Shown: positions 1-64,000, counted from the first letter of the stretch. The stretch: 64,000 bases of DNA from Vulcanimicrobiota bacterium (GCA_031082125.1 JAVHLM010000029.1:1478-65477), one strand, 5' to 3'. The notes: generated by a model not told the origin, from the letters alone. Translations and numbers: made by a program.

Positions 1-2
1 TG

Positions 3-1550
3 TGGAATTGCCGCATCGGCGATACCTGCGAGGTCGCCCGGGAGGCTGGCGAGGGGCGGGGCAACGAGGGGCAGGCCGCTGAAACTCCGTGGTCTTCTCA
101 GTGGAGCATCTTCTACCCGTCGTGGCTGGAAGAGTGCCGCAGTGGCAGTGAAGCCGGCGCGGTCTCTGCCAGGGCTATCGCAGGGAAGCTCATCAAGGCC
201 GCCTCGATCCGCCAGAGGCTCGACGTGGCCACAGGGATGCTCCTGCGGGCTATGGACACAAGGCAGCTTCAGCGCCTTCTCGGCTTTGAGTTCATCGAGG
301 ACTACGCCGTGGATCGCTGCGGCTTCTCGATGGCCCAGACCCGCCAGCTCATAAGGCTTGCCGAGGGCTTCCACCGCCACTCCCTCACGGAAGATGCCTT
401 CAGGAAGGGCACCATCACCAGGGAGCAGGCGCGCCTCATTCTGCCTCTTGTGGACTCCAGGAATGAGTCGCAGTGGATTGCCTATGCAGCGAGTGTGCCC
501 ACCGTTGACCTCAGGGAAGAGACGAGGCGCATCGCCAGGATCCTGGAGTATGACTGCCTTGCCTCGCACAATTATATGATTCTTCCCGGGTTTCGCTATG
601 TCACCGACGAGAGGTTTCACGACCTGCCGGAGGAGATGCAGGACATCATAAGGACAGGAGCCTGGTATACAGGTCCTTCTCTCAATCCTTCGTGGCCCCT
701 TGAGTCAGACGACGAGGAGCTCATCGCCTCCCGGGACAGGCGCTTTGAGAAACCTTGGAAATATTTCAGCGATGTGGAAGAGATGAAGGCCGCCGAGGCT
801 TCCAGTAAAATTGAAAAAGATTCCAGGCTGTGTGCGGGCTTCGGGGAGCAGGCGGAGGGAAATTCTCTGTGTGCAGGTGAACACTACGGGGTAGCGCATG
901 GGCATCTCGAGCATCAGTGCACATGTACGCTGTGTGCAGGTCATGGGGCAGTGGAAAAAGCCAGGGGAGCCTGCACCATCCCTCACGGAGAGAGCCCTGA
1001 GGAGACCTTCCTGGTGGATATCCTCTCATCAAGAGATCCTCTTCAGGCCACCAGGGGCTTCATGACAATCAAGTTCTTTCTCCCCCGGGAGCTCTATGAA
1101 GTCTGGAACAATGCCGCAAGGGCCTTTCTCGAAAGGCTCTCCCGGGCGGAGGCCTCCGGCGGGGGCTCCGGTGATTTGCTGAGGGGCCCTGAAGAGAAAT
1201 TCCTTGCCGCGCTCATGGCGGACTATCTCAGGACCGAGGGCACCTTGAAAAAAGCGGCCCATCATCACAAGATCCTGAAACGTGACCGGTTCCGCTGCCA
1301 GACCCCGGGTTGCTGCTGTCGGCGGGGCCTCCATGTCCATCATATCATCAGGCGCTCCCAGGGCGGCACCGATGCCCCCTGGAATCTCATCGTGCTCTGC
1401 GAAGCCTGCCACCTCCACCTCCTCCATGGCCTCCGGACCCTCACTGTGAGGGGCAGGGCGCCCTATGACCTCAGCTTCACTTTCGGATCCCCCTTGGAAG
1501 GAGGGGCCCCTTTCCTGGTTTATGGGAACGGCTCGAGAAAGCGGCTCTGA
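3..1550 (+). CDS. HNH endonuclease domain protein with a DUF222-like N-terminal region; possibly 5'-partial (track start GTG at 225, but the frame stays open to the window start)
   Basis: C-terminal CQTPGC...HVHHIIRRSQGGTDAPWNLIVLCEACH is an HNH/zinc-finger nuclease signature. The central region is rich in Cys and His. I translated the 225 frame back to base 3 and found no stop codon. Confidence 0.55.
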   Translation, partial: WNCRIGDTCEVAREAGEGRGNEGQAAETPWSSQWSIFYPSWLEECRSGSEAGAVSARAIAGKLIKAASIRQRLDVATGMLLRAMDTRQLQRLLGFEFIEDYAVDRCGFSMAQTRQLIRLAEGFHRHSLTEDAFRKGTITREQARLILPLVDSRNESQWIAYAASVPTVDLREETRRIARILEYDCLASHNYMILPGFRYVTDERFHDLPEEMQDIIRTGAWYTGPSLNPSWPLESDDEELIASRDRRFEKPWKYFSDVEEMKAAEASSKIEKDSRLCAGFGEQAEGNSLCAGEHYGVAHGHLEHQCTCTLCAGHGAVEKARGACTIPHGESPEETFLVDILSSRDPLQATRGFMTIKFFLPRELYEVWNNAARAFLERLSRAEASGGGSGDLLRGPEEKFLAALMADYLRTEGTLKKAAHHHKILKRDRFRCQTPGCCCRRGLHVHHIIRRSQGGTDAPWNLIVLCEACHLHLLHGLRTLTVRGRAPYDLSFTFGSPLEGGAPFLVYGNGSRKRL

Positions 1551-1741
1551 GCCGAAAGCACGCTTGAGGAGATGATACCATAACCTGGATAAAGGCTTTT
1601 CCGCAGGAGGGCAGGGAAAATCTCCGGGCCTCCCGGCTCTGGTGCTGCAAAGAAATTTCAATTTCTCCAAAGATTGTGAAATATGGTATTACGATAACTC
1701 ACCCATCACTTGACAGGGCCCATCCATATCAGTAGTACCCA

Positions 1742-1942
1742 TTATTGCCGGACCGATTCCCTCAGGGCCGCCCGGGCAAGGATTCTCGTAGAATCCAGGG
1801 TTGGGAGAGGTGACCGCTCATTGCTCATGATGAGAGGGATCTCCGTGCACCCAAGCACCACGGCATCGCATCCCCTGTCACCCAGCTTTCTGATCACCTC
1901 CACGAAGTAGTCCCTGGAGCCGTCATTCAGCACTCCCTTCAC
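1742..1942 (-). pseudogene. C-terminal remnant (about 66 aa) of an Asp/Glu racemase family gene
   Basis: The translation ...GDRGCDAVVLGCTEIPLIMS... matches the conserved second-cysteine GCTE(L/I)P(L)(L/I) motif at the C-terminus of aspartate/glutamate racemases. The N-terminal two-thirds of the protein is absent upstream, where only a 100-nt gap precedes the next gene. Confidence 0.4.
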
Positions 1943-2045
1943 CAGCTCTATGTCTCTGCATTTTCCTTTCCTCTCTTTCTCAATCCCGTGCAGTGAGCAG
2001 GAGCCGCGTCCGGCCTGTCAGGAGCGAATTCCACGAAAGCCCGGC

Positions 2046-2534
2046 TCAGGGAGCCTGCCACTGCTTTTTCATGGCTGCATCCGTCAGCGTTATCTTCGGC
2101 TTGTCGTCTTTCATGGAGAGCTCCATGCGGACATTGCCCCTGCTGTCATAGAGAAAAAGGACCGGGTATCCCTGGGGCCGCACTGCCAATGCCGCAACGG
2201 TCCTGTCTGAGCGTCCCACCACCTCGAATACCTGGGCCTCCACCATATCAGCCTTAATCGTGCCCGCGGTAATAGTATCAGACTGGGCCTGCGCCAGCGG
2301 GGGGCGGAGGCATTGCACCACCATGAGGCACATCAGGAGAGCGATAATGATGCAGAAAGAGATCCTCCAGAGCCTGGCCTCCCTCTCAAGAGCCTTGACG
2401 CGTGCACATAATCCGGTAATCTCATCCATAAGAGAATCCTCCTTCTTCCGGTCCTGCGGTTTCAGAGACACTGCTTTAAAAATGGTGCTCTTGATATATT
2501 TCCCGGGCTGAGGCTTCTTCCTGCTTGCGCACAC
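2046..2534 (-). CDS. hypothetical membrane-anchored protein (coiled-coil, one TM helix, periplasmic domain); true start probably the internal Met of MDEITG
   Basis: The ORF contains a hydrophobic segment ISFCIIIALLMCLMVVQCL preceded by a charged coiled-coil stretch. I recognised no family. Confidence 0.35.
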   Translation of the reverse strand: MCASRKKPQPGKYIKSTIFKAVSLKPQDRKKEDSLMDEITGLCARVKALEREARLWRISFCIIIALLMCLMVVQCLRPPLAQAQSDTITAGTIKADMVEAQVFEVVGRSDRTVAALAVRPQGYPVLFLYDSRGNVRMELSMKDDKPKITLTDAAMKKQWQAP

Positions 2535-2773
2535 TTATACTGCGAGTTATGCATGGCTCTCAGGGGAACTCTTGCCGGGGTGGTTCTTTTTTGCTGAGAT
2601 TGTGGGGAGCCAGAGCAATAGGTCGTTCAAAAGGACACTGAAGCGGAGAAATTTCACCATCAGGACGTTATCAATAAAGAGGCCGGGCAGATGAAGGCCG
2701 TGAAAATGGCACACCAAAAAAGGCCCTCTTTCGAGGGCCTTGTATCATACACTGTCAGGTTTTTCTGCTACGG

Positions 2774-3364
2774 CTATGGCTTAGGCTGCTCCGACGGGGG
2801 CGGGGCCGGGGGAGCCTGGGGCTGGCTTTCAAACTTGCCTGCCACCCAGTCCACGAATTTACCGCCCATCTCGGCGCCTTTCTTCATGCCTCCAAGCGTA
2901 CCTTTGGCAGCACCCTTGGTGGCTGCGAATGCTCCATCAACGGCTCCGGGAAGCGCCGAGGTGACTGTTGCTCCGATAATCGGGCCAAGCACCGCACCTA
3001 TCACCAGGCCGGGAAGGCCTCCGGTGACAACGCCCATTACGGAGCCGTTGATAAGGCCGCCGACCGCTCCGGCTGCTCTCATCACCTTCATGACCCCGGG
3101 ACTTACGAGCTCGTGGGGAGTCTCGGTGGCCGCTCCCTTGATGGCGCCGCTTACCGCGCCGGGAACTGCTCCTATGGCGCCCCCGACAAGTTTGCCAAGG
3201 CCCCTGAAGGCTTTATGGGCAAAACCCTCATCCTTGACCTGCCCTCCTGTCTCCACGCTGTCCTGGGGAGGAGCGGGAGCGGCCTCAGGCTTTTCAGCCG
3301 GTGTCTGCACCTGGCCGGCATCGGGGCGGGTTACTGGCGTACCTGCATTTCTTATCGAGTCCAT
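2774..3364 (-). CDS. glycine-zipper protein: proline/alanine-rich disordered N-terminus followed by a long GxxxG/AxxxG repeat region
   Basis: Translation GKLVGGAIGAVPGAVSGAIKGAA...GGLINGSVMGVVTGGLPGLVIGAVLGPIIGATV...; no N-terminal signal peptide. The antisense ORF 2691..3440 is a mirror artifact. Confidence 0.5.
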   Translation of the reverse strand: MDSIRNAGTPVTRPDAGQVQTPAEKPEAAPAPPQDSVETGGQVKDEGFAHKAFRGLGKLVGGAIGAVPGAVSGAIKGAATETPHELVSPGVMKVMRAAGAVGGLINGSVMGVVTGGLPGLVIGAVLGPIIGATVTSALPGAVDGAFAATKGAAKGTLGGMKKGAEMGGKFVDWVAGKFESQPQAPPAPPPSEQPKP

Positions 3365-3552
3365 ATTCGAAAACCTCCTGAATGGTATTTATTATCTCCT
3401 CCGACATACTAATATTACCATAAAGAACAAGGGCATGTAAGATGGAGGGTGTTAACGTTTTGTTAATATATAGCTCTCTCTGTTCACACCTTGTTCATCG
3501 CGGGGACGGCAGAAGAGGGTAAAACAGTCATATCTGCAAGGAAAATCCCTTG

Positions 3553-3581
3553 TTGACGGAACGATGAAATGACCATATAAT
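3553..3581 (+). promoter_or_regulatory. sigma70-type promoter of the vapBC operon (-35 TTGACG 3553-3558, 17-nt spacer, -10 TATAAT 3576-3581)
   Basis: Direct read: tgTTGACGgaacgatgaaatgaccaTATAATatag, a consensus hexamer pair with optimal spacing, in an AT-rich stretch immediately upstream of the antitoxin gene. Confidence 0.55.
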
Positions 3582-3604
3582 ATAGTTGAAAGAGGTGGTC
3601 ATTT
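3567..3604 (+). promoter_or_regulatory. perfect 9-bp inverted repeat AAATGACCA-N20-TGGTCATTT bracketing the -10 box and RBS of vapB; putative VapB/VapBC autorepression operator
   Basis: aaatgacca at 3567-3575 and tggtcattt at 3596-3604 are exact reverse complements. The left arm lies just upstream of the -10 element and the right arm covers the Shine-Dalgarno and the TTG start. Confidence 0.5.
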
Positions 3605-3873
3605 TGAAGGAAGTATCGGTTACCGAAGGCAAAAAACACTTTACCTCGCTTATCGCCCTCACGGAAAAAGGTGAGCTTATAAAGGTCCTGAAGAGGAAAA
3701 AGCCCGTGGCGGTCTTGCTGCCTCACCGCGAATACCGCAAAATCAAGAAAATCATGAGCTATATTTCCATGAAAACCCTGGCGGAAGAGCTCAAGGGCGG
3801 GGCTCCCGCCCTGTCTTCACTGATAGAGGAATCGAGAAAGATGCTGGAATCCCGTCATGATGATGGTCGTTGA
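3604..3873 (+). CDS. vapB: type II antitoxin of the Phd/YefM or VapB class
   Basis: A small basic protein precedes a PIN-domain gene and overlaps it by 17 nt. The track start (TTG 3586) lies inside the promoter -10/+1 region. The next in-frame TTG at 3604 follows the SD agaggtgg by 5 nt. Confidence 0.6.
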   Translation: MKEVSVTEGKKHFTSLIALTEKGELIKVLKRKKPVAVLLPHREYRKIKKIMSYISMKTLAEELKGGAPALSSLIEESRKMLESRHDDGR

Positions 3874-4285
3874 CGCAAGCGTGCTTCTCTCTGCATACTT
3901 CCCTGATGAGGATACTCACATGAAGGCGCAGACGCTCATGGGCAATTGTGCTGCCGACATGGTGGAGCTTTTCGCTCCGCGCTTTGCCCGCTATGAGATT
4001 ATCAATGCCTGCCATGTCGCGTTCCGGAGAGGAAGAGTGATACTGCCGAAGGCTTTACAGATATCCGAAGCGATTCATGACATGGTAAGCTTCTGCGAGG
4101 ATGATTTTGACGCCGCAGAGCTCTTGGAGCTCTCGGAGCGTTATCAGATATGCACCTATGACGCCATATACCTCGCCCAGGCGGGGAGCCTGGGCGCGCC
4201 TCTTATCACCGCGGACAGGAAGCTCTTTGAGAGAGTCGCCGGGAAAAAGGGTGATATCATGTGGATCGGCAATTACAGCGCCTGA
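3857..4285 (+). CDS. vapC: PIN-domain ribonuclease toxin VapC
   Basis: The N-terminal MVVDASVLLSAYFPDED and the later acidic residues (..TYDAIYLAQA..) are the typical PIN catalytic signature. Size is 142 aa. The gene is translationally coupled to the upstream antitoxin. Confidence 0.75.
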   Translation: MMMVVDASVLLSAYFPDEDTHMKAQTLMGNCAADMVELFAPRFARYEIINACHVAFRRGRVILPKALQISEAIHDMVSFCEDDFDAAELLELSERYQICTYDAIYLAQAGSLGAPLITADRKLFERVAGKKGDIMWIGNYSA

Positions 4286-4376
4286 AGTGAGCGGCCTGTG
4301 AAAAGGCCTGTGGGGAAGGATACCGCGCCGTCACAGAGAAGAACATTTACCTGAATTTCCTCTCCCGGAGGTATCC

Positions 4377-6773
4377 ATGAAAATGGTGCAGAAAATTGTT
4401 ATAGCATTACTCTGTCTTCTTTCACTCCCCGCGGGCGCCCGGGCCTCCTCATCATACCGCCTCCCTCCCCCCGACATCGTGAAGCTCATTGACGCGCCGG
4501 TGCCGCCGAGGGTCTCTGTCTCGCCTGACGGCGCGAACCTCATTCTGATAGAGCGGACCCTCTACCCTCCTCTTGAGCTTTTTGCGCGGCCGGTACGGCC
4601 CCTGGCAGGGATGAAGATTGAACCGGCAAAATGGTGCCTCCAGCGCCTTACCCTTTATCATGGGCTCTCCCTTGTAGATGCCGGCACTGGAAAGACCACC
4701 CGTATCAAGCTTCCAGCGGGCTCAAACATCGATGTCCCGCGATGGGCGCCGCAGGGTGGCTCCTTTGCCTTTACCCGTGACGGTGAAAAGGGCCTCGAAC
4801 TCTGGATCGGAAGCCTTCCAGAGGGGAAGATACGGAAAATTGAAGGGATAACCCTCACCAACATCACCGGTTCCCCCTTCAAGTGGGAGCGCGACGGTAT
4901 CCATATGCTCCTCCGCCTCGTTCCCGGGTCCTCCGGCCCGCCCCCTCCCGAGCCCCTGGTGCCGGAAAGCCCAGTCACAGAAGAGACTCAAGGCCGCGTC
5001 GCCAAGGTGAAGACTTACCAGAACCTCATCAAGAGCAGCTACGACGAGAAGCTTTTTGATTATTACGGGAAGTGCCAGCCGGCTCTTCTGGATACGGCAA
5101 CAGGCAAGATTGCCGCTGTGGGCGGACCAGGAATCTACCTGGATATCTCCTTGTCTCCTGACGGGTCGTACCTCCATGTGACAAGGCTTGAAAAGCCATA
5201 CTCGCGCAAGGTGCCCTTCTCAATGTTCGCCTGCTCCGAAGAGATCTGGGATCGTGAAGGCAAGGTGCTCAAGGTGATTGCCAGGATCCCCATCCAGGAG
5301 GAAGTGCCCCCCGACGGCGTGCCCGAGGGCCCCAGGGAGATCACATGGCAGCCCTTCTGCAAGGCACGCCTTATATGGGTTGAAGCCCTGGATGGAGGCG
5401 ACCCCCAAAGGCGTGTCCCATTCAGGGAGAAGGTGGTCTCATTTGAGGCGCCCTTCACCGGCACGCCTTCCACTCTATTCACCATAAAGGATCGTTTTAC
5501 ATCCCTCGCGTTCCTTAAGGAGAAAAACAGGGCAATAGTCACTTCCTTTGACCGCGCAAAACGCTGGACCACCACCCACCTCGTGGAGATGAGCACGGGC
5601 TTCCCATTCGGTGAGCCTCTTTTCAGCAGGAATTTCAACGACGACTACCATGATCCCGGGAGTCCCGTCAACGAAGTGACAGGCGGTGAGTGGTGTGTCG
5701 CCCAGGACGGCAGCACCATCTACCTAGCAGGGAAAGGCGCCACTCCCGAGGGAGAGATGCCCTTCCTCTCGGCCTGCATGCTGCCCCGCGGGGAGCAGAA
5801 GCCCCTTTTCCGCTCGAGGGACAAGGCTTATGAATCCTTCATTGCCTTTTACAGGGGAGCGCGGGATACCATCCTCATAAGGAGCGAGGATGTCGATACT
5901 CCTCCCAACTTCTACCTGCTGAACCTGAAATCCGGCGAGAGGAAAAAGCTTACCGATTACGTCGATCCCACGCCGGAGCTGAGGTCGATAACCAAGGAGC
6001 TTGTGAAATACAAAAGGGCCGACGGCGTTGAGCTCTCAGGGACCCTGTTCCTTCCGCCGGGCTATGAGAAGAAACGGGGGCCCCTCCCCCTGGTGATATG
6101 GGCTTACCCCCTTGAGTACACTGACAGCTCGGTAGCCGGGCAGGTAAGGGGCTCTCCCTACCAGTTCTCCCTTTACACAGGCCCCTCTCACCTTCTCTTC
6201 CTCACCAGGGGCTATGCTGTCCTCTCCAACGCCGCAATGCCCGTGGTGGGCGATCCTGAGACAAAGAATAACAACTTTATCGAGCAGATAGTGCAGTCTG
6301 CAAAGGCGGCTATCGACTGCCTTGCATCAAGGGGCATCGCCGACCCGTCAAAAGTAATGGTGGGAGGCCACTCCTACGGTGCTTTCATGACGGCGAACCT
6401 CCTGGCCCACTCGCGCCTTTTTGCCGCCGGAATCGCCAGGAGCGGCGCCTACAACAGAACCCTCACCCCATTCGGCTTCCAGAACGAGAGGCGCTCCTTC
6501 TGGGAGGCGCCCGAAGTCTACATCAAGATGTCGCCCTTCACTTACGCCGACAAGATAAAGGATCCCCTCCTCATCATCCATGGCGAGGACGATGACAATT
6601 CGGGCACCTTCCCCATGCAGAGCGAGCGCCTCTATGATGCCATAAAGGGGAACGGCGGCACGGCGCGCCTCGTACTGCTGCCGCTGGAGAGCCATGCTTA
6701 CGGCGCCAGGGAGTCGGTGCTCCATGTGATTGCAGAGATGCTGGACTGGGGTGAGCGCCATGGGAAAAGGTGA
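4377..6773 (+). CDS. secreted S9-family serine peptidase (prolyl oligopeptidase/dipeptidyl aminopeptidase-like) with an N-terminal beta-propeller
   Basis: Signal peptide MKMVQKIVIALLCLLSLPAGARA; C-terminal alpha/beta-hydrolase domain with the nucleophile motif GGHSYGAF and downstream D...H (IIHGEDDDN, ESHAY). Confidence 0.8.
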   Translation: MKMVQKIVIALLCLLSLPAGARASSSYRLPPPDIVKLIDAPVPPRVSVSPDGANLILIERTLYPPLELFARPVRPLAGMKIEPAKWCLQRLTLYHGLSLVDAGTGKTTRIKLPAGSNIDVPRWAPQGGSFAFTRDGEKGLELWIGSLPEGKIRKIEGITLTNITGSPFKWERDGIHMLLRLVPGSSGPPPPEPLVPESPVTEETQGRVAKVKTYQNLIKSSYDEKLFDYYGKCQPALLDTATGKIAAVGGPGIYLDISLSPDGSYLHVTRLEKPYSRKVPFSMFACSEEIWDREGKVLKVIARIPIQEEVPPDGVPEGPREITWQPFCKARLIWVEALDGGDPQRRVPFREKVVSFEAPFTGTPSTLFTIKDRFTSLAFLKEKNRAIVTSFDRAKRWTTTHLVEMSTGFPFGEPLFSRNFNDDYHDPGSPVNEVTGGEWCVAQDGSTIYLAGKGATPEGEMPFLSACMLPRGEQKPLFRSRDKAYESFIAFYRGARDTILIRSEDVDTPPNFYLLNLKSGERKKLTDYVDPTPELRSITKELVKYKRADGVELSGTLFLPPGYEKKRGPLPLVIWAYPLEYTDSSVAGQVRGSPYQFSLYTGPSHLLFLTRGYAVLSNAAMPVVGDPETKNNNFIEQIVQSAKAAIDCLASRGIADPSKVMVGGHSYGAFMTANLLAHSRLFAAGIARSGAYNRTLTPFGFQNERRSFWEAPEVYIKMSPFTYADKIKDPLLIIHGEDDDNSGTFPMQSERLYDAIKGNGGTARLVLLPLESHAYGARESVLHVIAEMLDWGERHGKR

Positions 6774-6803
6774 GCCAGCCGGGCCCTATTTCCTCAGCCC
6801 CGA

Positions 6804-7907
6804 CTACCCGGAGGCCGCTTCAAGCTTTGCCAGGGCCTCCCTCAGTGTGCCGGTATCCTGCCCGGCAGGATCCTTCTGTGCAATCTCGAGACCTGTCTTC
6901 AGGAGAAGCCTTGCCGAATCAATATCGTTCACCTCACGGTAAATCCTTGCGGCATCAATGAGAAAGGCAGTGGCAAGCGAAGGCATCATGGCATTCATGA
7001 GGGGAATTATCAAGCCGGTTAACTGCTTCATCCTGTCATACTGAGCAGTCTCCGCGTAGAGGTCGATGAGTTTCATGATCCACAGCAGAGAGGGAAGCCC
7101 CAGCCCCTGCTGAACGGAGCTCTGAAGCGTCATCTCCGCCAGGTGGCAGGCCTCGGTATAATGGCCTGCCGCCTTGAGTGCTTCATATTTTTCGATCTCA
7201 TCCATGGGAGCCTGAAGGATTTCTTTCGCACCGGGGGCTTCGCGGCTTTCTGCCGCCTTGCCCATGGGAGAGGGTCTCAAGAGCTCCTCCTTTTCCAGGG
7301 CACGCTTCTGGGAGGCCTTGTCCCTTGCCTCCTTTTCCCTGGCGCCATGAGTCTCAAGGAAGGTGACAATCTCCCCATGGCCTCCCTCGGCAGCATAATC
7401 CCTTGGGAGCCTCCCCTGGTAATCCTTGAGATTGAGAAAAGCGCCGTATGAGGCAAGGAGCTCCACGATGCCTCTTTGGCCTCTCCCTGCAGCGCAATGC
7501 AGGGCTGTGGCACCTTTATTGTCGGCGGCACCGATTTCCGCCATAGTGGAGAGAAGGAGCTTCACCACCTCTTCGTGGCCGCCTTCAGCGGCCCTGATAA
7601 GGGCGGTGCAGCCTTCATCATCCCTTTCATTGACTCTTGCGCCCCAGGCGATGAGAAGATCTGCCATCTCCCTGCTGCCATTGATTGCAGCAATATGAAG
7701 CGGAGTGTTTCCGAAGGGATTTTTCTCATTGACAAGGATAACCCAGTGAAGGGAGCGCTTCACAAGACCGCAATCATCTGCGGTAACGGCGCTGAAAAAC
7801 TCCTCGGGCTGCTTCTTTATGGACTGGACGATGTTCTCGCCCTTTTTCTTTACTGTGTCAATGAGGTCCCCCGCCTTGTTCCTGAGAGACCTGAACAGAT
7901 TATCCAT
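6804..7907 (-). CDS. ankyrin-repeat protein with a C-terminal TPR-like helical region
   Basis: Repeats NTPLHIAAINGSREMADLLIAWGARVNERDDEGCTALIRAAEGGHEEVVKLLL... (at least 4 ANK repeats). Confidence 0.75.
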   Translation of the reverse strand: MDNLFRSLRNKAGDLIDTVKKKGENIVQSIKKQPEEFFSAVTADDCGLVKRSLHWVILVNEKNPFGNTPLHIAAINGSREMADLLIAWGARVNERDDEGCTALIRAAEGGHEEVVKLLLSTMAEIGAADNKGATALHCAAGRGQRGIVELLASYGAFLNLKDYQGRLPRDYAAEGGHGEIVTFLETHGAREKEARDKASQKRALEKEELLRPSPMGKAAESREAPGAKEILQAPMDEIEKYEALKAAGHYTEACHLAEMTLQSSVQQGLGLPSLLWIMKLIDLYAETAQYDRMKQLTGLIIPLMNAMMPSLATAFLIDAARIYREVNDIDSARLLLKTGLEIAQKDPAGQDTGTLREALAKLEAASG

Positions 7908-7972
7908 TGCACCTCCCCGGGTTCCTTCCTGACATTCAAGCCATGAGAAGAGGACTCACCATGAAGGGCTTT

Positions 7973-8764
7973 CTAAGGCACGGCAATCTGAGAACTTTCG
8001 ATACCGGAAAAGCGCAGCTTCATGGTCTTGATTCCCTTCCCATTGAGGCCGTTTTCTCCCGTGAAGAGGAGGGTGAAGCTCTGCTTGGGATTCAGGGTGA
8101 TCACATTCACCGGGATGCATGGCCCGGCGTGATTCTTTCCGCTGGAGAGGGGAACAAAGCTCTCTCCGTTTACGGAGACGGTCCAGAAGCATGCGGGGCA
8201 GAAATCCCATAAAGCTCTGATCTGGCGGTCCGAGATGTTGCTCATGGTGGCTTTGATTGACGCCGAGACTGAGTCGCCATCTTTCTTCACGTCATAGAGC
8301 TCTGCCGACAGAGAGATACGCTCTTTCAATGAAGAGGCGTCGCGGTCGGCCGATTTAAGCTCGTCGGCAAATTTCCTTATCTTGTCCTCCATGGAGGTAG
8401 AATACTTGAGGGGCTGCGGTTTCGGGCCGGCGAGGCGGTAATAGGGGCTCTCGCTTTCCTTGGTGAGGCAGAGAATATATCTTCCCCTTGCAATCTGCCC
8501 GCCCTGCTTCGGGACAGGGAGCTGGATGACGTTGGAGTTCACCGTGCCTTTTAAAATCGCCATAATGGTGAACTTGTACATGGCCTGGTCTTTCAGAGAC
8601 GACGCAGCATCGCCGGAGGGGGGATCAAGCTCACCGCTCACCACGAGCGAGCTCTGCACCACATAGGCTTTCGCCTCGTCGTCAAAAACCTCTTTGTCGG
8701 CGAATGAGGGGGAGCCTATAAGAAAAAAGGCAAGCAGGAGACACAGGATCTTTTGTAATTTCAT
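7973..8764 (-). CDS. secreted hypothetical protein
   Basis: Signal peptide MKLQKILCLLLAFFLIGSPSFA; no recognisable family. Confidence 0.5.
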   Translation of the reverse strand: MKLQKILCLLLAFFLIGSPSFADKEVFDDEAKAYVVQSSLVVSGELDPPSGDAASSLKDQAMYKFTIMAILKGTVNSNVIQLPVPKQGGQIARGRYILCLTKESESPYYRLAGPKPQPLKYSTSMEDKIRKFADELKSADRDASSLKERISLSAELYDVKKDGDSVSASIKATMSNISDRQIRALWDFCPACFWTVSVNGESFVPLSSGKNHAGPCIPVNVITLNPKQSFTLLFTGENGLNGKGIKTMKLRFSGIESSQIAVP

Positions 8765-8836
8765 AGGTACCTCAGGGTTGAGAGATATAGATTCTCTTTA
8801 TTATGTTCCCCTTGAGCCTCCCCCCTCTCCTGCCGG

Positions 8837-11455
8837 TCACTGCGGAGATTTTCCTGGGGGCTCATGGTTTCCCTGCTGCTCCATGCCCTCCGCAATCGTC
8901 ACGATTCCCCTGTTCCCATCCACCGTGATCACCTGGCCGGTTCTTATCACTTTTGTCGCGGAGCCCACATTTACCACAGCAGGGATGCCATACTCCCTTG
9001 CCACTATGCTGCCGTGGCTCAGCACCCCTCCAAGATCGGTCACCAGTGCGGCAGCAGTGACAAAATAGGGCGTCCATCCAGGGTCGGTAAAAGGAGCCAC
9101 GAGGATTTCTCCCGGCATCACCCTTTCTTCAAGATCATGGAGGAGGATAACCCGCGCCGGCCCTGTTGCGGTGCCGGCGCTTACCGAAATTCCTCTGAGC
9201 TCCCTCTGGGGCCCTCTTTCCCTGCGGACCGCCCGGCTCCACTGGCTTCTCTCTCCCGCGAGCACGGGAGGAAGGACGACCTGCCGGTTTCTCTCGTACT
9301 CAGCCCTCCTTGAAGCAACGAGCTCTCCCGCCGTCAGGGAGCCTGAAGACTCAAAAAGGGGCCTGAGCTCCCCCTTTTCAAGAAAAAATATGTCATCGCG
9401 CTTTTGAAGATAGGCCAGCTCCCTGGCCCTCTCCCCGAGCTCAAGAACTGTTTTCCTCAGCACGGCAAGGAGCCTCACCGCCTCGCTTTTTGCATTTTCC
9501 CTGACGCAGACCCCCTTCCTCGCGTTCTGGAGAAGAAAAAGGAAGAGCCCGCAGAGGAGAGGATTTCTGAGCTTTCCCCTGCACTGTGCAAGAAGCGCCT
9601 CACGGCCGTCATTCTTCTCTCCTCCAGGACTCGATGGGGCTGTCATGGTCTCAAGGTAGCCCCTCAGGAGGTGGAGCACGTAGTCAGGCTCTTCAGACCA
9701 GCGGGGATTGTAAAGCTCCACTTCCCCTCTCGTGTGATGGCCATGACGGAGCATCATCTCATCCCACTTTGCAAGAAAGGCCTTCCCGACGCCGCTCCCT
9801 TCAAGAATTCCGCGGATTTCGCTGAAGCTCTCTTCCTGACGGAGCGCGGCCCCGACCTCCCCGGACTTGAAGGCCTCTTCCGCCAGCCGGTAAATGGCCA
9901 TCCCTCCCTCGGCGGAATCCATGTTTCCGGTCCCTGCCACAAGCCTGTTGGCAATCATTCCATGGGGGTCCCCGAGGTATTTCCTGCAAAAGCCGAGGAA
10001 GGCAGCGAAATATCCCATCCCTGTCGCGATTTTAGGGACCACGTTCCTTATGCCAAGTATTCTCTCCATAAGCATGTCCACCTGGTCAAGGAGCTCGGCC
10101 ACGCTCCGGGAGGAGAGATCAAGCCTCAGGAGCGCGTCAATCTCATCGCCTGAGAGCTTGAAGAAATTCCTGCTCCTGTCGAGGCGCGCATGGAAGAGAA
10201 ACCTTGCGACGGATACAGGGAGCCTCGCAAGAGCACTCAAGGTGAACGGGCGCCTCCCCCTGAGAGACTCATCGGGAAAAGAGGCAAAAAGCTCCTCGAG
10301 GAGCTCCTCCTGCTCGCCTCCGAAAACCTCAGTGAGGGAAGGCCTTCCAGGCCCGGGGATACAGTGTATGATCCATGCGAAAATACTCGCATTGGCATAT
10401 GCATGGCCCTCTATGAGGTCAAAGACCGGCTCTTTCTCAACGTCAATGCCAAAAAGCTCATTGACTGGCGAGAATATGCTGGCCACGAAGACCTTCACGA
10501 TGGACCAGGTCAAGGGCGTCACGGCGTCGGGGAGGACCTCGCCCGAATTGACGTTGCTCCACACCTCGGGTGTCTTCGGGTCGGGAAGGGCAGTGATGGG
10601 ACGGACCTGGAGGAGGAAGAGCCTCCCTCCGCTCAGGGCCCACTCAATATCCACCGGGTAATTAAAGTGTCTCTCGAGTCTCTTCGCACTGGCTCCAAGG
10701 CTCTTGATGGCGCGCTTTTCAAAAAGGGCACGGTAAAAGGGCTCTCCCTTCGTGGTGGCTCCCGCGGTGCCGAAAAGAGGCCTCAGGTTCTTTTTCCATA
10801 TAATAACCCTCTCCGGCGATGTTCTTCCCGATACGACAGTGTCGCCGGTGCCATGTGAAGCCTCTATGACCAGGACTCCCCTGCAGCCGTTCTGAGGGTT
10901 CGCGGAAAAAAGAACCCCTGAAAATTCCGCCTCGACCATCTCCTGGATTACGACGGCCATGGAGGCACTTTCTAAAGGTGAGTTATTGAAGTAGGTCATG
11001 GCCCGCTCGCTGAAAAGCGAGGCCCAGCAGGCCTTTACCGCGGTAATGACCTCTCCGGGGCTGCTCACGTCAAGAAAGGTATCGAACATGCCCGCACCGG
11101 AAAGGTGGCGGCCGTCTTCACAAGTGGCGCTTGAGCGGACTGCAAAGGCTTTTCCGCTGCCGAGGCGTGCCAGTGCCTTCTCCACTTCGGCTCTCACCCT
11201 TTCAGGCATGGGAAGGGAGCAGACCTCTTCAAGAGAAGGCCGGGAGAGAGGATTTTCACGGGGCCGCTGGCCCATGAACTCCCTGAAGGCAGAGGTGGTG
11301 ACACAGAAGCCGCGGGGAACGGGAAATCCCATGCGCACAAGCCTGGCAAGGTTGAGGGCCTTGGCGCCTGCAAGGGCAGCATCACTGTCTATGATGTGGG
11401 AAAGCCATTTAATCAAATTCTCTCTCCGGTTCCGGCCGACGGGCAGAGCAGGCAT
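8837..11455 (-). CDS. PEP-utilising-enzyme family protein with rifampicin-phosphotransferase-like layout (N-terminal PpsA/PPDK ATP-grasp domain, central domain of unknown function, C-terminal phospho-histidine swivel domain; no PEP/pyruvate-binding TIM barrel)
   Basis: N-terminus AKALNLARLVRMGFPVPRGFCVTTSAFREF matches the PPDK_N/ATP-grasp motif. C-terminus GEILVAPFTDPGWTPYF...DLGGVLSHGSIVAREYGIPAVVNVG matches the mobile His domain. Total length is 872 aa. Confidence 0.7.
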   Translation of the reverse strand: MPALPVGRNRRENLIKWLSHIIDSDAALAGAKALNLARLVRMGFPVPRGFCVTTSAFREFMGQRPRENPLSRPSLEEVCSLPMPERVRAEVEKALARLGSGKAFAVRSSATCEDGRHLSGAGMFDTFLDVSSPGEVITAVKACWASLFSERAMTYFNNSPLESASMAVVIQEMVEAEFSGVLFSANPQNGCRGVLVIEASHGTGDTVVSGRTSPERVIIWKKNLRPLFGTAGATTKGEPFYRALFEKRAIKSLGASAKRLERHFNYPVDIEWALSGGRLFLLQVRPITALPDPKTPEVWSNVNSGEVLPDAVTPLTWSIVKVFVASIFSPVNELFGIDVEKEPVFDLIEGHAYANASIFAWIIHCIPGPGRPSLTEVFGGEQEELLEELFASFPDESLRGRRPFTLSALARLPVSVARFLFHARLDRSRNFFKLSGDEIDALLRLDLSSRSVAELLDQVDMLMERILGIRNVVPKIATGMGYFAAFLGFCRKYLGDPHGMIANRLVAGTGNMDSAEGGMAIYRLAEEAFKSGEVGAALRQEESFSEIRGILEGSGVGKAFLAKWDEMMLRHGHHTRGEVELYNPRWSEEPDYVLHLLRGYLETMTAPSSPGGEKNDGREALLAQCRGKLRNPLLCGLFLFLLQNARKGVCVRENAKSEAVRLLAVLRKTVLELGERARELAYLQKRDDIFFLEKGELRPLFESSGSLTAGELVASRRAEYERNRQVVLPPVLAGERSQWSRAVRRERGPQRELRGISVSAGTATGPARVILLHDLEERVMPGEILVAPFTDPGWTPYFVTAAALVTDLGGVLSHGSIVAREYGIPAVVNVGSATKVIRTGQVITVDGNRGIVTIAEGMEQQGNHEPPGKSPQ

Positions 11456-11461
11456 TCTCTC

Positions 11462-13825
11462 TTAATACACGGAAAATGTCACTTTTTCCTTCGGGGGTAC
11501 TCTACCGGGTCCTATTGCCAGGGTATGGACGCCATCACGGAGAGGCCATTCATAGACAAAGGGGTACTTCGCCAGGCCAAGAGGCTTGCCGTCAAGCCAC
11601 CATGTGATCTCCTTCACGCTTTCAGGCACCATGGCCTTGAAGTGGAGAACCTGATATTCCCTCCTGAGAATAGGATCGATCCGGAAAAGGTCGCCATCTC
11701 TTGGAAAGACGACTGCAAGGCTCTCTTTCCGGCTTTCCGGAGAGGCCGCCATGGCCTCAGGGGGCGGACTGATGTGATGCTCTGCCATCCAGGTGGCATA
11801 GAGGGGCGGATAGACTTCATAGACCTTTTCATGGACATAATGGCGGGGACAGTCCGGGGAAGCCGCCGCACCGGTGCGCCTGTCGATCTTCACCATGCGG
11901 TGGACGTCGCACCGGGTCCTGGGAACATGCCCTTCCATAAAATACTCCTTCATGCTGTCGGGGCAGAAGTCGCCGGGGAGCATGCCTGACTGGGGGCATA
12001 TGGCCATTTCAGCCATCCCGGGGGGCATGGGGAAGTCCTCGCAGGCTTTTCCCTTCATGACGGTCATCATGACATCATAGAAAAGGGGGCCTGCTCCCGT
12101 AATGCCCGAGACCTTTTTCATCGGAGTGTTGTCAAAATTCCCCACCCACACGGCAACGGTATATAAGGGAGTATATCCCACGGTCCAGTTGTCACGGAAA
12201 TTCTTTGAAGTGCCTGTCTTGGCGGCACAGTGGAAAGGAAGCGAGAGGGGGCTGTACCTCCCGAATGCGGGGACACGTGCTTCATCATCATCAAGGATGT
12301 CCGTGACAATAAAGGAGGCCTGTGGCGAGAATACCCTTAAAGGTGCCGTATCGAGGGGGAGCGCCACAGCGCCACCCCGGGCATCCTTCACCTTCCTCAC
12401 CACGTGGAGCGGGAAGGTCTCTCCGCCGCATGCAAACATCGCATATCCCCTGGCAAGCTCAAGGAGCGTAATCTCGCCGCTCCCCAGGGTCAGTCCAAGC
12501 CCATAGAATCTGGGATCTCTGATCAGGCTCGTGAATCCCGCCGCGCGGAGGCGCTTGCAGAGGAACTCCTTACCCACATGCTGAAGCGTTCTCACGGCAG
12601 GGACATTATAGGAGCAGGCCAGGGCAGTCCGCATCCTCACGGGGCCATGAAAGGTGTTGTCATAATTGAGAGGCGTGAAATCGCCGCTTTCCGTGGGAAT
12701 GCTTATCCTGAGGTCGGGAATGATATCGGAGGCTTTGAGCCCCGTCTCGAGGGCGATGGCATAAGTGAAAGGCTTGAGCGTCGAACCAGGCTGACGGAGC
12801 GCCAGGGCGGCGTTGACCTGCCCGTCAGGCCCCCAGAAATCCACGGAGCCCGCCATCGCGAGCACCTCCCATGTCCTGTTGTCAAGTACGACCACGGCAC
12901 CGTTTGAGACTCCCTGGTCCCTGAGAGCCCTCACTCTCTCCCTGAGCAGGACCTCCACCTTCTCCTGGAGATACCCGTCAAGCGTGGTGGTGACGGCCCC
13001 TGACGGCCTGATGCCCTGCGACTTCAGCGTGGCGATGACATAGTCGCAGAAGTGAGGCGCCCTGTAGGAGAGATCTCTCGGGGCCACTTTTAACGGCTCA
13101 TTGAGGGCACCCATGAGCTCCTTCTCGCCAATGAACCCTTCCTGGCGCATGAGTCCCAGAATCTCGCGCTGCCGGGCAAGGACTCTGCCGAAATTCCTGT
13201 AAGGGTCAAAAAGGGAGGGAGCCTGGGGAATGGCGGCAAGAAATGCAGCCTGTGCCGGCGAGAGATCTCTGGCGGGCTTCTCAAAATAAGCTTCCGACGC
13301 GGCCTCGGCGCCATAAAGCTGGTTCCCGTATGGGACACGGTTCAGGTAGACCTCCAGAATGGCCTTCTTGTTGAGGCGGCCCTCAATCTTGAGGGCATAG
13401 ATCATCTCCCGGAGCTTCGAGACCACCCTCCCCTGGGGAAGGTGATAGGTTATCCCGGCAACCTGCTGGGTAATCGTCGAAGCCCCCGAGACTATCCGCC
13501 GGGCCTGCAGGTTCTGCACCAGGGCCCGTGCCACAGCCCTTGGATCGACTCCGCAATGGCGGTAGAACCTCCTGTCCTCGGCCGCCACCGTCGCCTGCAG
13601 AAGATATGGCGATATCTCGTCGAGGCTCTTCCAGCAGCTTGTCCCTTCCTCATCGGACAGCACCGTCCTGAGGACCTTTCCCTGCCTGTCCAGCAGCTCG
13701 GCCGAGGCCGCCGTCCCCGGGAAAAGCTCGTCTCCCGGGAGAGGAATCGCAAGATAGGCGGCAAGGAGCACGCACAGAAAGATGAGCACGCCCCTTGTCG
13801 CTTTTCGACGCTTCCCTGCTCTCAT
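11462..13825 (-). CDS. pbpC: penicillin-binding protein 1C (bifunctional glycosyltransferase/transpeptidase)
   Basis: GT51 motifs EDRRFYRHCGVDP and TITQQ; transpeptidase SXXK (STLKPF) and KTGT motifs; N-terminal membrane anchor; start overlaps the upstream alpha-2-macroglobulin gene by 4 nt. Confidence 0.85.
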   Translation of the reverse strand: MRAGKRRKATRGVLIFLCVLLAAYLAIPLPGDELFPGTAASAELLDRQGKVLRTVLSDEEGTSCWKSLDEISPYLLQATVAAEDRRFYRHCGVDPRAVARALVQNLQARRIVSGASTITQQVAGITYHLPQGRVVSKLREMIYALKIEGRLNKKAILEVYLNRVPYGNQLYGAEAASEAYFEKPARDLSPAQAAFLAAIPQAPSLFDPYRNFGRVLARQREILGLMRQEGFIGEKELMGALNEPLKVAPRDLSYRAPHFCDYVIATLKSQGIRPSGAVTTTLDGYLQEKVEVLLRERVRALRDQGVSNGAVVVLDNRTWEVLAMAGSVDFWGPDGQVNAALALRQPGSTLKPFTYAIALETGLKASDIIPDLRISIPTESGDFTPLNYDNTFHGPVRMRTALACSYNVPAVRTLQHVGKEFLCKRLRAAGFTSLIRDPRFYGLGLTLGSGEITLLELARGYAMFACGGETFPLHVVRKVKDARGGAVALPLDTAPLRVFSPQASFIVTDILDDDEARVPAFGRYSPLSLPFHCAAKTGTSKNFRDNWTVGYTPLYTVAVWVGNFDNTPMKKVSGITGAGPLFYDVMMTVMKGKACEDFPMPPGMAEMAICPQSGMLPGDFCPDSMKEYFMEGHVPRTRCDVHRMVKIDRRTGAAASPDCPRHYVHEKVYEVYPPLYATWMAEHHISPPPEAMAASPESRKESLAVVFPRDGDLFRIDPILRREYQVLHFKAMVPESVKEITWWLDGKPLGLAKYPFVYEWPLRDGVHTLAIGPGRVPPKEKVTFSVY

Positions 13826-16800
13826 TTTATCTCCACCGTTTTCTGCTCGGAATAGCCGAAGACCTCTGGCTCATACATCTGCTCAGCCTTTGTGGAGGGC
13901 ATCATGTAAGTTCCAAAGTAAAGGGCTCTCACGAAATAGGTGAAGCGGTGCTCGCCGGCATGGAGGCAGTCGGCAAAGATGAGGACCCTGTCATCGTAAA
14001 TCTCCGAGTGGTCAAAGGTTGAGCCCCAGAGACCCTCCTGCTCATCGAGGCGGAGCTTCGCGAGCTTCCTCGAAAGCTCGCCCTTCTCCGTGGCCAGGGC
14101 CGTGTTGACGACCACAAAGCCGCCGGGGAGGGGATCGTCCACCACGACAAAGCTCCTCTCCTGGGGTGTCACCACGCTGAGGGTCACTTTGTAGACAGCA
14201 CCGGCCTTGAGGGCTTCGCCCTCCTTCACCTGGTCCACTGGCTCGATGGTCTTGAAGACTGCAATCCCTTCATCCTTGCATGGCGACTTCTCAAGGGGCA
14301 TGTACTTGAGGCGGAGCGTGTAATAGAGCCTGCCCTTGCCGCGCTTTTCAAAAACCACCGGCGAATCGGCGCCGGCCTTGAGATCCCTCATGGGCACTTC
14401 CTTGGACGGCACCTTCATTTCCCGCCCCTTGAAAGAGGCATCCAGGATATCCTGTGAGCCCAGCAGGACCTTCACGTCATAGTCGGGGACCTGCTTTTCA
14501 TACTTTCGCAAATACGCCGAGAGGGCGCTGAAACAGTAAACGTTCTCCTGGGTGGTGCCCCACCGTCCCCTTTTCTGCTGTGCAGTGAGCCACTTCACCA
14601 CTTTTGACACGTCGGGGAAATTGACGTCACATTCAATGAATGCCTGGAGCAGAAGGGCCGTGGTGCGGACATTCGAGTCGTAAATCCACTGGAGGCCTGC
14701 GTCATCAGTGCCCTCCTCGAAATGTGCCGAGGTGGGACTGGTCTTGATCTTGTTCATCAGGGCAGCGCCGAGCTCTCTCTCCTGCTCCTTCATCGAGGGC
14801 TCCCTGTGGAGCGTCCTGAGAAGAAGGGCCTGCCCGAAGAGGGACATCTTCTCCCTCTTGCTGTAAAGGAGCGCAAGGTACGAGGGGTCACTCGCCCCCA
14901 TGAGGTAAAGGTCATAGAGGGCAAAGCATTTGGTGTTATAGATGCCGCGCTCGCCGTAAGGGAGGCTCCAGGTAGAGGAGGCCTGCCTCGTGAGCACGGC
15001 CTTCAGGTAGCCCAGGCCTTTCTTCACCACCCCGTCATCGACCTTATAGCCCTTTTCCTTTGCAACGGCAAGGGCATACATGGCATAGCAGGAGAGGTAT
15101 TCACGCTCGCTGCTCTTCTCTTCCTCCCAGAGGCTGAAGCCGCCCGACTCTTTCTGGTAATTCTCCAGGGCCTTGAGATAGGACTGGATGAAATCCCGGT
15201 ACTGCTTCCCCTTGAGATTTGACGAGAGGTCAAAGGCCTCGACGAGGTCCTGCGCCATAAGGGCCGGCATTATTTTGGAGAGCTTCTGCTCGCAGCACTC
15301 GTAAGGGTAATAAACAAGGTAATTGATCCCACCCTTGAGGCCCACCATCGCCGTCGAGGAGAGGGCCACCGAGAGGCTTCCTGTGACTGGATCGATGTTG
15401 CCGGGGATGGCAAGCTTCTCCTGGGCCTTGTCGGCCTCCGTGGAATTGAAAGTTGCCACGGCTTCGGTCAGAACAGGGACCTGTACAGGGATCTCGCATA
15501 TGAGGCCGTCAGTCTCACTGCCCATGCGGACGCCGAAAGAGAGCTTCGCTTTGCCGGGAGTCTCGGCTTTGAAAGTATAGAGCACCTCCTTCTCCTGGCC
15601 CGGGGCCAGGGAGATGGACTGGGAAGGCCCGCCTTCACATGTAAGCCCCTGGCTCTCGATCTGCACCGCCACCTCACCCTGCTCCTTGGTGCCGTTGAAT
15701 ACGAGGACACCTGCCTGGAACCTGTCATGTATGGTCACGAAGCGGGGATGGGAGGGCTTGAGGAGGAGCGGCTTGGTCACCGTGAACTCCTGCTCCCCCG
15801 ACCCGAACATGGAGTCTTTGGTCTCTGCCACGGCCATGAGCCTGAAGGTCGTGAGGTTGTCGGGAAGCTTGAACCTTACCGTGGCCTCACCCTGCCTGTT
15901 GGTGACAATCGTAGGATTCCAGTATGCCGTGGCCTTGAAGTTGCTCCTCATGGCGAGGGAGGCAAGGTCAACTCCGCCGCCGCCGCCGGATTTTCCTTTC
16001 TCACCGTAGTCACGCTGCCCTATGATATGGAGGCGCGTGTCGGCCGACTCCACCGAGAGGGAGCGGGAACCGTAAAAGTCCTTGTAATACGAGGGCGTCT
16101 TGTAATCGATGAGGCTCAGCACTCCCACATCGGCTGCGGCAAGGCATACCTCGCCTACCACAGGCTTCCCTTCGCTGTTCTCAAGCTTCAGCTTGACCTC
16201 CACCTCGTCGCCGGGCTTATATCTCTCCCTGTCTGACTTGACGGAAACTTTCAGCTTCCTGTTCTCCGATGCGACAGGAATGTTGATATAGCCTATCCTG
16301 AAGGAAGGCTTCCCCAGGTCTTCGCCGTCCTGGAACTTCTCGTCGGCGACCCTTCCCTGGACAAGGAGCACCGAGACAAAGACATTGGGCATATCATCAT
16401 GCTCCACGTCAAACTCGAAGACATCGGCGCTCCCCTTCACGTCAATCACCTTTCTCTGCATGACAAACTCACGCTCGAAGGTGACAAGAGCTTTTGCCTT
16501 TTCGTAAGGGGACTTGATGATGATGCGGGCCTTGTCGCCGGGCCTGTATTCCTTCCTGTCCTTTACCAGCTCCATCATGTTGTCCTCGCTGCGCGCCCAG
16601 GAGACGTAATCGGTTCCCGAGGCATAAAACCCTGCCTCGCTGAGGACCACGTTCTGCTTTCTGTCGGAGCCCTGGGCTTTGACGACATAATAGCCCGCCT
16701 TCTCTGGAGTGAAGCTTATCGATACGGGCTGATCCTTGGTTTTCACCTCGAAGGATTTGACAGGCTCATCCTTCATCTCGGTCACCCACTCGCGGCTCCC

Positions 16801-19503
16801 GTACATTCCAGATTTCCTCACGGAGTGCCACTCGCGCCTGCATATGTCCACTTTCAGCGGAGTGCCTGTGACCTTCTTCCCGTCGGGCGTCACGGTGATA
16901 AACTCTATGCTCTGGCCGCTCTTTGCGGAGATGAAGGAACTCAACGGCTTCACGCCGATGTAAAAATCACCCTTGTGCACAAGATACTCACCGGCTCCTG
17001 AGAGCTCTTTCCTGTTTGCCGCCGTCACGGAGCCCTCAACGGTGAGAAGCATGGTCCTCGTGACCTTCTCCGCCTTGAGAGGGACGCTCACATCTATCTT
17101 GCCCTCCCTGTTCAGCTTCCCTTCGCCTGACCCGAGAAGGGAGCTCTGCTCCCCGTCTTCCCTGTCTTCTCTGCCCTCCCTGCCGTCATAATCCAGGCCC
17201 ATGGGGCCGAAAAGATAGTCCTCATAGCCCTTGGGCGTGAAGTCATAGGGAGTGAGCCTGAACTTCCATGAGACCTTTTCCCCTGCCATGGGGGCGCCGA
17301 AAAGATACCATCCCTGGATGAAGCCCCTGTAGGTATCCTGCATGACATAGTCGGGCCTGGTGGATCCCACGTTGACCTTGAAGTCCGCCGTCTCATAAGC
17401 CTCGACGCGGAAGGTCCCGGAGGCCACCTCTAAAGGCTCCTTCATGCCGGGCGGGGAGCACCACAGGCTCATGGAGTACAGGCCCGTAGGGGCATTTCCC
17501 TCAAGGGCAATGGACCTGTCAAAGGAACCGAAGGGCGAGAGCCTGATATTTTTCTTGAAAACCTTCTCGCCCCGCGAGTCGGTGACCCTCAGGTTCACCT
17601 CATTGAGGCGCGAGACGGCCCATTTCCCCCAGCGCTTCTCGCGGAAAATGCCCTTGAGCTTCACCTCTTCTCCACCGCGGTAAAGCCCCCTCTCGGTGAA
17701 AAGGCTCCCCTGGTACTCACATTCATCGGGGTTGTAATTATAGTCGATGTTGAATGCCCAGGGGGAGATGCCCCATCCCCAGGCAGAGTTGATAAAGGCA
17801 AGGTCCTTATCCTTGCTCGCAAATATCCAGAGTGTCGGCGTATCCCAGCGGTCCTTCTTCTTCAGACCCAGCATGGCCCAGCCTTTGGTCTCCACAGTGC
17901 CCTTCCTGTCCGTTTCGCCGGTCCAGAGGACTTTGTTGTCGTCATCGCGGATCTCCACCTTGGCCTTCTCGACAGGCTCTCCCTTGTCGAGAGAGGTGAC
18001 CCAGACGACACCGTTTTCCGGGGAGAATTTACCGGTGACGCCGAGGTTGGTGACCTGTACAAAGGAATCGGCTGTTCTTCCCTGGTTGCGAAGCAATGTT
18101 TCATGGTCCAGCACAATGGAGACAATTCCTGTCTTATCCTTGCCCAGGACCTCGCTCATGGTGATGGGGAGGGCGCGCTTCTCATTCCGGGGGAGGCTTA
18201 TATCCCATTCCCTGTTGACCTCGTAAGAATCGATTAGCTTCCCGCGATTCTGATCGCTGTTGTAAGTGAGAACGGGAATCACGTCATCCTTGGGCACCTT
18301 GGCCATCTTGAGGCGCACCTTTTTTATATTGCAGAAATAGACAGGAAACTGCTGCCTGGACTTTGCCTCGATGACGCCGTTGCCTTCCGCCATCGAGAAC
18401 GAGGGGTCATAATCAGTGGTCTTGAAGGGATAGACTACATCTTTCCCGAGGGTATTCCCGAACACGTCCTTGAGGGTGCCCCTGATGGTCACCTTGTATT
18501 CCGTCTGGGGCTTGAAGTCTATGTAAAAATCAGGTGTTTCAGTGTCCCACTCGTATTGTTCATAATAATCGGGAATCTTGACCTCAGGCGAGAAAGAGAG
18601 GTTCCTGGCCAGGTCCTTGATATAGACAGGGTTGGTGAATCTGAAGGCGATATGGTCCTCAGGGTTTATCTTGGGCTTTGTCTTGGGTTTCACGGCGGCG
18701 AAGGGATTCTGCGTGGTAAAGGTGAGCTCGGTCTTCTCGGCCATCCCCATGGTGGCGTTCTTCCCCGGCAGCCCGGCCTTGAGCAGGATGCTGTACGTAG
18801 TGCTCCGCCCGAGAGGATAGGAAGCCGTCACCACAAGGACATTTTCCTTCTTCCATTTTTCGGGAATGTCCTTGTCGGCAGCCGTGGCTTCCCTCACGGT
18901 GAAGGTTACAGGCAGGCGGTTCTTTTTCTTGTTAATGGCGGCAAAATCTATGAACATTTTTGCCTTTGCAGTGTCCAGGGGCATGTTGAAGAGAAGGAAA
19001 AAAGGCTTGTCAATGGCAACGAATCTCTTCTCATTTTCTGGAAAGGACTCTTTCAGCTGGGGCTTGAGAGTCTCGAAAGTCCAGCTGTACTCCTTGGCAA
19101 GGGCCGCCCCGTAAAGAGACTTGGTCCCGGCCGGCACCGTGGCCTTCACCTGTATTCCATTGGGAAAGGGCTCCCGGGGGGTAAAGGTGAGGGTCGAGGT
19201 TCCAAGCCAGCGGTATTTTCCCGCAAGAGGCGGATCAAAGATCATAGGGCCCGTCGAGTCATCTTTGGGCACCGTGGTGAGGGGCGCCATGGGCTGGTTG
19301 AAATAGGCAGTGACGGTAGAGAGCTCCTCCTCTTCGGTGACCTGTCCAGTGGGGACTCCCATCACCACCTCCAGAGTCCCCACGTTTTTTGGCGGAGGGG
19401 GAACCGCGCTCTGCTCAGGGACTGTTTTCTTGCATGAGGCAAGACCCGAGAGGATCAGGGCGCCAGCGCACACCAGCAGGAGGACTACCAATGCCTTTTT
19501 CAT
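13822..19503 (-). CDS. bacterial alpha-2-macroglobulin family lipoprotein (large periplasmic protease-trap, YfhM/ECAM-like)
   Basis: 1893 aa. Lipoprotein signal ...LILSGLASC. Thioester-type CxEQ motif present as YPYECCEQ. The gene sits directly upstream of pbpC, the conserved A2M-PbpC operon arrangement. Confidence 0.85.
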   Translation of the reverse strand: MKKALVVLLLVCAGALILSGLASCKKTVPEQSAVPPPPKNVGTLEVVMGVPTGQVTEEEELSTVTAYFNQPMAPLTTVPKDDSTGPMIFDPPLAGKYRWLGTSTLTFTPREPFPNGIQVKATVPAGTKSLYGAALAKEYSWTFETLKPQLKESFPENEKRFVAIDKPFFLLFNMPLDTAKAKMFIDFAAINKKKNRLPVTFTVREATAADKDIPEKWKKENVLVVTASYPLGRSTTYSILLKAGLPGKNATMGMAEKTELTFTTQNPFAAVKPKTKPKINPEDHIAFRFTNPVYIKDLARNLSFSPEVKIPDYYEQYEWDTETPDFYIDFKPQTEYKVTIRGTLKDVFGNTLGKDVVYPFKTTDYDPSFSMAEGNGVIEAKSRQQFPVYFCNIKKVRLKMAKVPKDDVIPVLTYNSDQNRGKLIDSYEVNREWDISLPRNEKRALPITMSEVLGKDKTGIVSIVLDHETLLRNQGRTADSFVQVTNLGVTGKFSPENGVVWVTSLDKGEPVEKAKVEIRDDDNKVLWTGETDRKGTVETKGWAMLGLKKKDRWDTPTLWIFASKDKDLAFINSAWGWGISPWAFNIDYNYNPDECEYQGSLFTERGLYRGGEEVKLKGIFREKRWGKWAVSRLNEVNLRVTDSRGEKVFKKNIRLSPFGSFDRSIALEGNAPTGLYSMSLWCSPPGMKEPLEVASGTFRVEAYETADFKVNVGSTRPDYVMQDTYRGFIQGWYLFGAPMAGEKVSWKFRLTPYDFTPKGYEDYLFGPMGLDYDGREGREDREDGEQSSLLGSGEGKLNREGKIDVSVPLKAEKVTRTMLLTVEGSVTAANRKELSGAGEYLVHKGDFYIGVKPLSSFISAKSGQSIEFITVTPDGKKVTGTPLKVDICRREWHSVRKSGMYGSREWVTEMKDEPVKSFEVKTKDQPVSISFTPEKAGYYVVKAQGSDRKQNVVLSEAGFYASGTDYVSWARSEDNMMELVKDRKEYRPGDKARIIIKSPYEKAKALVTFEREFVMQRKVIDVKGSADVFEFDVEHDDMPNVFVSVLLVQGRVADEKFQDGEDLGKPSFRIGYINIPVASENRKLKVSVKSDRERYKPGDEVEVKLKLENSEGKPVVGEVCLAAADVGVLSLIDYKTPSYYKDFYGSRSLSVESADTRLHIIGQRDYGEKGKSGGGGGVDLASLAMRSNFKATAYWNPTIVTNRQGEATVRFKLPDNLTTFRLMAVAETKDSMFGSGEQEFTVTKPLLLKPSHPRFVTIHDRFQAGVLVFNGTKEQGEVAVQIESQGLTCEGGPSQSISLAPGQEKEVLYTFKAETPGKAKLSFGVRMGSETDGLICEIPVQVPVLTEAVATFNSTEADKAQEKLAIPGNIDPVTGSLSVALSSTAMVGLKGGINYLVYYPYECCEQKLSKIMPALMAQDLVEAFDLSSNLKGKQYRDFIQSYLKALENYQKESGGFSLWEEEKSSEREYLSCYAMYALAVAKEKGYKVDDGVVKKGLGYLKAVLTRQASSTWSLPYGERGIYNTKCFALYDLYLMGASDPSYLALLYSKREKMSLFGQALLLRTLHREPSMKEQERELGAALMNKIKTSPTSAHFEEGTDDAGLQWIYDSNVRTTALLLQAFIECDVNFPDVSKVVKWLTAQQKRGRWGTTQENVYCFSALSAYLRKYEKQVPDYDVKVLLGSQDILDASFKGREMKVPSKEVPMRDLKAGADSPVVFEKRGKGRLYYTLRLKYMPLEKSPCKDEGIAVFKTIEPVDQVKEGEALKAGAVYKVTLSVVTPQERSFVVVDDPLPGGFVVVNTALATEKGELSRKLAKLRLDEQEGLWGSTFDHSEIYDDRVLIFADCLHAGEHRFTYFVRALYFGTYMMPSTKAEQMYEPEVFGYSEQKTVEIK

Positions 19504-19587
19504 AGAACACCTCGCTTTTCAGAATATCCCTAAAACCGTATCATACTCCCCTCACTCTGCTACCTCGCGAGGGGGAAAAAATTCCAT

Positions 19588-21066
19588 TCAGGAGGGAGTC
19601 ACGGGAATCTCGAGGGAAAAGGTGGTCCCTTTCCCCTCGATGCTCTCCGCGGTTATTCTCCCGCCGTGCTTCTTTACCATCCTCTGGACTATGGCAAGAC
19701 CGATTCCCGTACCGGAGCTTTCCTTTCTCGCCTTGGGGGACCTGCTGAAGATATCAAAGACCTTCTTGATGAAAAAAGGCTCAATTCCCCACCCGTCGTC
19801 ACTGATAGTGAACCGGTGAAAGTCACGGTGCCGGTCGTACCTGACAGAAATAAGGCTGGCTCCGAACTTTGCGCCGTTCTCCAGCAGGTTGTGCAGGATG
19901 TGATGAAATGCCGAAGGGCGGACCATCATCAAGGGAAGCTCCCCTTCTGGCACTATCCTTACCCGGGCGAACCGGTCCTCGGCTTTTATCTGCATTGAGA
20001 TCTGCTCGAGCATGGCCTTCACGTCAACCTCGGCATAATGCTCCTCTTCCCTGTCGATGAGATAGTACCTGCGCAGATCGTCAATCATGGCAAGAGCCTC
20101 TCTTGAGCCTGACACAATCCGCGCCAGCATATCCTTTTCCTCATCGCAGAGCTTATTGGTGGCATGCTCTGCGAGAAGCCTGGAGAATTCCTGTATCGAG
20201 ATGAGGGGGGTCTTGAAGTCATGGGCGATGATATGGCCGAAGATCTCCATGTCTCTTACCTTTTCGGCAAGATCGCGCCTCAGCTGCCTCTCCCCCGAAA
20301 TATCCACCAGGGTGACCAGATAGCCCTTCACTGAGCCCTCTTCATCTATGTAAGGGGAAAAGAACGTTGCCACCTCTATGGTTCCCCCATCCTTCTCCAG
20401 GGCGACAAGGTCTTCATGCCACCTGCCTGCTATGGTTCCCAGGCCTATCCTTGTTACCAGGAGCTCCCGCGTGGCCTCAGAAAAAAAGGAGCATATATCG
20501 CGGCCCGCCATCTCCCTCTTTTCGAACCCCAGCAGGTTGGAAAAGTACTCGTTGGCATAATAAAGGGTCCCCGACCGGTCTATCACCAGGAACCCCACAA
20601 GGGCGGCATTCACCGCATTATAGAAAAAACTGAGCTTTTCTTCGTTTTCCTTTCTTGCCGTGATATCTTTTGTGATGGCGACGAAGCCCGCAGGCGCTCC
20701 CGACTCGCTGCACAGCGTGCTTGCAGTGAGCTCCCCGTAGAAGGTGGTGCCGTCCTTCCTTACCAGGAGATATTCAGCATCCTTCACAAGGCCCGACTCG
20801 AGGGCGATTGCAAGATTCCGGCGCGCCCGCTCATACTCAGAGGGGTGGATGAGATCAAAGGCGCTCCTGCCGAGTATTTCCCCCTCATCAGAAAAACCGT
20901 GACTTGTGAGGGTCCCCTTGCTCACTCTCTGAATTTTCCCTTCCAGATCGGTAATGACCACTGAATCATGAAAGGAGGCAAAAAGGGTGCCCAGGAGCAC
21001 CGGCAGGCTCCCGTGGGTGTGGCTCTCATCGACCCCACGCTCTATTTCCCTTGGCTTTCTCTCCAA
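19588..21066 (-). CDS. cytoplasmic PAS/PAC sensor histidine kinase (two PAS domains, HisKA, HATPase_c)
   Basis: H-box HIIAHDFKTPLISIQEFSRLL and ATP-binding G-boxes GTGIGLAIVQRMVKKHGGRI...GKGTTFSLEIP; no TM segments; no adjacent response regulator. Confidence 0.8.
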   Translation of the reverse strand: MERKPREIERGVDESHTHGSLPVLLGTLFASFHDSVVITDLEGKIQRVSKGTLTSHGFSDEGEILGRSAFDLIHPSEYERARRNLAIALESGLVKDAEYLLVRKDGTTFYGELTASTLCSESGAPAGFVAITKDITARKENEEKLSFFYNAVNAALVGFLVIDRSGTLYYANEYFSNLLGFEKREMAGRDICSFFSEATRELLVTRIGLGTIAGRWHEDLVALEKDGGTIEVATFFSPYIDEEGSVKGYLVTLVDISGERQLRRDLAEKVRDMEIFGHIIAHDFKTPLISIQEFSRLLAEHATNKLCDEEKDMLARIVSGSREALAMIDDLRRYYLIDREEEHYAEVDVKAMLEQISMQIKAEDRFARVRIVPEGELPLMMVRPSAFHHILHNLLENGAKFGASLISVRYDRHRDFHRFTISDDGWGIEPFFIKKVFDIFSRSPKARKESSGTGIGLAIVQRMVKKHGGRITAESIEGKGTTFSLEIPVTPS

Positions 21067-21343
21067 AACCCACCCTCTTCTCCATCTTCACCTCAGCGCG
21101 GCTCTCTCTTTCTATCCCGGAAAACCTCGAGGGCTTCTCCGGGAGGCTGAAGGGTCAGATTGCAAGATTTCCGCCTGTATAATGGGAAAACTCCTGGCAC
21201 AGCGAGGTCTGCTTTCAAGGAGAGATTCAACGGGAAAGGCCAAAGTCCTGTAAGGCAGTGGAGGGGTTTTATAAATATTCCTGGAATATAGGGAACAGGT
21301 CCGTCTACCCGGGACGCTCGGCGGCCTGGAAGAAAGGAGCGCG

Positions 21344-22288
21344 ATGAAAAGGATTCTTGTTACCGGCGGCGCCGGCTTCATAGGTTCGCACCTCGTGAGG
21401 GAGCTCTTGAAGCGCGGCCACGAAGTGCTCTGTGTCGATAACCTCTTCACAGGGTCAAAAGAGAACCTCAGGGAGCTCATGGGGGAAAGGAACTTTGAGT
21501 TCATCAGGCACGATATCATTGAGCCTCTCACCGTGGAAGTCGATGAAATCTATAACCTGGCGTGCCCTGCCTCGCCAATACACTATCAGTATAACCCCAT
21601 CAAGACCATCAAGTGCTCGACGCTCGGTATGATCAACATGCTCGGGCTTGCCAAGCGGGTCAAAGCCAGGATACTCCAGGCTTCGACCTCTGAGGTCTAC
21701 GGCGATCCCGAGGTCCATCCCCAGAAGGAGTCATACTGGGGAAATGTAAATCCCATAGGAATTCGCTCCTGTTATGACGAAGGCAAGCGCGTGGCTGAAT
21801 GCCTCTGCATGGATTACCACAGGATGAACGGTGTTGATGTAAAGATAGTGAGGATTTTCAACACCTACGGCCCCCAGATGGCCCAGAACGACGGGCGCGT
21901 CGTTTCCAATTTCCTGGTCCAGGCCCTCAAGAACGAGCCAATCACCATCTATGGCGACGGCACGCAGACAAGGAGCTTCATGTATGTCTCCGACCTTGTG
22001 GAGGGCCTCATCGCCATGATGGAGTGCCCCGCCTTCATCGGGCCGGTGAACCTGGGCAATCCCGAAGAGTATACCATAAAAGACATTGCAGAGCAGGTCA
22101 GCATAATCTGCCGATCTGGCTCCAGGATCATCCATGAGCCTCTCCCCCAGGATGATCCAAGACGCCGGAAGCCTGACATATCCCTGGCCCGGGAAAAGCT
22201 TGGCTGGAGCCCCAGGGTGACCCTCAATGAAGGCCTCGGGTACACGAAAGAGTACTTTGCGGCAAGGTTGAACCTCCAGAGACAATAA
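21344..22288 (+). CDS. uxs: UDP-glucuronate decarboxylase (UDP-xylose synthase)
   Basis: [42 protein letters not shown]...[11 protein letters not shown]... matches the UXS1/ArnA-decarboxylase subfamily of SDR enzymes nearly residue for residue. Confidence 0.85.
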
Positions 22289-22316
22289 CACCTGGCCTGA
22301 TATTCCGGAGCTTCTT

Positions 22317-23006
22317 ATGACCATAGGCATCCTTCAGCCCGGCTACCTTCCCTGGCTCGGCTTCTTCGAGCAGCTTTACAGGAGCGATCTCTTTGTCATT
22401 TATGATGACGTCACCTTTGACAAGGGAGGGTGGAGAAACCGCAACAGAATAAAGACCCCGGGGGGATGGTGCTGGCTCACTGTGCCCCTCGAGCAGGAAA
22501 ACCTCACGGCCACCCTGGTGAAAGACGTGAAAATCAATAACAGGACAGACTGGAAAAAGAAGCACCTCGCCTCGATAGCGCAATATTACCGAAAGGCGCG
22601 TTTTTTCACTGAGACCATAGGCATCTTTGAAGAGGCCTATGGAAAGCACTGGGAAATGCTCATTGATATCGACATGTTCTTTATCAGGAGGCTCATGGAG
22701 TTCCTTGAGATTGACAGGCCCCTCGTATGTTCTTCATCGCTGGCCATAGAGGGCGACAGGAATGGAAGGCTCATCTCACTGTGCATGCATTTCGGCGCCG
22801 ACAGGTTTTACGAGGGCAAGGCGGGGGCAGCCTATATCGAGGAGGAGAGATTCAGGAGCCACGGGATAGAAGTCCTCTTCCAGGAGTATGTCCACCCGGT
22901 CTATACCCAGCTTTACGGGGAGTTCGTGCCGTACCTCTCGGTGGCAGATCTTACCTTCAATCATGGAAAAGAAAGCCTCCCGATACTTCTCTCTCAGAGG
23001 AGGTAA
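22317..23006 (+). CDS. WbqC-like family protein (unknown function; occurs in O-antigen/glycan clusters)
   Basis: N-terminus MTIGILQPGYLPWLGFFEQ... is the characteristic WbqC-like signature; about 229 aa. Confidence 0.65.
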   Translation: MTIGILQPGYLPWLGFFEQLYRSDLFVIYDDVTFDKGGWRNRNRIKTPGGWCWLTVPLEQENLTATLVKDVKINNRTDWKKKHLASIAQYYRKARFFTETIGIFEEAYGKHWEMLIDIDMFFIRRLMEFLEIDRPLVCSSSLAIEGDRNGRLISLCMHFGADRFYEGKAGAAYIEEERFRSHGIEVLFQEYVHPVYTQLYGEFVPYLSVADLTFNHGKESLPILLSQRR

Positions 23007-23131
23007 AGCCCCGGGGGGAGAAGTATAAACGGGCACCACCACACCAGGTATAAAAAACGAGCCGCCACCGGGCGCCTGGCTTCTGGAAAGGTGCTTCATC
23101 ACGGTAATCTTAAGCATAAAGGAGCGTTTCA

Positions 23132-24163
23132 ATGAGCACCACAGTCCTCATCACCGGGGGAGCCGGCTTTATCGGCTCCAATTTCGTGCGGTATCTCCGC
23201 CAGAAATATCCCTCCTACACCATCGTTGTCCTTGATGCGCTCACCTACGCGGGAACAATGGACAACCTCCCGGGGAACATCAATGAGGTCGAGAATTTCT
23301 CTTTCTGGTACGGCAACGTGAGAAACTCCGAGCTGGTGGATACCCTCGTGGAACAGTCAGACATCGTGGTCCACTTTGCCGCCGAAACCCACGTGACACG
23401 CTCGATTTTTGACAACCTTCTCTTCTTCGAGACGGACATCCTCGGCACCCAGGCCGTGGCGAACGCCGTGGTGAACCATGCCAGAAAGGTAAAGCGGTTT
23501 ATCCATATCTCCACCTCGGAGGTGTACGGAACGGCCACCACCGAGGTCATGGACGAGGACCATCCCCTTCTCCCCATGAGCCCCTATGCGAGCGCCAAGG
23601 CAGGTGCCGACAGGCTTGTTTATTCCTACTGGGCCACCTATGACATACCGGCCGTCATTGTCCGCCCTTTCAATAACTTCGGCCCCCATCAGCACCTGGA
23701 GAAGGCCATTCCCCGGTTCATCACAAGCTGCCTGCTTGATGAGCCTCTCACTGTCCATGGCGACGGGAGCGCAGAGAGAGACTGGATCTTCGTGGAGGAT
23801 CACTGCAGGGCTCTCGATATGATAATACACTGCGATATCGAGAAAGTGAAAGGCCAGGTCATCAATATCGGCACGTGCAGGAGCGTGAGCATAATGGATA
23901 TCGCTTCCCTCATCGTGAAGAAGATGGGGAGGCCCCAGTCAATGATCACCTCCATCTCGGACAGGCCGGGCCAGGTGTTCCGCCATACGGCCGCTATCGG
24001 CAAGGCAAAAAGTATCCTGGGGTGGGAGCCTGAATTCACGCTGGAAGAGGGACTTGACAGGACCATCGAGTGGTACTCGCATAACATGAAGTGGTGGGAA
24101 AAACAGCTCTGGATGCGCCATATCCCTATCATCACAAGGGACGGAAAAAAGAGCATGCATTAA
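23132..24163 (+). CDS. rfbB: dTDP-glucose 4,6-dehydratase (RfbB-type NDP-sugar dehydratase)
   Basis: [43 protein letters not shown] (YxxxK) fit RfbB rather than epimerases. Confidence 0.75.
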   Translation: MSTTVLITGGAGFIGSNFVRYLRQKYPSYTIVVLDALTYAGTMDNLPGNINEVENFSFWYGNVRNSELVDTLVEQSDIVVHFAAETHVTRSIFDNLLFFETDILGTQAVANAVVNHARKVKRFIHISTSEVYGTATTEVMDEDHPLLPMSPYASAKAGADRLVYSYWATYDIPAVIVRPFNNFGPHQHLEKAIPRFITSCLLDEPLTVHGDGSAERDWIFVEDHCRALDMIIHCDIEKVKGQVINIGTCRSVSIMDIASLIVKKMGRPQSMITSISDRPGQVFRHTAAIGKAKSILGWEPEFTLEEGLDRTIEWYSHNMKWWEKQLWMRHIPIITRDGKKSMH

Positions 24164-24166
24164 GGT

Positions 24167-25060
24167 ATGCCGGAAAAGAGCCCGCAGGGAAAGAAGGTAA
24201 TCATTGTGACGGCAGTAAGCATAAACGGCACCATCACGGCGGCAGAGGAAGCGAAGATACCGGTCTTCGATCATGGCTTTCTTTATGGAGACAGCATTTA
24301 TGAGACCATCAGAACGTACGGGAAAGCGCCATTTCTGCTGAAAGAGCACCTTGAGCGCCTCGCGCGGTCCGGCCAGGCCATAGAACTCACCATCCCCTTC
24401 ACCCTCGAGGAGTGTGCCGCCGAGATGAAGCGCCTGGCTCACCACGTTGAGGCCGAAGAGTATCTCTACAGGGTCATGGTGACGCGGGGTGAGGGCAAGC
24501 CGGGTTACCGCCTCGATAAGCTCCAGAAGCCCACGACAGTGATGATATGCTTTGAGTTCAAGGGCTTCTCCCCGGAATATTACCGGAAAGGAATTACCCT
24601 TTACACTGCCACGGTAAAACGCAATGACGTGGCATGCCTGAACCCCGCCATCAAGTCGGGCAACCTGCTCAATGTGAGGCTGGCCTACATGGACGCCCAC
24701 AGGAAGGGAGGCGACGAGGCCCTCATGCTCAATCTCAACAACGAGATAGCTGAGTGCTCGTCAAGCAACGTGTTTTTTGTCAGAGAAGGCGTTCTTCTCA
24801 CGCCTGCACTCGAGTCAGGCCTCCTGCCCGGAATTACGCGTCAGTTCATTCTCAGGCTCGCCCTGGAGATCGGCATCACTGCCCGGGAAGAGCGCCTCCC
24901 TGCCGACATCATCAGTGGATGCAGCGAGTGCTTTGTCTCGAGCACCATCAAGGCGCTCCTCCCTGTCCGGAAGGTTGACGAGACTCTCTTTGCCTGCCCG
25001 GGAGAGATCACGGGAAGGCTCATGGAAGCCTTCGGCAGGGCAACGAGGCAATCAGGATAG
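24167..25060 (+). CDS. PLP fold-type IV (class IV) aminotransferase (BCAT/D-amino-acid aminotransferase/ADC-lyase family)
   Basis: PVFDHGFLYGDSIYETIRTY, EHLERLARS, ...NVFFVREGVLLTPALESGLLPGITR are class-IV hallmarks. Confidence 0.7.
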   Translation: MPEKSPQGKKVIIVTAVSINGTITAAEEAKIPVFDHGFLYGDSIYETIRTYGKAPFLLKEHLERLARSGQAIELTIPFTLEECAAEMKRLAHHVEAEEYLYRVMVTRGEGKPGYRLDKLQKPTTVMICFEFKGFSPEYYRKGITLYTATVKRNDVACLNPAIKSGNLLNVRLAYMDAHRKGGDEALMLNLNNEIAECSSSNVFFVREGVLLTPALESGLLPGITRQFILRLALEIGITAREERLPADIISGCSECFVSSTIKALLPVRKVDETLFACPGEITGRLMEAFGRATRQSG

Positions 25061-25096
25061 AGACAAGCGAAAAAAGCTCCGCACAGAAAGAGAGGT

Positions 25097-27667
25097 ATGA
25101 TCACAGTGAAGAAAAGTTCATCGACAGGCACCGCACCCTCGCCGGACCCGAAAAGAGAGGCATTCTGGGCACTCATGGAGGACTTCCTGGATTTGGACAG
25201 GGCCAGCATTGAGCGCTTCATGGCAAATCACATGGAGTACACCCAGGGCAAGGAAAAATTCACCTCCAGGGACATCGACTTTTACATGAGCCTCGCCTAC
25301 ACGGTGAGAGACTATCTCATGGAGCGCTCCAACAACTCTCACCACCATTATTACGGTGAAAACGCGAAGCGCGTCTATTACCTCTCGATGGAATACCTTA
25401 TGGGGAGAACACTGGGGAACGCCCTGGTGAACCTGGGCATGTACGACCTGGCAAAAGACACCCTTGCCCGGTATGACCTGGATATGGAGGAGCTCATGAA
25501 CTTCGAGCCCGATGCCGGCCTGGGCAACGGGGGCCTCGGAAGGCTCGCCGCCTGCTTCCTGGACTCGATGGCCACCCTCTCCATCCCCTCCTTCGGCTAC
25601 GGCATCCACTACGACTACGGCATCTTCAACCAGAAAATCAAGGACGGCTTCCAGGTGGAGCTTCCCGACAACTGGCTGAAATTCGGTAATCCCTGGGAAA
25701 CCCTGAGGCAGGATTACACTTATGTCATCGAGATAAGCGGCCGTGTGATCCAATACACGGACAACAAAGGAAGTCTCCGGCATGACTGGGTTGACACCAG
25801 AAAGGCTCTTGCTGTGCCCTATGATACACCGATTCCCGGCTACGGCAACTTCACGGCCAATACGCTCCGGCTCTGGTCGGCTAGGGCCATCCACGAGTTC
25901 AACCTCGAGAAGTTCAACGAAGGAGATTACATGCTTGCGGTCCAGGAGAGGAGCCTCGCGGAGACCATCACCCGCGTCCTCTACCCCAAGGACGACCAGA
26001 TCAAGGGGAAGACCCTGAGGCTCATCCAGGAATACTTCTTTGTATCGGCATCGCTCCAGGACATCATCAGGCGCCACAAGGTGAAGAACCGCTCGCTTGA
26101 CAACCTGGAGAAAAAGGCGGCCATCCAGCTCAACGACACCCACCCCGCCCTTGCCATTGCCGAGCTGATGAGGATCCTTGTGGACAAGGAGGGCTACGGA
26201 TGGGAGAAGGCCTGGGACATAGTCCAGGGGACCATAGGCTATACCAACCACACGGTGCTCCCCGAGGCCCTCGAGAGATGGCCCGTCTCCCTGATGGAGG
26301 AGATACTGCCCCGCCATCTCCAGATTATTTACGAGATCAACAGGCGCCACCTGGATGAGGTGAGCGTCCGCTTCCCCGGTGATACGGGCCGCCTTGCAAG
26401 GATGTCCATCATCGAGGAGACTCCCGAGAAGGCCGTGCGCATGGGGCACCTGGCCGTCGTGGGAAGCCACTCGGTGAACGGCGTGGCGGAGCTTCATTCC
26501 CAGATCCTTGTCGAGTCGGTCTTCAAGGACTTTGCCGAGCTGTGGCCTGAAAAATTCAGCAACAAGACCAACGGGATCACCCAGCGGCGCTGGCTGCTGC
26601 TCTGCAACCCCGAGCTCGCCGCGCTGACCTCCAGGACCATAGGCGACGGCTGGGTAAAGGATCTCTTCCAGCTGAGGGAGATGGAAAAGTCTGCAAAAGA
26701 CGAAAAATTCAGGCGTGCCTGGAGGGAGATCAAGCAGAACAACAAGAAGAGGCTCGCGGAATACGTGGAGAAGACCATGGGCATCACCCTGAACACCGAA
26801 TCAATATTTGACTCCCAGATCAAGAGGGTCCACGAGTACAAGAGGCAGCTCCTCAATGTGCTCCATACCATCACCCTTTACCACCGCATCAAGAACAATC
26901 CCGGAGGGGATTTTGTGCCACGCACAAAGATCTTCTCAGGGAAGGCGGCACCGGGGTACTTCATGGCGAAGCTGATCATCAAGCTCATTAACGCCGTGGC
27001 TGAAGTGGTGAACAACGATCCCGACATGGGCGACATGCTCAAGGTGGTCTTCATGGAGAATTACAGCGTGACGCTCGCCGAGCTGATAATCCCCGCCTCG
27101 GACCTCTCGGAGCAGATTTCCACCGCCGGCATGGAGGCGTCAGGGACAGGGAACATGAAGCTCTCCCTCAACGGCGCCCTCACCATAGGGACGCTTGACG
27201 GTGCCACCATCGAGATCAGGGAAGAGGTCGGCGACGAGAACATCTTCATCTTTGGCCTCACGGCCCAGGAGGTCCAGGAGCTCAGGGCCTCGGGGTATGA
27301 TCCCTTCCAGGAGGTGCACGACAACGATGAGCTGAGGGCATCACTTGAGATGATTTCCACAGGGCTCTTCTCCGGTGGCGACAGGGAGCTCTTCAAGCCT
27401 CTCCTTGATTCGCTGCTGGGAAAGGGTGACTTCTTCCTGGTGCTCAAGGACTATGCCTCCTATATCGCCTGCCAGGAGAAAGTGAATCTCTTCTTCAGAA
27501 ACCAGCAGAAATGGACCGAGATGTCTATCCTGAACACCTGCCGCATGGGCAAATTCTCGAGTGACAGGACCATCAGCGAATACAACGGTGAGATCTGGAA
27601 GGCCGAGCCGGTGGTCATTGAGCAGAAGCGCCGGCCCTCGCGAGAGCCGGCCTGCTCAAAGCGATGA
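25097..27667 (+). CDS. glgP: alpha-glucan (glycogen/maltodextrin) phosphorylase
   Basis: 856 aa; PLP-lysine region EASGTGNMKLSLNGALTIGTLDGATIEI; conserved GT35 family blocks throughout. Confidence 0.9.
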   Translation: MITVKKSSSTGTAPSPDPKREAFWALMEDFLDLDRASIERFMANHMEYTQGKEKFTSRDIDFYMSLAYTVRDYLMERSNNSHHHYYGENAKRVYYLSMEYLMGRTLGNALVNLGMYDLAKDTLARYDLDMEELMNFEPDAGLGNGGLGRLAACFLDSMATLSIPSFGYGIHYDYGIFNQKIKDGFQVELPDNWLKFGNPWETLRQDYTYVIEISGRVIQYTDNKGSLRHDWVDTRKALAVPYDTPIPGYGNFTANTLRLWSARAIHEFNLEKFNEGDYMLAVQERSLAETITRVLYPKDDQIKGKTLRLIQEYFFVSASLQDIIRRHKVKNRSLDNLEKKAAIQLNDTHPALAIAELMRILVDKEGYGWEKAWDIVQGTIGYTNHTVLPEALERWPVSLMEEILPRHLQIIYEINRRHLDEVSVRFPGDTGRLARMSIIEETPEKAVRMGHLAVVGSHSVNGVAELHSQILVESVFKDFAELWPEKFSNKTNGITQRRWLLLCNPELAALTSRTIGDGWVKDLFQLREMEKSAKDEKFRRAWREIKQNNKKRLAEYVEKTMGITLNTESIFDSQIKRVHEYKRQLLNVLHTITLYHRIKNNPGGDFVPRTKIFSGKAAPGYFMAKLIIKLINAVAEVVNNDPDMGDMLKVVFMENYSVTLAELIIPASDLSEQISTAGMEASGTGNMKLSLNGALTIGTLDGATIEIREEVGDENIFIFGLTAQEVQELRASGYDPFQEVHDNDELRASLEMISTGLFSGGDRELFKPLLDSLLGKGDFFLVLKDYASYIACQEKVNLFFRNQQKWTEMSILNTCRMGKFSSDRTISEYNGEIWKAEPVVIEQKRRPSREPACSKR

Positions 27668-28815
27668 AGATAGCCGATTTCAGGCTCGAGCGGTTTTTTG
27701 CCCGCCACGAGTTCAGCGCCCCTTATCTTCTCTGCTCTTCCGACTGCGAAAGCTGGTCGGTGGAGGAACTCCTCTCCCTGGAGGAGGGGAGCCTGAGCGA
27801 GCTGCGGGCCCTGCGGCTCGGCTACACGGAGTCCCTGGGGCACCCCGCTCTCAGGGAGGAGCTGGCGCGCCTCTATGAGAGGATGGGCGCCGATGATATC
27901 ATTGTCTTCTCCGGCGCCGAGGAGGCAATTTTCATCTTCATGAACGTGGCCCTCGGCAAAGGCGATCACGTCATCGTGCAGTTCCCGGCGTACCAGTCAC
28001 TCTATGAGGTGGCGGACTCCATAGGGTGCCGTGTCACCCGCTGGGTAATGGATGAGCGCAAGGGGCTGTGGCACCTGGATATGGACCTCCTGGAGAGACT
28101 GATCGAGAAAGATACCAGGGCCATTATCATCAATACGCCCCACAATCCCACGGGCCACCTCATGCTCCGCGCAGATTACGAAAGGCTCATTGAGATAGCA
28201 GCGCAGAAGGGCATCACCCTCTTCTGCGACGAGGTGTACCGCATGCTGGAACATGACTGTTCCTTGCGGCTCCCTGCCCTCTGCGACTGCCTTGACAAGG
28301 GCATATCACTGGGAGTCATGTCAAAATCCCTCGGGCTTGCGGGCCTCAGGATAGGATGGGTTGCGACCGCTGACAGGGACCTGAGGCGGAAAATGGCTTC
28401 CTTCAAGGATTACACCACAATCTGCAGCAGCGCTCCCTCGGAGCTCCTCTCGATGATTGCCCTCAGGAACAGGGATAAGCTCCTGGCGCGGAATCTATCA
28501 ATCATATCCCTCAACATGGAGCTTCTGTCAGGATTCTTCAGGGAATACGGGCACCTCTTCAGGTGGGCTCCCCCCCGTGCAGGGTCCATTGCCTTCCCCT
28601 CGCTGCTCTTTGAAAAAAATGTGCTGGATTTCGTGACAGACCTTGTGGAGAAAAAAGGCGTGCTGCTCATGCCGGGCACCCATTACGACTTTGACGAGAG
28701 GCACTTCCGCATAGGCTTCGGCAGAAGGAACATGCCGGAAGCCCTGGGCCGTCTTGAGGAATACGTGAAGGAGCAGCTTGCAGGTCAGGCCGGCCCCCGG
28801 GGGCTCGATAATTGA
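27664..28815 (+). CDS. class I/II PLP-dependent aminotransferase
   Basis: 383 aa; fold-type I motifs (..IINTPHNPTG.., ..SKSLGLAGLRIGW..); 4-nt overlap with glgP stop. Confidence 0.65.
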   Translation: MKIADFRLERFFARHEFSAPYLLCSSDCESWSVEELLSLEEGSLSELRALRLGYTESLGHPALREELARLYERMGADDIIVFSGAEEAIFIFMNVALGKGDHVIVQFPAYQSLYEVADSIGCRVTRWVMDERKGLWHLDMDLLERLIEKDTRAIIINTPHNPTGHLMLRADYERLIEIAAQKGITLFCDEVYRMLEHDCSLRLPALCDCLDKGISLGVMSKSLGLAGLRIGWVATADRDLRRKMASFKDYTTICSSAPSELLSMIALRNRDKLLARNLSIISLNMELLSGFFREYGHLFRWAPPRAGSIAFPSLLFEKNVLDFVTDLVEKKGVLLMPGTHYDFDERHFRIGFGRRNMPEALGRLEEYVKEQLAGQAGPRGLDN

Positions 28816-29627
28816 GCTGCCGCCGCATGCACGTTGCCTTCATGGGCTTCCCTGTAAAAATCACTGAGGACGGACTTCCTCCCGAGGCACTCCTCCACAG
28901 CCACGTTCAAAGGCTCAGGCTCCTTCCCCTCTTTGATGAGCTTCTTCACGATGCTCCTGAGCCTTGAAAGATACTCTCTGTTATCATCTGCCAGGGAGGG
29001 ATCGGTCCTCTCCCCATGGCCGGGAAAGACCTGGCGGGGCTTCCATTTCCTGAGCCTCCCGAGGTTTCTTATAAACAGGTCAAGCGAGGTGCCGGGACCT
29101 CCCTCATGGGCCAGGGGGAAGGGATCTTCCACCATGTCGCCGGCAAGGCACACGTGGGAAGGCTCGAGAAAGACCACGAGGGAGTCCCGTGAATGGCCGG
29201 GCAGGTGCTCAAGAACGACATCGACGGTACCGTCGCTTATGGTGAGGCGCCGTGAGAAGGTGATGCCGGGAAGCACTATGGTCACCCTGCCTTTCTCCCA
29301 GTCAGGGCTGCTCTTCCTGTAGGAATCAAGGGTGGCCTGGGCGCTTTCTCTCATCATGGCGAGGCACTCTTCCTGGGCAATCACCACCGCAGCGTCCCCA
29401 AATGCGCAGTTTCCCCAGACATGGTCAAAGTGATGGTGAGTGTTCACTATAAAAAGAGAGCGCTTCCCGCCGCGGGATTTCATATAATCCAGGAAAGGCA
29501 CCATACTGGCAGGACCCATGAAGGTGTCCACCACAATGAAGAGGCTTTCTGTCTCAATAAGAAAGCAGTTCGCATTAAAAAGATCGGGAAACTTCAGCAC
29601 ATGGAGCTGGTCTCCAATTTTTTCCAT
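28785..29627 (-). CDS. MBL-fold metallo-hydrolase
   Basis: HxHxDH motif FIVNTHHHFDHVWGN plus downstream His/Asp ligands. Confidence 0.75.
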   Translation of the reverse strand: MEKIGDQLHVLKFPDLFNANCFLIETESLFIVVDTFMGPASMVPFLDYMKSRGGKRSLFIVNTHHHFDHVWGNCAFGDAAVVIAQEECLAMMRESAQATLDSYRKSSPDWEKGRVTIVLPGITFSRRLTISDGTVDVVLEHLPGHSRDSLVVFLEPSHVCLAGDMVEDPFPLAHEGGPGTSLDLFIRNLGRLRKWKPRQVFPGHGERTDPSLADDNREYLSRLRSIVKKLIKEGKEPEPLNVAVEECLGRKSVLSDFYREAHEGNVHAAAAQLSSPRGPA

Positions 29628-29632
29628 AAGAG

Positions 29633-30277
29633 CTACTCGGTGACATTTTTCTTCGTGAGTTCGTCAACGACGGTCCTGTAGCCTTTTTTCTTCGCGATGG
29701 AGAGGGCCGAGGCTCCTGCCGCATTGCGGAGGTTCAGCGCCGCGCCCTGGGCCATGAGAAGGAGGGCCGTCTCCGGGTGGCCGTTCATGAGAGCCCACAT
29801 AAGAGGCGTGTTCTTCTCCTCGTCAAGGCCGTTTATCTCGCCCCCTTTTTCCAGGAAATATCCCACCATTTTATCCCTGCCGTAATAGGCCGCATAGTGG
29901 AGGGGCGTGCGACCGTAGCTGTCACGGGCCGTCACGTCAGCACCCCTCCCGATAAGGAGATCGCCCACGGCGGGAGAGGCAGCGACATGAAGAGCGGTCT
30001 GGCCGTCCCTGTCTTTCGCGTGGACACTTGCTCCCCTGGAGATCAGGAAAGCCGTCATCTCCTTGCTGCCCCCCTGGGCGGCGCGGTGAAGAGGAAGCTG
30101 CCCCTGCACCATATCCCCCACGTTGAGGAGCTCGGGATTCTCCTTCAGAAACTGCTGTACCTTCTTGATATCGCCTGCACCGGCGGCTTCATGAATCTCC
30201 CCGGCCGGGCAGGGCTGCCTCATGAGAGACAACACGGCGATGAGAGCAGTAATAAGAATTTTCAGGTGTTTTTCCAT
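29633..30277 (-). CDS. periplasmic ankyrin-repeat protein
   Basis: Signal peptide MEKHLKILITALIAVLSLMRQPCPA followed by about 5 ANK repeats (LPLHRAAQGGSKEMTAFLISRGASVHAKDRDGQTALHVAA...). Confidence 0.75.
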   Translation of the reverse strand: MEKHLKILITALIAVLSLMRQPCPAGEIHEAAGAGDIKKVQQFLKENPELLNVGDMVQGQLPLHRAAQGGSKEMTAFLISRGASVHAKDRDGQTALHVAASPAVGDLLIGRGADVTARDSYGRTPLHYAAYYGRDKMVGYFLEKGGEINGLDEEKNTPLMWALMNGHPETALLLMAQGAALNLRNAAGASALSIAKKKGYRTVVDELTKKNVTE

Positions 30278-30278
30278 G

Positions 30279-31658
30279 TCATTTCATCCCTGCCATTTCC
30301 TGGATTACCTTCTGGTAGGGCTCAAGCATTTTTTTCTTGGATTCCCGTATCATGGCTTTCCGCCCCGAAGGAAAGAGCATCATGAGGCCCAAGAAGTGTT
30401 TCTTCATATTCTCTGTCACGTCATTCTGGGGATAGTCATAGAGCCCATGCTCCCTGTAGTAAAGGTGATCGGCCTTGAAAAGCCATTGATGGGTGTACAC
30501 GAGGTCCCGGAAAAGAAGATGGGCTCCCACGCCGGGGAAGGTCAGGGGCCTGATGAAGCCCTCGCCGATGCTCCAGAGAATTTTCTTTGCCAGGGCATTC
30601 AGGCGCGCGGTCACCTCGGCCGATGATCCCTCGTCGGTGATAATCCCCAGGTTGTGCACCTGCCCTGCGCCGGCTATGCATTCAAGGTACTGGACAATCT
30701 GGGGGTTCTGGGCCAGTGGGCCCGAGAAGAGGAAGGCTGCCTGCTTTCCCGAGGTAGTAGGGCGGTGCCCGTTAAAGAAGCTGCGGTCATAGAACATCTT
30801 CCAGCGCGCCGAGAGGAAGCGGTCCCTGATCGTCCCTGCATAAATGATGGCATCGGCCGGCATCAGATGCTCCCTGTAAATCTTCGTGAATCCGTCCTTG
30901 TAAGAGCATTCATTCTCCGACACGCACCGGTAGCAGCTCAGGCACCCCCCCCGCATGGAAATTGACCTTATGTTGATGATCTCAAGGGGATTGGCAAGCG
31001 ATTTCGCCAGGACTTCCGTCATGCGCGAGAGGTTTACATCCTTTTCTTCCGCATCGGTAAAGAGCACGATTTTTCGTGAGCCCTTCTTAGGGACATCGGC
31101 TATCTTGCCTGGCTTGTATTCCGAAAGCCTGGCGGAAGGCGGAAGGAAAGGCTGCTTTCCCGGCCAGTTTTCCTCCACATGGAGGAAAAAGGCGCGCATG
31201 AAAGTGATAATCCTGTGGCGCTCTTCCTTCTTGATAAGATCATCCATCCCGGCAGAGTATCCCTCGACATATCTCATTGACAGATCTGAAGAGACAGCCT
31301 CCGTGTAAGCATGGGCCACGTTGTCCATGAAATGGGCCGACGTGGTGAAGGTCGTCGCATACTTGCCCTTGAAGGCCTCAGCAAAGCCGCCTTCGAAAAC
31401 AAGCTCAATAAAACGCTTCATCTGGGCCGGCACAAGGCCGACATAGACCGGATAACACCATATCACCGCATCGGAGGCCTCAATCTCCTCGGCCAGTTCT
31501 TTCAGGGCATCGGGCTTTTTTTCATAACGGCCTATTTCCATGCCTGTGTGAAAGACCCTGAAGGTATGCATGTCAAAATACTTCTCCAGGTAGCGGATGT
31601 AATGAAGGGTTACGCTGTGGGGGCCCTTGGGGCTTCCACTCAAAACCACGATTTTCAT
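30279..31658 (-). CDS. tandem flavodoxin-like-fold NAD(P)H-dependent oxidoreductase (two NADPH-dependent-FMN-reductase-like halves; Cys cluster CLSCYRC...C in the second)
   Basis: MKIVVLSGSPKGPHSVT... and ...SRKIVLFTDAEEKDV... both resemble flavodoxin/FMN-reductase N-termini. Product assignment is at the family level only. Confidence 0.45.
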   Translation of the reverse strand: MKIVVLSGSPKGPHSVTLHYIRYLEKYFDMHTFRVFHTGMEIGRYEKKPDALKELAEEIEASDAVIWCYPVYVGLVPAQMKRFIELVFEGGFAEAFKGKYATTFTTSAHFMDNVAHAYTEAVSSDLSMRYVEGYSAGMDDLIKKEERHRIITFMRAFFLHVEENWPGKQPFLPPSARLSEYKPGKIADVPKKGSRKIVLFTDAEEKDVNLSRMTEVLAKSLANPLEIINIRSISMRGGCLSCYRCVSENECSYKDGFTKIYREHLMPADAIIYAGTIRDRFLSARWKMFYDRSFFNGHRPTTSGKQAAFLFSGPLAQNPQIVQYLECIAGAGQVHNLGIITDEGSSAEVTARLNALAKKILWSIGEGFIRPLTFPGVGAHLLFRDLVYTHQWLFKADHLYYREHGLYDYPQNDVTENMKKHFLGLMMLFPSGRKAMIRESKKKMLEPYQKVIQEMAGMK

Positions 31659-31790
31659 AAGCAGCTCCTTTCCTTTACTCCGAGCATCATGAATAAGGGT
31701 GAATTGCTCAAACAGTCACAACGAATTGGCTCACTCATGGAGTAATGATTTCGTGCTTTATCGCCCTTATTCCTATTCAGATAAAAACTC

Positions 31791-32318
31791 TCACTGCCTG
31801 AGAGAGGTGAGGGCCCACCAGTAAGTGCGCCCGGTTTCCCTGGTCCTCATCATTCCAATATTCACAAGGACCCTCTGGGAAGGCATGTTGTCCTTCTCAG
31901 TCTCGGCTGTCACCATGGCCACGCCGGGGATTGAAAGAGCCCAGGAGCATACGGCCCTCAGCGCTTCCGTCATATAGCCCCGGCAGCGGTAAGCCTCCTG
32001 CATGATATAGCCAAGCTGCACTCTTCCCTCAGAATCGGGGGGGCCATGAAAGCATAGGCCCCCGATTATCCTGTTCTGCTCCCTGAGCGCTATCTCCCAG
32101 TTGGTGTTCCACAGGTAATTCTCCGGGTCTTCCTCCACAAGGGAAATCATCGCCTCAAGGGCTGCCTCAAGGGCCTCGGCAGTCTCCCGGTCAAGGGGGC
32201 TTACCGTCATTTCAAGACCCAGCCGTTTCTCCATTACGTGACGACCGCTGCGGCAGAGGCAAAGCTCCTCTCCGGTGAGAGGAATCAGGCGGAGCCGCGG
32301 TGTTTCAAGTTCCCTCAT
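31791..32318 (-). CDS. GNAT family N-acetyltransferase (RimJ/RimL-like)
   Basis: Start MRELETPRLRLIPLTGEEL and acetyl-CoA binding region ..CRGYMTEALRAV.. Confidence 0.65.
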   Translation of the reverse strand: MRELETPRLRLIPLTGEELCLCRSGRHVMEKRLGLEMTVSPLDRETAEALEAALEAMISLVEEDPENYLWNTNWEIALREQNRIIGGLCFHGPPDSEGRVQLGYIMQEAYRCRGYMTEALRAVCSWALSIPGVAMVTAETEKDNMPSQRVLVNIGMMRTRETGRTYWWALTSLRQ

Positions 32319-32382
32319 GAGAAATGCCCTTCTTCCTTCCGCCCCCCGACTCCTGTCTTAAAGATAAAGAGGGGCATCTGGC

Positions 32383-32988
32383 TCAGGGCTTTGTGGCCGT
32401 GCGGGCATATTGGATCACTGCCGGGATGCCGCCTTTTTCCTCGACATTGCAGAAAATCTTGAAACCCCTGCCATAATCGGGGTCATCCAGAGAGAGAAGT
32501 CTCCCCGCGAGGCTGAGTTCTCCCAGGGCCAGGAGGGTCTTCCATTTGCACCACTCGGCGAAGCCCTCCTTGAGAGTTCTGTCCTGGAGAGGACTGTTCG
32601 AGGACTGCCAGGCATGGGCAAGCTCATGAGCCAGGACGGCGATAGCCTTGCTCCTGGAGAGGCCGGCTACAATCCATATGCTTTCAGGACTGTGAGACTG
32701 ATAATAGCCTCCCACCTCGACAGCACGGCCGCCGCCTGAATTGTGCTGCACCTGCACCTCATCATAAGGCCTGACCATGATAAGAATATCCCTGTCTATC
32801 TTAACTCCCAGCAGGCCCAGGATGCGCTTCGCCTCTTTGCAGCAGGCAGTTCCCTGTTCATCGGTGGTAATCTGCTGGCACCAGAGGGAAGCCACCATTG
32901 CGGCAACAAACAGGGCCGTCATGATAAGAGTCATTGCTACCTTTAATCTCCCCATCCCCATGATAGTCGCTCCTCTCTTTTGTTTCAC
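32383..32988 (-). CDS. membrane-anchored HExxH zinc-metalloprotease-like protein
   Basis: TM helix LKVAMTLIMTALFVAAMVASL then VLAHELAHAWQ...EGFAEW (gluzincin-like HExxH + E). Confidence 0.45.
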   Translation of the reverse strand: MKQKRGATIMGMGRLKVAMTLIMTALFVAAMVASLWCQQITTDEQGTACCKEAKRILGLLGVKIDRDILIMVRPYDEVQVQHNSGGGRAVEVGGYYQSHSPESIWIVAGLSRSKAIAVLAHELAHAWQSSNSPLQDRTLKEGFAEWCKWKTLLALGELSLAGRLLSLDDPDYGRGFKIFCNVEEKGGIPAVIQYARTATKP

Positions 32989-34100
32989 AGGTCATTCAGG
33001 CATGCAAAGGGGTCAAAATCATATTCCTTTTCCAGGGGCTGCGAAGGCGGATGGATGATGCGCGCCACGTCGATTCCAAAAGCCCTCTCTATGGTGCGGT
33101 GCGTAACCCTTTCAATGATGCGCGCCGGCATCCCGATCTCCTTCAGCTTTGCAATGAAACGAGGATAAAAGGGCAATCCCGGCACTCCGGGGAGGGGATC
33201 TTTCCTGTTCAGCTTTTCCTTGAGAAGGTGGGGTGCATGATCGGTCTCTATCCAGTCAATCCTCCCGTTCATGAGAAGCCCGAGGAGCCTGCGCTGCACC
33301 TCCTCGCTGCGAAGGGGCGGGTTCATTATAAGGCTGCCCCCCCGTGGGCCCTTCATCATGCCGGTATGAAGAAGCGCGTGATGGGGGGTAATACCGCAGG
33401 TGATGGGAAAGAGCCCGCGCTCGTTCTCGCGCTCAATCTCATAAATCGTGTCAGGGTGCGATACATGACATACATGGAGGATCCCGCGGAATCCCGCTTT
33501 TCCCGCTTTCGCTATAAACTCGGCGACCCCGCGGACTTCTGCTTCATGAGGCCTTGCGAGGGCATAGGTTTCAGGGCTCGAGCACTCAAAGAGATCTCTT
33601 CTCAGCAAAGATTCCTTCTCACAGTGAACAGCAAGCACTCCATCATAATGTGTTTTTGCAAGAACGGTAATGACATTCGCCAGCCCTTCGTCGTCATTGA
33701 CGGCGAGAGCTCCCCCGGCGCCTCCCGCGTAGAGCTTGAGGCCTACCACGCGGGGGAAAAGCGATTTATGGGCTGCCACGGCTTCCTTTACCTGCTGCGG
33801 ATCGGCCGTAAGGCCCATGAAAATCCCGTGGAAGAGGGGGACTCCGCTTGAATCGGCAAGGGCTATTCTTTCAAGAACCCTCTCCATGGTCGTGAGGGGG
33901 GGATCGGTGTTGGGCATCTCAAAAACACCGTCAAGACCTGCATCAAAGGCGACCCTGAGGCCATGGGCAAGGGTCTCCTTATAGGCCTGTTTCCAGTCTC
34001 TCAGATGGACATGAGGATCAATCATAGGTCTTTCTTCTTTATCGCGGCTTCCGGCTCCTGCCTTAATGCCACATTCCCGCCGGAACCGGCGTACTTTCAT
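32985..34100 (-). CDS. pyrC: dihydroorotase (type II, E. coli-like); start uncertain (alternative Met at 34025)
   Basis: ...IDPHVHLRDWKQAYKETL...NTDPP... aligns with E. coli PyrC DDWHLHLRDG...NLAPP. The track ORF (to 34187) overlaps pyrDK and is probably over-extended. Confidence 0.75.
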   Translation of the reverse strand: MKVRRFRRECGIKAGAGSRDKEERPMIDPHVHLRDWKQAYKETLAHGLRVAFDAGLDGVFEMPNTDPPLTTMERVLERIALADSSGVPLFHGIFMGLTADPQQVKEAVAAHKSLFPRVVGLKLYAGGAGGALAVNDDEGLANVITVLAKTHYDGVLAVHCEKESLLRRDLFECSSPETYALARPHEAEVRGVAEFIAKAGKAGFRGILHVCHVSHPDTIYEIERENERGLFPITCGITPHHALLHTGMMKGPRGGSLIMNPPLRSEEVQRRLLGLLMNGRIDWIETDHAPHLLKEKLNRKDPLPGVPGLPFYPRFIAKLKEIGMPARIIERVTHRTIERAFGIDVARIIHPPSQPLEKEYDFDPFACLNDL

Positions 34101-34105
34101 GCTTC

Positions 34106-35824
34106 TTACGACAGGTCCAGGCCATGGTCCTGCAGGAAAGCGTAAGAGACAAAGGTCCCCTCCTGGCAGGTGAGATGGCCGCCGCATTCACATTCGCCGC
34201 ATATTCCAACTCCGCACATGGTATGAGTCTCCAGTGAATTCCAGATTCTCTCTGCCCTGACGCCTGCCGTCTCCTGGAGCCTTGAGGCTTCTGCCATCAG
34301 GAGAGGAGGACCGATGTTATAGCAGCAGTCAGGCCGGATCTTACGGGACTCCAGGTCCCTGGAAACGCTCCCCAGCACGGCGCCAGGCTCATCCTGGTCA
34401 GCCACAGTCTCAAGGTGGCCATACTCTCTGATGAGGTCAGAAAACAGGGGCTCCTCTCCCCTCTTCACCCCATAATAGATTCTGATATGCGAGGCTTTTC
34501 CCGAGAGCATCGAAAGGAGGGCCGGCACCACGGCTATACCGGTGCCGCCCGCCACTACCATCACGGTGCTGCTGCCGCACGGCGGCCCCTCTTTTCCATA
34601 GGGTCCCCTGATAAGAACAGTATCGCCGACTTTCAACGAAAACAATGCCTCTGTCACGATCCCCTGCTCCAGAGCCTTGTCATAATGACGTTTTCTTATT
34701 ACAAAGGTCATCGGATTTCCGTACGCCATTGAAAAAGGTTTCTCCCCTGCACCCGGCACCCACAGGAATACATACTCTCCTGCCCTGCAGTCACAGGCTC
34801 CATCGAGGGTAAGGAGCAGGAGGTCACTGCCCTTCTGCTCCCTCCTGGATATCTTATAAGGGCGGTATTCCATGAGCCTTTCATTTATCAGAAGCTCGCC
34901 CGACAGGCATGTGCCCTGTTCCGTGTCATCCCTGAGAGCCTTTACAAAAGCAGGGCGCACCGGGTGGGGAACGCGTATGAAGAGGCTCCCCAGGCCCACG
35001 GTTTGGGCACCTGCTTCGCGCATTGCCCTCACATCGGCACCAGTGGTGATACCTCCCATACCGATGAGAGGCGCTCCGGGGCCGATTTCACCCCTTATTG
35101 CTGCTATTTTGCTCAATGCCTCATCAAGTATCCACCGGCCTGATTTCCCGCCCTTATGTCCCCTGGGGTTTGAAAGGATGGGCATCCCCGTGTGCGGCTC
35201 ATAATAGACTTCAGGGCCCACCGTGTTGATGGCTGCTATGCCATCAGCCCCCGAGGCCATCGCAGCCACGGCAACGGCCTCTATGCTGGGCACATTGGGA
35301 GTGAGCTTGGGGAAAAGGGGCTTTGACGTGAGGGCTCTGAGAGCTTTCACATACCGGGCCGTCAGCGCGGCATCACTGCCGATTGAAGAGCCATAGCCTT
35401 CTCCGGCATGGGGACAGGAGAAATTGAGCTCCAGCAGGTCCGCCACAGGCTCAAACTTTTTTACCAGCAGCGCAAAATCGTCAACAGAATTCCCGGAAAG
35501 GGAGATATTCAGCAGCGCCCGCATCGAATGGCGGCTCCTGAGGCTCAAAAGCTCATCAAAGCCCTTCTCCATACCGGGGTTTCGAAGGCCCACAGCGTTC
35601 CCGTAGCAGCCTATGCCTGCCTCTACAAGGACAGGTTCCCTGTTGCCAGCATCAGGCATCACCTGGTAGCTCTTGGTCGTAATGACATCAATGCCGGGAA
35701 CATTGCGGTCCACCCATTCGATGAGAGAGGGCTTCGTGGTCAATATGCCGGAGACAGTGGCGCACTTCAGCGCCGGGGACGAGAGACAGGCAAGAACCTC
35801 GGCGGGGGAGCAGCCTCCCATCAT
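34106..35824 (-). CDS. pyrD: fused dihydroorotate dehydrogenase 1B: catalytic PyrD domain (N) plus electron-transfer PyrK domain (C, FAD/2Fe-2S)
   Basis: N-half: ...EAGIGCYGNAVGLRNPGME... (DHOD TIM barrel). C-half: ...FSMAYGNPMTFVIRKR...CGVGICGECEC (PyrK ferredoxin-reductase fold with Cys cluster). Confidence 0.8.
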   Translation of the reverse strand: MMGGCSPAEVLACLSSPALKCATVSGILTTKPSLIEWVDRNVPGIDVITTKSYQVMPDAGNREPVLVEAGIGCYGNAVGLRNPGMEKGFDELLSLRSRHSMRALLNISLSGNSVDDFALLVKKFEPVADLLELNFSCPHAGEGYGSSIGSDAALTARYVKALRALTSKPLFPKLTPNVPSIEAVAVAAMASGADGIAAINTVGPEVYYEPHTGMPILSNPRGHKGGKSGRWILDEALSKIAAIRGEIGPGAPLIGMGGITTGADVRAMREAGAQTVGLGSLFIRVPHPVRPAFVKALRDDTEQGTCLSGELLINERLMEYRPYKISRREQKGSDLLLLTLDGACDCRAGEYVFLWVPGAGEKPFSMAYGNPMTFVIRKRHYDKALEQGIVTEALFSLKVGDTVLIRGPYGKEGPPCGSSTVMVVAGGTGIAVVPALLSMLSGKASHIRIYYGVKRGEEPLFSDLIREYGHLETVADQDEPGAVLGSVSRDLESRKIRPDCCYNIGPPLLMAEASRLQETAGVRAERIWNSLETHTMCGVGICGECECGGHLTCQEGTFVSYAFLQDHGLDLS

Positions 35825-36729
35825 CCCACCTGCCTGAAGGCAATCTCGTCATTCAGCGTCACCAGTTCGGCAACGGACACCTCCGGCCAGTTGGAGGGAA
35901 CCTTTTTCCTGGCCCGCTGCCATGGGTGGGTGATGCCGCTTGAGCTGCTGATCCGCACCATTGAGAGATCATATCCCACGTTGCGCAGGCGCCGCGCCAC
36001 ATCGCCTGCCGATCCCCCCTGGGCTCCCACGCCGGGAATGAGGAGGGGAATATGGCGGTTTACATAAAGCTTCGCGATATCGGTGAGCTCTTCAGGGGAG
36101 GTGGCACCGACTACGGCGCCGACACCAGGCCGCTCTTTCGCCCACTTGACGATCTTTTCGGCAATGGCAATGTAAAGGGGGACCTTGTGCTCACCCTCCA
36201 GCACCATGAGATTCTGAAAGTCCAGGGCACCCTTGTTGGAGTTCCTGTTCAGCAGGTATACACCGCGCCCCTTTTCATCATTGCAATATTCTGCAAAGGG
36301 CAGAATCGAATCTGAGCCCATGAATGGCGACACGGTGACGGCATCAACGCCCCAGGACAGGAAGCCCTCATCGGCGTAATTGGCCGACGAAGTGGTGATA
36401 TCGCCGCGCTTGTAATCGAGGATAAGAGGGATTCCGGGGAAGCGTTTCCTGATCTCGCCGATGACCTGGGCCATCACGTGGCTCCCCCTGAAGGAACCCT
36501 CCAGGGGAGTGTCATACTTCAGGTAAAAACCATGATTCAGCTTGAAGGCTCCCGGCCTGGATCCTACCTGCGCCATCCTGTCGAAGAGCGCCCTGTAGAA
36601 TTCAGGCACTCCCGCAATGCCCTCCGATGCGAGGTGAGCGGGCATTGCCTCAATTACAGGGTCCAGCCCTATGCACACGATGCTCGAGGTCTCCTGGGCG
36701 CTTTTTTTCAGGACATCCAGATAGTTCAT
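35821..36729 (-). CDS. pyrF: orotidine-5'-phosphate decarboxylase (type 2, long form)
   Basis: MNYLDVLKKSAQETSSIVCIGLDP...; 302 aa; 4-nt overlap with pyrDK. Confidence 0.8.
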   Translation of the reverse strand: MNYLDVLKKSAQETSSIVCIGLDPVIEAMPAHLASEGIAGVPEFYRALFDRMAQVGSRPGAFKLNHGFYLKYDTPLEGSFRGSHVMAQVIGEIRKRFPGIPLILDYKRGDITTSSANYADEGFLSWGVDAVTVSPFMGSDSILPFAEYCNDEKGRGVYLLNRNSNKGALDFQNLMVLEGEHKVPLYIAIAEKIVKWAKERPGVGAVVGATSPEELTDIAKLYVNRHIPLLIPGVGAQGGSAGDVARRLRNVGYDLSMVRISSSSGITHPWQRARKKVPSNWPEVSVAELVTLNDEIAFRQVG

Positions 36730-36730
36730 C

Positions 36731-37423
36731 TCATTCTCCTTTCACCACTCGAGGAAATCCATGCTTTGCTCCCCACCCGAATGGATCATGGCGCCATTCT
36801 CTCAGGATCGATACTTCATTCTGGCTCAGATAGCCTGTTTCAAGGGCTTTCTCCAGCAGCACATCATAGGCGAAGATGGGAATCAGCTCACAGGGCGGCC
36901 TCATTGAGAGGAAGAGCTCCTCGGCTTCATCAAAGCCATAACTGAATACGGCCAGGCAGTGAGAGACGGTACCGCCGGCAGCCCTCAGGGCCCTGACGGC
37001 CAGGGCGGAGCTTCTTCCCGTCGAGATGAGATCCTCGATAAGCACTACCTTTCTGCCCCCGAGGGTATTCCCCCTTCCAAGGCCTTCAACCTGGCATCCC
37101 ATTCCGTGGTCCTTGGCCTCCGGCCTCACATAGACGAATGGCGCCTGCAGGCTTTCAGCGAGGGCCATTCCAAAAGGTATTCCCGCCGTAGCGGTGCCGG
37201 CAATGACCTCATAAGCAATGTTCTTTTCCTTGATGATACAATCAAAGGCACCGGTGATGAGCTTCCTGTATTCCGGGAAAAAAAGGAACATCCTGTTGTC
37301 ATTATATATGGGCATCCTGTAACCGGAGACCCACTGAAAGGGCTCCCTGGCGTCAAGCCTGATAGCCTTTATCTCCAGGCCTGCCTGGGCAATTCTCCCT
37401 GCGTACTCTGAAAAAATCCTCAT
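36731..37423 (-). CDS. pyrE: orotate phosphoribosyltransferase
   Basis: PRPP-binding loop KVVLIEDLISTGRSS and an OPRTase-like N-terminus. The track ORF to 37561 carries an implausible 46-aa extension, and the Met at 37423 leaves a 10-nt gap to pyrBI. Confidence 0.8.
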   Translation of the reverse strand: MRIFSEYAGRIAQAGLEIKAIRLDAREPFQWVSGYRMPIYNDNRMFLFFPEYRKLITGAFDCIIKEKNIAYEVIAGTATAGIPFGMALAESLQAPFVYVRPEAKDHGMGCQVEGLGRGNTLGGRKVVLIEDLISTGRSSALAVRALRAAGGTVSHCLAVFSYGFDEAEELFLSMRPPCELIPIFAYDVLLEKALETGYLSQNEVSILREWRHDPFGWGAKHGFPRVVKGE

Positions 37424-37433
37424 TGAAGCCACC

Positions 37434-39062
37434 TCACAGATCCCATATCTCCTTGAAATTGTGGAGCCTGTCACAGTAGTGGCACTTGAAGACATGGCCC
37501 AGCATACGGTGAAATATGGGCTTAGTATACTCATGATGGGAAGGATGAGAGATACAGTCAACGTTTTTACAGCTTGTCTGCCCGAAATTCTCGATGCGCC
37601 AAGGCATGTGAAGCCTGAACTTGCGGACCACTTTCCACTCCTTCACTACATTAAGGGTGCACTCGGGGCTCACGGCGGCAAGCTTCTCCATCTCCCTGGG
37701 ACCGAAGCCCAGGAATCCCGGCACCGAGATGATGCCCTTGAATCTGCCGTCATTCTCTCCCCTGTAGACCCCATGAGAGCTCATGCGATTCAGGGCCAGG
37801 ATTTTCCTGGTCCTGTCGATGTGGTCCCAGATAGTCCCCTCGTCCTCGCCCTTCTCGATATGATCTATCACTATGCCGGTCTCAATGGGTTTTATGCCCA
37901 CCTTGTAATCGGGCTTTACCTTCTCCACCGGCGTCACTTCCTCAATGAAGTCGTCATTGGCGGAGGGGATTTCAGGGCTGGCACCCTGGAAGTCAAGACC
38001 TGTGGCCCCGCCGAGCATTGAAAGGAGCACCGTCCTGGTATAGTAGCCGTTGATTGACTGGCTTTCCCATCCGTTGAGGGGAGTTTCATCGAGAAACGAG
38101 GGTATCGTGGGGTATTCCTTGTTCCGGGGAAGGGGATGATAAAACCTTGTGTCATCGGGAAGGCGGTATTTCTCCAGGAAGCTCTTTTCAAAGGTAACGG
38201 CCTGCCTGAGCTGGTGCTCCTTCTGCAGGATCTTTTCTCCCATGCGCTCAAGCTGAAGCCTGGTGAAATACCATATATCGGCCACGTCGTCCTGCGAGAG
38301 ATACTCCTCTATCGAGGAGAAATGCCTTACTCTGAAGCCGTTCCCTTCCATCTTCTCAATATAGTAGGAGGGCATGGCAAGCTCCTCAGGTGCCACGAGA
38401 TCGACGGAGACCTCCTGGAAGATGCAGAGACCGTCAGGCTTGGAATGGATGGTCCTCCCGTGGAAAAGGTCGCCGATAAGGGCAATCCTTATCTTCCCGC
38501 GCTTCCATCCCAGGTGCTCCAGAAAAGTGAACTCGTCAAGGAACTCCTGGGTGGGGTGCTCATGCTTGCCGTCGCCGCTGTTGATGAAGGCGGGCTTCTC
38601 TATCCCGTGGCGCGCGGCGAACTCTGCAACAGAGGTATCAAGCCACCGGCACACTCCCTCCAGCTTTGTTCTCATGACAAAGACAGAATAGGGGCTGTAG
38701 CCGCAGAGCATGTTGAAAGTGTCACGGTAGCTCTCGTTCTTGGAGAACGAAGATGAATCGGCGTCAAATATGTTGAGCTTGGTCCTGTGAAAGCGGGCGG
38801 CGTTGATGAAGGATTCCCTGGTCCTCGTGCTGTCCTCGAGAAAAAGGATATAGATGGCCATCAGGGGATCATCTACGCAGAACGCCGAGGTATCGCCCCC
38901 TGTCCTGAGGGTTTCCTTGAGCTCCCGCGATTTCTGGTAAAGGTAATACTGCTCATCAAGGGAGAGGTCGCCCACCACCGACACTGACCGCCCCTTGAAG
39001 GGTCCCTTTTCTTTCTTCCTGCCTGTTGCCGCAGTTTCCATACTTTCCTCACACGATATCAA
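37434..39062 (-). CDS. pyrB: fused aspartate carbamoyltransferase: catalytic PyrB domain plus C-terminal regulatory PyrI zinc domain (TTG start per track)
   Basis: STRTR and HPLP catalytic motifs in the N-terminal about 330 aa; C-terminal CKNVDCISHP...CHYC zinc-finger typical of PyrI. Confidence 0.8.
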   Translation of the reverse strand: MISCEESMETAATGRKKEKGPFKGRSVSVVGDLSLDEQYYLYQKSRELKETLRTGGDTSAFCVDDPLMAIYILFLEDSTRTRESFINAARFHRTKLNIFDADSSSFSKNESYRDTFNMLCGYSPYSVFVMRTKLEGVCRWLDTSVAEFAARHGIEKPAFINSGDGKHEHPTQEFLDEFTFLEHLGWKRGKIRIALIGDLFHGRTIHSKPDGLCIFQEVSVDLVAPEELAMPSYYIEKMEGNGFRVRHFSSIEEYLSQDDVADIWYFTRLQLERMGEKILQKEHQLRQAVTFEKSFLEKYRLPDDTRFYHPLPRNKEYPTIPSFLDETPLNGWESQSINGYYTRTVLLSMLGGATGLDFQGASPEIPSANDDFIEEVTPVEKVKPDYKVGIKPIETGIVIDHIEKGEDEGTIWDHIDRTRKILALNRMSSHGVYRGENDGRFKGIISVPGFLGFGPREMEKLAAVSPECTLNVVKEWKVVRKFRLHMPWRIENFGQTSCKNVDCISHPSHHEYTKPIFHRMLGHVFKCHYCDRLHNFKEIWDL

Positions 39063-40787
39063 TCCTGTGAATAATACCCTCCCCCGGGAAAAAAGTCAAG
39101 TGGAGCACACTCATCCACGGGAATCATTCATCGGTAATCCGGACGCCATGGACCGCTCCTGCCTTGATTTCTGCGCAGATTTCCCCTACAATAAAACCAT
39201 GCACCGCGACTTCCTGCTCATTCTGTTTATTGCTTATACCCTGGGAATCATTGTTCAGAAGCTCCTGAAAAAGGATTTCTTTCCAGGTGATTTTCTCAAT
39301 GTATCCTTTCTTTATGTTGTTCTCATCACAGGATTCGTGCTGCACGCGATCATCCACCGCGGCAGCCTGGAGGGGATTTCCCTCGGGAAACGGGATCTGG
39401 TACTGATGATCCTTCTTATCCTGGCAGGGTACTATGTGCTATATGCGGTCATCATCCCATGGTTCAGGAGAAAACATGAGAGTTCCATCGATTTTTCACC
39501 CCGGTATAAAGCCTGTAAGCAGGAGGAAAGCGAAAAGAAACGCTTCCTCGAGGCGGTCCTCCATGGAGACATGGAGGTGGTGAACCAGATGCTCGGGATC
39601 TTACCCGAGAGGATCTATCTCAAAGCCCCCGGCGGAGAGTTGCTTGCAGACTATGCATTGAAACAGGGCAGGCAGGCGATGGCGGAGTTTCTTGGAACCT
39701 TTGGAAAAGCCTTGAAGGAAAAGAAAGAGATGTTGAAGAGTGCTGTCGTGGAGGGCGACGCTTCCAAGGCGGAGGAGCTTGCCGGCCGGGACGGATATCT
39801 GGTGAAGGTGCCTGTGGACGCTTCAGGTGCGACAGTCCTCCATCTTGCGGCAGAACGTGGAAACACCGCGTTGGCGGCGTTTTTTATCGAGAAGGGCGCG
39901 GATCTCAACGCCAAGGACAATGAAGGAGCAAGGCCCCTCCATTATGCGGCAGCTCTTGGCCAGTTGGAAGCCGCCGGGCTTCTCATCGAGAAGGGCGCCT
40001 CTGCATACCCCTGTGATGACGGCGGCGCCCAGCCTCTCCACGAGGCGGCGATGTCGGGCAATGTAGCTGTCGCGAAGCTCCTCATCGAGCATGGAGCTCA
40101 TCCGAACAGTGCCGATGAGGTGTTCAGGTGGACACCGCTCTATTATGCAGAGTATTATGACCAGAAAGAGATGGTGGACTTTCTCCTGTCACGAGGCGCC
40201 ATCCTCTCGGTAAGTGACACCTTCGGGAGGACTCCGCGGTGCGCCGGTGCGCTTCCTCTGGAATCCATGCAGGCCGGGCGCTGCCTGGTGCGGGCCTGGC
40301 GGCATCGATATCTTCGGCTTCGAAAAAGGCCTTGCTCCTGCAGGAAAGATCAGCATTCCGGCAGGCACGGCGCGAGCGGCATGGGCTCCCGCAGGTGATT
40401 GTATCGCCTCCCTGTCAGCCCAGGGAGAGATAGCCCTCTGGGACAGCCGTGAAGGCCGCCTCCTCTGGCGCTATGAGGAAATGTTCACCTGCTGCGCGGA
40501 AAATAAGGATTCCGCTTACGTGCCTCAACAACGCGGTTTCACTTTCCCTCTCCCGCGACGGGGAGTGGTGCGCCGTGCGCTCAGAGGCCTCCTATGGAGG
40601 AAACGGCCAGCTGGAGATCTGGAGGCGGGGAGCATGGCACCGCCCGATTCTCAAGCCCCTCTCGGGTAATTCCGTAAAATACCCGGAACACTCACGGGCC
40701 CTCGAGTTCCACCCCGAGAAGCCGCTCCTCGCCTCGTTCAACAAGGGCTCCTGGCATATCAGCGTGTGGAGAATAAACGGGAACTGA
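38995..40787 (+). pseudogene. ankyrin-repeat + WD40-repeat protein gene split over three successive reading frames (frameshifted pseudogene or assembly errors)
   Basis: Frame 1 (38995..40398) has a TM N-terminus and 5-6 ANK repeats and ends in Arg-rich nonsense. Frame 2 (40214..40669) and frame 3 (40449..40787) each carry WD40-like blocks (AWAPAGDCIASLSAQGEIALWD; SRDGEWCAVRSEASYGGNGQLEIWR; ALEFHPEKPLLASFNKGSWHISVWRIN). The likely real start is the Met of MHRDFLL near 39198. Confidence 0.5.
39073..39107 (+). repeat. copy A of a 35-nt intergenic motif aataccctYYYCCGGRaaaaaagtMaagYggagca
   Basis: aataccctcccccgggaaaaaagtcaagtggagca; 30/35 identical to copy B at 41233-41267; lies between divergent pyrB and the ankyrin gene. 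Confidence 0.55.
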
Positions 40788-40930
40788 GTATGACTGTGAC
40801 AATGCATTTCAATGTGCAGGGGCCTCATAAAGATCACCCGGCAAAGCCTCTTTATCTTCTAAAAGAATGCCTGTCTCTCTGAATGGAATATTTATCCTGG
40901 CAGATAGGTAACAGAGAGAGAAACAGAGAT

Positions 40931-40954
40931 TCCCCGGAGAGAAAAAAGTCCCGG
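40931..40954 (+). repeat. weaker third copy of the CCCCGG-aaaaaagtc core of the intergenic motif
   Basis: ttccccggagagaaaaaagtcccgg, upstream of the small ORF at 41000. Confidence 0.3.
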
Positions 40955-40999
40955 ATATCAGGCAACAGACCAGCTCGGAAGTAAAGGAGGCTCATCACA

Positions 41000-41200
41000 A
41001 TGGCGACTCAGAAAAGAATTAAGAACACATCATACAGGAAGGACCGGAAAGAAATAGAGGGAAAAAGAGACGTGATAAGCTCTCTCTGGAAGTGTGTCAT
41101 TGGGATCGGCCCAGCCATCCGTAAAATGAGAGATGATTTATACCAGTTTTATATAATGGCCACTGAGCCGCTGTCCTATGAAATGCCCACTGAGCCATAG
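41000..41200 (+). CDS. small basic hypothetical protein (66 aa) in a low-GC intergenic island
   Basis: Strong SD aaggagg placed 10 nt upstream of the ATG. The local GC is clearly lower than in surrounding genes. No family recognised. Confidence 0.35.
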   Translation: MATQKRIKNTSYRKDRKEIEGKRDVISSLWKCVIGIGPAIRKMRDDLYQFYIMATEPLSYEMPTEP

Positions 41201-41232
41201 CTTCTTCCCTATGGATTTTAACGCCCTGTGGT

Positions 41233-41267
41233 AATACCCTTCTCCGGAAAAAAAGTAAAGCGGAGCA
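41233..41267 (+). repeat. copy B of the 35-nt intergenic motif
   Basis: aatacccttctccggaaaaaaagtaaagcggagca; contains the imperfect palindrome CTCCGG...CGGAG around an A-rich centre; 330 nt upstream of the S46 peptidase start. Confidence 0.55.
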
Positions 41268-41595
41268 TGGCGGGAAGGGAATCAGGGATCTGCAGTAAAA
41301 TGGTCTTCCCGAGGCTCATTTTGAGGGGAGGCAGAGCTCTTACCTGAAGCTTGCCGAAGCCGTGGGGACGCTTGAGCATGAGAAGTCAGTGACAGTTCCC
41401 CTCCAGATACCGTAAGGAACCGGCAACAGCTCCCGTTCCCGCCTGAGGCTCTGGCAGGCCCGTGAAGGGAGCATGGAGCTGCCGGGAGAATGGCCCCTGG
41501 ACTCTCCATACGGAGCTATCTCATGAAGGTTTTATGGGAAAGTGTGCCAAATTCTTCATGGACTTTCAGAGATAACCATCAGAGAGGTAACCGTC

Positions 41596-43668
41596 ATGAA
41601 ACATCATCGCATCCTGCTTCCTGTACTTGTCATACTTTTTCTTGCCGCAGCGGCTTTTGAGGCTTCCGCCGAGGAGGGCATGTGGACCCTCGACAACCTT
41701 CCCGCTGCCCGCCTCAAGGCAAGATACGGCTTCACCGCCACCAGGGAGTGGATCGAGCATGTGCGCCTTGCGAGCGTGCGCTTCAATGACGGCGGGAGCG
41801 GCTCCTTCGTGAGCCCCGGGGGGCTTGTGCTCACCAACCATCACGTGGCTGTGGGGCAGCTCCAGAAAATGTCGTCGGAGAAAAAGGATTATGTGACCGA
41901 CGGCTACCTCGCCAGGAGCCCTGAGGAGGAGATTAAGTGCACTGACCTCGAGCTGAACATGCTGGTCTCTACGGAAAATGTTACCGAGAGGGTGAAAAAG
42001 TCCGTGAAGAACCTCACGGGCGAAAAGGCCCTCAAAGCAAGGAAAGCTGAGATGGCCCTCATCGAGAAGGAGTCCATGAATAAAACAGGGCTCCGCTCAG
42101 ATGTGATCACCCTTTACCATGGCGGCGAATACTGGCTCTATGCCTTCAGGAAATACCGCGACGTGAGGCTTGTCATGGCTCCTGAAAAGCAAATCGCCTT
42201 CTATGGCGGCGACCTGGATAACTTCACCTACCCCCGCTATGACCTCGACTTCGCCCTCTTCCGCGTCTACGAGGACGGGAAGCCATTACACCCGAAGCAT
42301 TATTTCAAATTCAACACCAATGGAGGCAAGGATGGCGAGCTTGTCTTCGTGAGCGGCCATCCAGGCACGACGAAGCGCCTCCTCACATACTCGCAGTATC
42401 TCTTTAACCGTGACCACAGCTACCCTGCAATACTCACGTGGCTCGACGGATCCCTCAAAACCCTTGATAAATACTCCGCGAAAGGTCCCGAAGAGAAGCG
42501 CCGCGCCGCCACCCTCAGGTTCTCCTATGGCAACTCCCAGAAGGCCCTGGCCGGAGAATACGAAGGGCTCAGGGAGCGTGCCTTCAGCGAGGACTTCAAG
42601 GCTCGCGAGGATCGTCTCCGCTCTACGGTGAATGCCAGCGCCGCCCTCAGGAAAGAGGCCGGCGCCTCCTGGGAGCAGATTGCCGCCGCCATGAAGAAAT
42701 ACGGACAACGCTATGATCACGAGCGCTACCAGGCCCTCAAAGGTCACAGGCTCCCTGCAATAGCCACGCAGGTGGTGTTCTTCATCATGGAGACAAAGAA
42801 GCCCGATGGCGAGCGGCTGAACGGCTACCATGACTCGCAGATTGACACATGGAAGTTCGTGAACCTCTCGCCTGAGCCCCTCTATGACGACCTTGAGGAG
42901 GCGCTCCTGGCCTTCAACATGGAGCTTTCCAGGAAAAAGCTCGGCGAGGCCGATCCCTTCGTGAAAGTGCTCCTGGGGGGGAAAACGCCGCAGGTGAGGG
43001 CCCGGGAGCTTGTCAGGGACACAAAGCTCAAAGACCCTTCCTACCGCTGGTCCCTCATCGAGGGCGGCGAAAAGGCGCTGAAAAACTCCGACGATCCCCT
43101 GGTGAGGCTTGCCCTCGCCCTGGAGCCAAAGCTGAGGGAATTCATCAAGTGGCGCGAGGCGAATATCGAGAGCGTCGTCACGCCGGCCACGGAGAATATT
43201 GCGAAAGCCCGCTTCGCCATCGAGGGCAGGACCACTTACCCTGACGCCACCTTTACCCTCAGGCTTGCCTACGGCACCATCAAGGGTTACGAGATGAACG
43301 GCACCCTCGCCCCTCCCGTCACGACCATTTACGGGCTCTACGACCGCTTTTACAGCTTCTCGGGAAAAATGGACTTCTGGCTTCCCCCGCGTTACCTTGA
43401 GAAAAAGGACAGCTTAGACCTGGCCACGCCATTCAATTTCGTCTCCACTGCCGACATCACGGGAGGGAACTCGGGCTCTCCTGTCATCACGCGAGATGCC
43501 GAGCTCGTGGGACTCATTTTTGACGGGAACATGGAAAGCCTGGCAGGGCGCTTCATCTTTTCCGACAAGACAAACCGCGCCGTGGCAGTCCACGCGGCGG
43601 CCATCATAGAAGCCCTCAGGAAGCTTTACGATGCGGGGCCTCTTGCTGACGAGCTCCAGGGGAAATAA
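41596..43668 (+). CDS. S46-family dipeptidyl-peptidase (DPP7/DPP11-like), secreted
   Basis: Start at MKHHRILLPVLVILFLAAAAFEASA (signal peptide) preceded by SD agagagg; catalytic-triad context TNHHVAVGQ...D...TGGNSGSPVI typical of S46. Confidence 0.8.
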   Translation: MKHHRILLPVLVILFLAAAAFEASAEEGMWTLDNLPAARLKARYGFTATREWIEHVRLASVRFNDGGSGSFVSPGGLVLTNHHVAVGQLQKMSSEKKDYVTDGYLARSPEEEIKCTDLELNMLVSTENVTERVKKSVKNLTGEKALKARKAEMALIEKESMNKTGLRSDVITLYHGGEYWLYAFRKYRDVRLVMAPEKQIAFYGGDLDNFTYPRYDLDFALFRVYEDGKPLHPKHYFKFNTNGGKDGELVFVSGHPGTTKRLLTYSQYLFNRDHSYPAILTWLDGSLKTLDKYSAKGPEEKRRAATLRFSYGNSQKALAGEYEGLRERAFSEDFKAREDRLRSTVNASAALRKEAGASWEQIAAAMKKYGQRYDHERYQALKGHRLPAIATQVVFFIMETKKPDGERLNGYHDSQIDTWKFVNLSPEPLYDDLEEALLAFNMELSRKKLGEADPFVKVLLGGKTPQVRARELVRDTKLKDPSYRWSLIEGGEKALKNSDDPLVRLALALEPKLREFIKWREANIESVVTPATENIAKARFAIEGRTTYPDATFTLRLAYGTIKGYEMNGTLAPPVTTIYGLYDRFYSFSGKMDFWLPPRYLEKKDSLDLATPFNFVSTADITGGNSGSPVITRDAELVGLIFDGNMESLAGRFIFSDKTNRAVAVHAAAIIEALRKLYDAGPLADELQGK

Positions 43669-44262
43669 TCAGGCAGGGCTCGCTTTCACAAGATACAGGT
43701 GGGGCTTATCGGTAATGGCAACCTTTGAGAACCGGAGCTCTTGCAGCATTTTTCTCATTTCATCAGGGCCCGGGAGCATGTCGTGCCGCACAGGCCCTTC
43801 AAGGCGGCTGTGGAGCTCATTGATACTGCTGCAGCTCTCCGAGTGGGCTATCAGCAGGAAGCCGCCCGGTGTAATGTGGCGTCTCAGGTTGGCGAGGGCC
43901 CTTCTCTTGTCGGCAAAGTGGGGAAAGCACGAGTAACAGATTATCCTGTCAAAAGCTCTCCCGGGCACTGTGTCAGTGGTAAGATCGGCCCGGCAGAACG
44001 ACACTCCGCTTCGGGATGAAAGCTTTTTCTCAGCCTCCTCGAGCATCTTTCCCGAAAAATCGGCACACACCACGTCGAGAGCCCCATCAAAGGCCCTGAC
44101 CATGAAATCAGTGAAGACCCCCGTGCCGCAGCCGGCATCAAGGACCCGGGCCCCGGGAAAAAGCTCAAGGGCCTCCGCTATGAGGGCCAGCCGCAATGGA
44201 TCGTGGCTGGCCTGCTCATCCCATCGGGAAGCCATATGATCAAAGTAGCTCCGGTGATCCAT
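43669..44262 (-). CDS. class I SAM-dependent methyltransferase
   Basis: Motif I VLDAGCGTGVFTDFM. Confidence 0.7.
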   Translation of the reverse strand: MDHRSYFDHMASRWDEQASHDPLRLALIAEALELFPGARVLDAGCGTGVFTDFMVRAFDGALDVVCADFSGKMLEEAEKKLSSRSGVSFCRADLTTDTVPGRAFDRIICYSCFPHFADKRRALANLRRHITPGGFLLIAHSESCSSINELHSRLEGPVRHDMLPGPDEMRKMLQELRFSKVAITDKPHLYLVKASPA

Positions 44263-44385
44263 GATGAAAGAGTTGGCGACGCAAAGCCATACCTCCTGCC
44301 GGCATAAATCTGGCGGTCAAGGTGCACCTCCAGAAGGAAATTTTCCGTCCTTAATGAATTTATCTTCACGCTCCACTTACCAGCT

Positions 44386-45186
44386 ATGGCGGAGGTTGCC
44401 CACACCATGAAACGGATCATTCTGGTTCTGCTGCTCATTGCTGCTACAGCCATACCGGCTTTTTCAGATGACGATCTCACTCCCAGGCTCCAGATTCTCT
44501 GCTATCACCAGATTGCCCCCGTGGCAAAAGACATTATGACCACGACGCCTGAGATGTTCGAGGCCCAGGTGAGGTACCTGAGGACCCATGACTATTACCC
44601 CGTGGGAATGGAAGAGGCCGTGGCCTTTCTCAAGGGCAGGAAGCCTACCAGGCAGAAGATGGTGATGATTACCTTTGATGACGGGTATGACGGGATTTAT
44701 CATTACGGCCTCCCCATACTCAGAAAATACCGCTTCCCCGCCGTGGTGTTCCTCGTGGTGAGCAAGATCACCGAAAACGGGGAAAGAAGCGAAACAGGGC
44801 ACCTTTCCTGGAAGCAGCTCCGTGTGCTGAGAGACAGCGGCCTTTTTTACATCGGCTCACACACCAACGCCCTTCATCAGAAAGTGCAATGGGATCTGCG
44901 GGACGGCAGGATCACCTCGAGCCAGCTTATCAGGGATCTCTGCAAGTCGCGCATTTATATTTACAACCATCTTGGCATTCTCACCGACTACCTTGCCTGG
45001 CCCTATGGAGGCTATGATGATCGCACCATCGAGATCGCCAGGAACTGCGGCTTCAAGGTACTCTTCACCACTGATGAAGGCTCCAACCACAGGGGGGAGG
45101 GTACGATCCGCATCAGGCGCATCGCCCTTTCCTCGGCCTATGATGACCTTATGCGCCTTGAGGACAAGCTCACCATGTTCCCCTGA
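44386..45186 (+). CDS. polysaccharide deacetylase (NodB-homology, CE4) with signal peptide
   Basis: MVMITFDDGYDGIYHYGLPILRKYRFPAVVFLV plus downstream His motifs. Confidence 0.75.
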   Translation: MAEVAHTMKRIILVLLLIAATAIPAFSDDDLTPRLQILCYHQIAPVAKDIMTTTPEMFEAQVRYLRTHDYYPVGMEEAVAFLKGRKPTRQKMVMITFDDGYDGIYHYGLPILRKYRFPAVVFLVVSKITENGERSETGHLSWKQLRVLRDSGLFYIGSHTNALHQKVQWDLRDGRITSSQLIRDLCKSRIYIYNHLGILTDYLAWPYGGYDDRTIEIARNCGFKVLFTTDEGSNHRGEGTIRIRRIALSSAYDDLMRLEDKLTMFP

Positions 45187-45276
45187 AGAGGCAGAAGCTC
45201 ATCCTGTTGACCTGAAAAGATGAGAGGCTCATCTTTTTGACCTGAAAAGTTCCCCTGATGAGGGCAGAAGGGCACC

Positions 45277-48200
45277 ATGAAGCAGAAATTCCGGCTCTTT
45301 GTCCAGAAGCATGAAAACGGCACCTATACCGTTACCTTGCCAGGCATTCACTACGTCCCGGTCCCCATCGATGATGCCGTGCAACCTGCCTCTTCAAGTC
45401 TTTCCTCCTACGGGCCCATACTCGAGGAAGTGAAAGACGACGTGCGTATTGCCCTGGAAAAATGGCTTGCGCGGGTTGATCCCTCACATCTGGCCATGCT
45501 CAGCAACCATCGGCCGGGAGAGACTCTCGAAAAGGTCGAGGTGGAGCTGCGCCCCTCTGACAGCAGGGGGAAAAAGCGCCACGACAGGGTAAAGCTGACA
45601 GTGAGCCTCATGGTGACACCCGAGGAGGGCTCGCAGCTCCTGGTAAGTGCTCCCAAGCTCGCCTCACCGCCTCTTTCATTCTACTGCTACTCGATGGCCG
45701 AGCTCCGTGAGGCGGCCACAAGGGAGATTGCCGCCTATTTCAGCAGCTTCACCCTGGAGGAGATCCTGCCCTACTGTTACCAGCGCCAGGAGTTCCTTGA
45801 CGAGATCGAGGTGGCTTTCACCCCGATGAAGCCCTTCCGGGAAAAGAAGGAGAAGGAACAGGACGAGGGCTGCTTCTGGGCCCTCAGGGGCGCCGGGATA
45901 AACCTGAGCGCGAGAACCCGGGAAAACCGCCTTCTGAAGGCTTATGGCCGGGAAAGAGAGGTAAACGAGCTTATGGCGGTCCTCTCGTCGGAAAGGAGCA
46001 GCTCGGTGCTCCTTGTCGGCGAGTCGGGCACGGGAAAAACAGCCGTGGCACATGAGGTGGTGCGGCGCATCACTGCTGAGCAGTGCCCCCCGGCCCTCCG
46101 GAAGAGGCAGGTGTGGCACACCAGTGCAGGCAGCCTTATTGCAGGCTGCAGCTATATCGGGGAATGGCAGGAAAAGGTGCAGAACATTGTTGAAGAGGTG
46201 AAAAAGAAACGCCATATCCTCCATATTGATGACATCGTGGGCCTTCTGGAGGCGGGGCGGTGGAGCAAGAGCGATGAGAACATAGGCCATTTCCTGAAAA
46301 ATTACCTTGCCGACGGGACAGTGGTGATCATCGGCGAGACCACGCCGGGCCGCCTCAGCATCGGGGAGCGCTACGATCCTTCCTTTTTCTCGCTCTTCAG
46401 GATCATCACCATGGCAGAGCCTGATGAAAATTCGACGCTCAGCATACTGGGAAACTATGCCGCTTCGCTGGAGAACGACTTCCGCGTGCGCATCAGGCCT
46501 TCAGCCTCCGAGGCAGCCCTGGAGCTCACCAGGCGCTTCCAGCCTTACCTCTCTCTCCCGGGAAAAGCCGTGGGGCTCCTTGAGCGTGTGGCCTCCGACG
46601 CGGGAAAAACGGGTGCAAGGGAGCGGCCTGAAATCACCAGGCAGTTCATTGTGAGCGCCTTTGCCCGGGAAACGGGGCTCCCCGAGTTTATTCTCTCCGA
46701 TCATCTCACTCTTGAGCCGAAAAGCATCGATAAGTTCTTTTCCGAGCAAATCAAGGGCCAGGGTCATGCCGTAGGCACCATTGTGGATCTTGTCACCGTC
46801 ATCAAGTCGGGCCTGAACGATCCCCAGAAGCCCATGGGGTGCCTCTTTTTCGTAGGGCCTACCGGCGTGGGAAAGACCGAGATGGCAAAGACTCTCGCGG
46901 AATACCTTTTCGGCAGCCGCGAGAGGCTTGTCCGCTTCGACATGAGCGAGTATGCAGAGCCATTCAACGTGGCAAAGCTCATAGGCTCCCCTCATGGCGA
47001 CGAGGAAGGCGAGCTCATAAGGCGCATCAGGCTTCAGCCTTTCTCTGTGGTGCTCCTGGATGAGTTCGAGAAAGCCCACGGGAGCATTTTTGACTGCATG
47101 CTCCAGGTGCTTGGTGAAGGGCGCCTTACCGATGCCAAGGGCCGCACGGCAGACTTCAGGAGCGCCATCATCATCATGACCTCGAACCTGGGAGCCACGG
47201 CTAAAGAACAGCGAAAGCCGGGGCTCCGCCGGGACAGCTCCATGCACTCCGTGGAGGAGCATTTCCGGGACCAGGTGGAGCACTTCTTCCGCCCCGAGTT
47301 TGTCAACAGGCTCGATGGCATCGTCGTGTTCCACCCTCTCGGCAGAGCCGCAATGGAGGAGGTTGCCTCCCGGGAGCTTGCAAAGCTTCTCGAGCGCGAG
47401 GGGATTACCAGGAGAAGCCTCCTTGTGGAGGTAGATCCCTCCATGATGGAGCTCCTCATCGAGAAGGGATTCAGCCCCCACTATGGCGCCAGGCCTCTCA
47501 AGCGGGAGATTGAGAGGTCCATCAACGTGCCTCTTGCCCATTACCTGGTATCGCACAGGATCTCGTCTCCGTACCTTATAGGAGTGTCCTGCGAAGACGG
47601 CCGGACGGTGATTCATGCCACGGCCCTCTCAGAAGCGCGGCAGGTGGTAAAGCAGGAAGAGGCTCCCCTGTCGCTGAGTGCCGCCACTGAGAGAAAAATG
47701 CAGATCTCGGAGCTTGTCGAAGGCTTTGCAGAGATCCGCCTGAGGCTTCACCGCTGGCTGCAGAGCGACAATGTGGAAAGAATAAGGATTGAATGGAAAC
47801 GGCTCCTCGCAGAGACAAGGAAAAAGGAGTTCCGCTCCGACGGCCGGGAGGGCATGAAAGCCTTCGAGAGGATATACCAGCTGGAGCGCCTCACCAAGCG
47901 CCTCGAGCAGCTCGCGGACCGCGCCTCCTACCTCGAGGAGTTTGCCACCCTCACGAAGCGCCAGCGCGACGCACGTTACGGCGCCGACCTGGCCCAGAAT
48001 TACACCGATCTCTGCCGTGACGCTGATTTCCTGGAGATCGAGCTCCTCTGCGCCCATCTTTCGGAGAGCGGCCGAGCCCTCATGCACCTTTCTGCCATCG
48101 GCCAGGCCGTCAGGGGCGAGCGCTCGGCCAGGGAGCGCGCCGAGTGGGTGGCGGCCCTGGCGAAGATGTACCTCTCCTGGGCGGGGCGGAAAGGATATGA

Positions 48201-48786
48201 GTCGGGTGTCATGGTGAGAACTGGCGAATACGTGCACTGGATAGAGGAAAAGGGCCTCAAGGTGAAGGCCCATATCCCTGACTTCAGGAAAGGCCCCCCC
48301 ATGGAGCCCTGCTGGACCAGGCTTTCCGCCGACTCGCTCCAGGGCCTTTTCAAGCGCATTGAAGAGCTTGAGGCATCGGAGCTTGGCATCCTTATTGAAG
48401 GCACCAATGTATACGGCTTCCTGAAGGGAGAGGCCGGCACCCACAAGCTGGTGCTGCGCGGCGAAGAGCGCGGCTCCGTTGCGCCTTTCAGGACCGTTGC
48501 AGCAGCCGTTGACAGCCTTGATGACAAAGACTCGCCTGCCGACTTGCTCAATGCCCGTGAAGCGCTGAAGGGGAAGCGCGGCGAAAAGAAAAAGGGGCAG
48601 GATGTGCCCGATATCATAAGGATTTACTCCCCCCTGGGGGATCGCTTTGTCCGCGATGTCCGCACCGGCGTGCGCACCACGCAGGTGAGCCAGGTTCTTG
48701 AAGGCTTCATTGACGAGTTCATCCTGGCCCACCTCAGGAGTCTCGAGGCCGGAGAAGCCTGGGATGTCGATGAGGATGCTCCTTAG
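45277..48786 (+). CDS. atypical Clp/Hsp100-like double-AAA+ ATPase (1169 aa) with novel N-terminal (about 200 aa) and C-terminal (about 450 aa) extensions
   Basis: D1: LLVGESGTGKTAVAHEV (Walker A) ...ILHIDDIVGLLEAG (non-canonical Walker B/sensor). D2: LFFVGPTGVGKTEMAKTLAEYLF...VLLDEFEKAHGSIFDCMLQVLGEGRLTDAKGRTADFRSAIIIMTSNLG (canonical ClpB D2). The C-terminal about 450 aa is coiled-coil rich with no recognised domain. Confidence 0.65.
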   Translation: MKQKFRLFVQKHENGTYTVTLPGIHYVPVPIDDAVQPASSSLSSYGPILEEVKDDVRIALEKWLARVDPSHLAMLSNHRPGETLEKVEVELRPSDSRGKKRHDRVKLTVSLMVTPEEGSQLLVSAPKLASPPLSFYCYSMAELREAATREIAAYFSSFTLEEILPYCYQRQEFLDEIEVAFTPMKPFREKKEKEQDEGCFWALRGAGINLSARTRENRLLKAYGREREVNELMAVLSSERSSSVLLVGESGTGKTAVAHEVVRRITAEQCPPALRKRQVWHTSAGSLIAGCSYIGEWQEKVQNIVEEVKKKRHILHIDDIVGLLEAGRWSKSDENIGHFLKNYLADGTVVIIGETTPGRLSIGERYDPSFFSLFRIITMAEPDENSTLSILGNYAASLENDFRVRIRPSASEAALELTRRFQPYLSLPGKAVGLLERVASDAGKTGARERPEITRQFIVSAFARETGLPEFILSDHLTLEPKSIDKFFSEQIKGQGHAVGTIVDLVTVIKSGLNDPQKPMGCLFFVGPTGVGKTEMAKTLAEYLFGSRERLVRFDMSEYAEPFNVAKLIGSPHGDEEGELIRRIRLQPFSVVLLDEFEKAHGSIFDCMLQVLGEGRLTDAKGRTADFRSAIIIMTSNLGATAKEQRKPGLRRDSSMHSVEEHFRDQVEHFFRPEFVNRLDGIVVFHPLGRAAMEEVASRELAKLLEREGITRRSLLVEVDPSMMELLIEKGFSPHYGARPLKREIERSINVPLAHYLVSHRISSPYLIGVSCEDGRTVIHATALSEARQVVKQEEAPLSLSAATERKMQISELVEGFAEIRLRLHRWLQSDNVERIRIEWKRLLAETRKKEFRSDGREGMKAFERIYQLERLTKRLEQLADRASYLEEFATLTKRQRDARYGADLAQNYTDLCRDADFLEIELLCAHLSESGRALMHLSAIGQAVRGERSARERAEWVAALAKMYLSWAGRKGYESGVMVRTGEYVHWIEEKGLKVKAHIPDFRKGPPMEPCWTRLSADSLQGLFKRIEELEASELGILIEGTNVYGFLKGEAGTHKLVLRGEERGSVAPFRTVAAAVDSLDDKDSPADLLNAREALKGKRGEKKKGQDVPDIIRIYSPLGDRFVRDVRTGVRTTQVSQVLEGFIDEFILAHLRSLEAGEAWDVDEDAP

Positions 48787-49553
48787 TCTTCGTCTATCTC
48801 GTCAACGTTGTCTCCGCCGGACTCCTCTTCCTCTGCAGGCTCCTCTGCGCCGATCTCTTCATCAACCTCCCTCTCAATATCTTCCACCGAGGGGGGCCCG
48901 GGCCTCTCATCTTCATCCTCTGTGAGCCCGCTGTGCCTGTCGAGATCTTTTTCATCTGAAGAAGGAGAATCCGGTTCAGGGGACTCCTCCTTGCAGCGGG
49001 ATTCATAGAAGTGAAGAGCTGTCTTCCCCACGAGCTGCACGCTTCCATAGTTGAGTGCGCCGCCGGCCAGGGTGGTGAGGAACGGCGCCATCCGTGATGC
49101 CGACTTCCTGGCGAGGGAAGTCACCACTTTCCTTATGAGCATCTTTACGAGTCTTCTTGTGACATGGCCCTCAAGCATCTTCTTGATTCCGTAGGTGCCT
49201 GCCACGGCTCCCACAGAAGCCCCAAGGCAGCCGAGCACCTCCATGGCGCGCTCCCTGCCCGCAGGGTCAAAGCCGAAAAGGTAGGCTATCTTGAGAACCA
49301 TTCTGCTCTGGAGACCAAGAAGCATAATGAGATCCGGCGCCACAAGGATCATTGTCCAGGGCCAGGGGAACGCGGCGGTGGTCCCGCCGATGAGCCCGGC
49401 GAAAAAAGCGTCTTCCTCGATGACTTTAAGGCAGAGCTCATGAGTGGTGAGATCGGGGTGCTCATCGCGGAGCTCCCTCACCTTCAGCCTGACCTTTGCC
49501 GCGTCGATATCGCGGAAAAGCTTGTCCAAGAGGTCCATCCCGTTGTCTTCCAT
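48783..49553 (-). CDS. EcsC-like family protein with a poly-acidic C-terminal tail
   Basis: Weak resemblance to the EcsC family (..VIEEDAFFAGLIGGTTAA..). C-terminal about 60 aa is D/E-rich (EDEDERPGPPSVEDIEREVDEEIGAEEPAEEEESGGDNVDEIDED). Confidence 0.4.
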   Translation of the reverse strand: MEDNGMDLLDKLFRDIDAAKVRLKVRELRDEHPDLTTHELCLKVIEEDAFFAGLIGGTTAAFPWPWTMILVAPDLIMLLGLQSRMVLKIAYLFGFDPAGRERAMEVLGCLGASVGAVAGTYGIKKMLEGHVTRRLVKMLIRKVVTSLARKSASRMAPFLTTLAGGALNYGSVQLVGKTALHFYESRCKEESPEPDSPSSDEKDLDRHSGLTEDEDERPGPPSVEDIEREVDEEIGAEEPAEEEESGGDNVDEIDED

Positions 49554-50041
49554 CGTCGCTCCTCCTTATTTCCGGCCGTAGGTTACGGTCCTGGGTACTT
49601 ATCATTTCTCCCTGCTGCGGGGCCTTTCCTTTGAAAGGCTGCAAAAAATATTACAAAATCGCAACAATTTGGCAATACCTGCCTGCTATAATAAGGATGA
49701 ACTGTGCGGGGAGCACAAGGCCAGCGACCAGGGGCTGGGGGCTGAAAGTGAAAGAGGGACAAATGACGTTCCCTTGGTCAGCCAGACCCTGATCACTGGC
49801 CTTTTCAATCTGCCTGCCTCCCTGAACCCCTCGACTCACCCTTAATTAATCTCTCCTCTCTTCTCTTGAACCTGCCAATCCATATATTCCAGAAGTCCAC
49901 AGGCGATATTTATCCCCCCCTGACCATGAAATACTCCCCTTCAAGAAGGGTTTTCCCCGGAGGTGGCGAAAAGATTCACCGCTTTGGGGAAATAAGAGAA
50001 AAGTATTTATTTTCCCCGGCATTTCTATTATAATAAAGAGA

Positions 50042-51754
50042 ATGAACATGAATGCACCCGGGCTGACTTTATCTGCTCACGAGGCGTCCAGGGTTTCTTC
50101 TGCGCGCGCTTTTCCCTATGTACAGGGCTCCCAGGCCGAGCTTTCTCCTCTTGGATGGTGGCACCGCGGCGACGCAGAGCTACGGAGGGGAGACGCCGCT
50201 CTGCGGGAAGCCCTGCTGAATGTGAGAAAGTCCTTTCTTCTCATTGCAGACGACGGGGGATTCTCAGTGACAAGGAAGGATCTAAGGGAATCATGCGCCC
50301 ATGGTGAAGATACCCTCGCCGTGGCGGCATATGTGCCTCCAAGCCACCCGGAACTGCTTGGAGATGCTGCGTTCATGGAGTTCCTCGGTATCCGCTATCC
50401 ATGCATTGCCGGCTCAATGGCCCATGGCATAAGCTCCGTTGAGATGGTTGAATCAATGGCTGCCGCGGGGATGCTGGGCTTTTTCGGTGCGGGCGGCGAG
50501 ACAGCGGCAAAGGTAGAGCAGGCCATAGACCGCCTCAGCGTTGCACCTGGCACCAGGCCATTCGGTTTCAACTTCATACACAGCCCCGGGGAGCCCGCCA
50601 TGGAAGAGGCCCTTGCAGACCTTTATCTCCGGCGCGGCATAAGGCTCATTGAGGCTTCGGCCTTCATGGACATCACGCCCGCCCTGGTGAGATACCGCGC
50701 AGCGGGACTGTCAGAAGGGCCTGACGGCTCCATAACAGTGGCAAACCGCATCATTGCAAAAGCCTCCCGGGCCGAGGTGGCCACGAGGTTTTTCTCGCCG
50801 CCTCCTCAGGCGGTGCTTGAAGAGCTTGTCTCATCGGGCCGCATCTCGGAAAAGCAGAAAGCCCTGGCAGCTGTGATCCCTTTGGCCGATGCCCTCACCG
50901 CCGAGGCTGATTCGGGTGGGCACACCGACAACAGGCCCCTCGTGACGCTCCTTCCCGCCATGTGCGCCCTCCGCGACGAGCTGCAGAAAAAATTCGGCTA
51001 CAGACAGAAGCTGCACGTGGGCGCAGCGGGAGGGATCTCCACTCCTGCTTCGGCTGCTGCCGCATTCACCATGGGAGCCGCATACATAATGACAGGCTCG
51101 GTGAACCAGTCCTGCATAGAATCCGGGACCTCCGAAGCCGTCCGGGACCTTCTCTCAAAGACAAGGCAGGCTGACATCACCATGGCCCCCTCGGCAGACA
51201 TGTTCGAGCTGGGGGTGAAAATACAGGCCATCAAGACAGGCACCATGTTTCCCATGAGGGCGGCAAAGCTTTACCAGCTCTACCAGACCTGCGCGAGCCT
51301 GGAGGAGATCCCGCCGAAAGAGCGGGAAACCATAGAAAAGAATTTCTTCCGGGCATCCTTTCAGGAAGTCTGGAATCAGACATGTGAGTACTTTCTCGAA
51401 CGGGACCCGGGCCAGATTGATCTCGCCGGGCAGAACGCCAGACACAAGATGGCGCTTCTCTTCAGGTACTATCTTGGACAGTCGGCACGGTGGGCAATCC
51501 TCGGTGAGCCTTCAAGGCAGCTGGACTACCAGATATGGTGCGGCCCCTCGATGGGAGCCTTCAATGAATGGGTGAAAGGCTCGCCGCTCGAGCATGTGAA
51601 GCGGCGCAAAGTTGCCCTTGTCGCCCTGAACCTGCTCCACGGAGCCGCTGTTGCCATGAGGCTTGCCCACCTGAGAAGCCAGGGTATCGACCTTTTCCAA
51701 GTGGGGAGCCCCAGGCCTCTTGAAGAAGAACAGCTTGCCAATTACCTGAGTTAA
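50042..51754 (+). CDS. pfaD: PfaD-family trans-acting enoyl reductase (FMN-dependent 2-nitropropane-dioxygenase-like) of a PUFA-synthase-type cluster
   Basis: 570 aa; ...IAGSMAHGISSVEMVESMAAAGMLGFFGAGG... and ...VGAAGGISTPASAAAAFTMGAAYIMTGSVNQ... are typical of the PfaD family; lies immediately upstream of the megasynthase genes. Confidence 0.85.
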   Translation: MNMNAPGLTLSAHEASRVSSARAFPYVQGSQAELSPLGWWHRGDAELRRGDAALREALLNVRKSFLLIADDGGFSVTRKDLRESCAHGEDTLAVAAYVPPSHPELLGDAAFMEFLGIRYPCIAGSMAHGISSVEMVESMAAAGMLGFFGAGGETAAKVEQAIDRLSVAPGTRPFGFNFIHSPGEPAMEEALADLYLRRGIRLIEASAFMDITPALVRYRAAGLSEGPDGSITVANRIIAKASRAEVATRFFSPPPQAVLEELVSSGRISEKQKALAAVIPLADALTAEADSGGHTDNRPLVTLLPAMCALRDELQKKFGYRQKLHVGAAGGISTPASAAAAFTMGAAYIMTGSVNQSCIESGTSEAVRDLLSKTRQADITMAPSADMFELGVKIQAIKTGTMFPMRAAKLYQLYQTCASLEEIPPKERETIEKNFFRASFQEVWNQTCEYFLERDPGQIDLAGQNARHKMALLFRYYLGQSARWAILGEPSRQLDYQIWCGPSMGAFNEWVKGSPLEHVKRRKVALVALNLLHGAAVAMRLAHLRSQGIDLFQVGSPRPLEEEQLANYLS

Positions 51755-51765
51755 AGGAGAATACC

Positions 51766-54700
51766 TTGAAACGCGAATCGACGCTTACCCCCGCCCCCAT
51801 CGCAATCATAGGCATCGGCTGCGTATTTCCCAAGGCGGAGGACCTCCAGGAATACTGGTCCACCATAAAAAACGGAATTGACGCCATCACCGATATTCCT
51901 CCCACGCACTGGAGCGTGAATGACTATTTTGACGAGAATCCCAGGGTCCCCGACATGACTTACGGGAAAAAGGGCGGGTTCATATCGCCCATAGACTTTG
52001 ATCCCATGGAATTCGGCATCACGCCCAATTCCCTCGAGGCGACGGACACCTCGCAACTGCTGGGCCTGGTGGTGGCAAAGAGAGCCCTCGAGGATGCCGG
52101 GTACGGCAACGGCAAAGAGTTCAACAGGGAGCGCACAAGCGTTATCCTGGGTGTTACGGGGACCCTGGAGCTTGTGGTCCCCCTGGGTGCAAGGCTGGGC
52201 CACCCCATCTGGAGAAGGGCTCTCAGAGACGAGGGAGCTGACAGCGATCTCACCGAGCGCGTGGTGAAAAGAATTGCCGATTCCTACGTGGAATGGCAGG
52301 AAAGCTCTTTCCCCGGGCTCCTGGGAAACGTGGTGGCAGGGAGAATTGCCAACTACTTCAACCTGGGGGGGACAAACTGCGCGGTGGATGCCGCCTGCGC
52401 AAGCTCCCTCTCGGCTCTTCACCTGGCGGGGCTTGAGCTCTCATCAGGGAGAAGTGATATGGTCCTCACCGGGGGCGTTGACACCTTCAATGACATCTTC
52501 ATGTTCATGTGCTTCAGCAAAACCCCGGCCCTCTCACCCACGGGCAACGCGCGGCCTTTTGACTCTTCCTGTGACGGAACAGTCCTCGGCGAGGGCATCG
52601 GGATGATAGTGCTCAAGCGTTTTGAAGATGCGAAGAGGGACGGCGACAGGGTCTACGCCGTCATAAGAAGCATGGGGACCTCAAGCGACGGCAAGGGCGC
52701 CGCGGTGTTCGCCCCCCAGGCCGGCGGGCAGATAAGGGCGATGAGGGAGGCATACCGCATCTCTGGAATAGAGCCCCGCACCGTGGAGCTCATGGAAGCC
52801 CACGGAACAGGCACGAAGGTAGGAGACCTCACAGAGTTCACTTCCATTAATGCTGTCTTCAACGAGGGCGGAAGCGCCGGCGCCTGGTGCGCCCTCGGTT
52901 CCGTGAAGTCACAGATTGGCCATACGAAAGCTGCCGCAGGCATCGCAGGAATCATCAAGGCCGCAATGTCCCTTCACCACAAGGTGCTGCCTCCCACGAT
53001 CAAAGTGAAGAAACCCTTTGATGAGCTGCTTGCCCAGGGGACGCCCTTCTACCTGAACACGCAGAAGAGGCCCTGGATAGGCAGCACCTCCCATCCCAGG
53101 AGGGCCGCCGTGAGCTCCTTCGGCTTCGGCGGGAGCAATTTCCACTGCGTGCTGGAAGAGCCATCACCGGTGAAGCTCTCCACAGACTGGGACGGCCGTG
53201 TGCAGATTGCCGCCCTGTCGGCTTCTAGCCCCGGCGGGCTCGAAGCCTCCCTCGATGACTGGAAAGGCGGAATCTCATGGAGAGAGCTCTCTGAGAAATC
53301 CGAGGCCACACGGAAGACCTTCGACTTGAAAGAGCCCTGCAGGCTTCTGATGGTCTTTGAAAGAGAGGGCGCAGAGCCCCACAAGGTCGTCTCGAGCGCC
53401 CTCGTGATGCTTGGAAAGCACCCTGAAAGGAAAGCGTGGAACACGCCCGAGGGAGCATTCTACGGAAGCGGAGCCCCTTCGGGGAGGCTGGCGATCCTCT
53501 TCCCAGGGCAGGGCGCTCAGTATACAGGCATGCTCAGGGACCTCGCCTCGCAGTTCCCTGAAATGCTCGCTGTCCTGAGAGATGCCCATGAATCATTTGC
53601 CTCCCTGGCTCCCGAAGAATTGGGGGCGGGCCTCGTAAATTACCTCTATCCCCACCCTGCCTTCAGCGAAGAGGAGAAGCAGAGGCAGGAGCGGGAGCTC
53701 CGCGATACCCGCGTGGCGCAGCCCGCCCTCGGTGCCGTAAGCTACGGAGCCTGGAAAGTCCTGGAGCACTTCGGCATAAAGCCGGAAGCACTGGGCGGCC
53801 ACAGCTACGGCGAGCTTGTCTCCCTCTGCGTGGCAGGCTCAATCACCCCGGAAGAGCTCTACCATCTCTCCTCTCTCAGGGGGAGCCTGATGGTCGAGGG
53901 GAAGGACGACCTGGGCTCAATGCTCGCCGTGCAGCTCGAGGCGGGGCTCCTCTCTGACATCATTGAGAAGGAGCGCCTTGACCTGGTCATTGCCAACCAC
54001 AATGCCCCCCAGCAGGCGGTGCTCTCTGGAGCCACCGCTGAAATAGAGAGGGCAGCCGCTGTCATCACTGCAATGGGCATAAGGAATACAAAGCTTACGG
54101 TCTCCGCAGCCTTTCACAGTCCCCTCGTGGCCGATGCCCAGGCTCCTTTTGCCGCGGGGCTCGACAAGGTGCCTTTCAGGTGCTGCTCCATCCCGGTCTA
54201 TTCCAACACGACGGCCTGTCTGTACCCGGATGATCCCGGAAAGACCAGGGCCCTTCTTGTCGGCCACCTGGCAAAGCCCGTGCGCTTTGTTGATGAGATC
54301 CTGGCCATGTATGACTCCGGCGTGCGGACCTTCCTTGAAGTGGGGCCCTGCGCGAGGATGACAGGCCTCGTCAAGGCCATACTCAATGGCAGGGGTGACT
54401 TCGAGGCCTTTTCCATCGACGGGTCATCAGGGAAAAGGCACGGTACAGGCGACCTGGCCAGAGCCCTTGCTGCTCTTGCCGCAGGAGGGCATGCGGTGGA
54501 CCTTACCCTCTGGAACCCTCTCCAGAGAAACATCACAACCGTTGATCAGCAGAAGAAACGCATGACAATACCCCTCTGTGGGGCCAACTACGTGAATCCC
54601 GCCAAGAAGGCTGCAATTAGTGAGGAAGGAGCACCGGAGAGGAACAATGGCACAGAGGCCCCAAGGACTGCGGCGCCGAAGCCGGAGAGCAGCGAAAAGG

Positions 54701-57700
54701 CTTTCTCTGCCGACAGCCCCCGGAAACAGTCCATGGTGGAGCTGCTCAGGCTTACCCAGCAGAACATAAAAGCTCTCCAGCAGATACAGGAGCAGACGGC
54801 CCTCATGCACCAGCAGTTCCTCCAGAACCAGGACAAGGCCCTTCACACTTTCCAGCAGATAGCGGGGCAGCAGCAGCACCTGCTGCTGGCAGCCCTCGGC
54901 AGGGAAGCTTCAGCCGCACCGCTCCCGCTGCCGGAAATCAGAGAAGCAGCTCCGGTCCTGATGAAAGAGCCACCGCCTGCAGCATCTCAGGAGGCGGCTC
55001 CCGCGGGAGACTTCGGCAAGCTCCTGCTTGAAGTCATCTCCGAGAAAACAGGGTACCCCGTGGAAATGCTTGAGCCGGGCATGAGCCTTGATGCCGACCT
55101 GGGCATAGACTCCATCAAGCGAGTCGAGATATTCTCGGCCCTCAAGGAACGCTATCCCGCGATGCCCGGCCTGAGATCCGACGAGATGGCCCGGATGAAA
55201 ACACCGGGAGACATCATCAAGCACATGAGCACGAGCGGGAATCCCGGCACCCTCCGCCCTTTCGATAATCCCCGGGGCGGGGGTATTGCGGAAAGCCTGC
55301 TTTCCATCATTGCGGAAAAAACAGGCTACCCTGCCGAGATGCTGGACCTGGATATGAGCCTTGACAGCGATCTGGGCATAGACTCCATCAAGCGAGTCGA
55401 GATATTCTCGGCCCTCAGGGAAGCCCATCCAGACCTTCCGGCCATCAAGTCCGACGAGATGGCTGCATTGAAGAGCCTCAGGGAGATCGTGCTGTTCCTT
55501 GACGCCAGGAGCGTCACCTTTTCGCCGCCTCCCGTGCAGGAAAAGCCGGGAGAGCTCCTTGCTGCCCTTACCGACCTTATTGCGGAAAAAACAGGCTACC
55601 CTGCCGAGATGCTCGAGCCCTCAATGAGCCTCGAGGGAGACCTGGGAATAGACTCCATCAAGCGAGTCGAGATATTCTCGGCCCTCAGGGAGCGCTTCCC
55701 CTCAATGCCTGCCGTGAAATCCGACATGATGGCCCTGATGAAAACCCTGAGCGACATTGTGGCTTTCCTGGAAGGTGAAGCCCCCCGGGACGAAAAGCCG
55801 CTGCAAGGACCTGCCACGGAGATGCCCATGCCAGAGCCCCGCGAAGAAGGAGAAAAGCAGCTCAAGCGGCTTGTGCTCATCACGCAGATGCTCAACGGGG
55901 TCTCCGGAAGGGAAAAGCTCGCCTTGCAGGCCGGATCCGAAATCTGGGTCACCGATGACGGGTCGCCTTTTGCCTCGAGCCTCGCTGAGATTCTTGAGGC
56001 CATGGGATACAGGCCGCACGTCGAAAAAATTGAAACCTTGCTCCGCCAGGGTGCGCCCCCCTCTCTCGGAGGCCTCCTTATAATAGCCCCATCGGGCGCT
56101 ACAGAAAGCAATTTCCTCATGAAGGCCTTCAAGGTCCTTAAGGAAGCCTCTCCCGCTCTCAAGGAGAGCGCGCGGGAGAGGGGTTCATTCTTTGCCACCG
56201 TGTCCAGAATGGACGGCTGCTTCGGCCTGGGCGGCATGGACCTTAAGGGTGAGCCGCTCTCGGGAGGCCTGGCGGGCCTTACAAAGACTGTGCGCCATGA
56301 ATGGCCCCAGATCTGCTGCAAGGCTTTTGACGTGCCGGCGCACCTTCATTCCTCCAGGGAAGTTGCTTTGGAGCTCATCGAGGAGCTTTTCCTGAAGGGC
56401 CCGATTGAGGTGGGCATCTCTCCGAAGGGCCGCTGCACCCTGGAGCTTTCTCTCACAGGCCGCAACGGCACGGGCTGTGTCCCGCCCTTCTCCCGCGATG
56501 ACGTGGTTATCGTCACAGGCGGCGCGCGGGGCGTCACGGCTGAATGCGCCGTGCAGCTCATAAACCGCCTCTCCCATGATGAGAAACCAGCACTGGTGCT
56601 CCTGGGAAGAAGTCCCGAGCCGAAGCCTGAGCCTGAATGGCTCGGCGGGCTCACCGGCGATGCCGAGATCAAGAGAGCCCTCATGGTCCACAGTGGAGGA
56701 AAGGCCACGCCCGCCTCTATCCGCGAGGAGTACGGCAGGATCGAGGCGCAGAGGGAGATTGCCTCGACGCTCTCCCGGATAAGGGAAGCCGGCGGCAGGG
56801 TCTTCTACCGCTCAGTTGACATCAGGAATCCTGGGGAGCTCAGGGCAGCCGTGGAAGATATCCGCGCCACTGCAGGCCCCATAAGGGGGCTGGTCCATGG
56901 CGCCGGCGTCATTGCTGACAGGCTCATCGAGGACAAGACCGACGAGGAGTTTGAGCGCGTATACTCCACCAAGGTCGAAGGCCTCAGGAATCTCCTCGCC
57001 CTTCTCAGTGACGACGAGCTGAAGATCCTCGTGCTCTTCAGCTCATTCACCGGGAGGTTCGGCAGGGTCGGCCAGGCTGATTACGCCGTTGCCAACGAGG
57101 TGCTCAACAAGCTGGCGCTTTGGCAGTCAAGGCTGCGGCCGCGATGCCGCGTCGTGGCCCTCAACTGGGGTCCCTGGGACGGCGGCATGGTGACGACTTC
57201 CCTGAAGAAAATCTTTGAAAAAGAGGGGGTAGGCCTTATCGCCCTCGAGCAGGGCACGGAGATCTTCATCAGGGAGCTCTGTTCCTCACCTGATGCCCCC
57301 GTGGAAGTAGTGATACTGGGAAGCGACACCGGAACGGGCTGCGCTCCGGCCGAGTACACCACGGCTTTCGAGAGCCTCCTGACCATTGAAGCCTTTCCTT
57401 TCCTGAATTCCCATATTCTTGACGGGCAGGCCGTGCTCCCCGTGGCAATGATGCTCGAATGGCTCTCCCATGGCGCCCTCGTGGCAAATCCGGGTCTCAC
57501 CTTTTACGGGGCCGACAATCTTCGAGTGCTCAAAGGCCTCAGGATCATAAAATCGGAGTCCAGGACCATCAGGGTCGTCACGGGAAAAGCGAAGACCGCA
57601 GGAGATTTCTTCACTGTCACCGCAGAACTCCAGAGCGATGAAAAGGGCACCCCGCCGGTAATCCATGCCCGCGGTGAGATAGTGCTTGCGGCGAATATCC

Positions 57701-58215
57701 CAAAAGGTGAGAGAAGCCTTACCGGCACCGATCTTCCGGCCTATCCCTTCGACAGGGAGGCTCTTTACAGGGAGTTCCTTTTCCATGGAAGCGATTTCCA
57801 GGGCATAGAGAAAGTCGAGGGCTCGTCGGCGCAGGGAATCAGGGCTACGGCCCGCACCGCGCCGAAGCCTTCAGCATGGATAAAAGAGCCCCTCAGGAAC
57901 AGGTGGATCACCGATCCCCTTGTCATTGACTGCAGCTTCCAGATGATGATTCTGTGGAGCTTCCAGAAATACCAGTCAGGGTCACTGCCCTGCTATGCCG
58001 GCAGCTACCGCCAGTTCAGGTCCTTTCCCAGGGGGGTCGTGAGCATTGTCATAGGCATCACCGGTGGAAATGAGCACAAAGCCCTTGCCACCATAGAATT
58101 CGTCGATCAGAAAGGAATGCTCATCGCAAGGATGAAAGGCTACGAGTGCACCATTCTCCCCTCGCTGAAGAAAGCCTTCGAAAACAACAGGCTCACCCAG
58201 GAAGCCATGCGCTAA
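51766..58215 (+). CDS. pfaA: PUFA-synthase-type multidomain PKS subunit: KS - AT - 3x ACP - KR - PKS-type DH (PfaA/Pfa2-like)
   Basis: KS active site VDAACASSLSAL; AT GHSYGELV; three ACP motifs LGIDSIKRVEIFSAL; KR Rossmann VTGGARGVTAECA; DH ...HILDGQAVLPVAMMLEWL. Confidence 0.9.
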   Translation: MKRESTLTPAPIAIIGIGCVFPKAEDLQEYWSTIKNGIDAITDIPPTHWSVNDYFDENPRVPDMTYGKKGGFISPIDFDPMEFGITPNSLEATDTSQLLGLVVAKRALEDAGYGNGKEFNRERTSVILGVTGTLELVVPLGARLGHPIWRRALRDEGADSDLTERVVKRIADSYVEWQESSFPGLLGNVVAGRIANYFNLGGTNCAVDAACASSLSALHLAGLELSSGRSDMVLTGGVDTFNDIFMFMCFSKTPALSPTGNARPFDSSCDGTVLGEGIGMIVLKRFEDAKRDGDRVYAVIRSMGTSSDGKGAAVFAPQAGGQIRAMREAYRISGIEPRTVELMEAHGTGTKVGDLTEFTSINAVFNEGGSAGAWCALGSVKSQIGHTKAAAGIAGIIKAAMSLHHKVLPPTIKVKKPFDELLAQGTPFYLNTQKRPWIGSTSHPRRAAVSSFGFGGSNFHCVLEEPSPVKLSTDWDGRVQIAALSASSPGGLEASLDDWKGGISWRELSEKSEATRKTFDLKEPCRLLMVFEREGAEPHKVVSSALVMLGKHPERKAWNTPEGAFYGSGAPSGRLAILFPGQGAQYTGMLRDLASQFPEMLAVLRDAHESFASLAPEELGAGLVNYLYPHPAFSEEEKQRQERELRDTRVAQPALGAVSYGAWKVLEHFGIKPEALGGHSYGELVSLCVAGSITPEELYHLSSLRGSLMVEGKDDLGSMLAVQLEAGLLSDIIEKERLDLVIANHNAPQQAVLSGATAEIERAAAVITAMGIRNTKLTVSAAFHSPLVADAQAPFAAGLDKVPFRCCSIPVYSNTTACLYPDDPGKTRALLVGHLAKPVRFVDEILAMYDSGVRTFLEVGPCARMTGLVKAILNGRGDFEAFSIDGSSGKRHGTGDLARALAALAAGGHAVDLTLWNPLQRNITTVDQQKKRMTIPLCGANYVNPAKKAAISEEGAPERNNGTEAPRTAAPKPESSEKAFSADSPRKQSMVELLRLTQQNIKALQQIQEQTALMHQQFLQNQDKALHTFQQIAGQQQHLLLAALGREASAAPLPLPEIREAAPVLMKEPPPAASQEAAPAGDFGKLLLEVISEKTGYPVEMLEPGMSLDADLGIDSIKRVEIFSALKERYPAMPGLRSDEMARMKTPGDIIKHMSTSGNPGTLRPFDNPRGGGIAESLLSIIAEKTGYPAEMLDLDMSLDSDLGIDSIKRVEIFSALREAHPDLPAIKSDEMAALKSLREIVLFLDARSVTFSPPPVQEKPGELLAALTDLIAEKTGYPAEMLEPSMSLEGDLGIDSIKRVEIFSALRERFPSMPAVKSDMMALMKTLSDIVAFLEGEAPRDEKPLQGPATEMPMPEPREEGEKQLKRLVLITQMLNGVSGREKLALQAGSEIWVTDDGSPFASSLAEILEAMGYRPHVEKIETLLRQGAPPSLGGLLIIAPSGATESNFLMKAFKVLKEASPALKESARERGSFFATVSRMDGCFGLGGMDLKGEPLSGGLAGLTKTVRHEWPQICCKAFDVPAHLHSSREVALELIEELFLKGPIEVGISPKGRCTLELSLTGRNGTGCVPPFSRDDVVIVTGGARGVTAECAVQLINRLSHDEKPALVLLGRSPEPKPEPEWLGGLTGDAEIKRALMVHSGGKATPASIREEYGRIEAQREIASTLSRIREAGGRVFYRSVDIRNPGELRAAVEDIRATAGPIRGLVHGAGVIADRLIEDKTDEEFERVYSTKVEGLRNLLALLSDDELKILVLFSSFTGRFGRVGQADYAVANEVLNKLALWQSRLRPRCRVVALNWGPWDGGMVTTSLKKIFEKEGVGLIALEQGTEIFIRELCSSPDAPVEVVILGSDTGTGCAPAEYTTAFESLLTIEAFPFLNSHILDGQAVLPVAMMLEWLSHGALVANPGLTFYGADNLRVLKGLRIIKSESRTIRVVTGKAKTAGDFFTVTAELQSDEKGTPPVIHARGEIVLAANIPKGERSLTGTDLPAYPFDREALYREFLFHGSDFQGIEKVEGSSAQGIRATARTAPKPSAWIKEPLRNRWITDPLVIDCSFQMMILWSFQKYQSGSLPCYAGSYRQFRSFPRGVVSIVIGITGGNEHKALATIEFVDQKGMLIARMKGYECTILPSLKKAFENNRLTQEAMR
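55010..55770 (+). repeat. three tandem ACP-domain repeats (period about 270-275 nt) with long stretches of 100% nucleotide identity
   Basis: The 41-mer atagactccatcaagcgagtcgagatattctcggccctca occurs identically at about 55105, 55378 and 55648. The 35-mer attgcggaaaaaacaggctaccctgccgagatgct occurs at about 55310 and 55579. Confidence 0.8.
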
Positions 58216-58229
58216 AGGAAGCTATCCCC

Positions 58230-61200
58230 ATGGAATTCACCACCCCCATTGCCATCGTGGGAGCAGGCGGACTGTTCCCCGGAGCGCCTTCGCTTGAGTC
58301 TTTCTGGACCCTCATCAGGGAGGGAAAAAGCGCCTCGCGTGAAGTACCGCCGGGGCGCTGGATTCTGCAGCCCTCAGAGGGTTATTCCCCCGGTGCCATA
58401 AGGCCTGACAGGACTTATTCCTCAAAGGGATGCTTCCTTGATGACTTCTCCATCTCTGAAAAGCTCGACTTCACAGGGCTTGCCGTTGATCAGGGTACTC
58501 TCTCCAGGCTTGATCCCCTCTTTCACATTGCCCTCATGGCGGCGGTGGAGGCCTTCAGGAGCGCCTCCACTGGATCGGTGCACCGCTCCAGGACAGGCGT
58601 CATAATAGGGAATATCGCCCTCCCTACAGAGACCTCGTCGGCCATCTCAAGGGAGATCCTGGAGCCTGCCATCGAGGAGCTCGTCACCGGGGCCAGGGGC
58701 AGAGCTCCCCTCACCTTCACCGATCCCCTCAATGCGTGGGTGAACGGCCTCCCTGCCGGTTTCATCGCCCACGCCCTGGGCCTTGGCGGGGGAAGCTTCA
58801 CCATTGACGCGGCCTGCGCGTCATCGCTTTACGCCGTGAAACTGGCCTGCGACAGGCTGCTCTCCGGGAAAGCCGATATGATGCTCTCGGGAGGCATCTG
58901 CCGCCCCGACTGTCTTTACACGGCAATGGGCTTCTCGCAGCTCTCGGCCCTCTCGCCTGACGGCCTGTGCGCCCCTTTCGATGTGAAAGCCAATGGCCTC
59001 GTGATAGGAGAAGGTGCGGGCATCCTTGTCCTCAAGCGCCTTGAAGATGCCCTCGCCCAAGGTGATGACATTCTTGCAGTGATTAAAGGCATCGGCCTTT
59101 CAAACGACATTGAAGGCTCTCTCCTCGCGCCTGACAGCGAAGGGCAGCTCCGTTCCATGGAGGCAGCCTACCGCCAGGCCCGGTGGCTTCCTTCCGACGT
59201 AGACCTCCTGGAATGCCATGCTACAGGGACTCCCGTCGGTGATGCCGTGGAGTACCAGAGCCTCAGGAAGCTCTGGGAGAGGAACGGATCATCCTTCCGG
59301 GAGGGGCAGTGCGTCATCGGCTCGGTGAAGTCCAATGTGGGCCATCTCCTCACGGGCGCCGGCGCTGCAGGCCTTATCAAGGTCCTCCTGGCTCTCAGGG
59401 AGAAAGTGCTGCCGCCTACAGCCAACTACACCGTCTCCCCGCCTTCCTTTGACCTCCCCGGAAGCCCTTTCAGAGTTCTCAGGAAAAGCGAGCCATGGCC
59501 TGAGAGAGCCGGAGGAGCCCCTCGGCGTGCAGCCGTGAGCGCTTTCGGCTTCGGGGGCATCAATGCCCATGTGCTCATCGAGGAATGGCAGGGTACGGGG
59601 AAAAAGATCTCTGCCGTGAAGGCCTCCTCCCTGAAGGAGGGCAGGCCCGTGGCGATCGTGGGAATTGACGCCCGCTTCGGCCCCTATGACACCCTTGAGA
59701 AATTCAGGCATGCCCTCTTCGACAGTACCGCAAGAGAGGAGCCCGGGGCAAAAAAGGGCTGGTACGGCGTGCCCTCTTCGTCATGGTTTCACAGTGAGAT
59801 GGGAGAATCAGAGCCCGAGGGCTTTGGAATTGACGACATCAAGGTCCTCCCCGGCCAGTTCAGGATTCCTCCCGTGGAGATAAGCGAGATGCTCCCCCAG
59901 CAGCTCCTCATGCTGCTCGTGGCAGCAGGGGCCTTGAAGGACGCCGCGACAGCCCCTGCAGATCATGACACTGCGGGCGTCTTCATAGGGATATCCTTTG
60001 ATTTCAGCACCACCACATTCAGCGTGCGCTGGGACATGGCGAACAAGGCTCCCCTGTGGCTCCCCCCAGGAGTCCCCGGCAGTGAAAAGGACCTCCAGGA
60101 CTTCGCAGGAGCGCTCCGTGACACAGTGGGCCCTCCCCTGAACGCCAACAGGACCATGGGGGCCCTGGGGAGCATCGTGGCGAGCAGGATAGCAAGGGAA
60201 TTCCGCTTCGGCGGCCCCTCTTTCACCGTCTCGTCTGAGGAGTGCTCAGGGCTTGCCGCCCTTGAGGTGGCGATCACGAAGCTCTCGTCGGGAGAAATTG
60301 ACTGCGCCCTGGCCGGCGCCGTCGATTTTGCCGGCGATATCCGGGCCCTGATCGCAAGGCGCCGGGCCGGGGAAAAGCCATGGCCTCTTTTCGGCGAAGG
60401 GGCGGCGGCAGTGGTGCTCAAGAGGCTCGAAGACGCCGAGCGCGACGGCGACCGGATATATGCCGTGATAAGGGCCACAGGGCTTGCAGGGGGAGGGAAG
60501 CCCGGCTGCGATGGCCCCGGGAAAGACACCGTGCTGCGGGCCCTCAGGAGAGCCTGCAGCGAAGAGAGGCACCCCCCGGGATCAATGGATTTTGCAGGTA
60601 TCATCAGCGCTGAATCTGGAGCGGCATGGGCCGGAGAGCTCTTTTCTGAAAGCAGGTGGAATGAACCTGTCGCAATTGGTGAAGTTGCTGAATGGACCGG
60701 CGATGCGGGGGCTGCTACGGCATTCGCATCGGTGGTGAAGCTCTGCCTGATGCTCTCCCATCACCTGATCCCCCCTTCGCAGGACGTGAGAGCCCTGGTG
60801 GAAGGCGCTCCGGAATGGCCTTTCTGCCCCCCGGGGAAGGCGCAGCACTGGCTCAGGAACAGGGCTGAGGGCCCCCGGAAGGGCTCGGTGACCTGTTCCT
60901 CAGTAGACGGCACCTGCGCCCATGTGATCCTGGAAGAATATGAGCCGCAAGCAGGGAGAGCCCTGCCGGCCCCTCCCGTCACTGTGCAGGAAGCCCTTTT
61001 CGCCCTCAGGGCCGGCACTGATCACGAGCTCCTCGCAGAGCTGGACCGCATGGAAAGCTTCCTGGAAGGGAAAGGAGGGCAGCCACTGGCCTGGAGCTCT
61101 TCACAATGGCTGTCGCGGCAAATGGAGGAGAAAGGAGGGAGTCACAGGCTGGCCATCATCGCGAGAGATCATGACGAGGCCGCCCGTCTCATCGGGCAGG

Positions 61201-64000
61201 CGCGGCAGGCCATCTCCCGGAAGCCTGGCGTTCCGCTCAGGATGAGGCCCGCGGGAAACGAAAGAGAAGGTGATGCCCTTTTCTATGCTCCCCTATCCGA
61301 AAAGCCCCGGGGAAAGACCGCATACGTGTTCCCAGGCTCTGGGAACCATTATCCCGGCATGGGAAGGGAGCTTACCGCCGCCTGGTCTTTTATTGCCGAG
61401 AAGCAGGACAGGGAAAACCTCTCCCTCAGGAGCCAGGTCATGCCGCACCTGTTCTGGAGCCTTGAATCCCTAGACGGAATATCCGGCAATCACAGGGCTC
61501 TCATGGAAGGGCAGGTTGCCATGGGGACTCTCATGGCGGATCTCCTGGGGCACCTCGGCATCAGGCCTGAAGCTGCCATCGGCTACAGCCTCGGCGAGAT
61601 GGCAGGCCTCTTTGCCCTGAGGGCCTGGCGCGCAAGGGACGAGATGCACAGGCGGATGGAGGAATCCCGCCTCTTCACCGATGAGCTTGCCGGTCCCTGT
61701 AATGCTGCCAGGGCAGCCTGGGGCCTCAATGCTTCCGAAGAGGTCCGCTGGGCCATCGGTGTCATCGATGCCCCGGCCGTCGTGGTCAAAGAAGCCCTCA
61801 GGGGAAGAAGCCGCGTGTACCTCCTCATCATAAACACTCAGTCAGACTGCGTTATCGGCGGTGACGAGCGTGAAGTTTCAATACTCGTCAGAGACCTTGG
61901 CTGCTCCTACCTCCCGGTAAGCGGCGTCACTACTGTACACTGCGAGGTAGTAAAGCCCGTGGCGGACATTTACCGGGACTTTCACCTCTTCCCTGTCACA
62001 GCGCCCGATGGCATCAGCTTTTACAGCACCGGGTGGGGTAAGTGCTACGACATGACGATGGAGAGGGCTGCCGATGCCATACTGGCCCAGGCTCTTGACA
62101 CTGTCGATTTCCCCCGCGTCATAGAAGCCGCCTACCATGATGGCGTGCGCACCTTCATAGAGATAGGTCCCGGCCCCTCCTGCACAAGGATGATTGGAAG
62201 GATCCTTGAAGGCAGGGAGCATACCGCCCTTGCAGCCTGCAGGGAGGGGCATTCTGAGGTCTCTTCGGTTCTGAGGCTTGCGGCGCGCCTCTTTACTGAA
62301 GGCCTGGATATCAACCTTGAGAAGCTTTTTTCCCCCCTTGAGTCATTGAAGGTGCCGGAAAGCGCCCCTTCAGCGCCCAGGGCAATCAGGCTTGATACGG
62401 GAGGCGGCCCTTTCAAAACCCCGGATCTGCCCCGCCCCCTCTCCGAAAAGAGTGCGCCGGAACCTTCCCGCAGCACGGTAAAGAGAGACACCCCTCCCAA
62501 TCCCGAGCCGGACCCGGTCATGAGCATGTTTTATGCCATGGAGCAGGCCAAGCTCCAGGCTCATGAAAGCTACCTCACCTTCACCAGAAATCTGACGGAT
62601 GCCATGGCGCAGCAGATGACACTCCAGATGGCGCTCCTTGAGGAATGCGGCGGGGAGCTTGCCGGCCTGGAAGATATCCATGGCCTTCTGGACAGTCCCG
62701 CCCCCTCGAAAGCCTGTCCCGCCGGAGCTGCTCTCAAGGTTACTGAGCTTTTGCCAAAAGCAATGCCCGATACTCTTAAAGCAGTTTCACCATTGCCTCA
62801 GGTCCTGCCTGCCGCGCCGGCGGCGCCCGGGAAGAGGCCTTTCATGGACAGGACTGCATGCATGGAATTTGCCGTGGGAAGCATCGCCAAGGTTCTCGGC
62901 CCTTCTTATCGCCAGGTGGACAGCCACCCCACGAGGGTCCGCCTCCCCGATGAGCCCCTCATGCTCGTGGATCGCATTATCGCCGTTGAAGGAGAAAGCC
63001 AGTCCCTTAAAAGCGGCCGTGTCATCACCGAGCATGACATTCTTCCAGGGGCCTGGTACCTCGACGGGGGACGTATTCCCACATGCATAGCCGTTGAGGC
63101 CGGCCAGGCCGACCTTTTCCTTTCAGGCTACCTGGGAATCGATTCCATCACCAGGGGACTCGCCGTGTACCGCCTCCTTGATGCCGTCGTCACCTTCCAC
63201 GGCCCCCTCCCGGGACCAGGCGAAGTGATTCATTACGATATCTCCATCGACAGGTTCTTCACCCAGGGTGACACCTGGCTCTTCAGGTTCAGGTTTGACA
63301 GCACGGTGGGAGGCAGGCCCCTCCTCACCATGCGGGAGGGCTGCGCCGGCTTCTTCACCAGGGAGGAGCTCGAGGCCGGGAAGGGGATTGTCCATACCTC
63401 CCTTGACACGAGGCCCCTGGAGGGAGCAGTCCCGCCCGGATGGTCATATCCCGTGCCCATGGGTTACGAGGCATACAGTGATGCCCAGGTTGAGGCTCTC
63501 CGCAAAGGGGATCTCGCCGGGGCCTTCGGCCCTCGCTTTGAAGGCCTCCCGGTGAAAAAACCCCTTACTATTCCCGGTGGAAAGCTCATGAGGCTCGTGG
63601 ACCGGGTGCAGCACCTCGATCCCCGCGGGGGAAGGTTCTCCCTCGGCATCATCCGTGCCGAAGCTGACATTCACCCCGACGACTGGTTCCTCACGTGCCA
63701 TTTCTCCGATGATAATGTCATGCCGGGGACCCTCATGTACGAGTGCTGCATGCACACATTCCGGATTTTCCTGCTGCGCATGGGATGGATAGCCGAGGAA
63801 GGCCAGGCCGCATGGGAACCTGTCCCCGGCGTGGCAAGCGGCCTCAAGTGCCGCGGGCAGGTCATCGAGAGCACAAGAAAGGCCTGCTACGAGGTTTCCA
63901 TCAAGGAGATGGGCTTCCGCCCCGAGCCCTATGCCATAGCTGACGCGCTCATGTATGCCGACGGCAAGCCTGTGGTGGAGATAAGCAATATGTCCATGAG
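58230..64000 (+). CDS. pfaC: PUFA-synthase-type subunit KS - CLF(KS-like) - AT - FabA-like DH x2 (PfaC/Pfa3-like); 3'-partial, continues beyond window
   Basis: KS VDAACASSLYAVKLACDRL; second KS-like domain; AT IGYSLGEMAGLFAL; two hot-dog domains with the FabA signature LTCHFSDDNVMPGTLM. There is no stop codon before 64000. Confidence 0.85.
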   Translation, partial: MEFTTPIAIVGAGGLFPGAPSLESFWTLIREGKSASREVPPGRWILQPSEGYSPGAIRPDRTYSSKGCFLDDFSISEKLDFTGLAVDQGTLSRLDPLFHIALMAAVEAFRSASTGSVHRSRTGVIIGNIALPTETSSAISREILEPAIEELVTGARGRAPLTFTDPLNAWVNGLPAGFIAHALGLGGGSFTIDAACASSLYAVKLACDRLLSGKADMMLSGGICRPDCLYTAMGFSQLSALSPDGLCAPFDVKANGLVIGEGAGILVLKRLEDALAQGDDILAVIKGIGLSNDIEGSLLAPDSEGQLRSMEAAYRQARWLPSDVDLLECHATGTPVGDAVEYQSLRKLWERNGSSFREGQCVIGSVKSNVGHLLTGAGAAGLIKVLLALREKVLPPTANYTVSPPSFDLPGSPFRVLRKSEPWPERAGGAPRRAAVSAFGFGGINAHVLIEEWQGTGKKISAVKASSLKEGRPVAIVGIDARFGPYDTLEKFRHALFDSTAREEPGAKKGWYGVPSSSWFHSEMGESEPEGFGIDDIKVLPGQFRIPPVEISEMLPQQLLMLLVAAGALKDAATAPADHDTAGVFIGISFDFSTTTFSVRWDMANKAPLWLPPGVPGSEKDLQDFAGALRDTVGPPLNANRTMGALGSIVASRIAREFRFGGPSFTVSSEECSGLAALEVAITKLSSGEIDCALAGAVDFAGDIRALIARRRAGEKPWPLFGEGAAAVVLKRLEDAERDGDRIYAVIRATGLAGGGKPGCDGPGKDTVLRALRRACSEERHPPGSMDFAGIISAESGAAWAGELFSESRWNEPVAIGEVAEWTGDAGAATAFASVVKLCLMLSHHLIPPSQDVRALVEGAPEWPFCPPGKAQHWLRNRAEGPRKGSVTCSSVDGTCAHVILEEYEPQAGRALPAPPVTVQEALFALRAGTDHELLAELDRMESFLEGKGGQPLAWSSSQWLSRQMEEKGGSHRLAIIARDHDEAARLIGQARQAISRKPGVPLRMRPAGNEREGDALFYAPLSEKPRGKTAYVFPGSGNHYPGMGRELTAAWSFIAEKQDRENLSLRSQVMPHLFWSLESLDGISGNHRALMEGQVAMGTLMADLLGHLGIRPEAAIGYSLGEMAGLFALRAWRARDEMHRRMEESRLFTDELAGPCNAARAAWGLNASEEVRWAIGVIDAPAVVVKEALRGRSRVYLLIINTQSDCVIGGDEREVSILVRDLGCSYLPVSGVTTVHCEVVKPVADIYRDFHLFPVTAPDGISFYSTGWGKCYDMTMERAADAILAQALDTVDFPRVIEAAYHDGVRTFIEIGPGPSCTRMIGRILEGREHTALAACREGHSEVSSVLRLAARLFTEGLDINLEKLFSPLESLKVPESAPSAPRAIRLDTGGGPFKTPDLPRPLSEKSAPEPSRSTVKRDTPPNPEPDPVMSMFYAMEQAKLQAHESYLTFTRNLTDAMAQQMTLQMALLEECGGELAGLEDIHGLLDSPAPSKACPAGAALKVTELLPKAMPDTLKAVSPLPQVLPAAPAAPGKRPFMDRTACMEFAVGSIAKVLGPSYRQVDSHPTRVRLPDEPLMLVDRIIAVEGESQSLKSGRVITEHDILPGAWYLDGGRIPTCIAVEAGQADLFLSGYLGIDSITRGLAVYRLLDAVVTFHGPLPGPGEVIHYDISIDRFFTQGDTWLFRFRFDSTVGGRPLLTMREGCAGFFTREELEAGKGIVHTSLDTRPLEGAVPPGWSYPVPMGYEAYSDAQVEALRKGDLAGAFGPRFEGLPVKKPLTIPGGKLMRLVDRVQHLDPRGGRFSLGIIRAEADIHPDDWFLTCHFSDDNVMPGTLMYECCMHTFRIFLLRMGWIAEEGQAAWEPVPGVASGLKCRGQVIESTRKACYEVSIKEMGFRPEPYAIADALMYADGKPVVEISNMSM

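Follow-up and report, generated by a model that had tools for sequence, protein, structure and literature searches.

A divergent Pfa-like secondary lipid synthase cluster, very probably of Type I, in an Eremiobacterota genome

Organization of the pfa cluster and its genomic setting

The stretch of DNA analyzed here, 64,000 nucleotides in length and hereafter the window, ends in a cluster of three intact, co-directional ORFs on the plus strand, which span 50042-51754, 51766-58215 and 58230 onward past the window end. The ORF calls thus bear out the coordinates of the initial annotation. The successive genes are separated by gaps of 11 and 14 nt, and the ribosome-binding sequences AAGGAG and AAGGAAG precede the two downstream genes; these short gaps, taken together with the good Shine-Dalgarno sequences, suggest that the three pfa genes form a single operon. 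No recognizable RNA family and no convincing promoter were detected in the 488-nt spacer upstream of the pfaD-like gene. The genes and the domains that they encode are as follows:

50042-51754 (+): pfaD-like trans-acting enoyl reductase, 570 aa (TIGR02814; Pfam NMO and FabD_helical_ins; PDB matches)
50348-51661 (+): conserved PfaD core, residues 103-540, within the pfaD-like gene
51766-58215 (+): pfaA-like multidomain synthase, KS-AT-ACP-ACP-ACP-KR-DH, 2149 aa, TTG start (TIGR02813, Pfam)
51796-53007 (+): KS domain of PfaA, Cys211/His346/His386 (PF00109/PF02801; catalytic triad mapped)
53497-54387 (+): malonyl-type acyltransferase domain, GHSYG, Ser680 (PF00698, 109 bits; motif)
55006-55779 (+): three tandem ACP domains, Ser1116, Ser1207 and Ser1297 in LGIDSIKRVE (PF00550, three stretches; motif)
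56506-57180 (+): ketoreductase domain, TGGARGV Rossmann motif at residue 1584 (PF08659, 124.8 bits; motif)
57352-58167 (+): PKS-type dehydratase domain, HILDGQAVLP, His1883 (PF21089 and PF14765; motif)
58230-64000 (+): pfaBC fusion, KS-CLF-AT-(pseudoDH-DH), truncated at position 64000, with 1923 of the 2318 codons inside the window (MDQ7826075.1)
58242-59429 (+): active KS of PfaBC, Cys196/His330/His372 (Pfam; triad)
59637-60959 (+): chain-length-factor domain with the KS fold, boundaries approximate (second PF00109 stretch; mapping onto the KS)
61323-62303 (+): PfaB-like acyltransferase domain, GYSLG, Ser1120 (PF00698, 41.8 bits, cutoff 32.7; motif)
62943-63317 (+): pseudo-DH, the first of two degenerate hot-dog folds, ahead of the FabA-type DH (PF07977, weak at 21.5 bits)
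63573-63983 (+): first FabA-type dehydratase/isomerase, CHFSDDNVMPG, His1824 (PF07977, 111.6 bits; motif)

At 0.58-0.62, the G+C content of 50001-64000 slightly exceeds that found elsewhere in the window (mostly 0.54-0.59), but so small a difference is no argument for recent horizontal transfer of the cluster. The 50 kb upstream of the cluster comprise ordinary chromosomal genes. Among these, a gene at 45277-48786 (+), about 1.3 kb upstream of the cluster and separated from it by a divergently oriented EcsC-like gene, codes for a 1169-aa ClpB-like protein (MDQ7826071.1), an unusual fusion that combines two AAA+ modules and a ClpB D2-small domain with a peptide-chain-release-factor domain (PCRF) at its C terminus. 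A run of pyrimidine-biosynthesis genes at 34106-39062 (-) includes fused genes, namely one for a 542-aa protein in which PyrI regulatory domains are attached to an aspartate carbamoyltransferase catalytic domain, and one for a 572-aa protein joining dihydroorotate dehydrogenase to an FAD-binding domain; genes for OMP decarboxylase and a phosphoribosyltransferase make up the remainder. The region 11462-19503 (-) encodes a bacterial alpha-2-macroglobulin (1893 aa) followed directly by a PBP1C-type penicillin-binding protein, and these two form a classic paired arrangement. Three separate ankyrin-repeat proteins are also encoded in the 64 kb, at 6804-7907 (-), 29633-30277 (-) and 38995-40398 (+).

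Domain architecture and conservation of active sites

The product of the first gene scores 601 bits against the TIGR02814 pfaD_fam model (cutoff 449) as opposed to 42 bits against the FabK model, and its best solved homologues are the PfaD chains 6lkc (539 bits) and 4yx6 (524 bits), with FabK at 35 bits. Both sets of scores place the reductase in the PfaD family rather than with FabK. Its start is uncertain: the NCBI-annotated form differs from the 570-aa form, and an alternative ATG is present at 50048.

The second product, which is identical to MDQ7826074.1 (the NCBI annotation likewise uses the TTG start), scores 1512 bits against the TIGR02813 PfaA model (cutoff 1010). Pfam searches recovered its KS at residues 11-414, AT at 578-874, KR at 1581-1805 and PS-DH at 1863-2134, in addition to three PP-binding domains bearing DSI serines, in agreement with the initial count of only three ACPs. 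Pairwise identity among these ACPs in the alignment is 56-61%, and a TRF search of the region detected no tandem repeat at the DNA level.

The third gene starts at ATG 58230, and its product is 100% identical to MDQ7826075.1 (P0001), a 2318-aa protein from a 'Candidatus Eremiobacteraeota bacterium' MAG; the gene had correctly been described as cut by the window end. In pairwise mapping onto the active KS, the second KS-like domain has Glu671, Ile792 and Asp825 in place of the Cys/His/His triad, and these replacements identify it as a classic, catalytically dead CLF. The best PDB match of PfaBC is 6riw, a 1014-aa chain named 'ORF10', whose alignment covers query residues 7-714 and spans both KS-like domains. 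The PF00698 match and the GYSLG motif corroborate the fusion of an AT into this protein, and this PfaB-like AT is probably a loading or off-loading domain. TIGR02816 pfaB_fam scores 86.8 bits on the third product, under its whole-protein cutoff of 144.3, as would be expected of a PfaB-like AT that is a fused domain.

The C-terminal 885 residues of PfaBC contain four hot-dog folds, with two strong FabA matches (His1824 and His2208) displaying HF..D.V.PG motifs. The 395 residues beyond position 64000 contribute a second pseudo-hot-dog and the second strong FabA domain (His2208), and nothing more. Hence, the DH2 portion attributed to this gene is valid for the full-length protein, which has two FabA-type DHs, and only the His1824 domain lies within the window. 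The suggestion that an AGPAT or thioesterase domain might follow past the window end did not survive inspection of full-length MDQ7826075.1, in which neither AGPAT (PF01553) nor a thioesterase domain was found.

On the whole, curated HMMs, Pfam searches and active-site inspection confirm the order ER, KS-AT-ACPn-KR-DH, KS-CLF-AT-DH2 proposed in the initial annotation, with each of the KS, AT, ACP, KR, DH and ER assignments recovered. The domain set is complete and the catalytic residues are intact across pfaD, pfaA and pfaBC. The curated models scoring above their cut-offs, together with the active sites, uphold the classification as a Pfa-type secondary lipid synthase.

Relationship to known Pfa systems

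The cluster very probably belongs to the Type I (Geobacter/Desulfuromonas/Gemmata-type) class of Pfa-like secondary lipid synthases. This type is defined by the pfaBC fusion and was described from several deltaproteobacterial genera and Gemmata (Shulse & Allen 2011, PMC3098273), its hosts being Geobacter bemidjiensis, G. uraniireducens, Desulfuromonas acetoxidans, Pelobacter propionicus and Gemmata obscuriglobus (PMC3098273). The window shares with it the gene order of pfaD at the 5' end, then pfaA and a fused pfaBC, the architectures KS-AT-ACPn-KR-DH and KS-CLF-AT-DH2, and the lack of AGPAT. It differs in coming from another phylum than the hosts named (an Eremiobacterota MAG), in that its PfaBC is about 58% or less identical to the recovered relatives (61% or less in genome scans), and in that the immediate oleABCD-pfaE linkage is absent or displaced in its three closest relatives.

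The 120 best homologues of PfaBC have the same Pfam content, with the named ones at 47-55% identity, and include Geobacter, Geomonas, Geotalea, Trichloromonadaceae and Desulfuromonadales, as well as Planctomycetes and others. The nearest named relatives, from Geobacter, Geomonas, Geotalea and Desulfuromonadales, are 49-52% identical and are without PF01553. A scan of GTDB species-representative genomes yielded at least 579 confirmed relatives distributed over many phyla, indicating that the synthase family is very common; among the matches listed in the GTDB genome and JGI metagenome scans, identity to the relatives was 61% or less. The cluster adds a divergent Eremiobacterota representative to a known, widespread kind, and implies no new architecture or mechanism.

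Two other known systems invite comparison. The myxobacterial Pfa1-Pfa2-Pfa3 systems of Aetherobacter, Minicystis and Sorangium also have the ER first and a Pfa2 of the form KS-AT-ACPn-KR-DH, and their Pfa3 likewise opens with KS-CLF-AT-DH-DH (PMC6731297). However, the C terminus of myxobacterial Pfa3 is formed by a 1-acylglycerol-3-phosphate acyltransferase (AGPAT) domain (PMC6731297), whereas PfaBC of the window stops after its second FabA-type DH, which excludes the myxobacterial subtype. The resemblance to this type that had been drawn earlier thus holds for the ER-first order and the KS-CLF-AT-DH-DH series, but it fails at the AGPAT, and the Geobacter-type Type I systems are the better match.

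The marine pfaABCD(E) systems of Shewanella, Moritella and Photobacterium share both the set of catalytic domains and the chemistry, and the ER of the window reaches 524-539 bits against the two solved PfaD chains. Their genes are ordered pfaA-B-C-D with a separate pfaB, the initial annotation gives them 5-9 ACPs, and they chiefly make EPA or DHA, which is found in phospholipids. In contrast, the window has its AT fused in the third gene, its ER first and three ACPs; with no stand-alone pfaB, no A-B-C-D order and fewer than five ACPs, the difference from the marine layout that had been pointed out initially is substantiated.

Gene neighborhoods and linkage to ole genes in related loci

The context of related clusters is exemplified by a locus from Desulfuromonadaceae (L005), in which the genes run pfaD-pfaA-pfaBC-oleA-oleB-oleC-oleD-PPTase, the ole products being a thiolase-like OleA, an alpha/beta-hydrolase OleB, an AMP-ligase OleC and a 3beta-HSD-like OleD. 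The Ole and PPTase proteins of this locus were used as tblastn probes on 161 related loci, 124 of which had at least 3 kb of DNA after pfaBC. Same-strand ole genes follow pfaBC in 113 of these 124 loci (91%), and in the related loci a median of 29 nt separates pfaBC from oleA. A PPTase was also seen in 48 loci, its position in the relatives being after oleD, a place that for the cluster studied here would fall past the window end. In a protein search seeded with OleA from another related locus (L154), Desulfuromonadales sequences sharing at least 76% identity crowded the list of matches. The gene order of L005 parallels that of G. bemidjiensis, which has pfaD-A-B/C-oleA-B-C-D-pfaE in tandem and makes C31:9 (Yoshida et al. 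2016, PMC4882568). The ole linkage across the family fits a synthase that provides the polyunsaturated acyl chain from which the C31:9 polyolefin is made.

The order ER-PfaA-PfaBC was observed in 59 of the 79 relatives with at least 9 kb of upstream DNA, and ACP numbers in relatives run from 2 to 6, so that both the ER-first order and the three ACPs of the window are norms of the family. A second gene order is seen in the other 20 of the 79 loci, which have neither a PfaD nor a PfaA gene within 9-10 kb upstream of pfaBC (L007, L010, L022, L030, L032, L037, L039, L040, L042, L044, L050, L051, L062, L064, L069, L075, L111, L116, L123 and L124); in several of them pfaBC is nonetheless followed directly by ole genes.

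In the window itself, no ole gene was found in the 50 kb upstream of the cluster, and no Sfp/PfaE-type PPTase was recovered, there being no PF01648 among the scanned ORFs and no tblastn match with the L005 PPTase. Genes for Ole proteins may also sit unlinked elsewhere in a genome (PMC3098273).

In a neighbor-joining tree of 112 PfaBC proteins, drawn from related loci only and with no characterized references of other types, the window protein groups with those of L001, L162 and L163 (58% identity), of which L001 is a Vulcanimicrobiota MAG locus. Among these three closest relatives L001 alone has oleABC(D), 6 kb further downstream, and no ole genes were found within 10 kb downstream of pfaBC in L162 and L163. 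The next neighbors in the tree are L004, L066, L123, L124, L161 and L078; only L078 has ole genes in the available downstream DNA, none having been found in that available for the other five. The next-best homologue, P0003, has oleA and oleB immediately downstream. The window thus sits in the minority of the family whose ole link is loose.

In L001, L162 and L163 the usual place of oleA after pfaBC is occupied by two genes for serine hydrolases of the beta-lactamase fold (PF00144), at 17241-21526, 17276-21540 and 17510-21782, respectively. L001 and L162 each have two such hydrolases of about 705-723 aa, and L163 has a 380-aa and a 719-aa PF00144 gene with a 317-aa unannotated ORF between them. 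Three other members of that PF00144 family sit in unrelated housekeeping contexts, and the pair was accordingly set aside as a pfa accessory, probably reflecting synteny within the lineage rather than a proven accessory function. With the L001 PF00144 protein as query, the best 120 matches included none from the source of the window, and the copy of L163 itself was absent from them too. The 322-aa ORFs that follow pfaBC in L004 and L066 were likewise ruled out as a shared accessory, as they are not homologous.

Proposed product and alternative explanations

The best explanation of the above observations as a whole, to which we would assign a probability of about 0.6, is that a Type I synthase makes a polyunsaturated acyl chain which OleABCD convert into a polyolefin. 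The cluster would then encode an iterative type I FAS/PKS that builds this chain without oxygen. By analogy with homologous Pfa synthases, a PPTase encoded elsewhere would activate the three ACPs, the AT of PfaA would load malonyl units, and the chain would be extended iteratively by both KS domains, that of PfaBC acting together with the dead CLF. The KR and the PKS-type DH would process the beta-carbon, the FabA-type DH domains would dehydrate and isomerize so as to retain cis double bonds, and the stand-alone PfaD reductase would saturate selected cycles. Release, as judged from characterized Pfa synthases, may be effected by the PfaB-like AT or by direct capture of the chain from the ACPs by OleA, and the latter is supported for Shewanella, where OleA is able to draw acyl chains straight off the ACPs of the Pfa synthase (PMC6463001). 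The context of the family would further suggest that a medium-chain polyunsaturated acyl-ACP (16:4n-3-like) passes to OleA and that OleABCD yield the C31:9 polyolefin hentriacontanonaene, as in Geobacter bemidjiensis and Shewanella. Indeed, the Shewanella Pfa synthase also feeds OleABCD to C31:9 (PMC6463001), and the hentriacontanonaene of G. bemidjiensis led Shulse & Allen to suggest that Type I synthases supply precursors for olefin synthesis (PMC3098273). A literature search found no experimentally determined direct product of any Type I synthase. For the genome of the window itself, a role in supplying olefin precursors would, judging from the family context, have roughly even odds.

A possible but less probable reading is that of a stand-alone PUFA synthase, with free or phospholipid long-chain products (EPA, DHA, ARA-like) or shorter PUFAs being released by the AT and no olefin pathway being involved. 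The downstream regions of L162 and L163, devoid of ole genes over 10 kb, and those of several neighboring members of the clade are consistent with it, as are the intact GYSLG serine of the PfaB-like AT and the remark of Shulse & Allen that the product of pfa homologues may remain a stand-alone one (PMC3098273). However, PfaBC has no AGPAT domain for placing the chain into phospholipid, 91% of the wider family is ole-linked, L001 of the same small clade has its oleABC(D) 6 kb downstream, and ole genes can be unlinked from pfa (PMC3098273). A related and unlikely proposal is that a small Type I sub-clade centered on Eremiobacterota/Vulcanimicrobiota has lost direct oleABCD coupling and either makes a stand-alone polyunsaturated lipid or employs the PF00144 hydrolases in releasing or transferring the chain. 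The beta-lactamase fold of the PF00144 hydrolases is shared by LovD-type acyltransferases.

It is very unlikely that the product is some other secondary lipid, such as the heterocyst-glycolipid-like, alkylresorcinol-like or other non-PUFA chains that the initial annotation had allowed for. The product is not readable from sequence and other types of Pfa-like cluster do make such lipids (PMC3098273), but Hgl-type clusters are without the FabA-type DH (PMC3098273) that is intact here, the genes next to the cluster in the window include no type III PKS, glycosyltransferase or reductase partner, and the best homologues are all Type I-like. The chance that these are housekeeping type II fatty-acid genes (FabF/FabK-like), or a decayed non-functional remnant, is practically negligible. 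Distant family resemblance, seen in the 42 bits of FabK and 186 bits of FabF, is all that favors it; the PfaD and PfaA curated models pass their cut-offs with far higher scores, and the solved PfaD structures outscore FabK by 539 to 35 bits, which rules out housekeeping type II FAS. Decay is excluded by the undamaged ORFs of 570, 2149 and 2318 codons, in which all catalytic residues are kept. The preferred reading is a Type I synthase for which a C31:9-type polyolefin formed through OleABCD is the likeliest end product.

Biological implications

The cluster extends a well-described and widespread anaerobic pathway for polyunsaturated lipids and polyolefins to Eremiobacterota, a phylum of which only a few members have been cultured; a full-text literature search found no paper tying Eremiobacterota to PUFA synthases. 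Were the proposal of a sub-clade without direct ole coupling to prove true, it would amount to a new way of releasing the Pfa product in this largely uncultured phylum. If expressed, the cluster would give its host polyunsaturated lipids or hydrocarbons of the C31:9 type; such compounds have been associated with adaptation to cold, and an antioxidant role has been proposed for them without direct evidence (PMC4882568). The divergent sequences of its proteins could also serve as points of comparison for the control of chain length and double bonds in this family of synthases.
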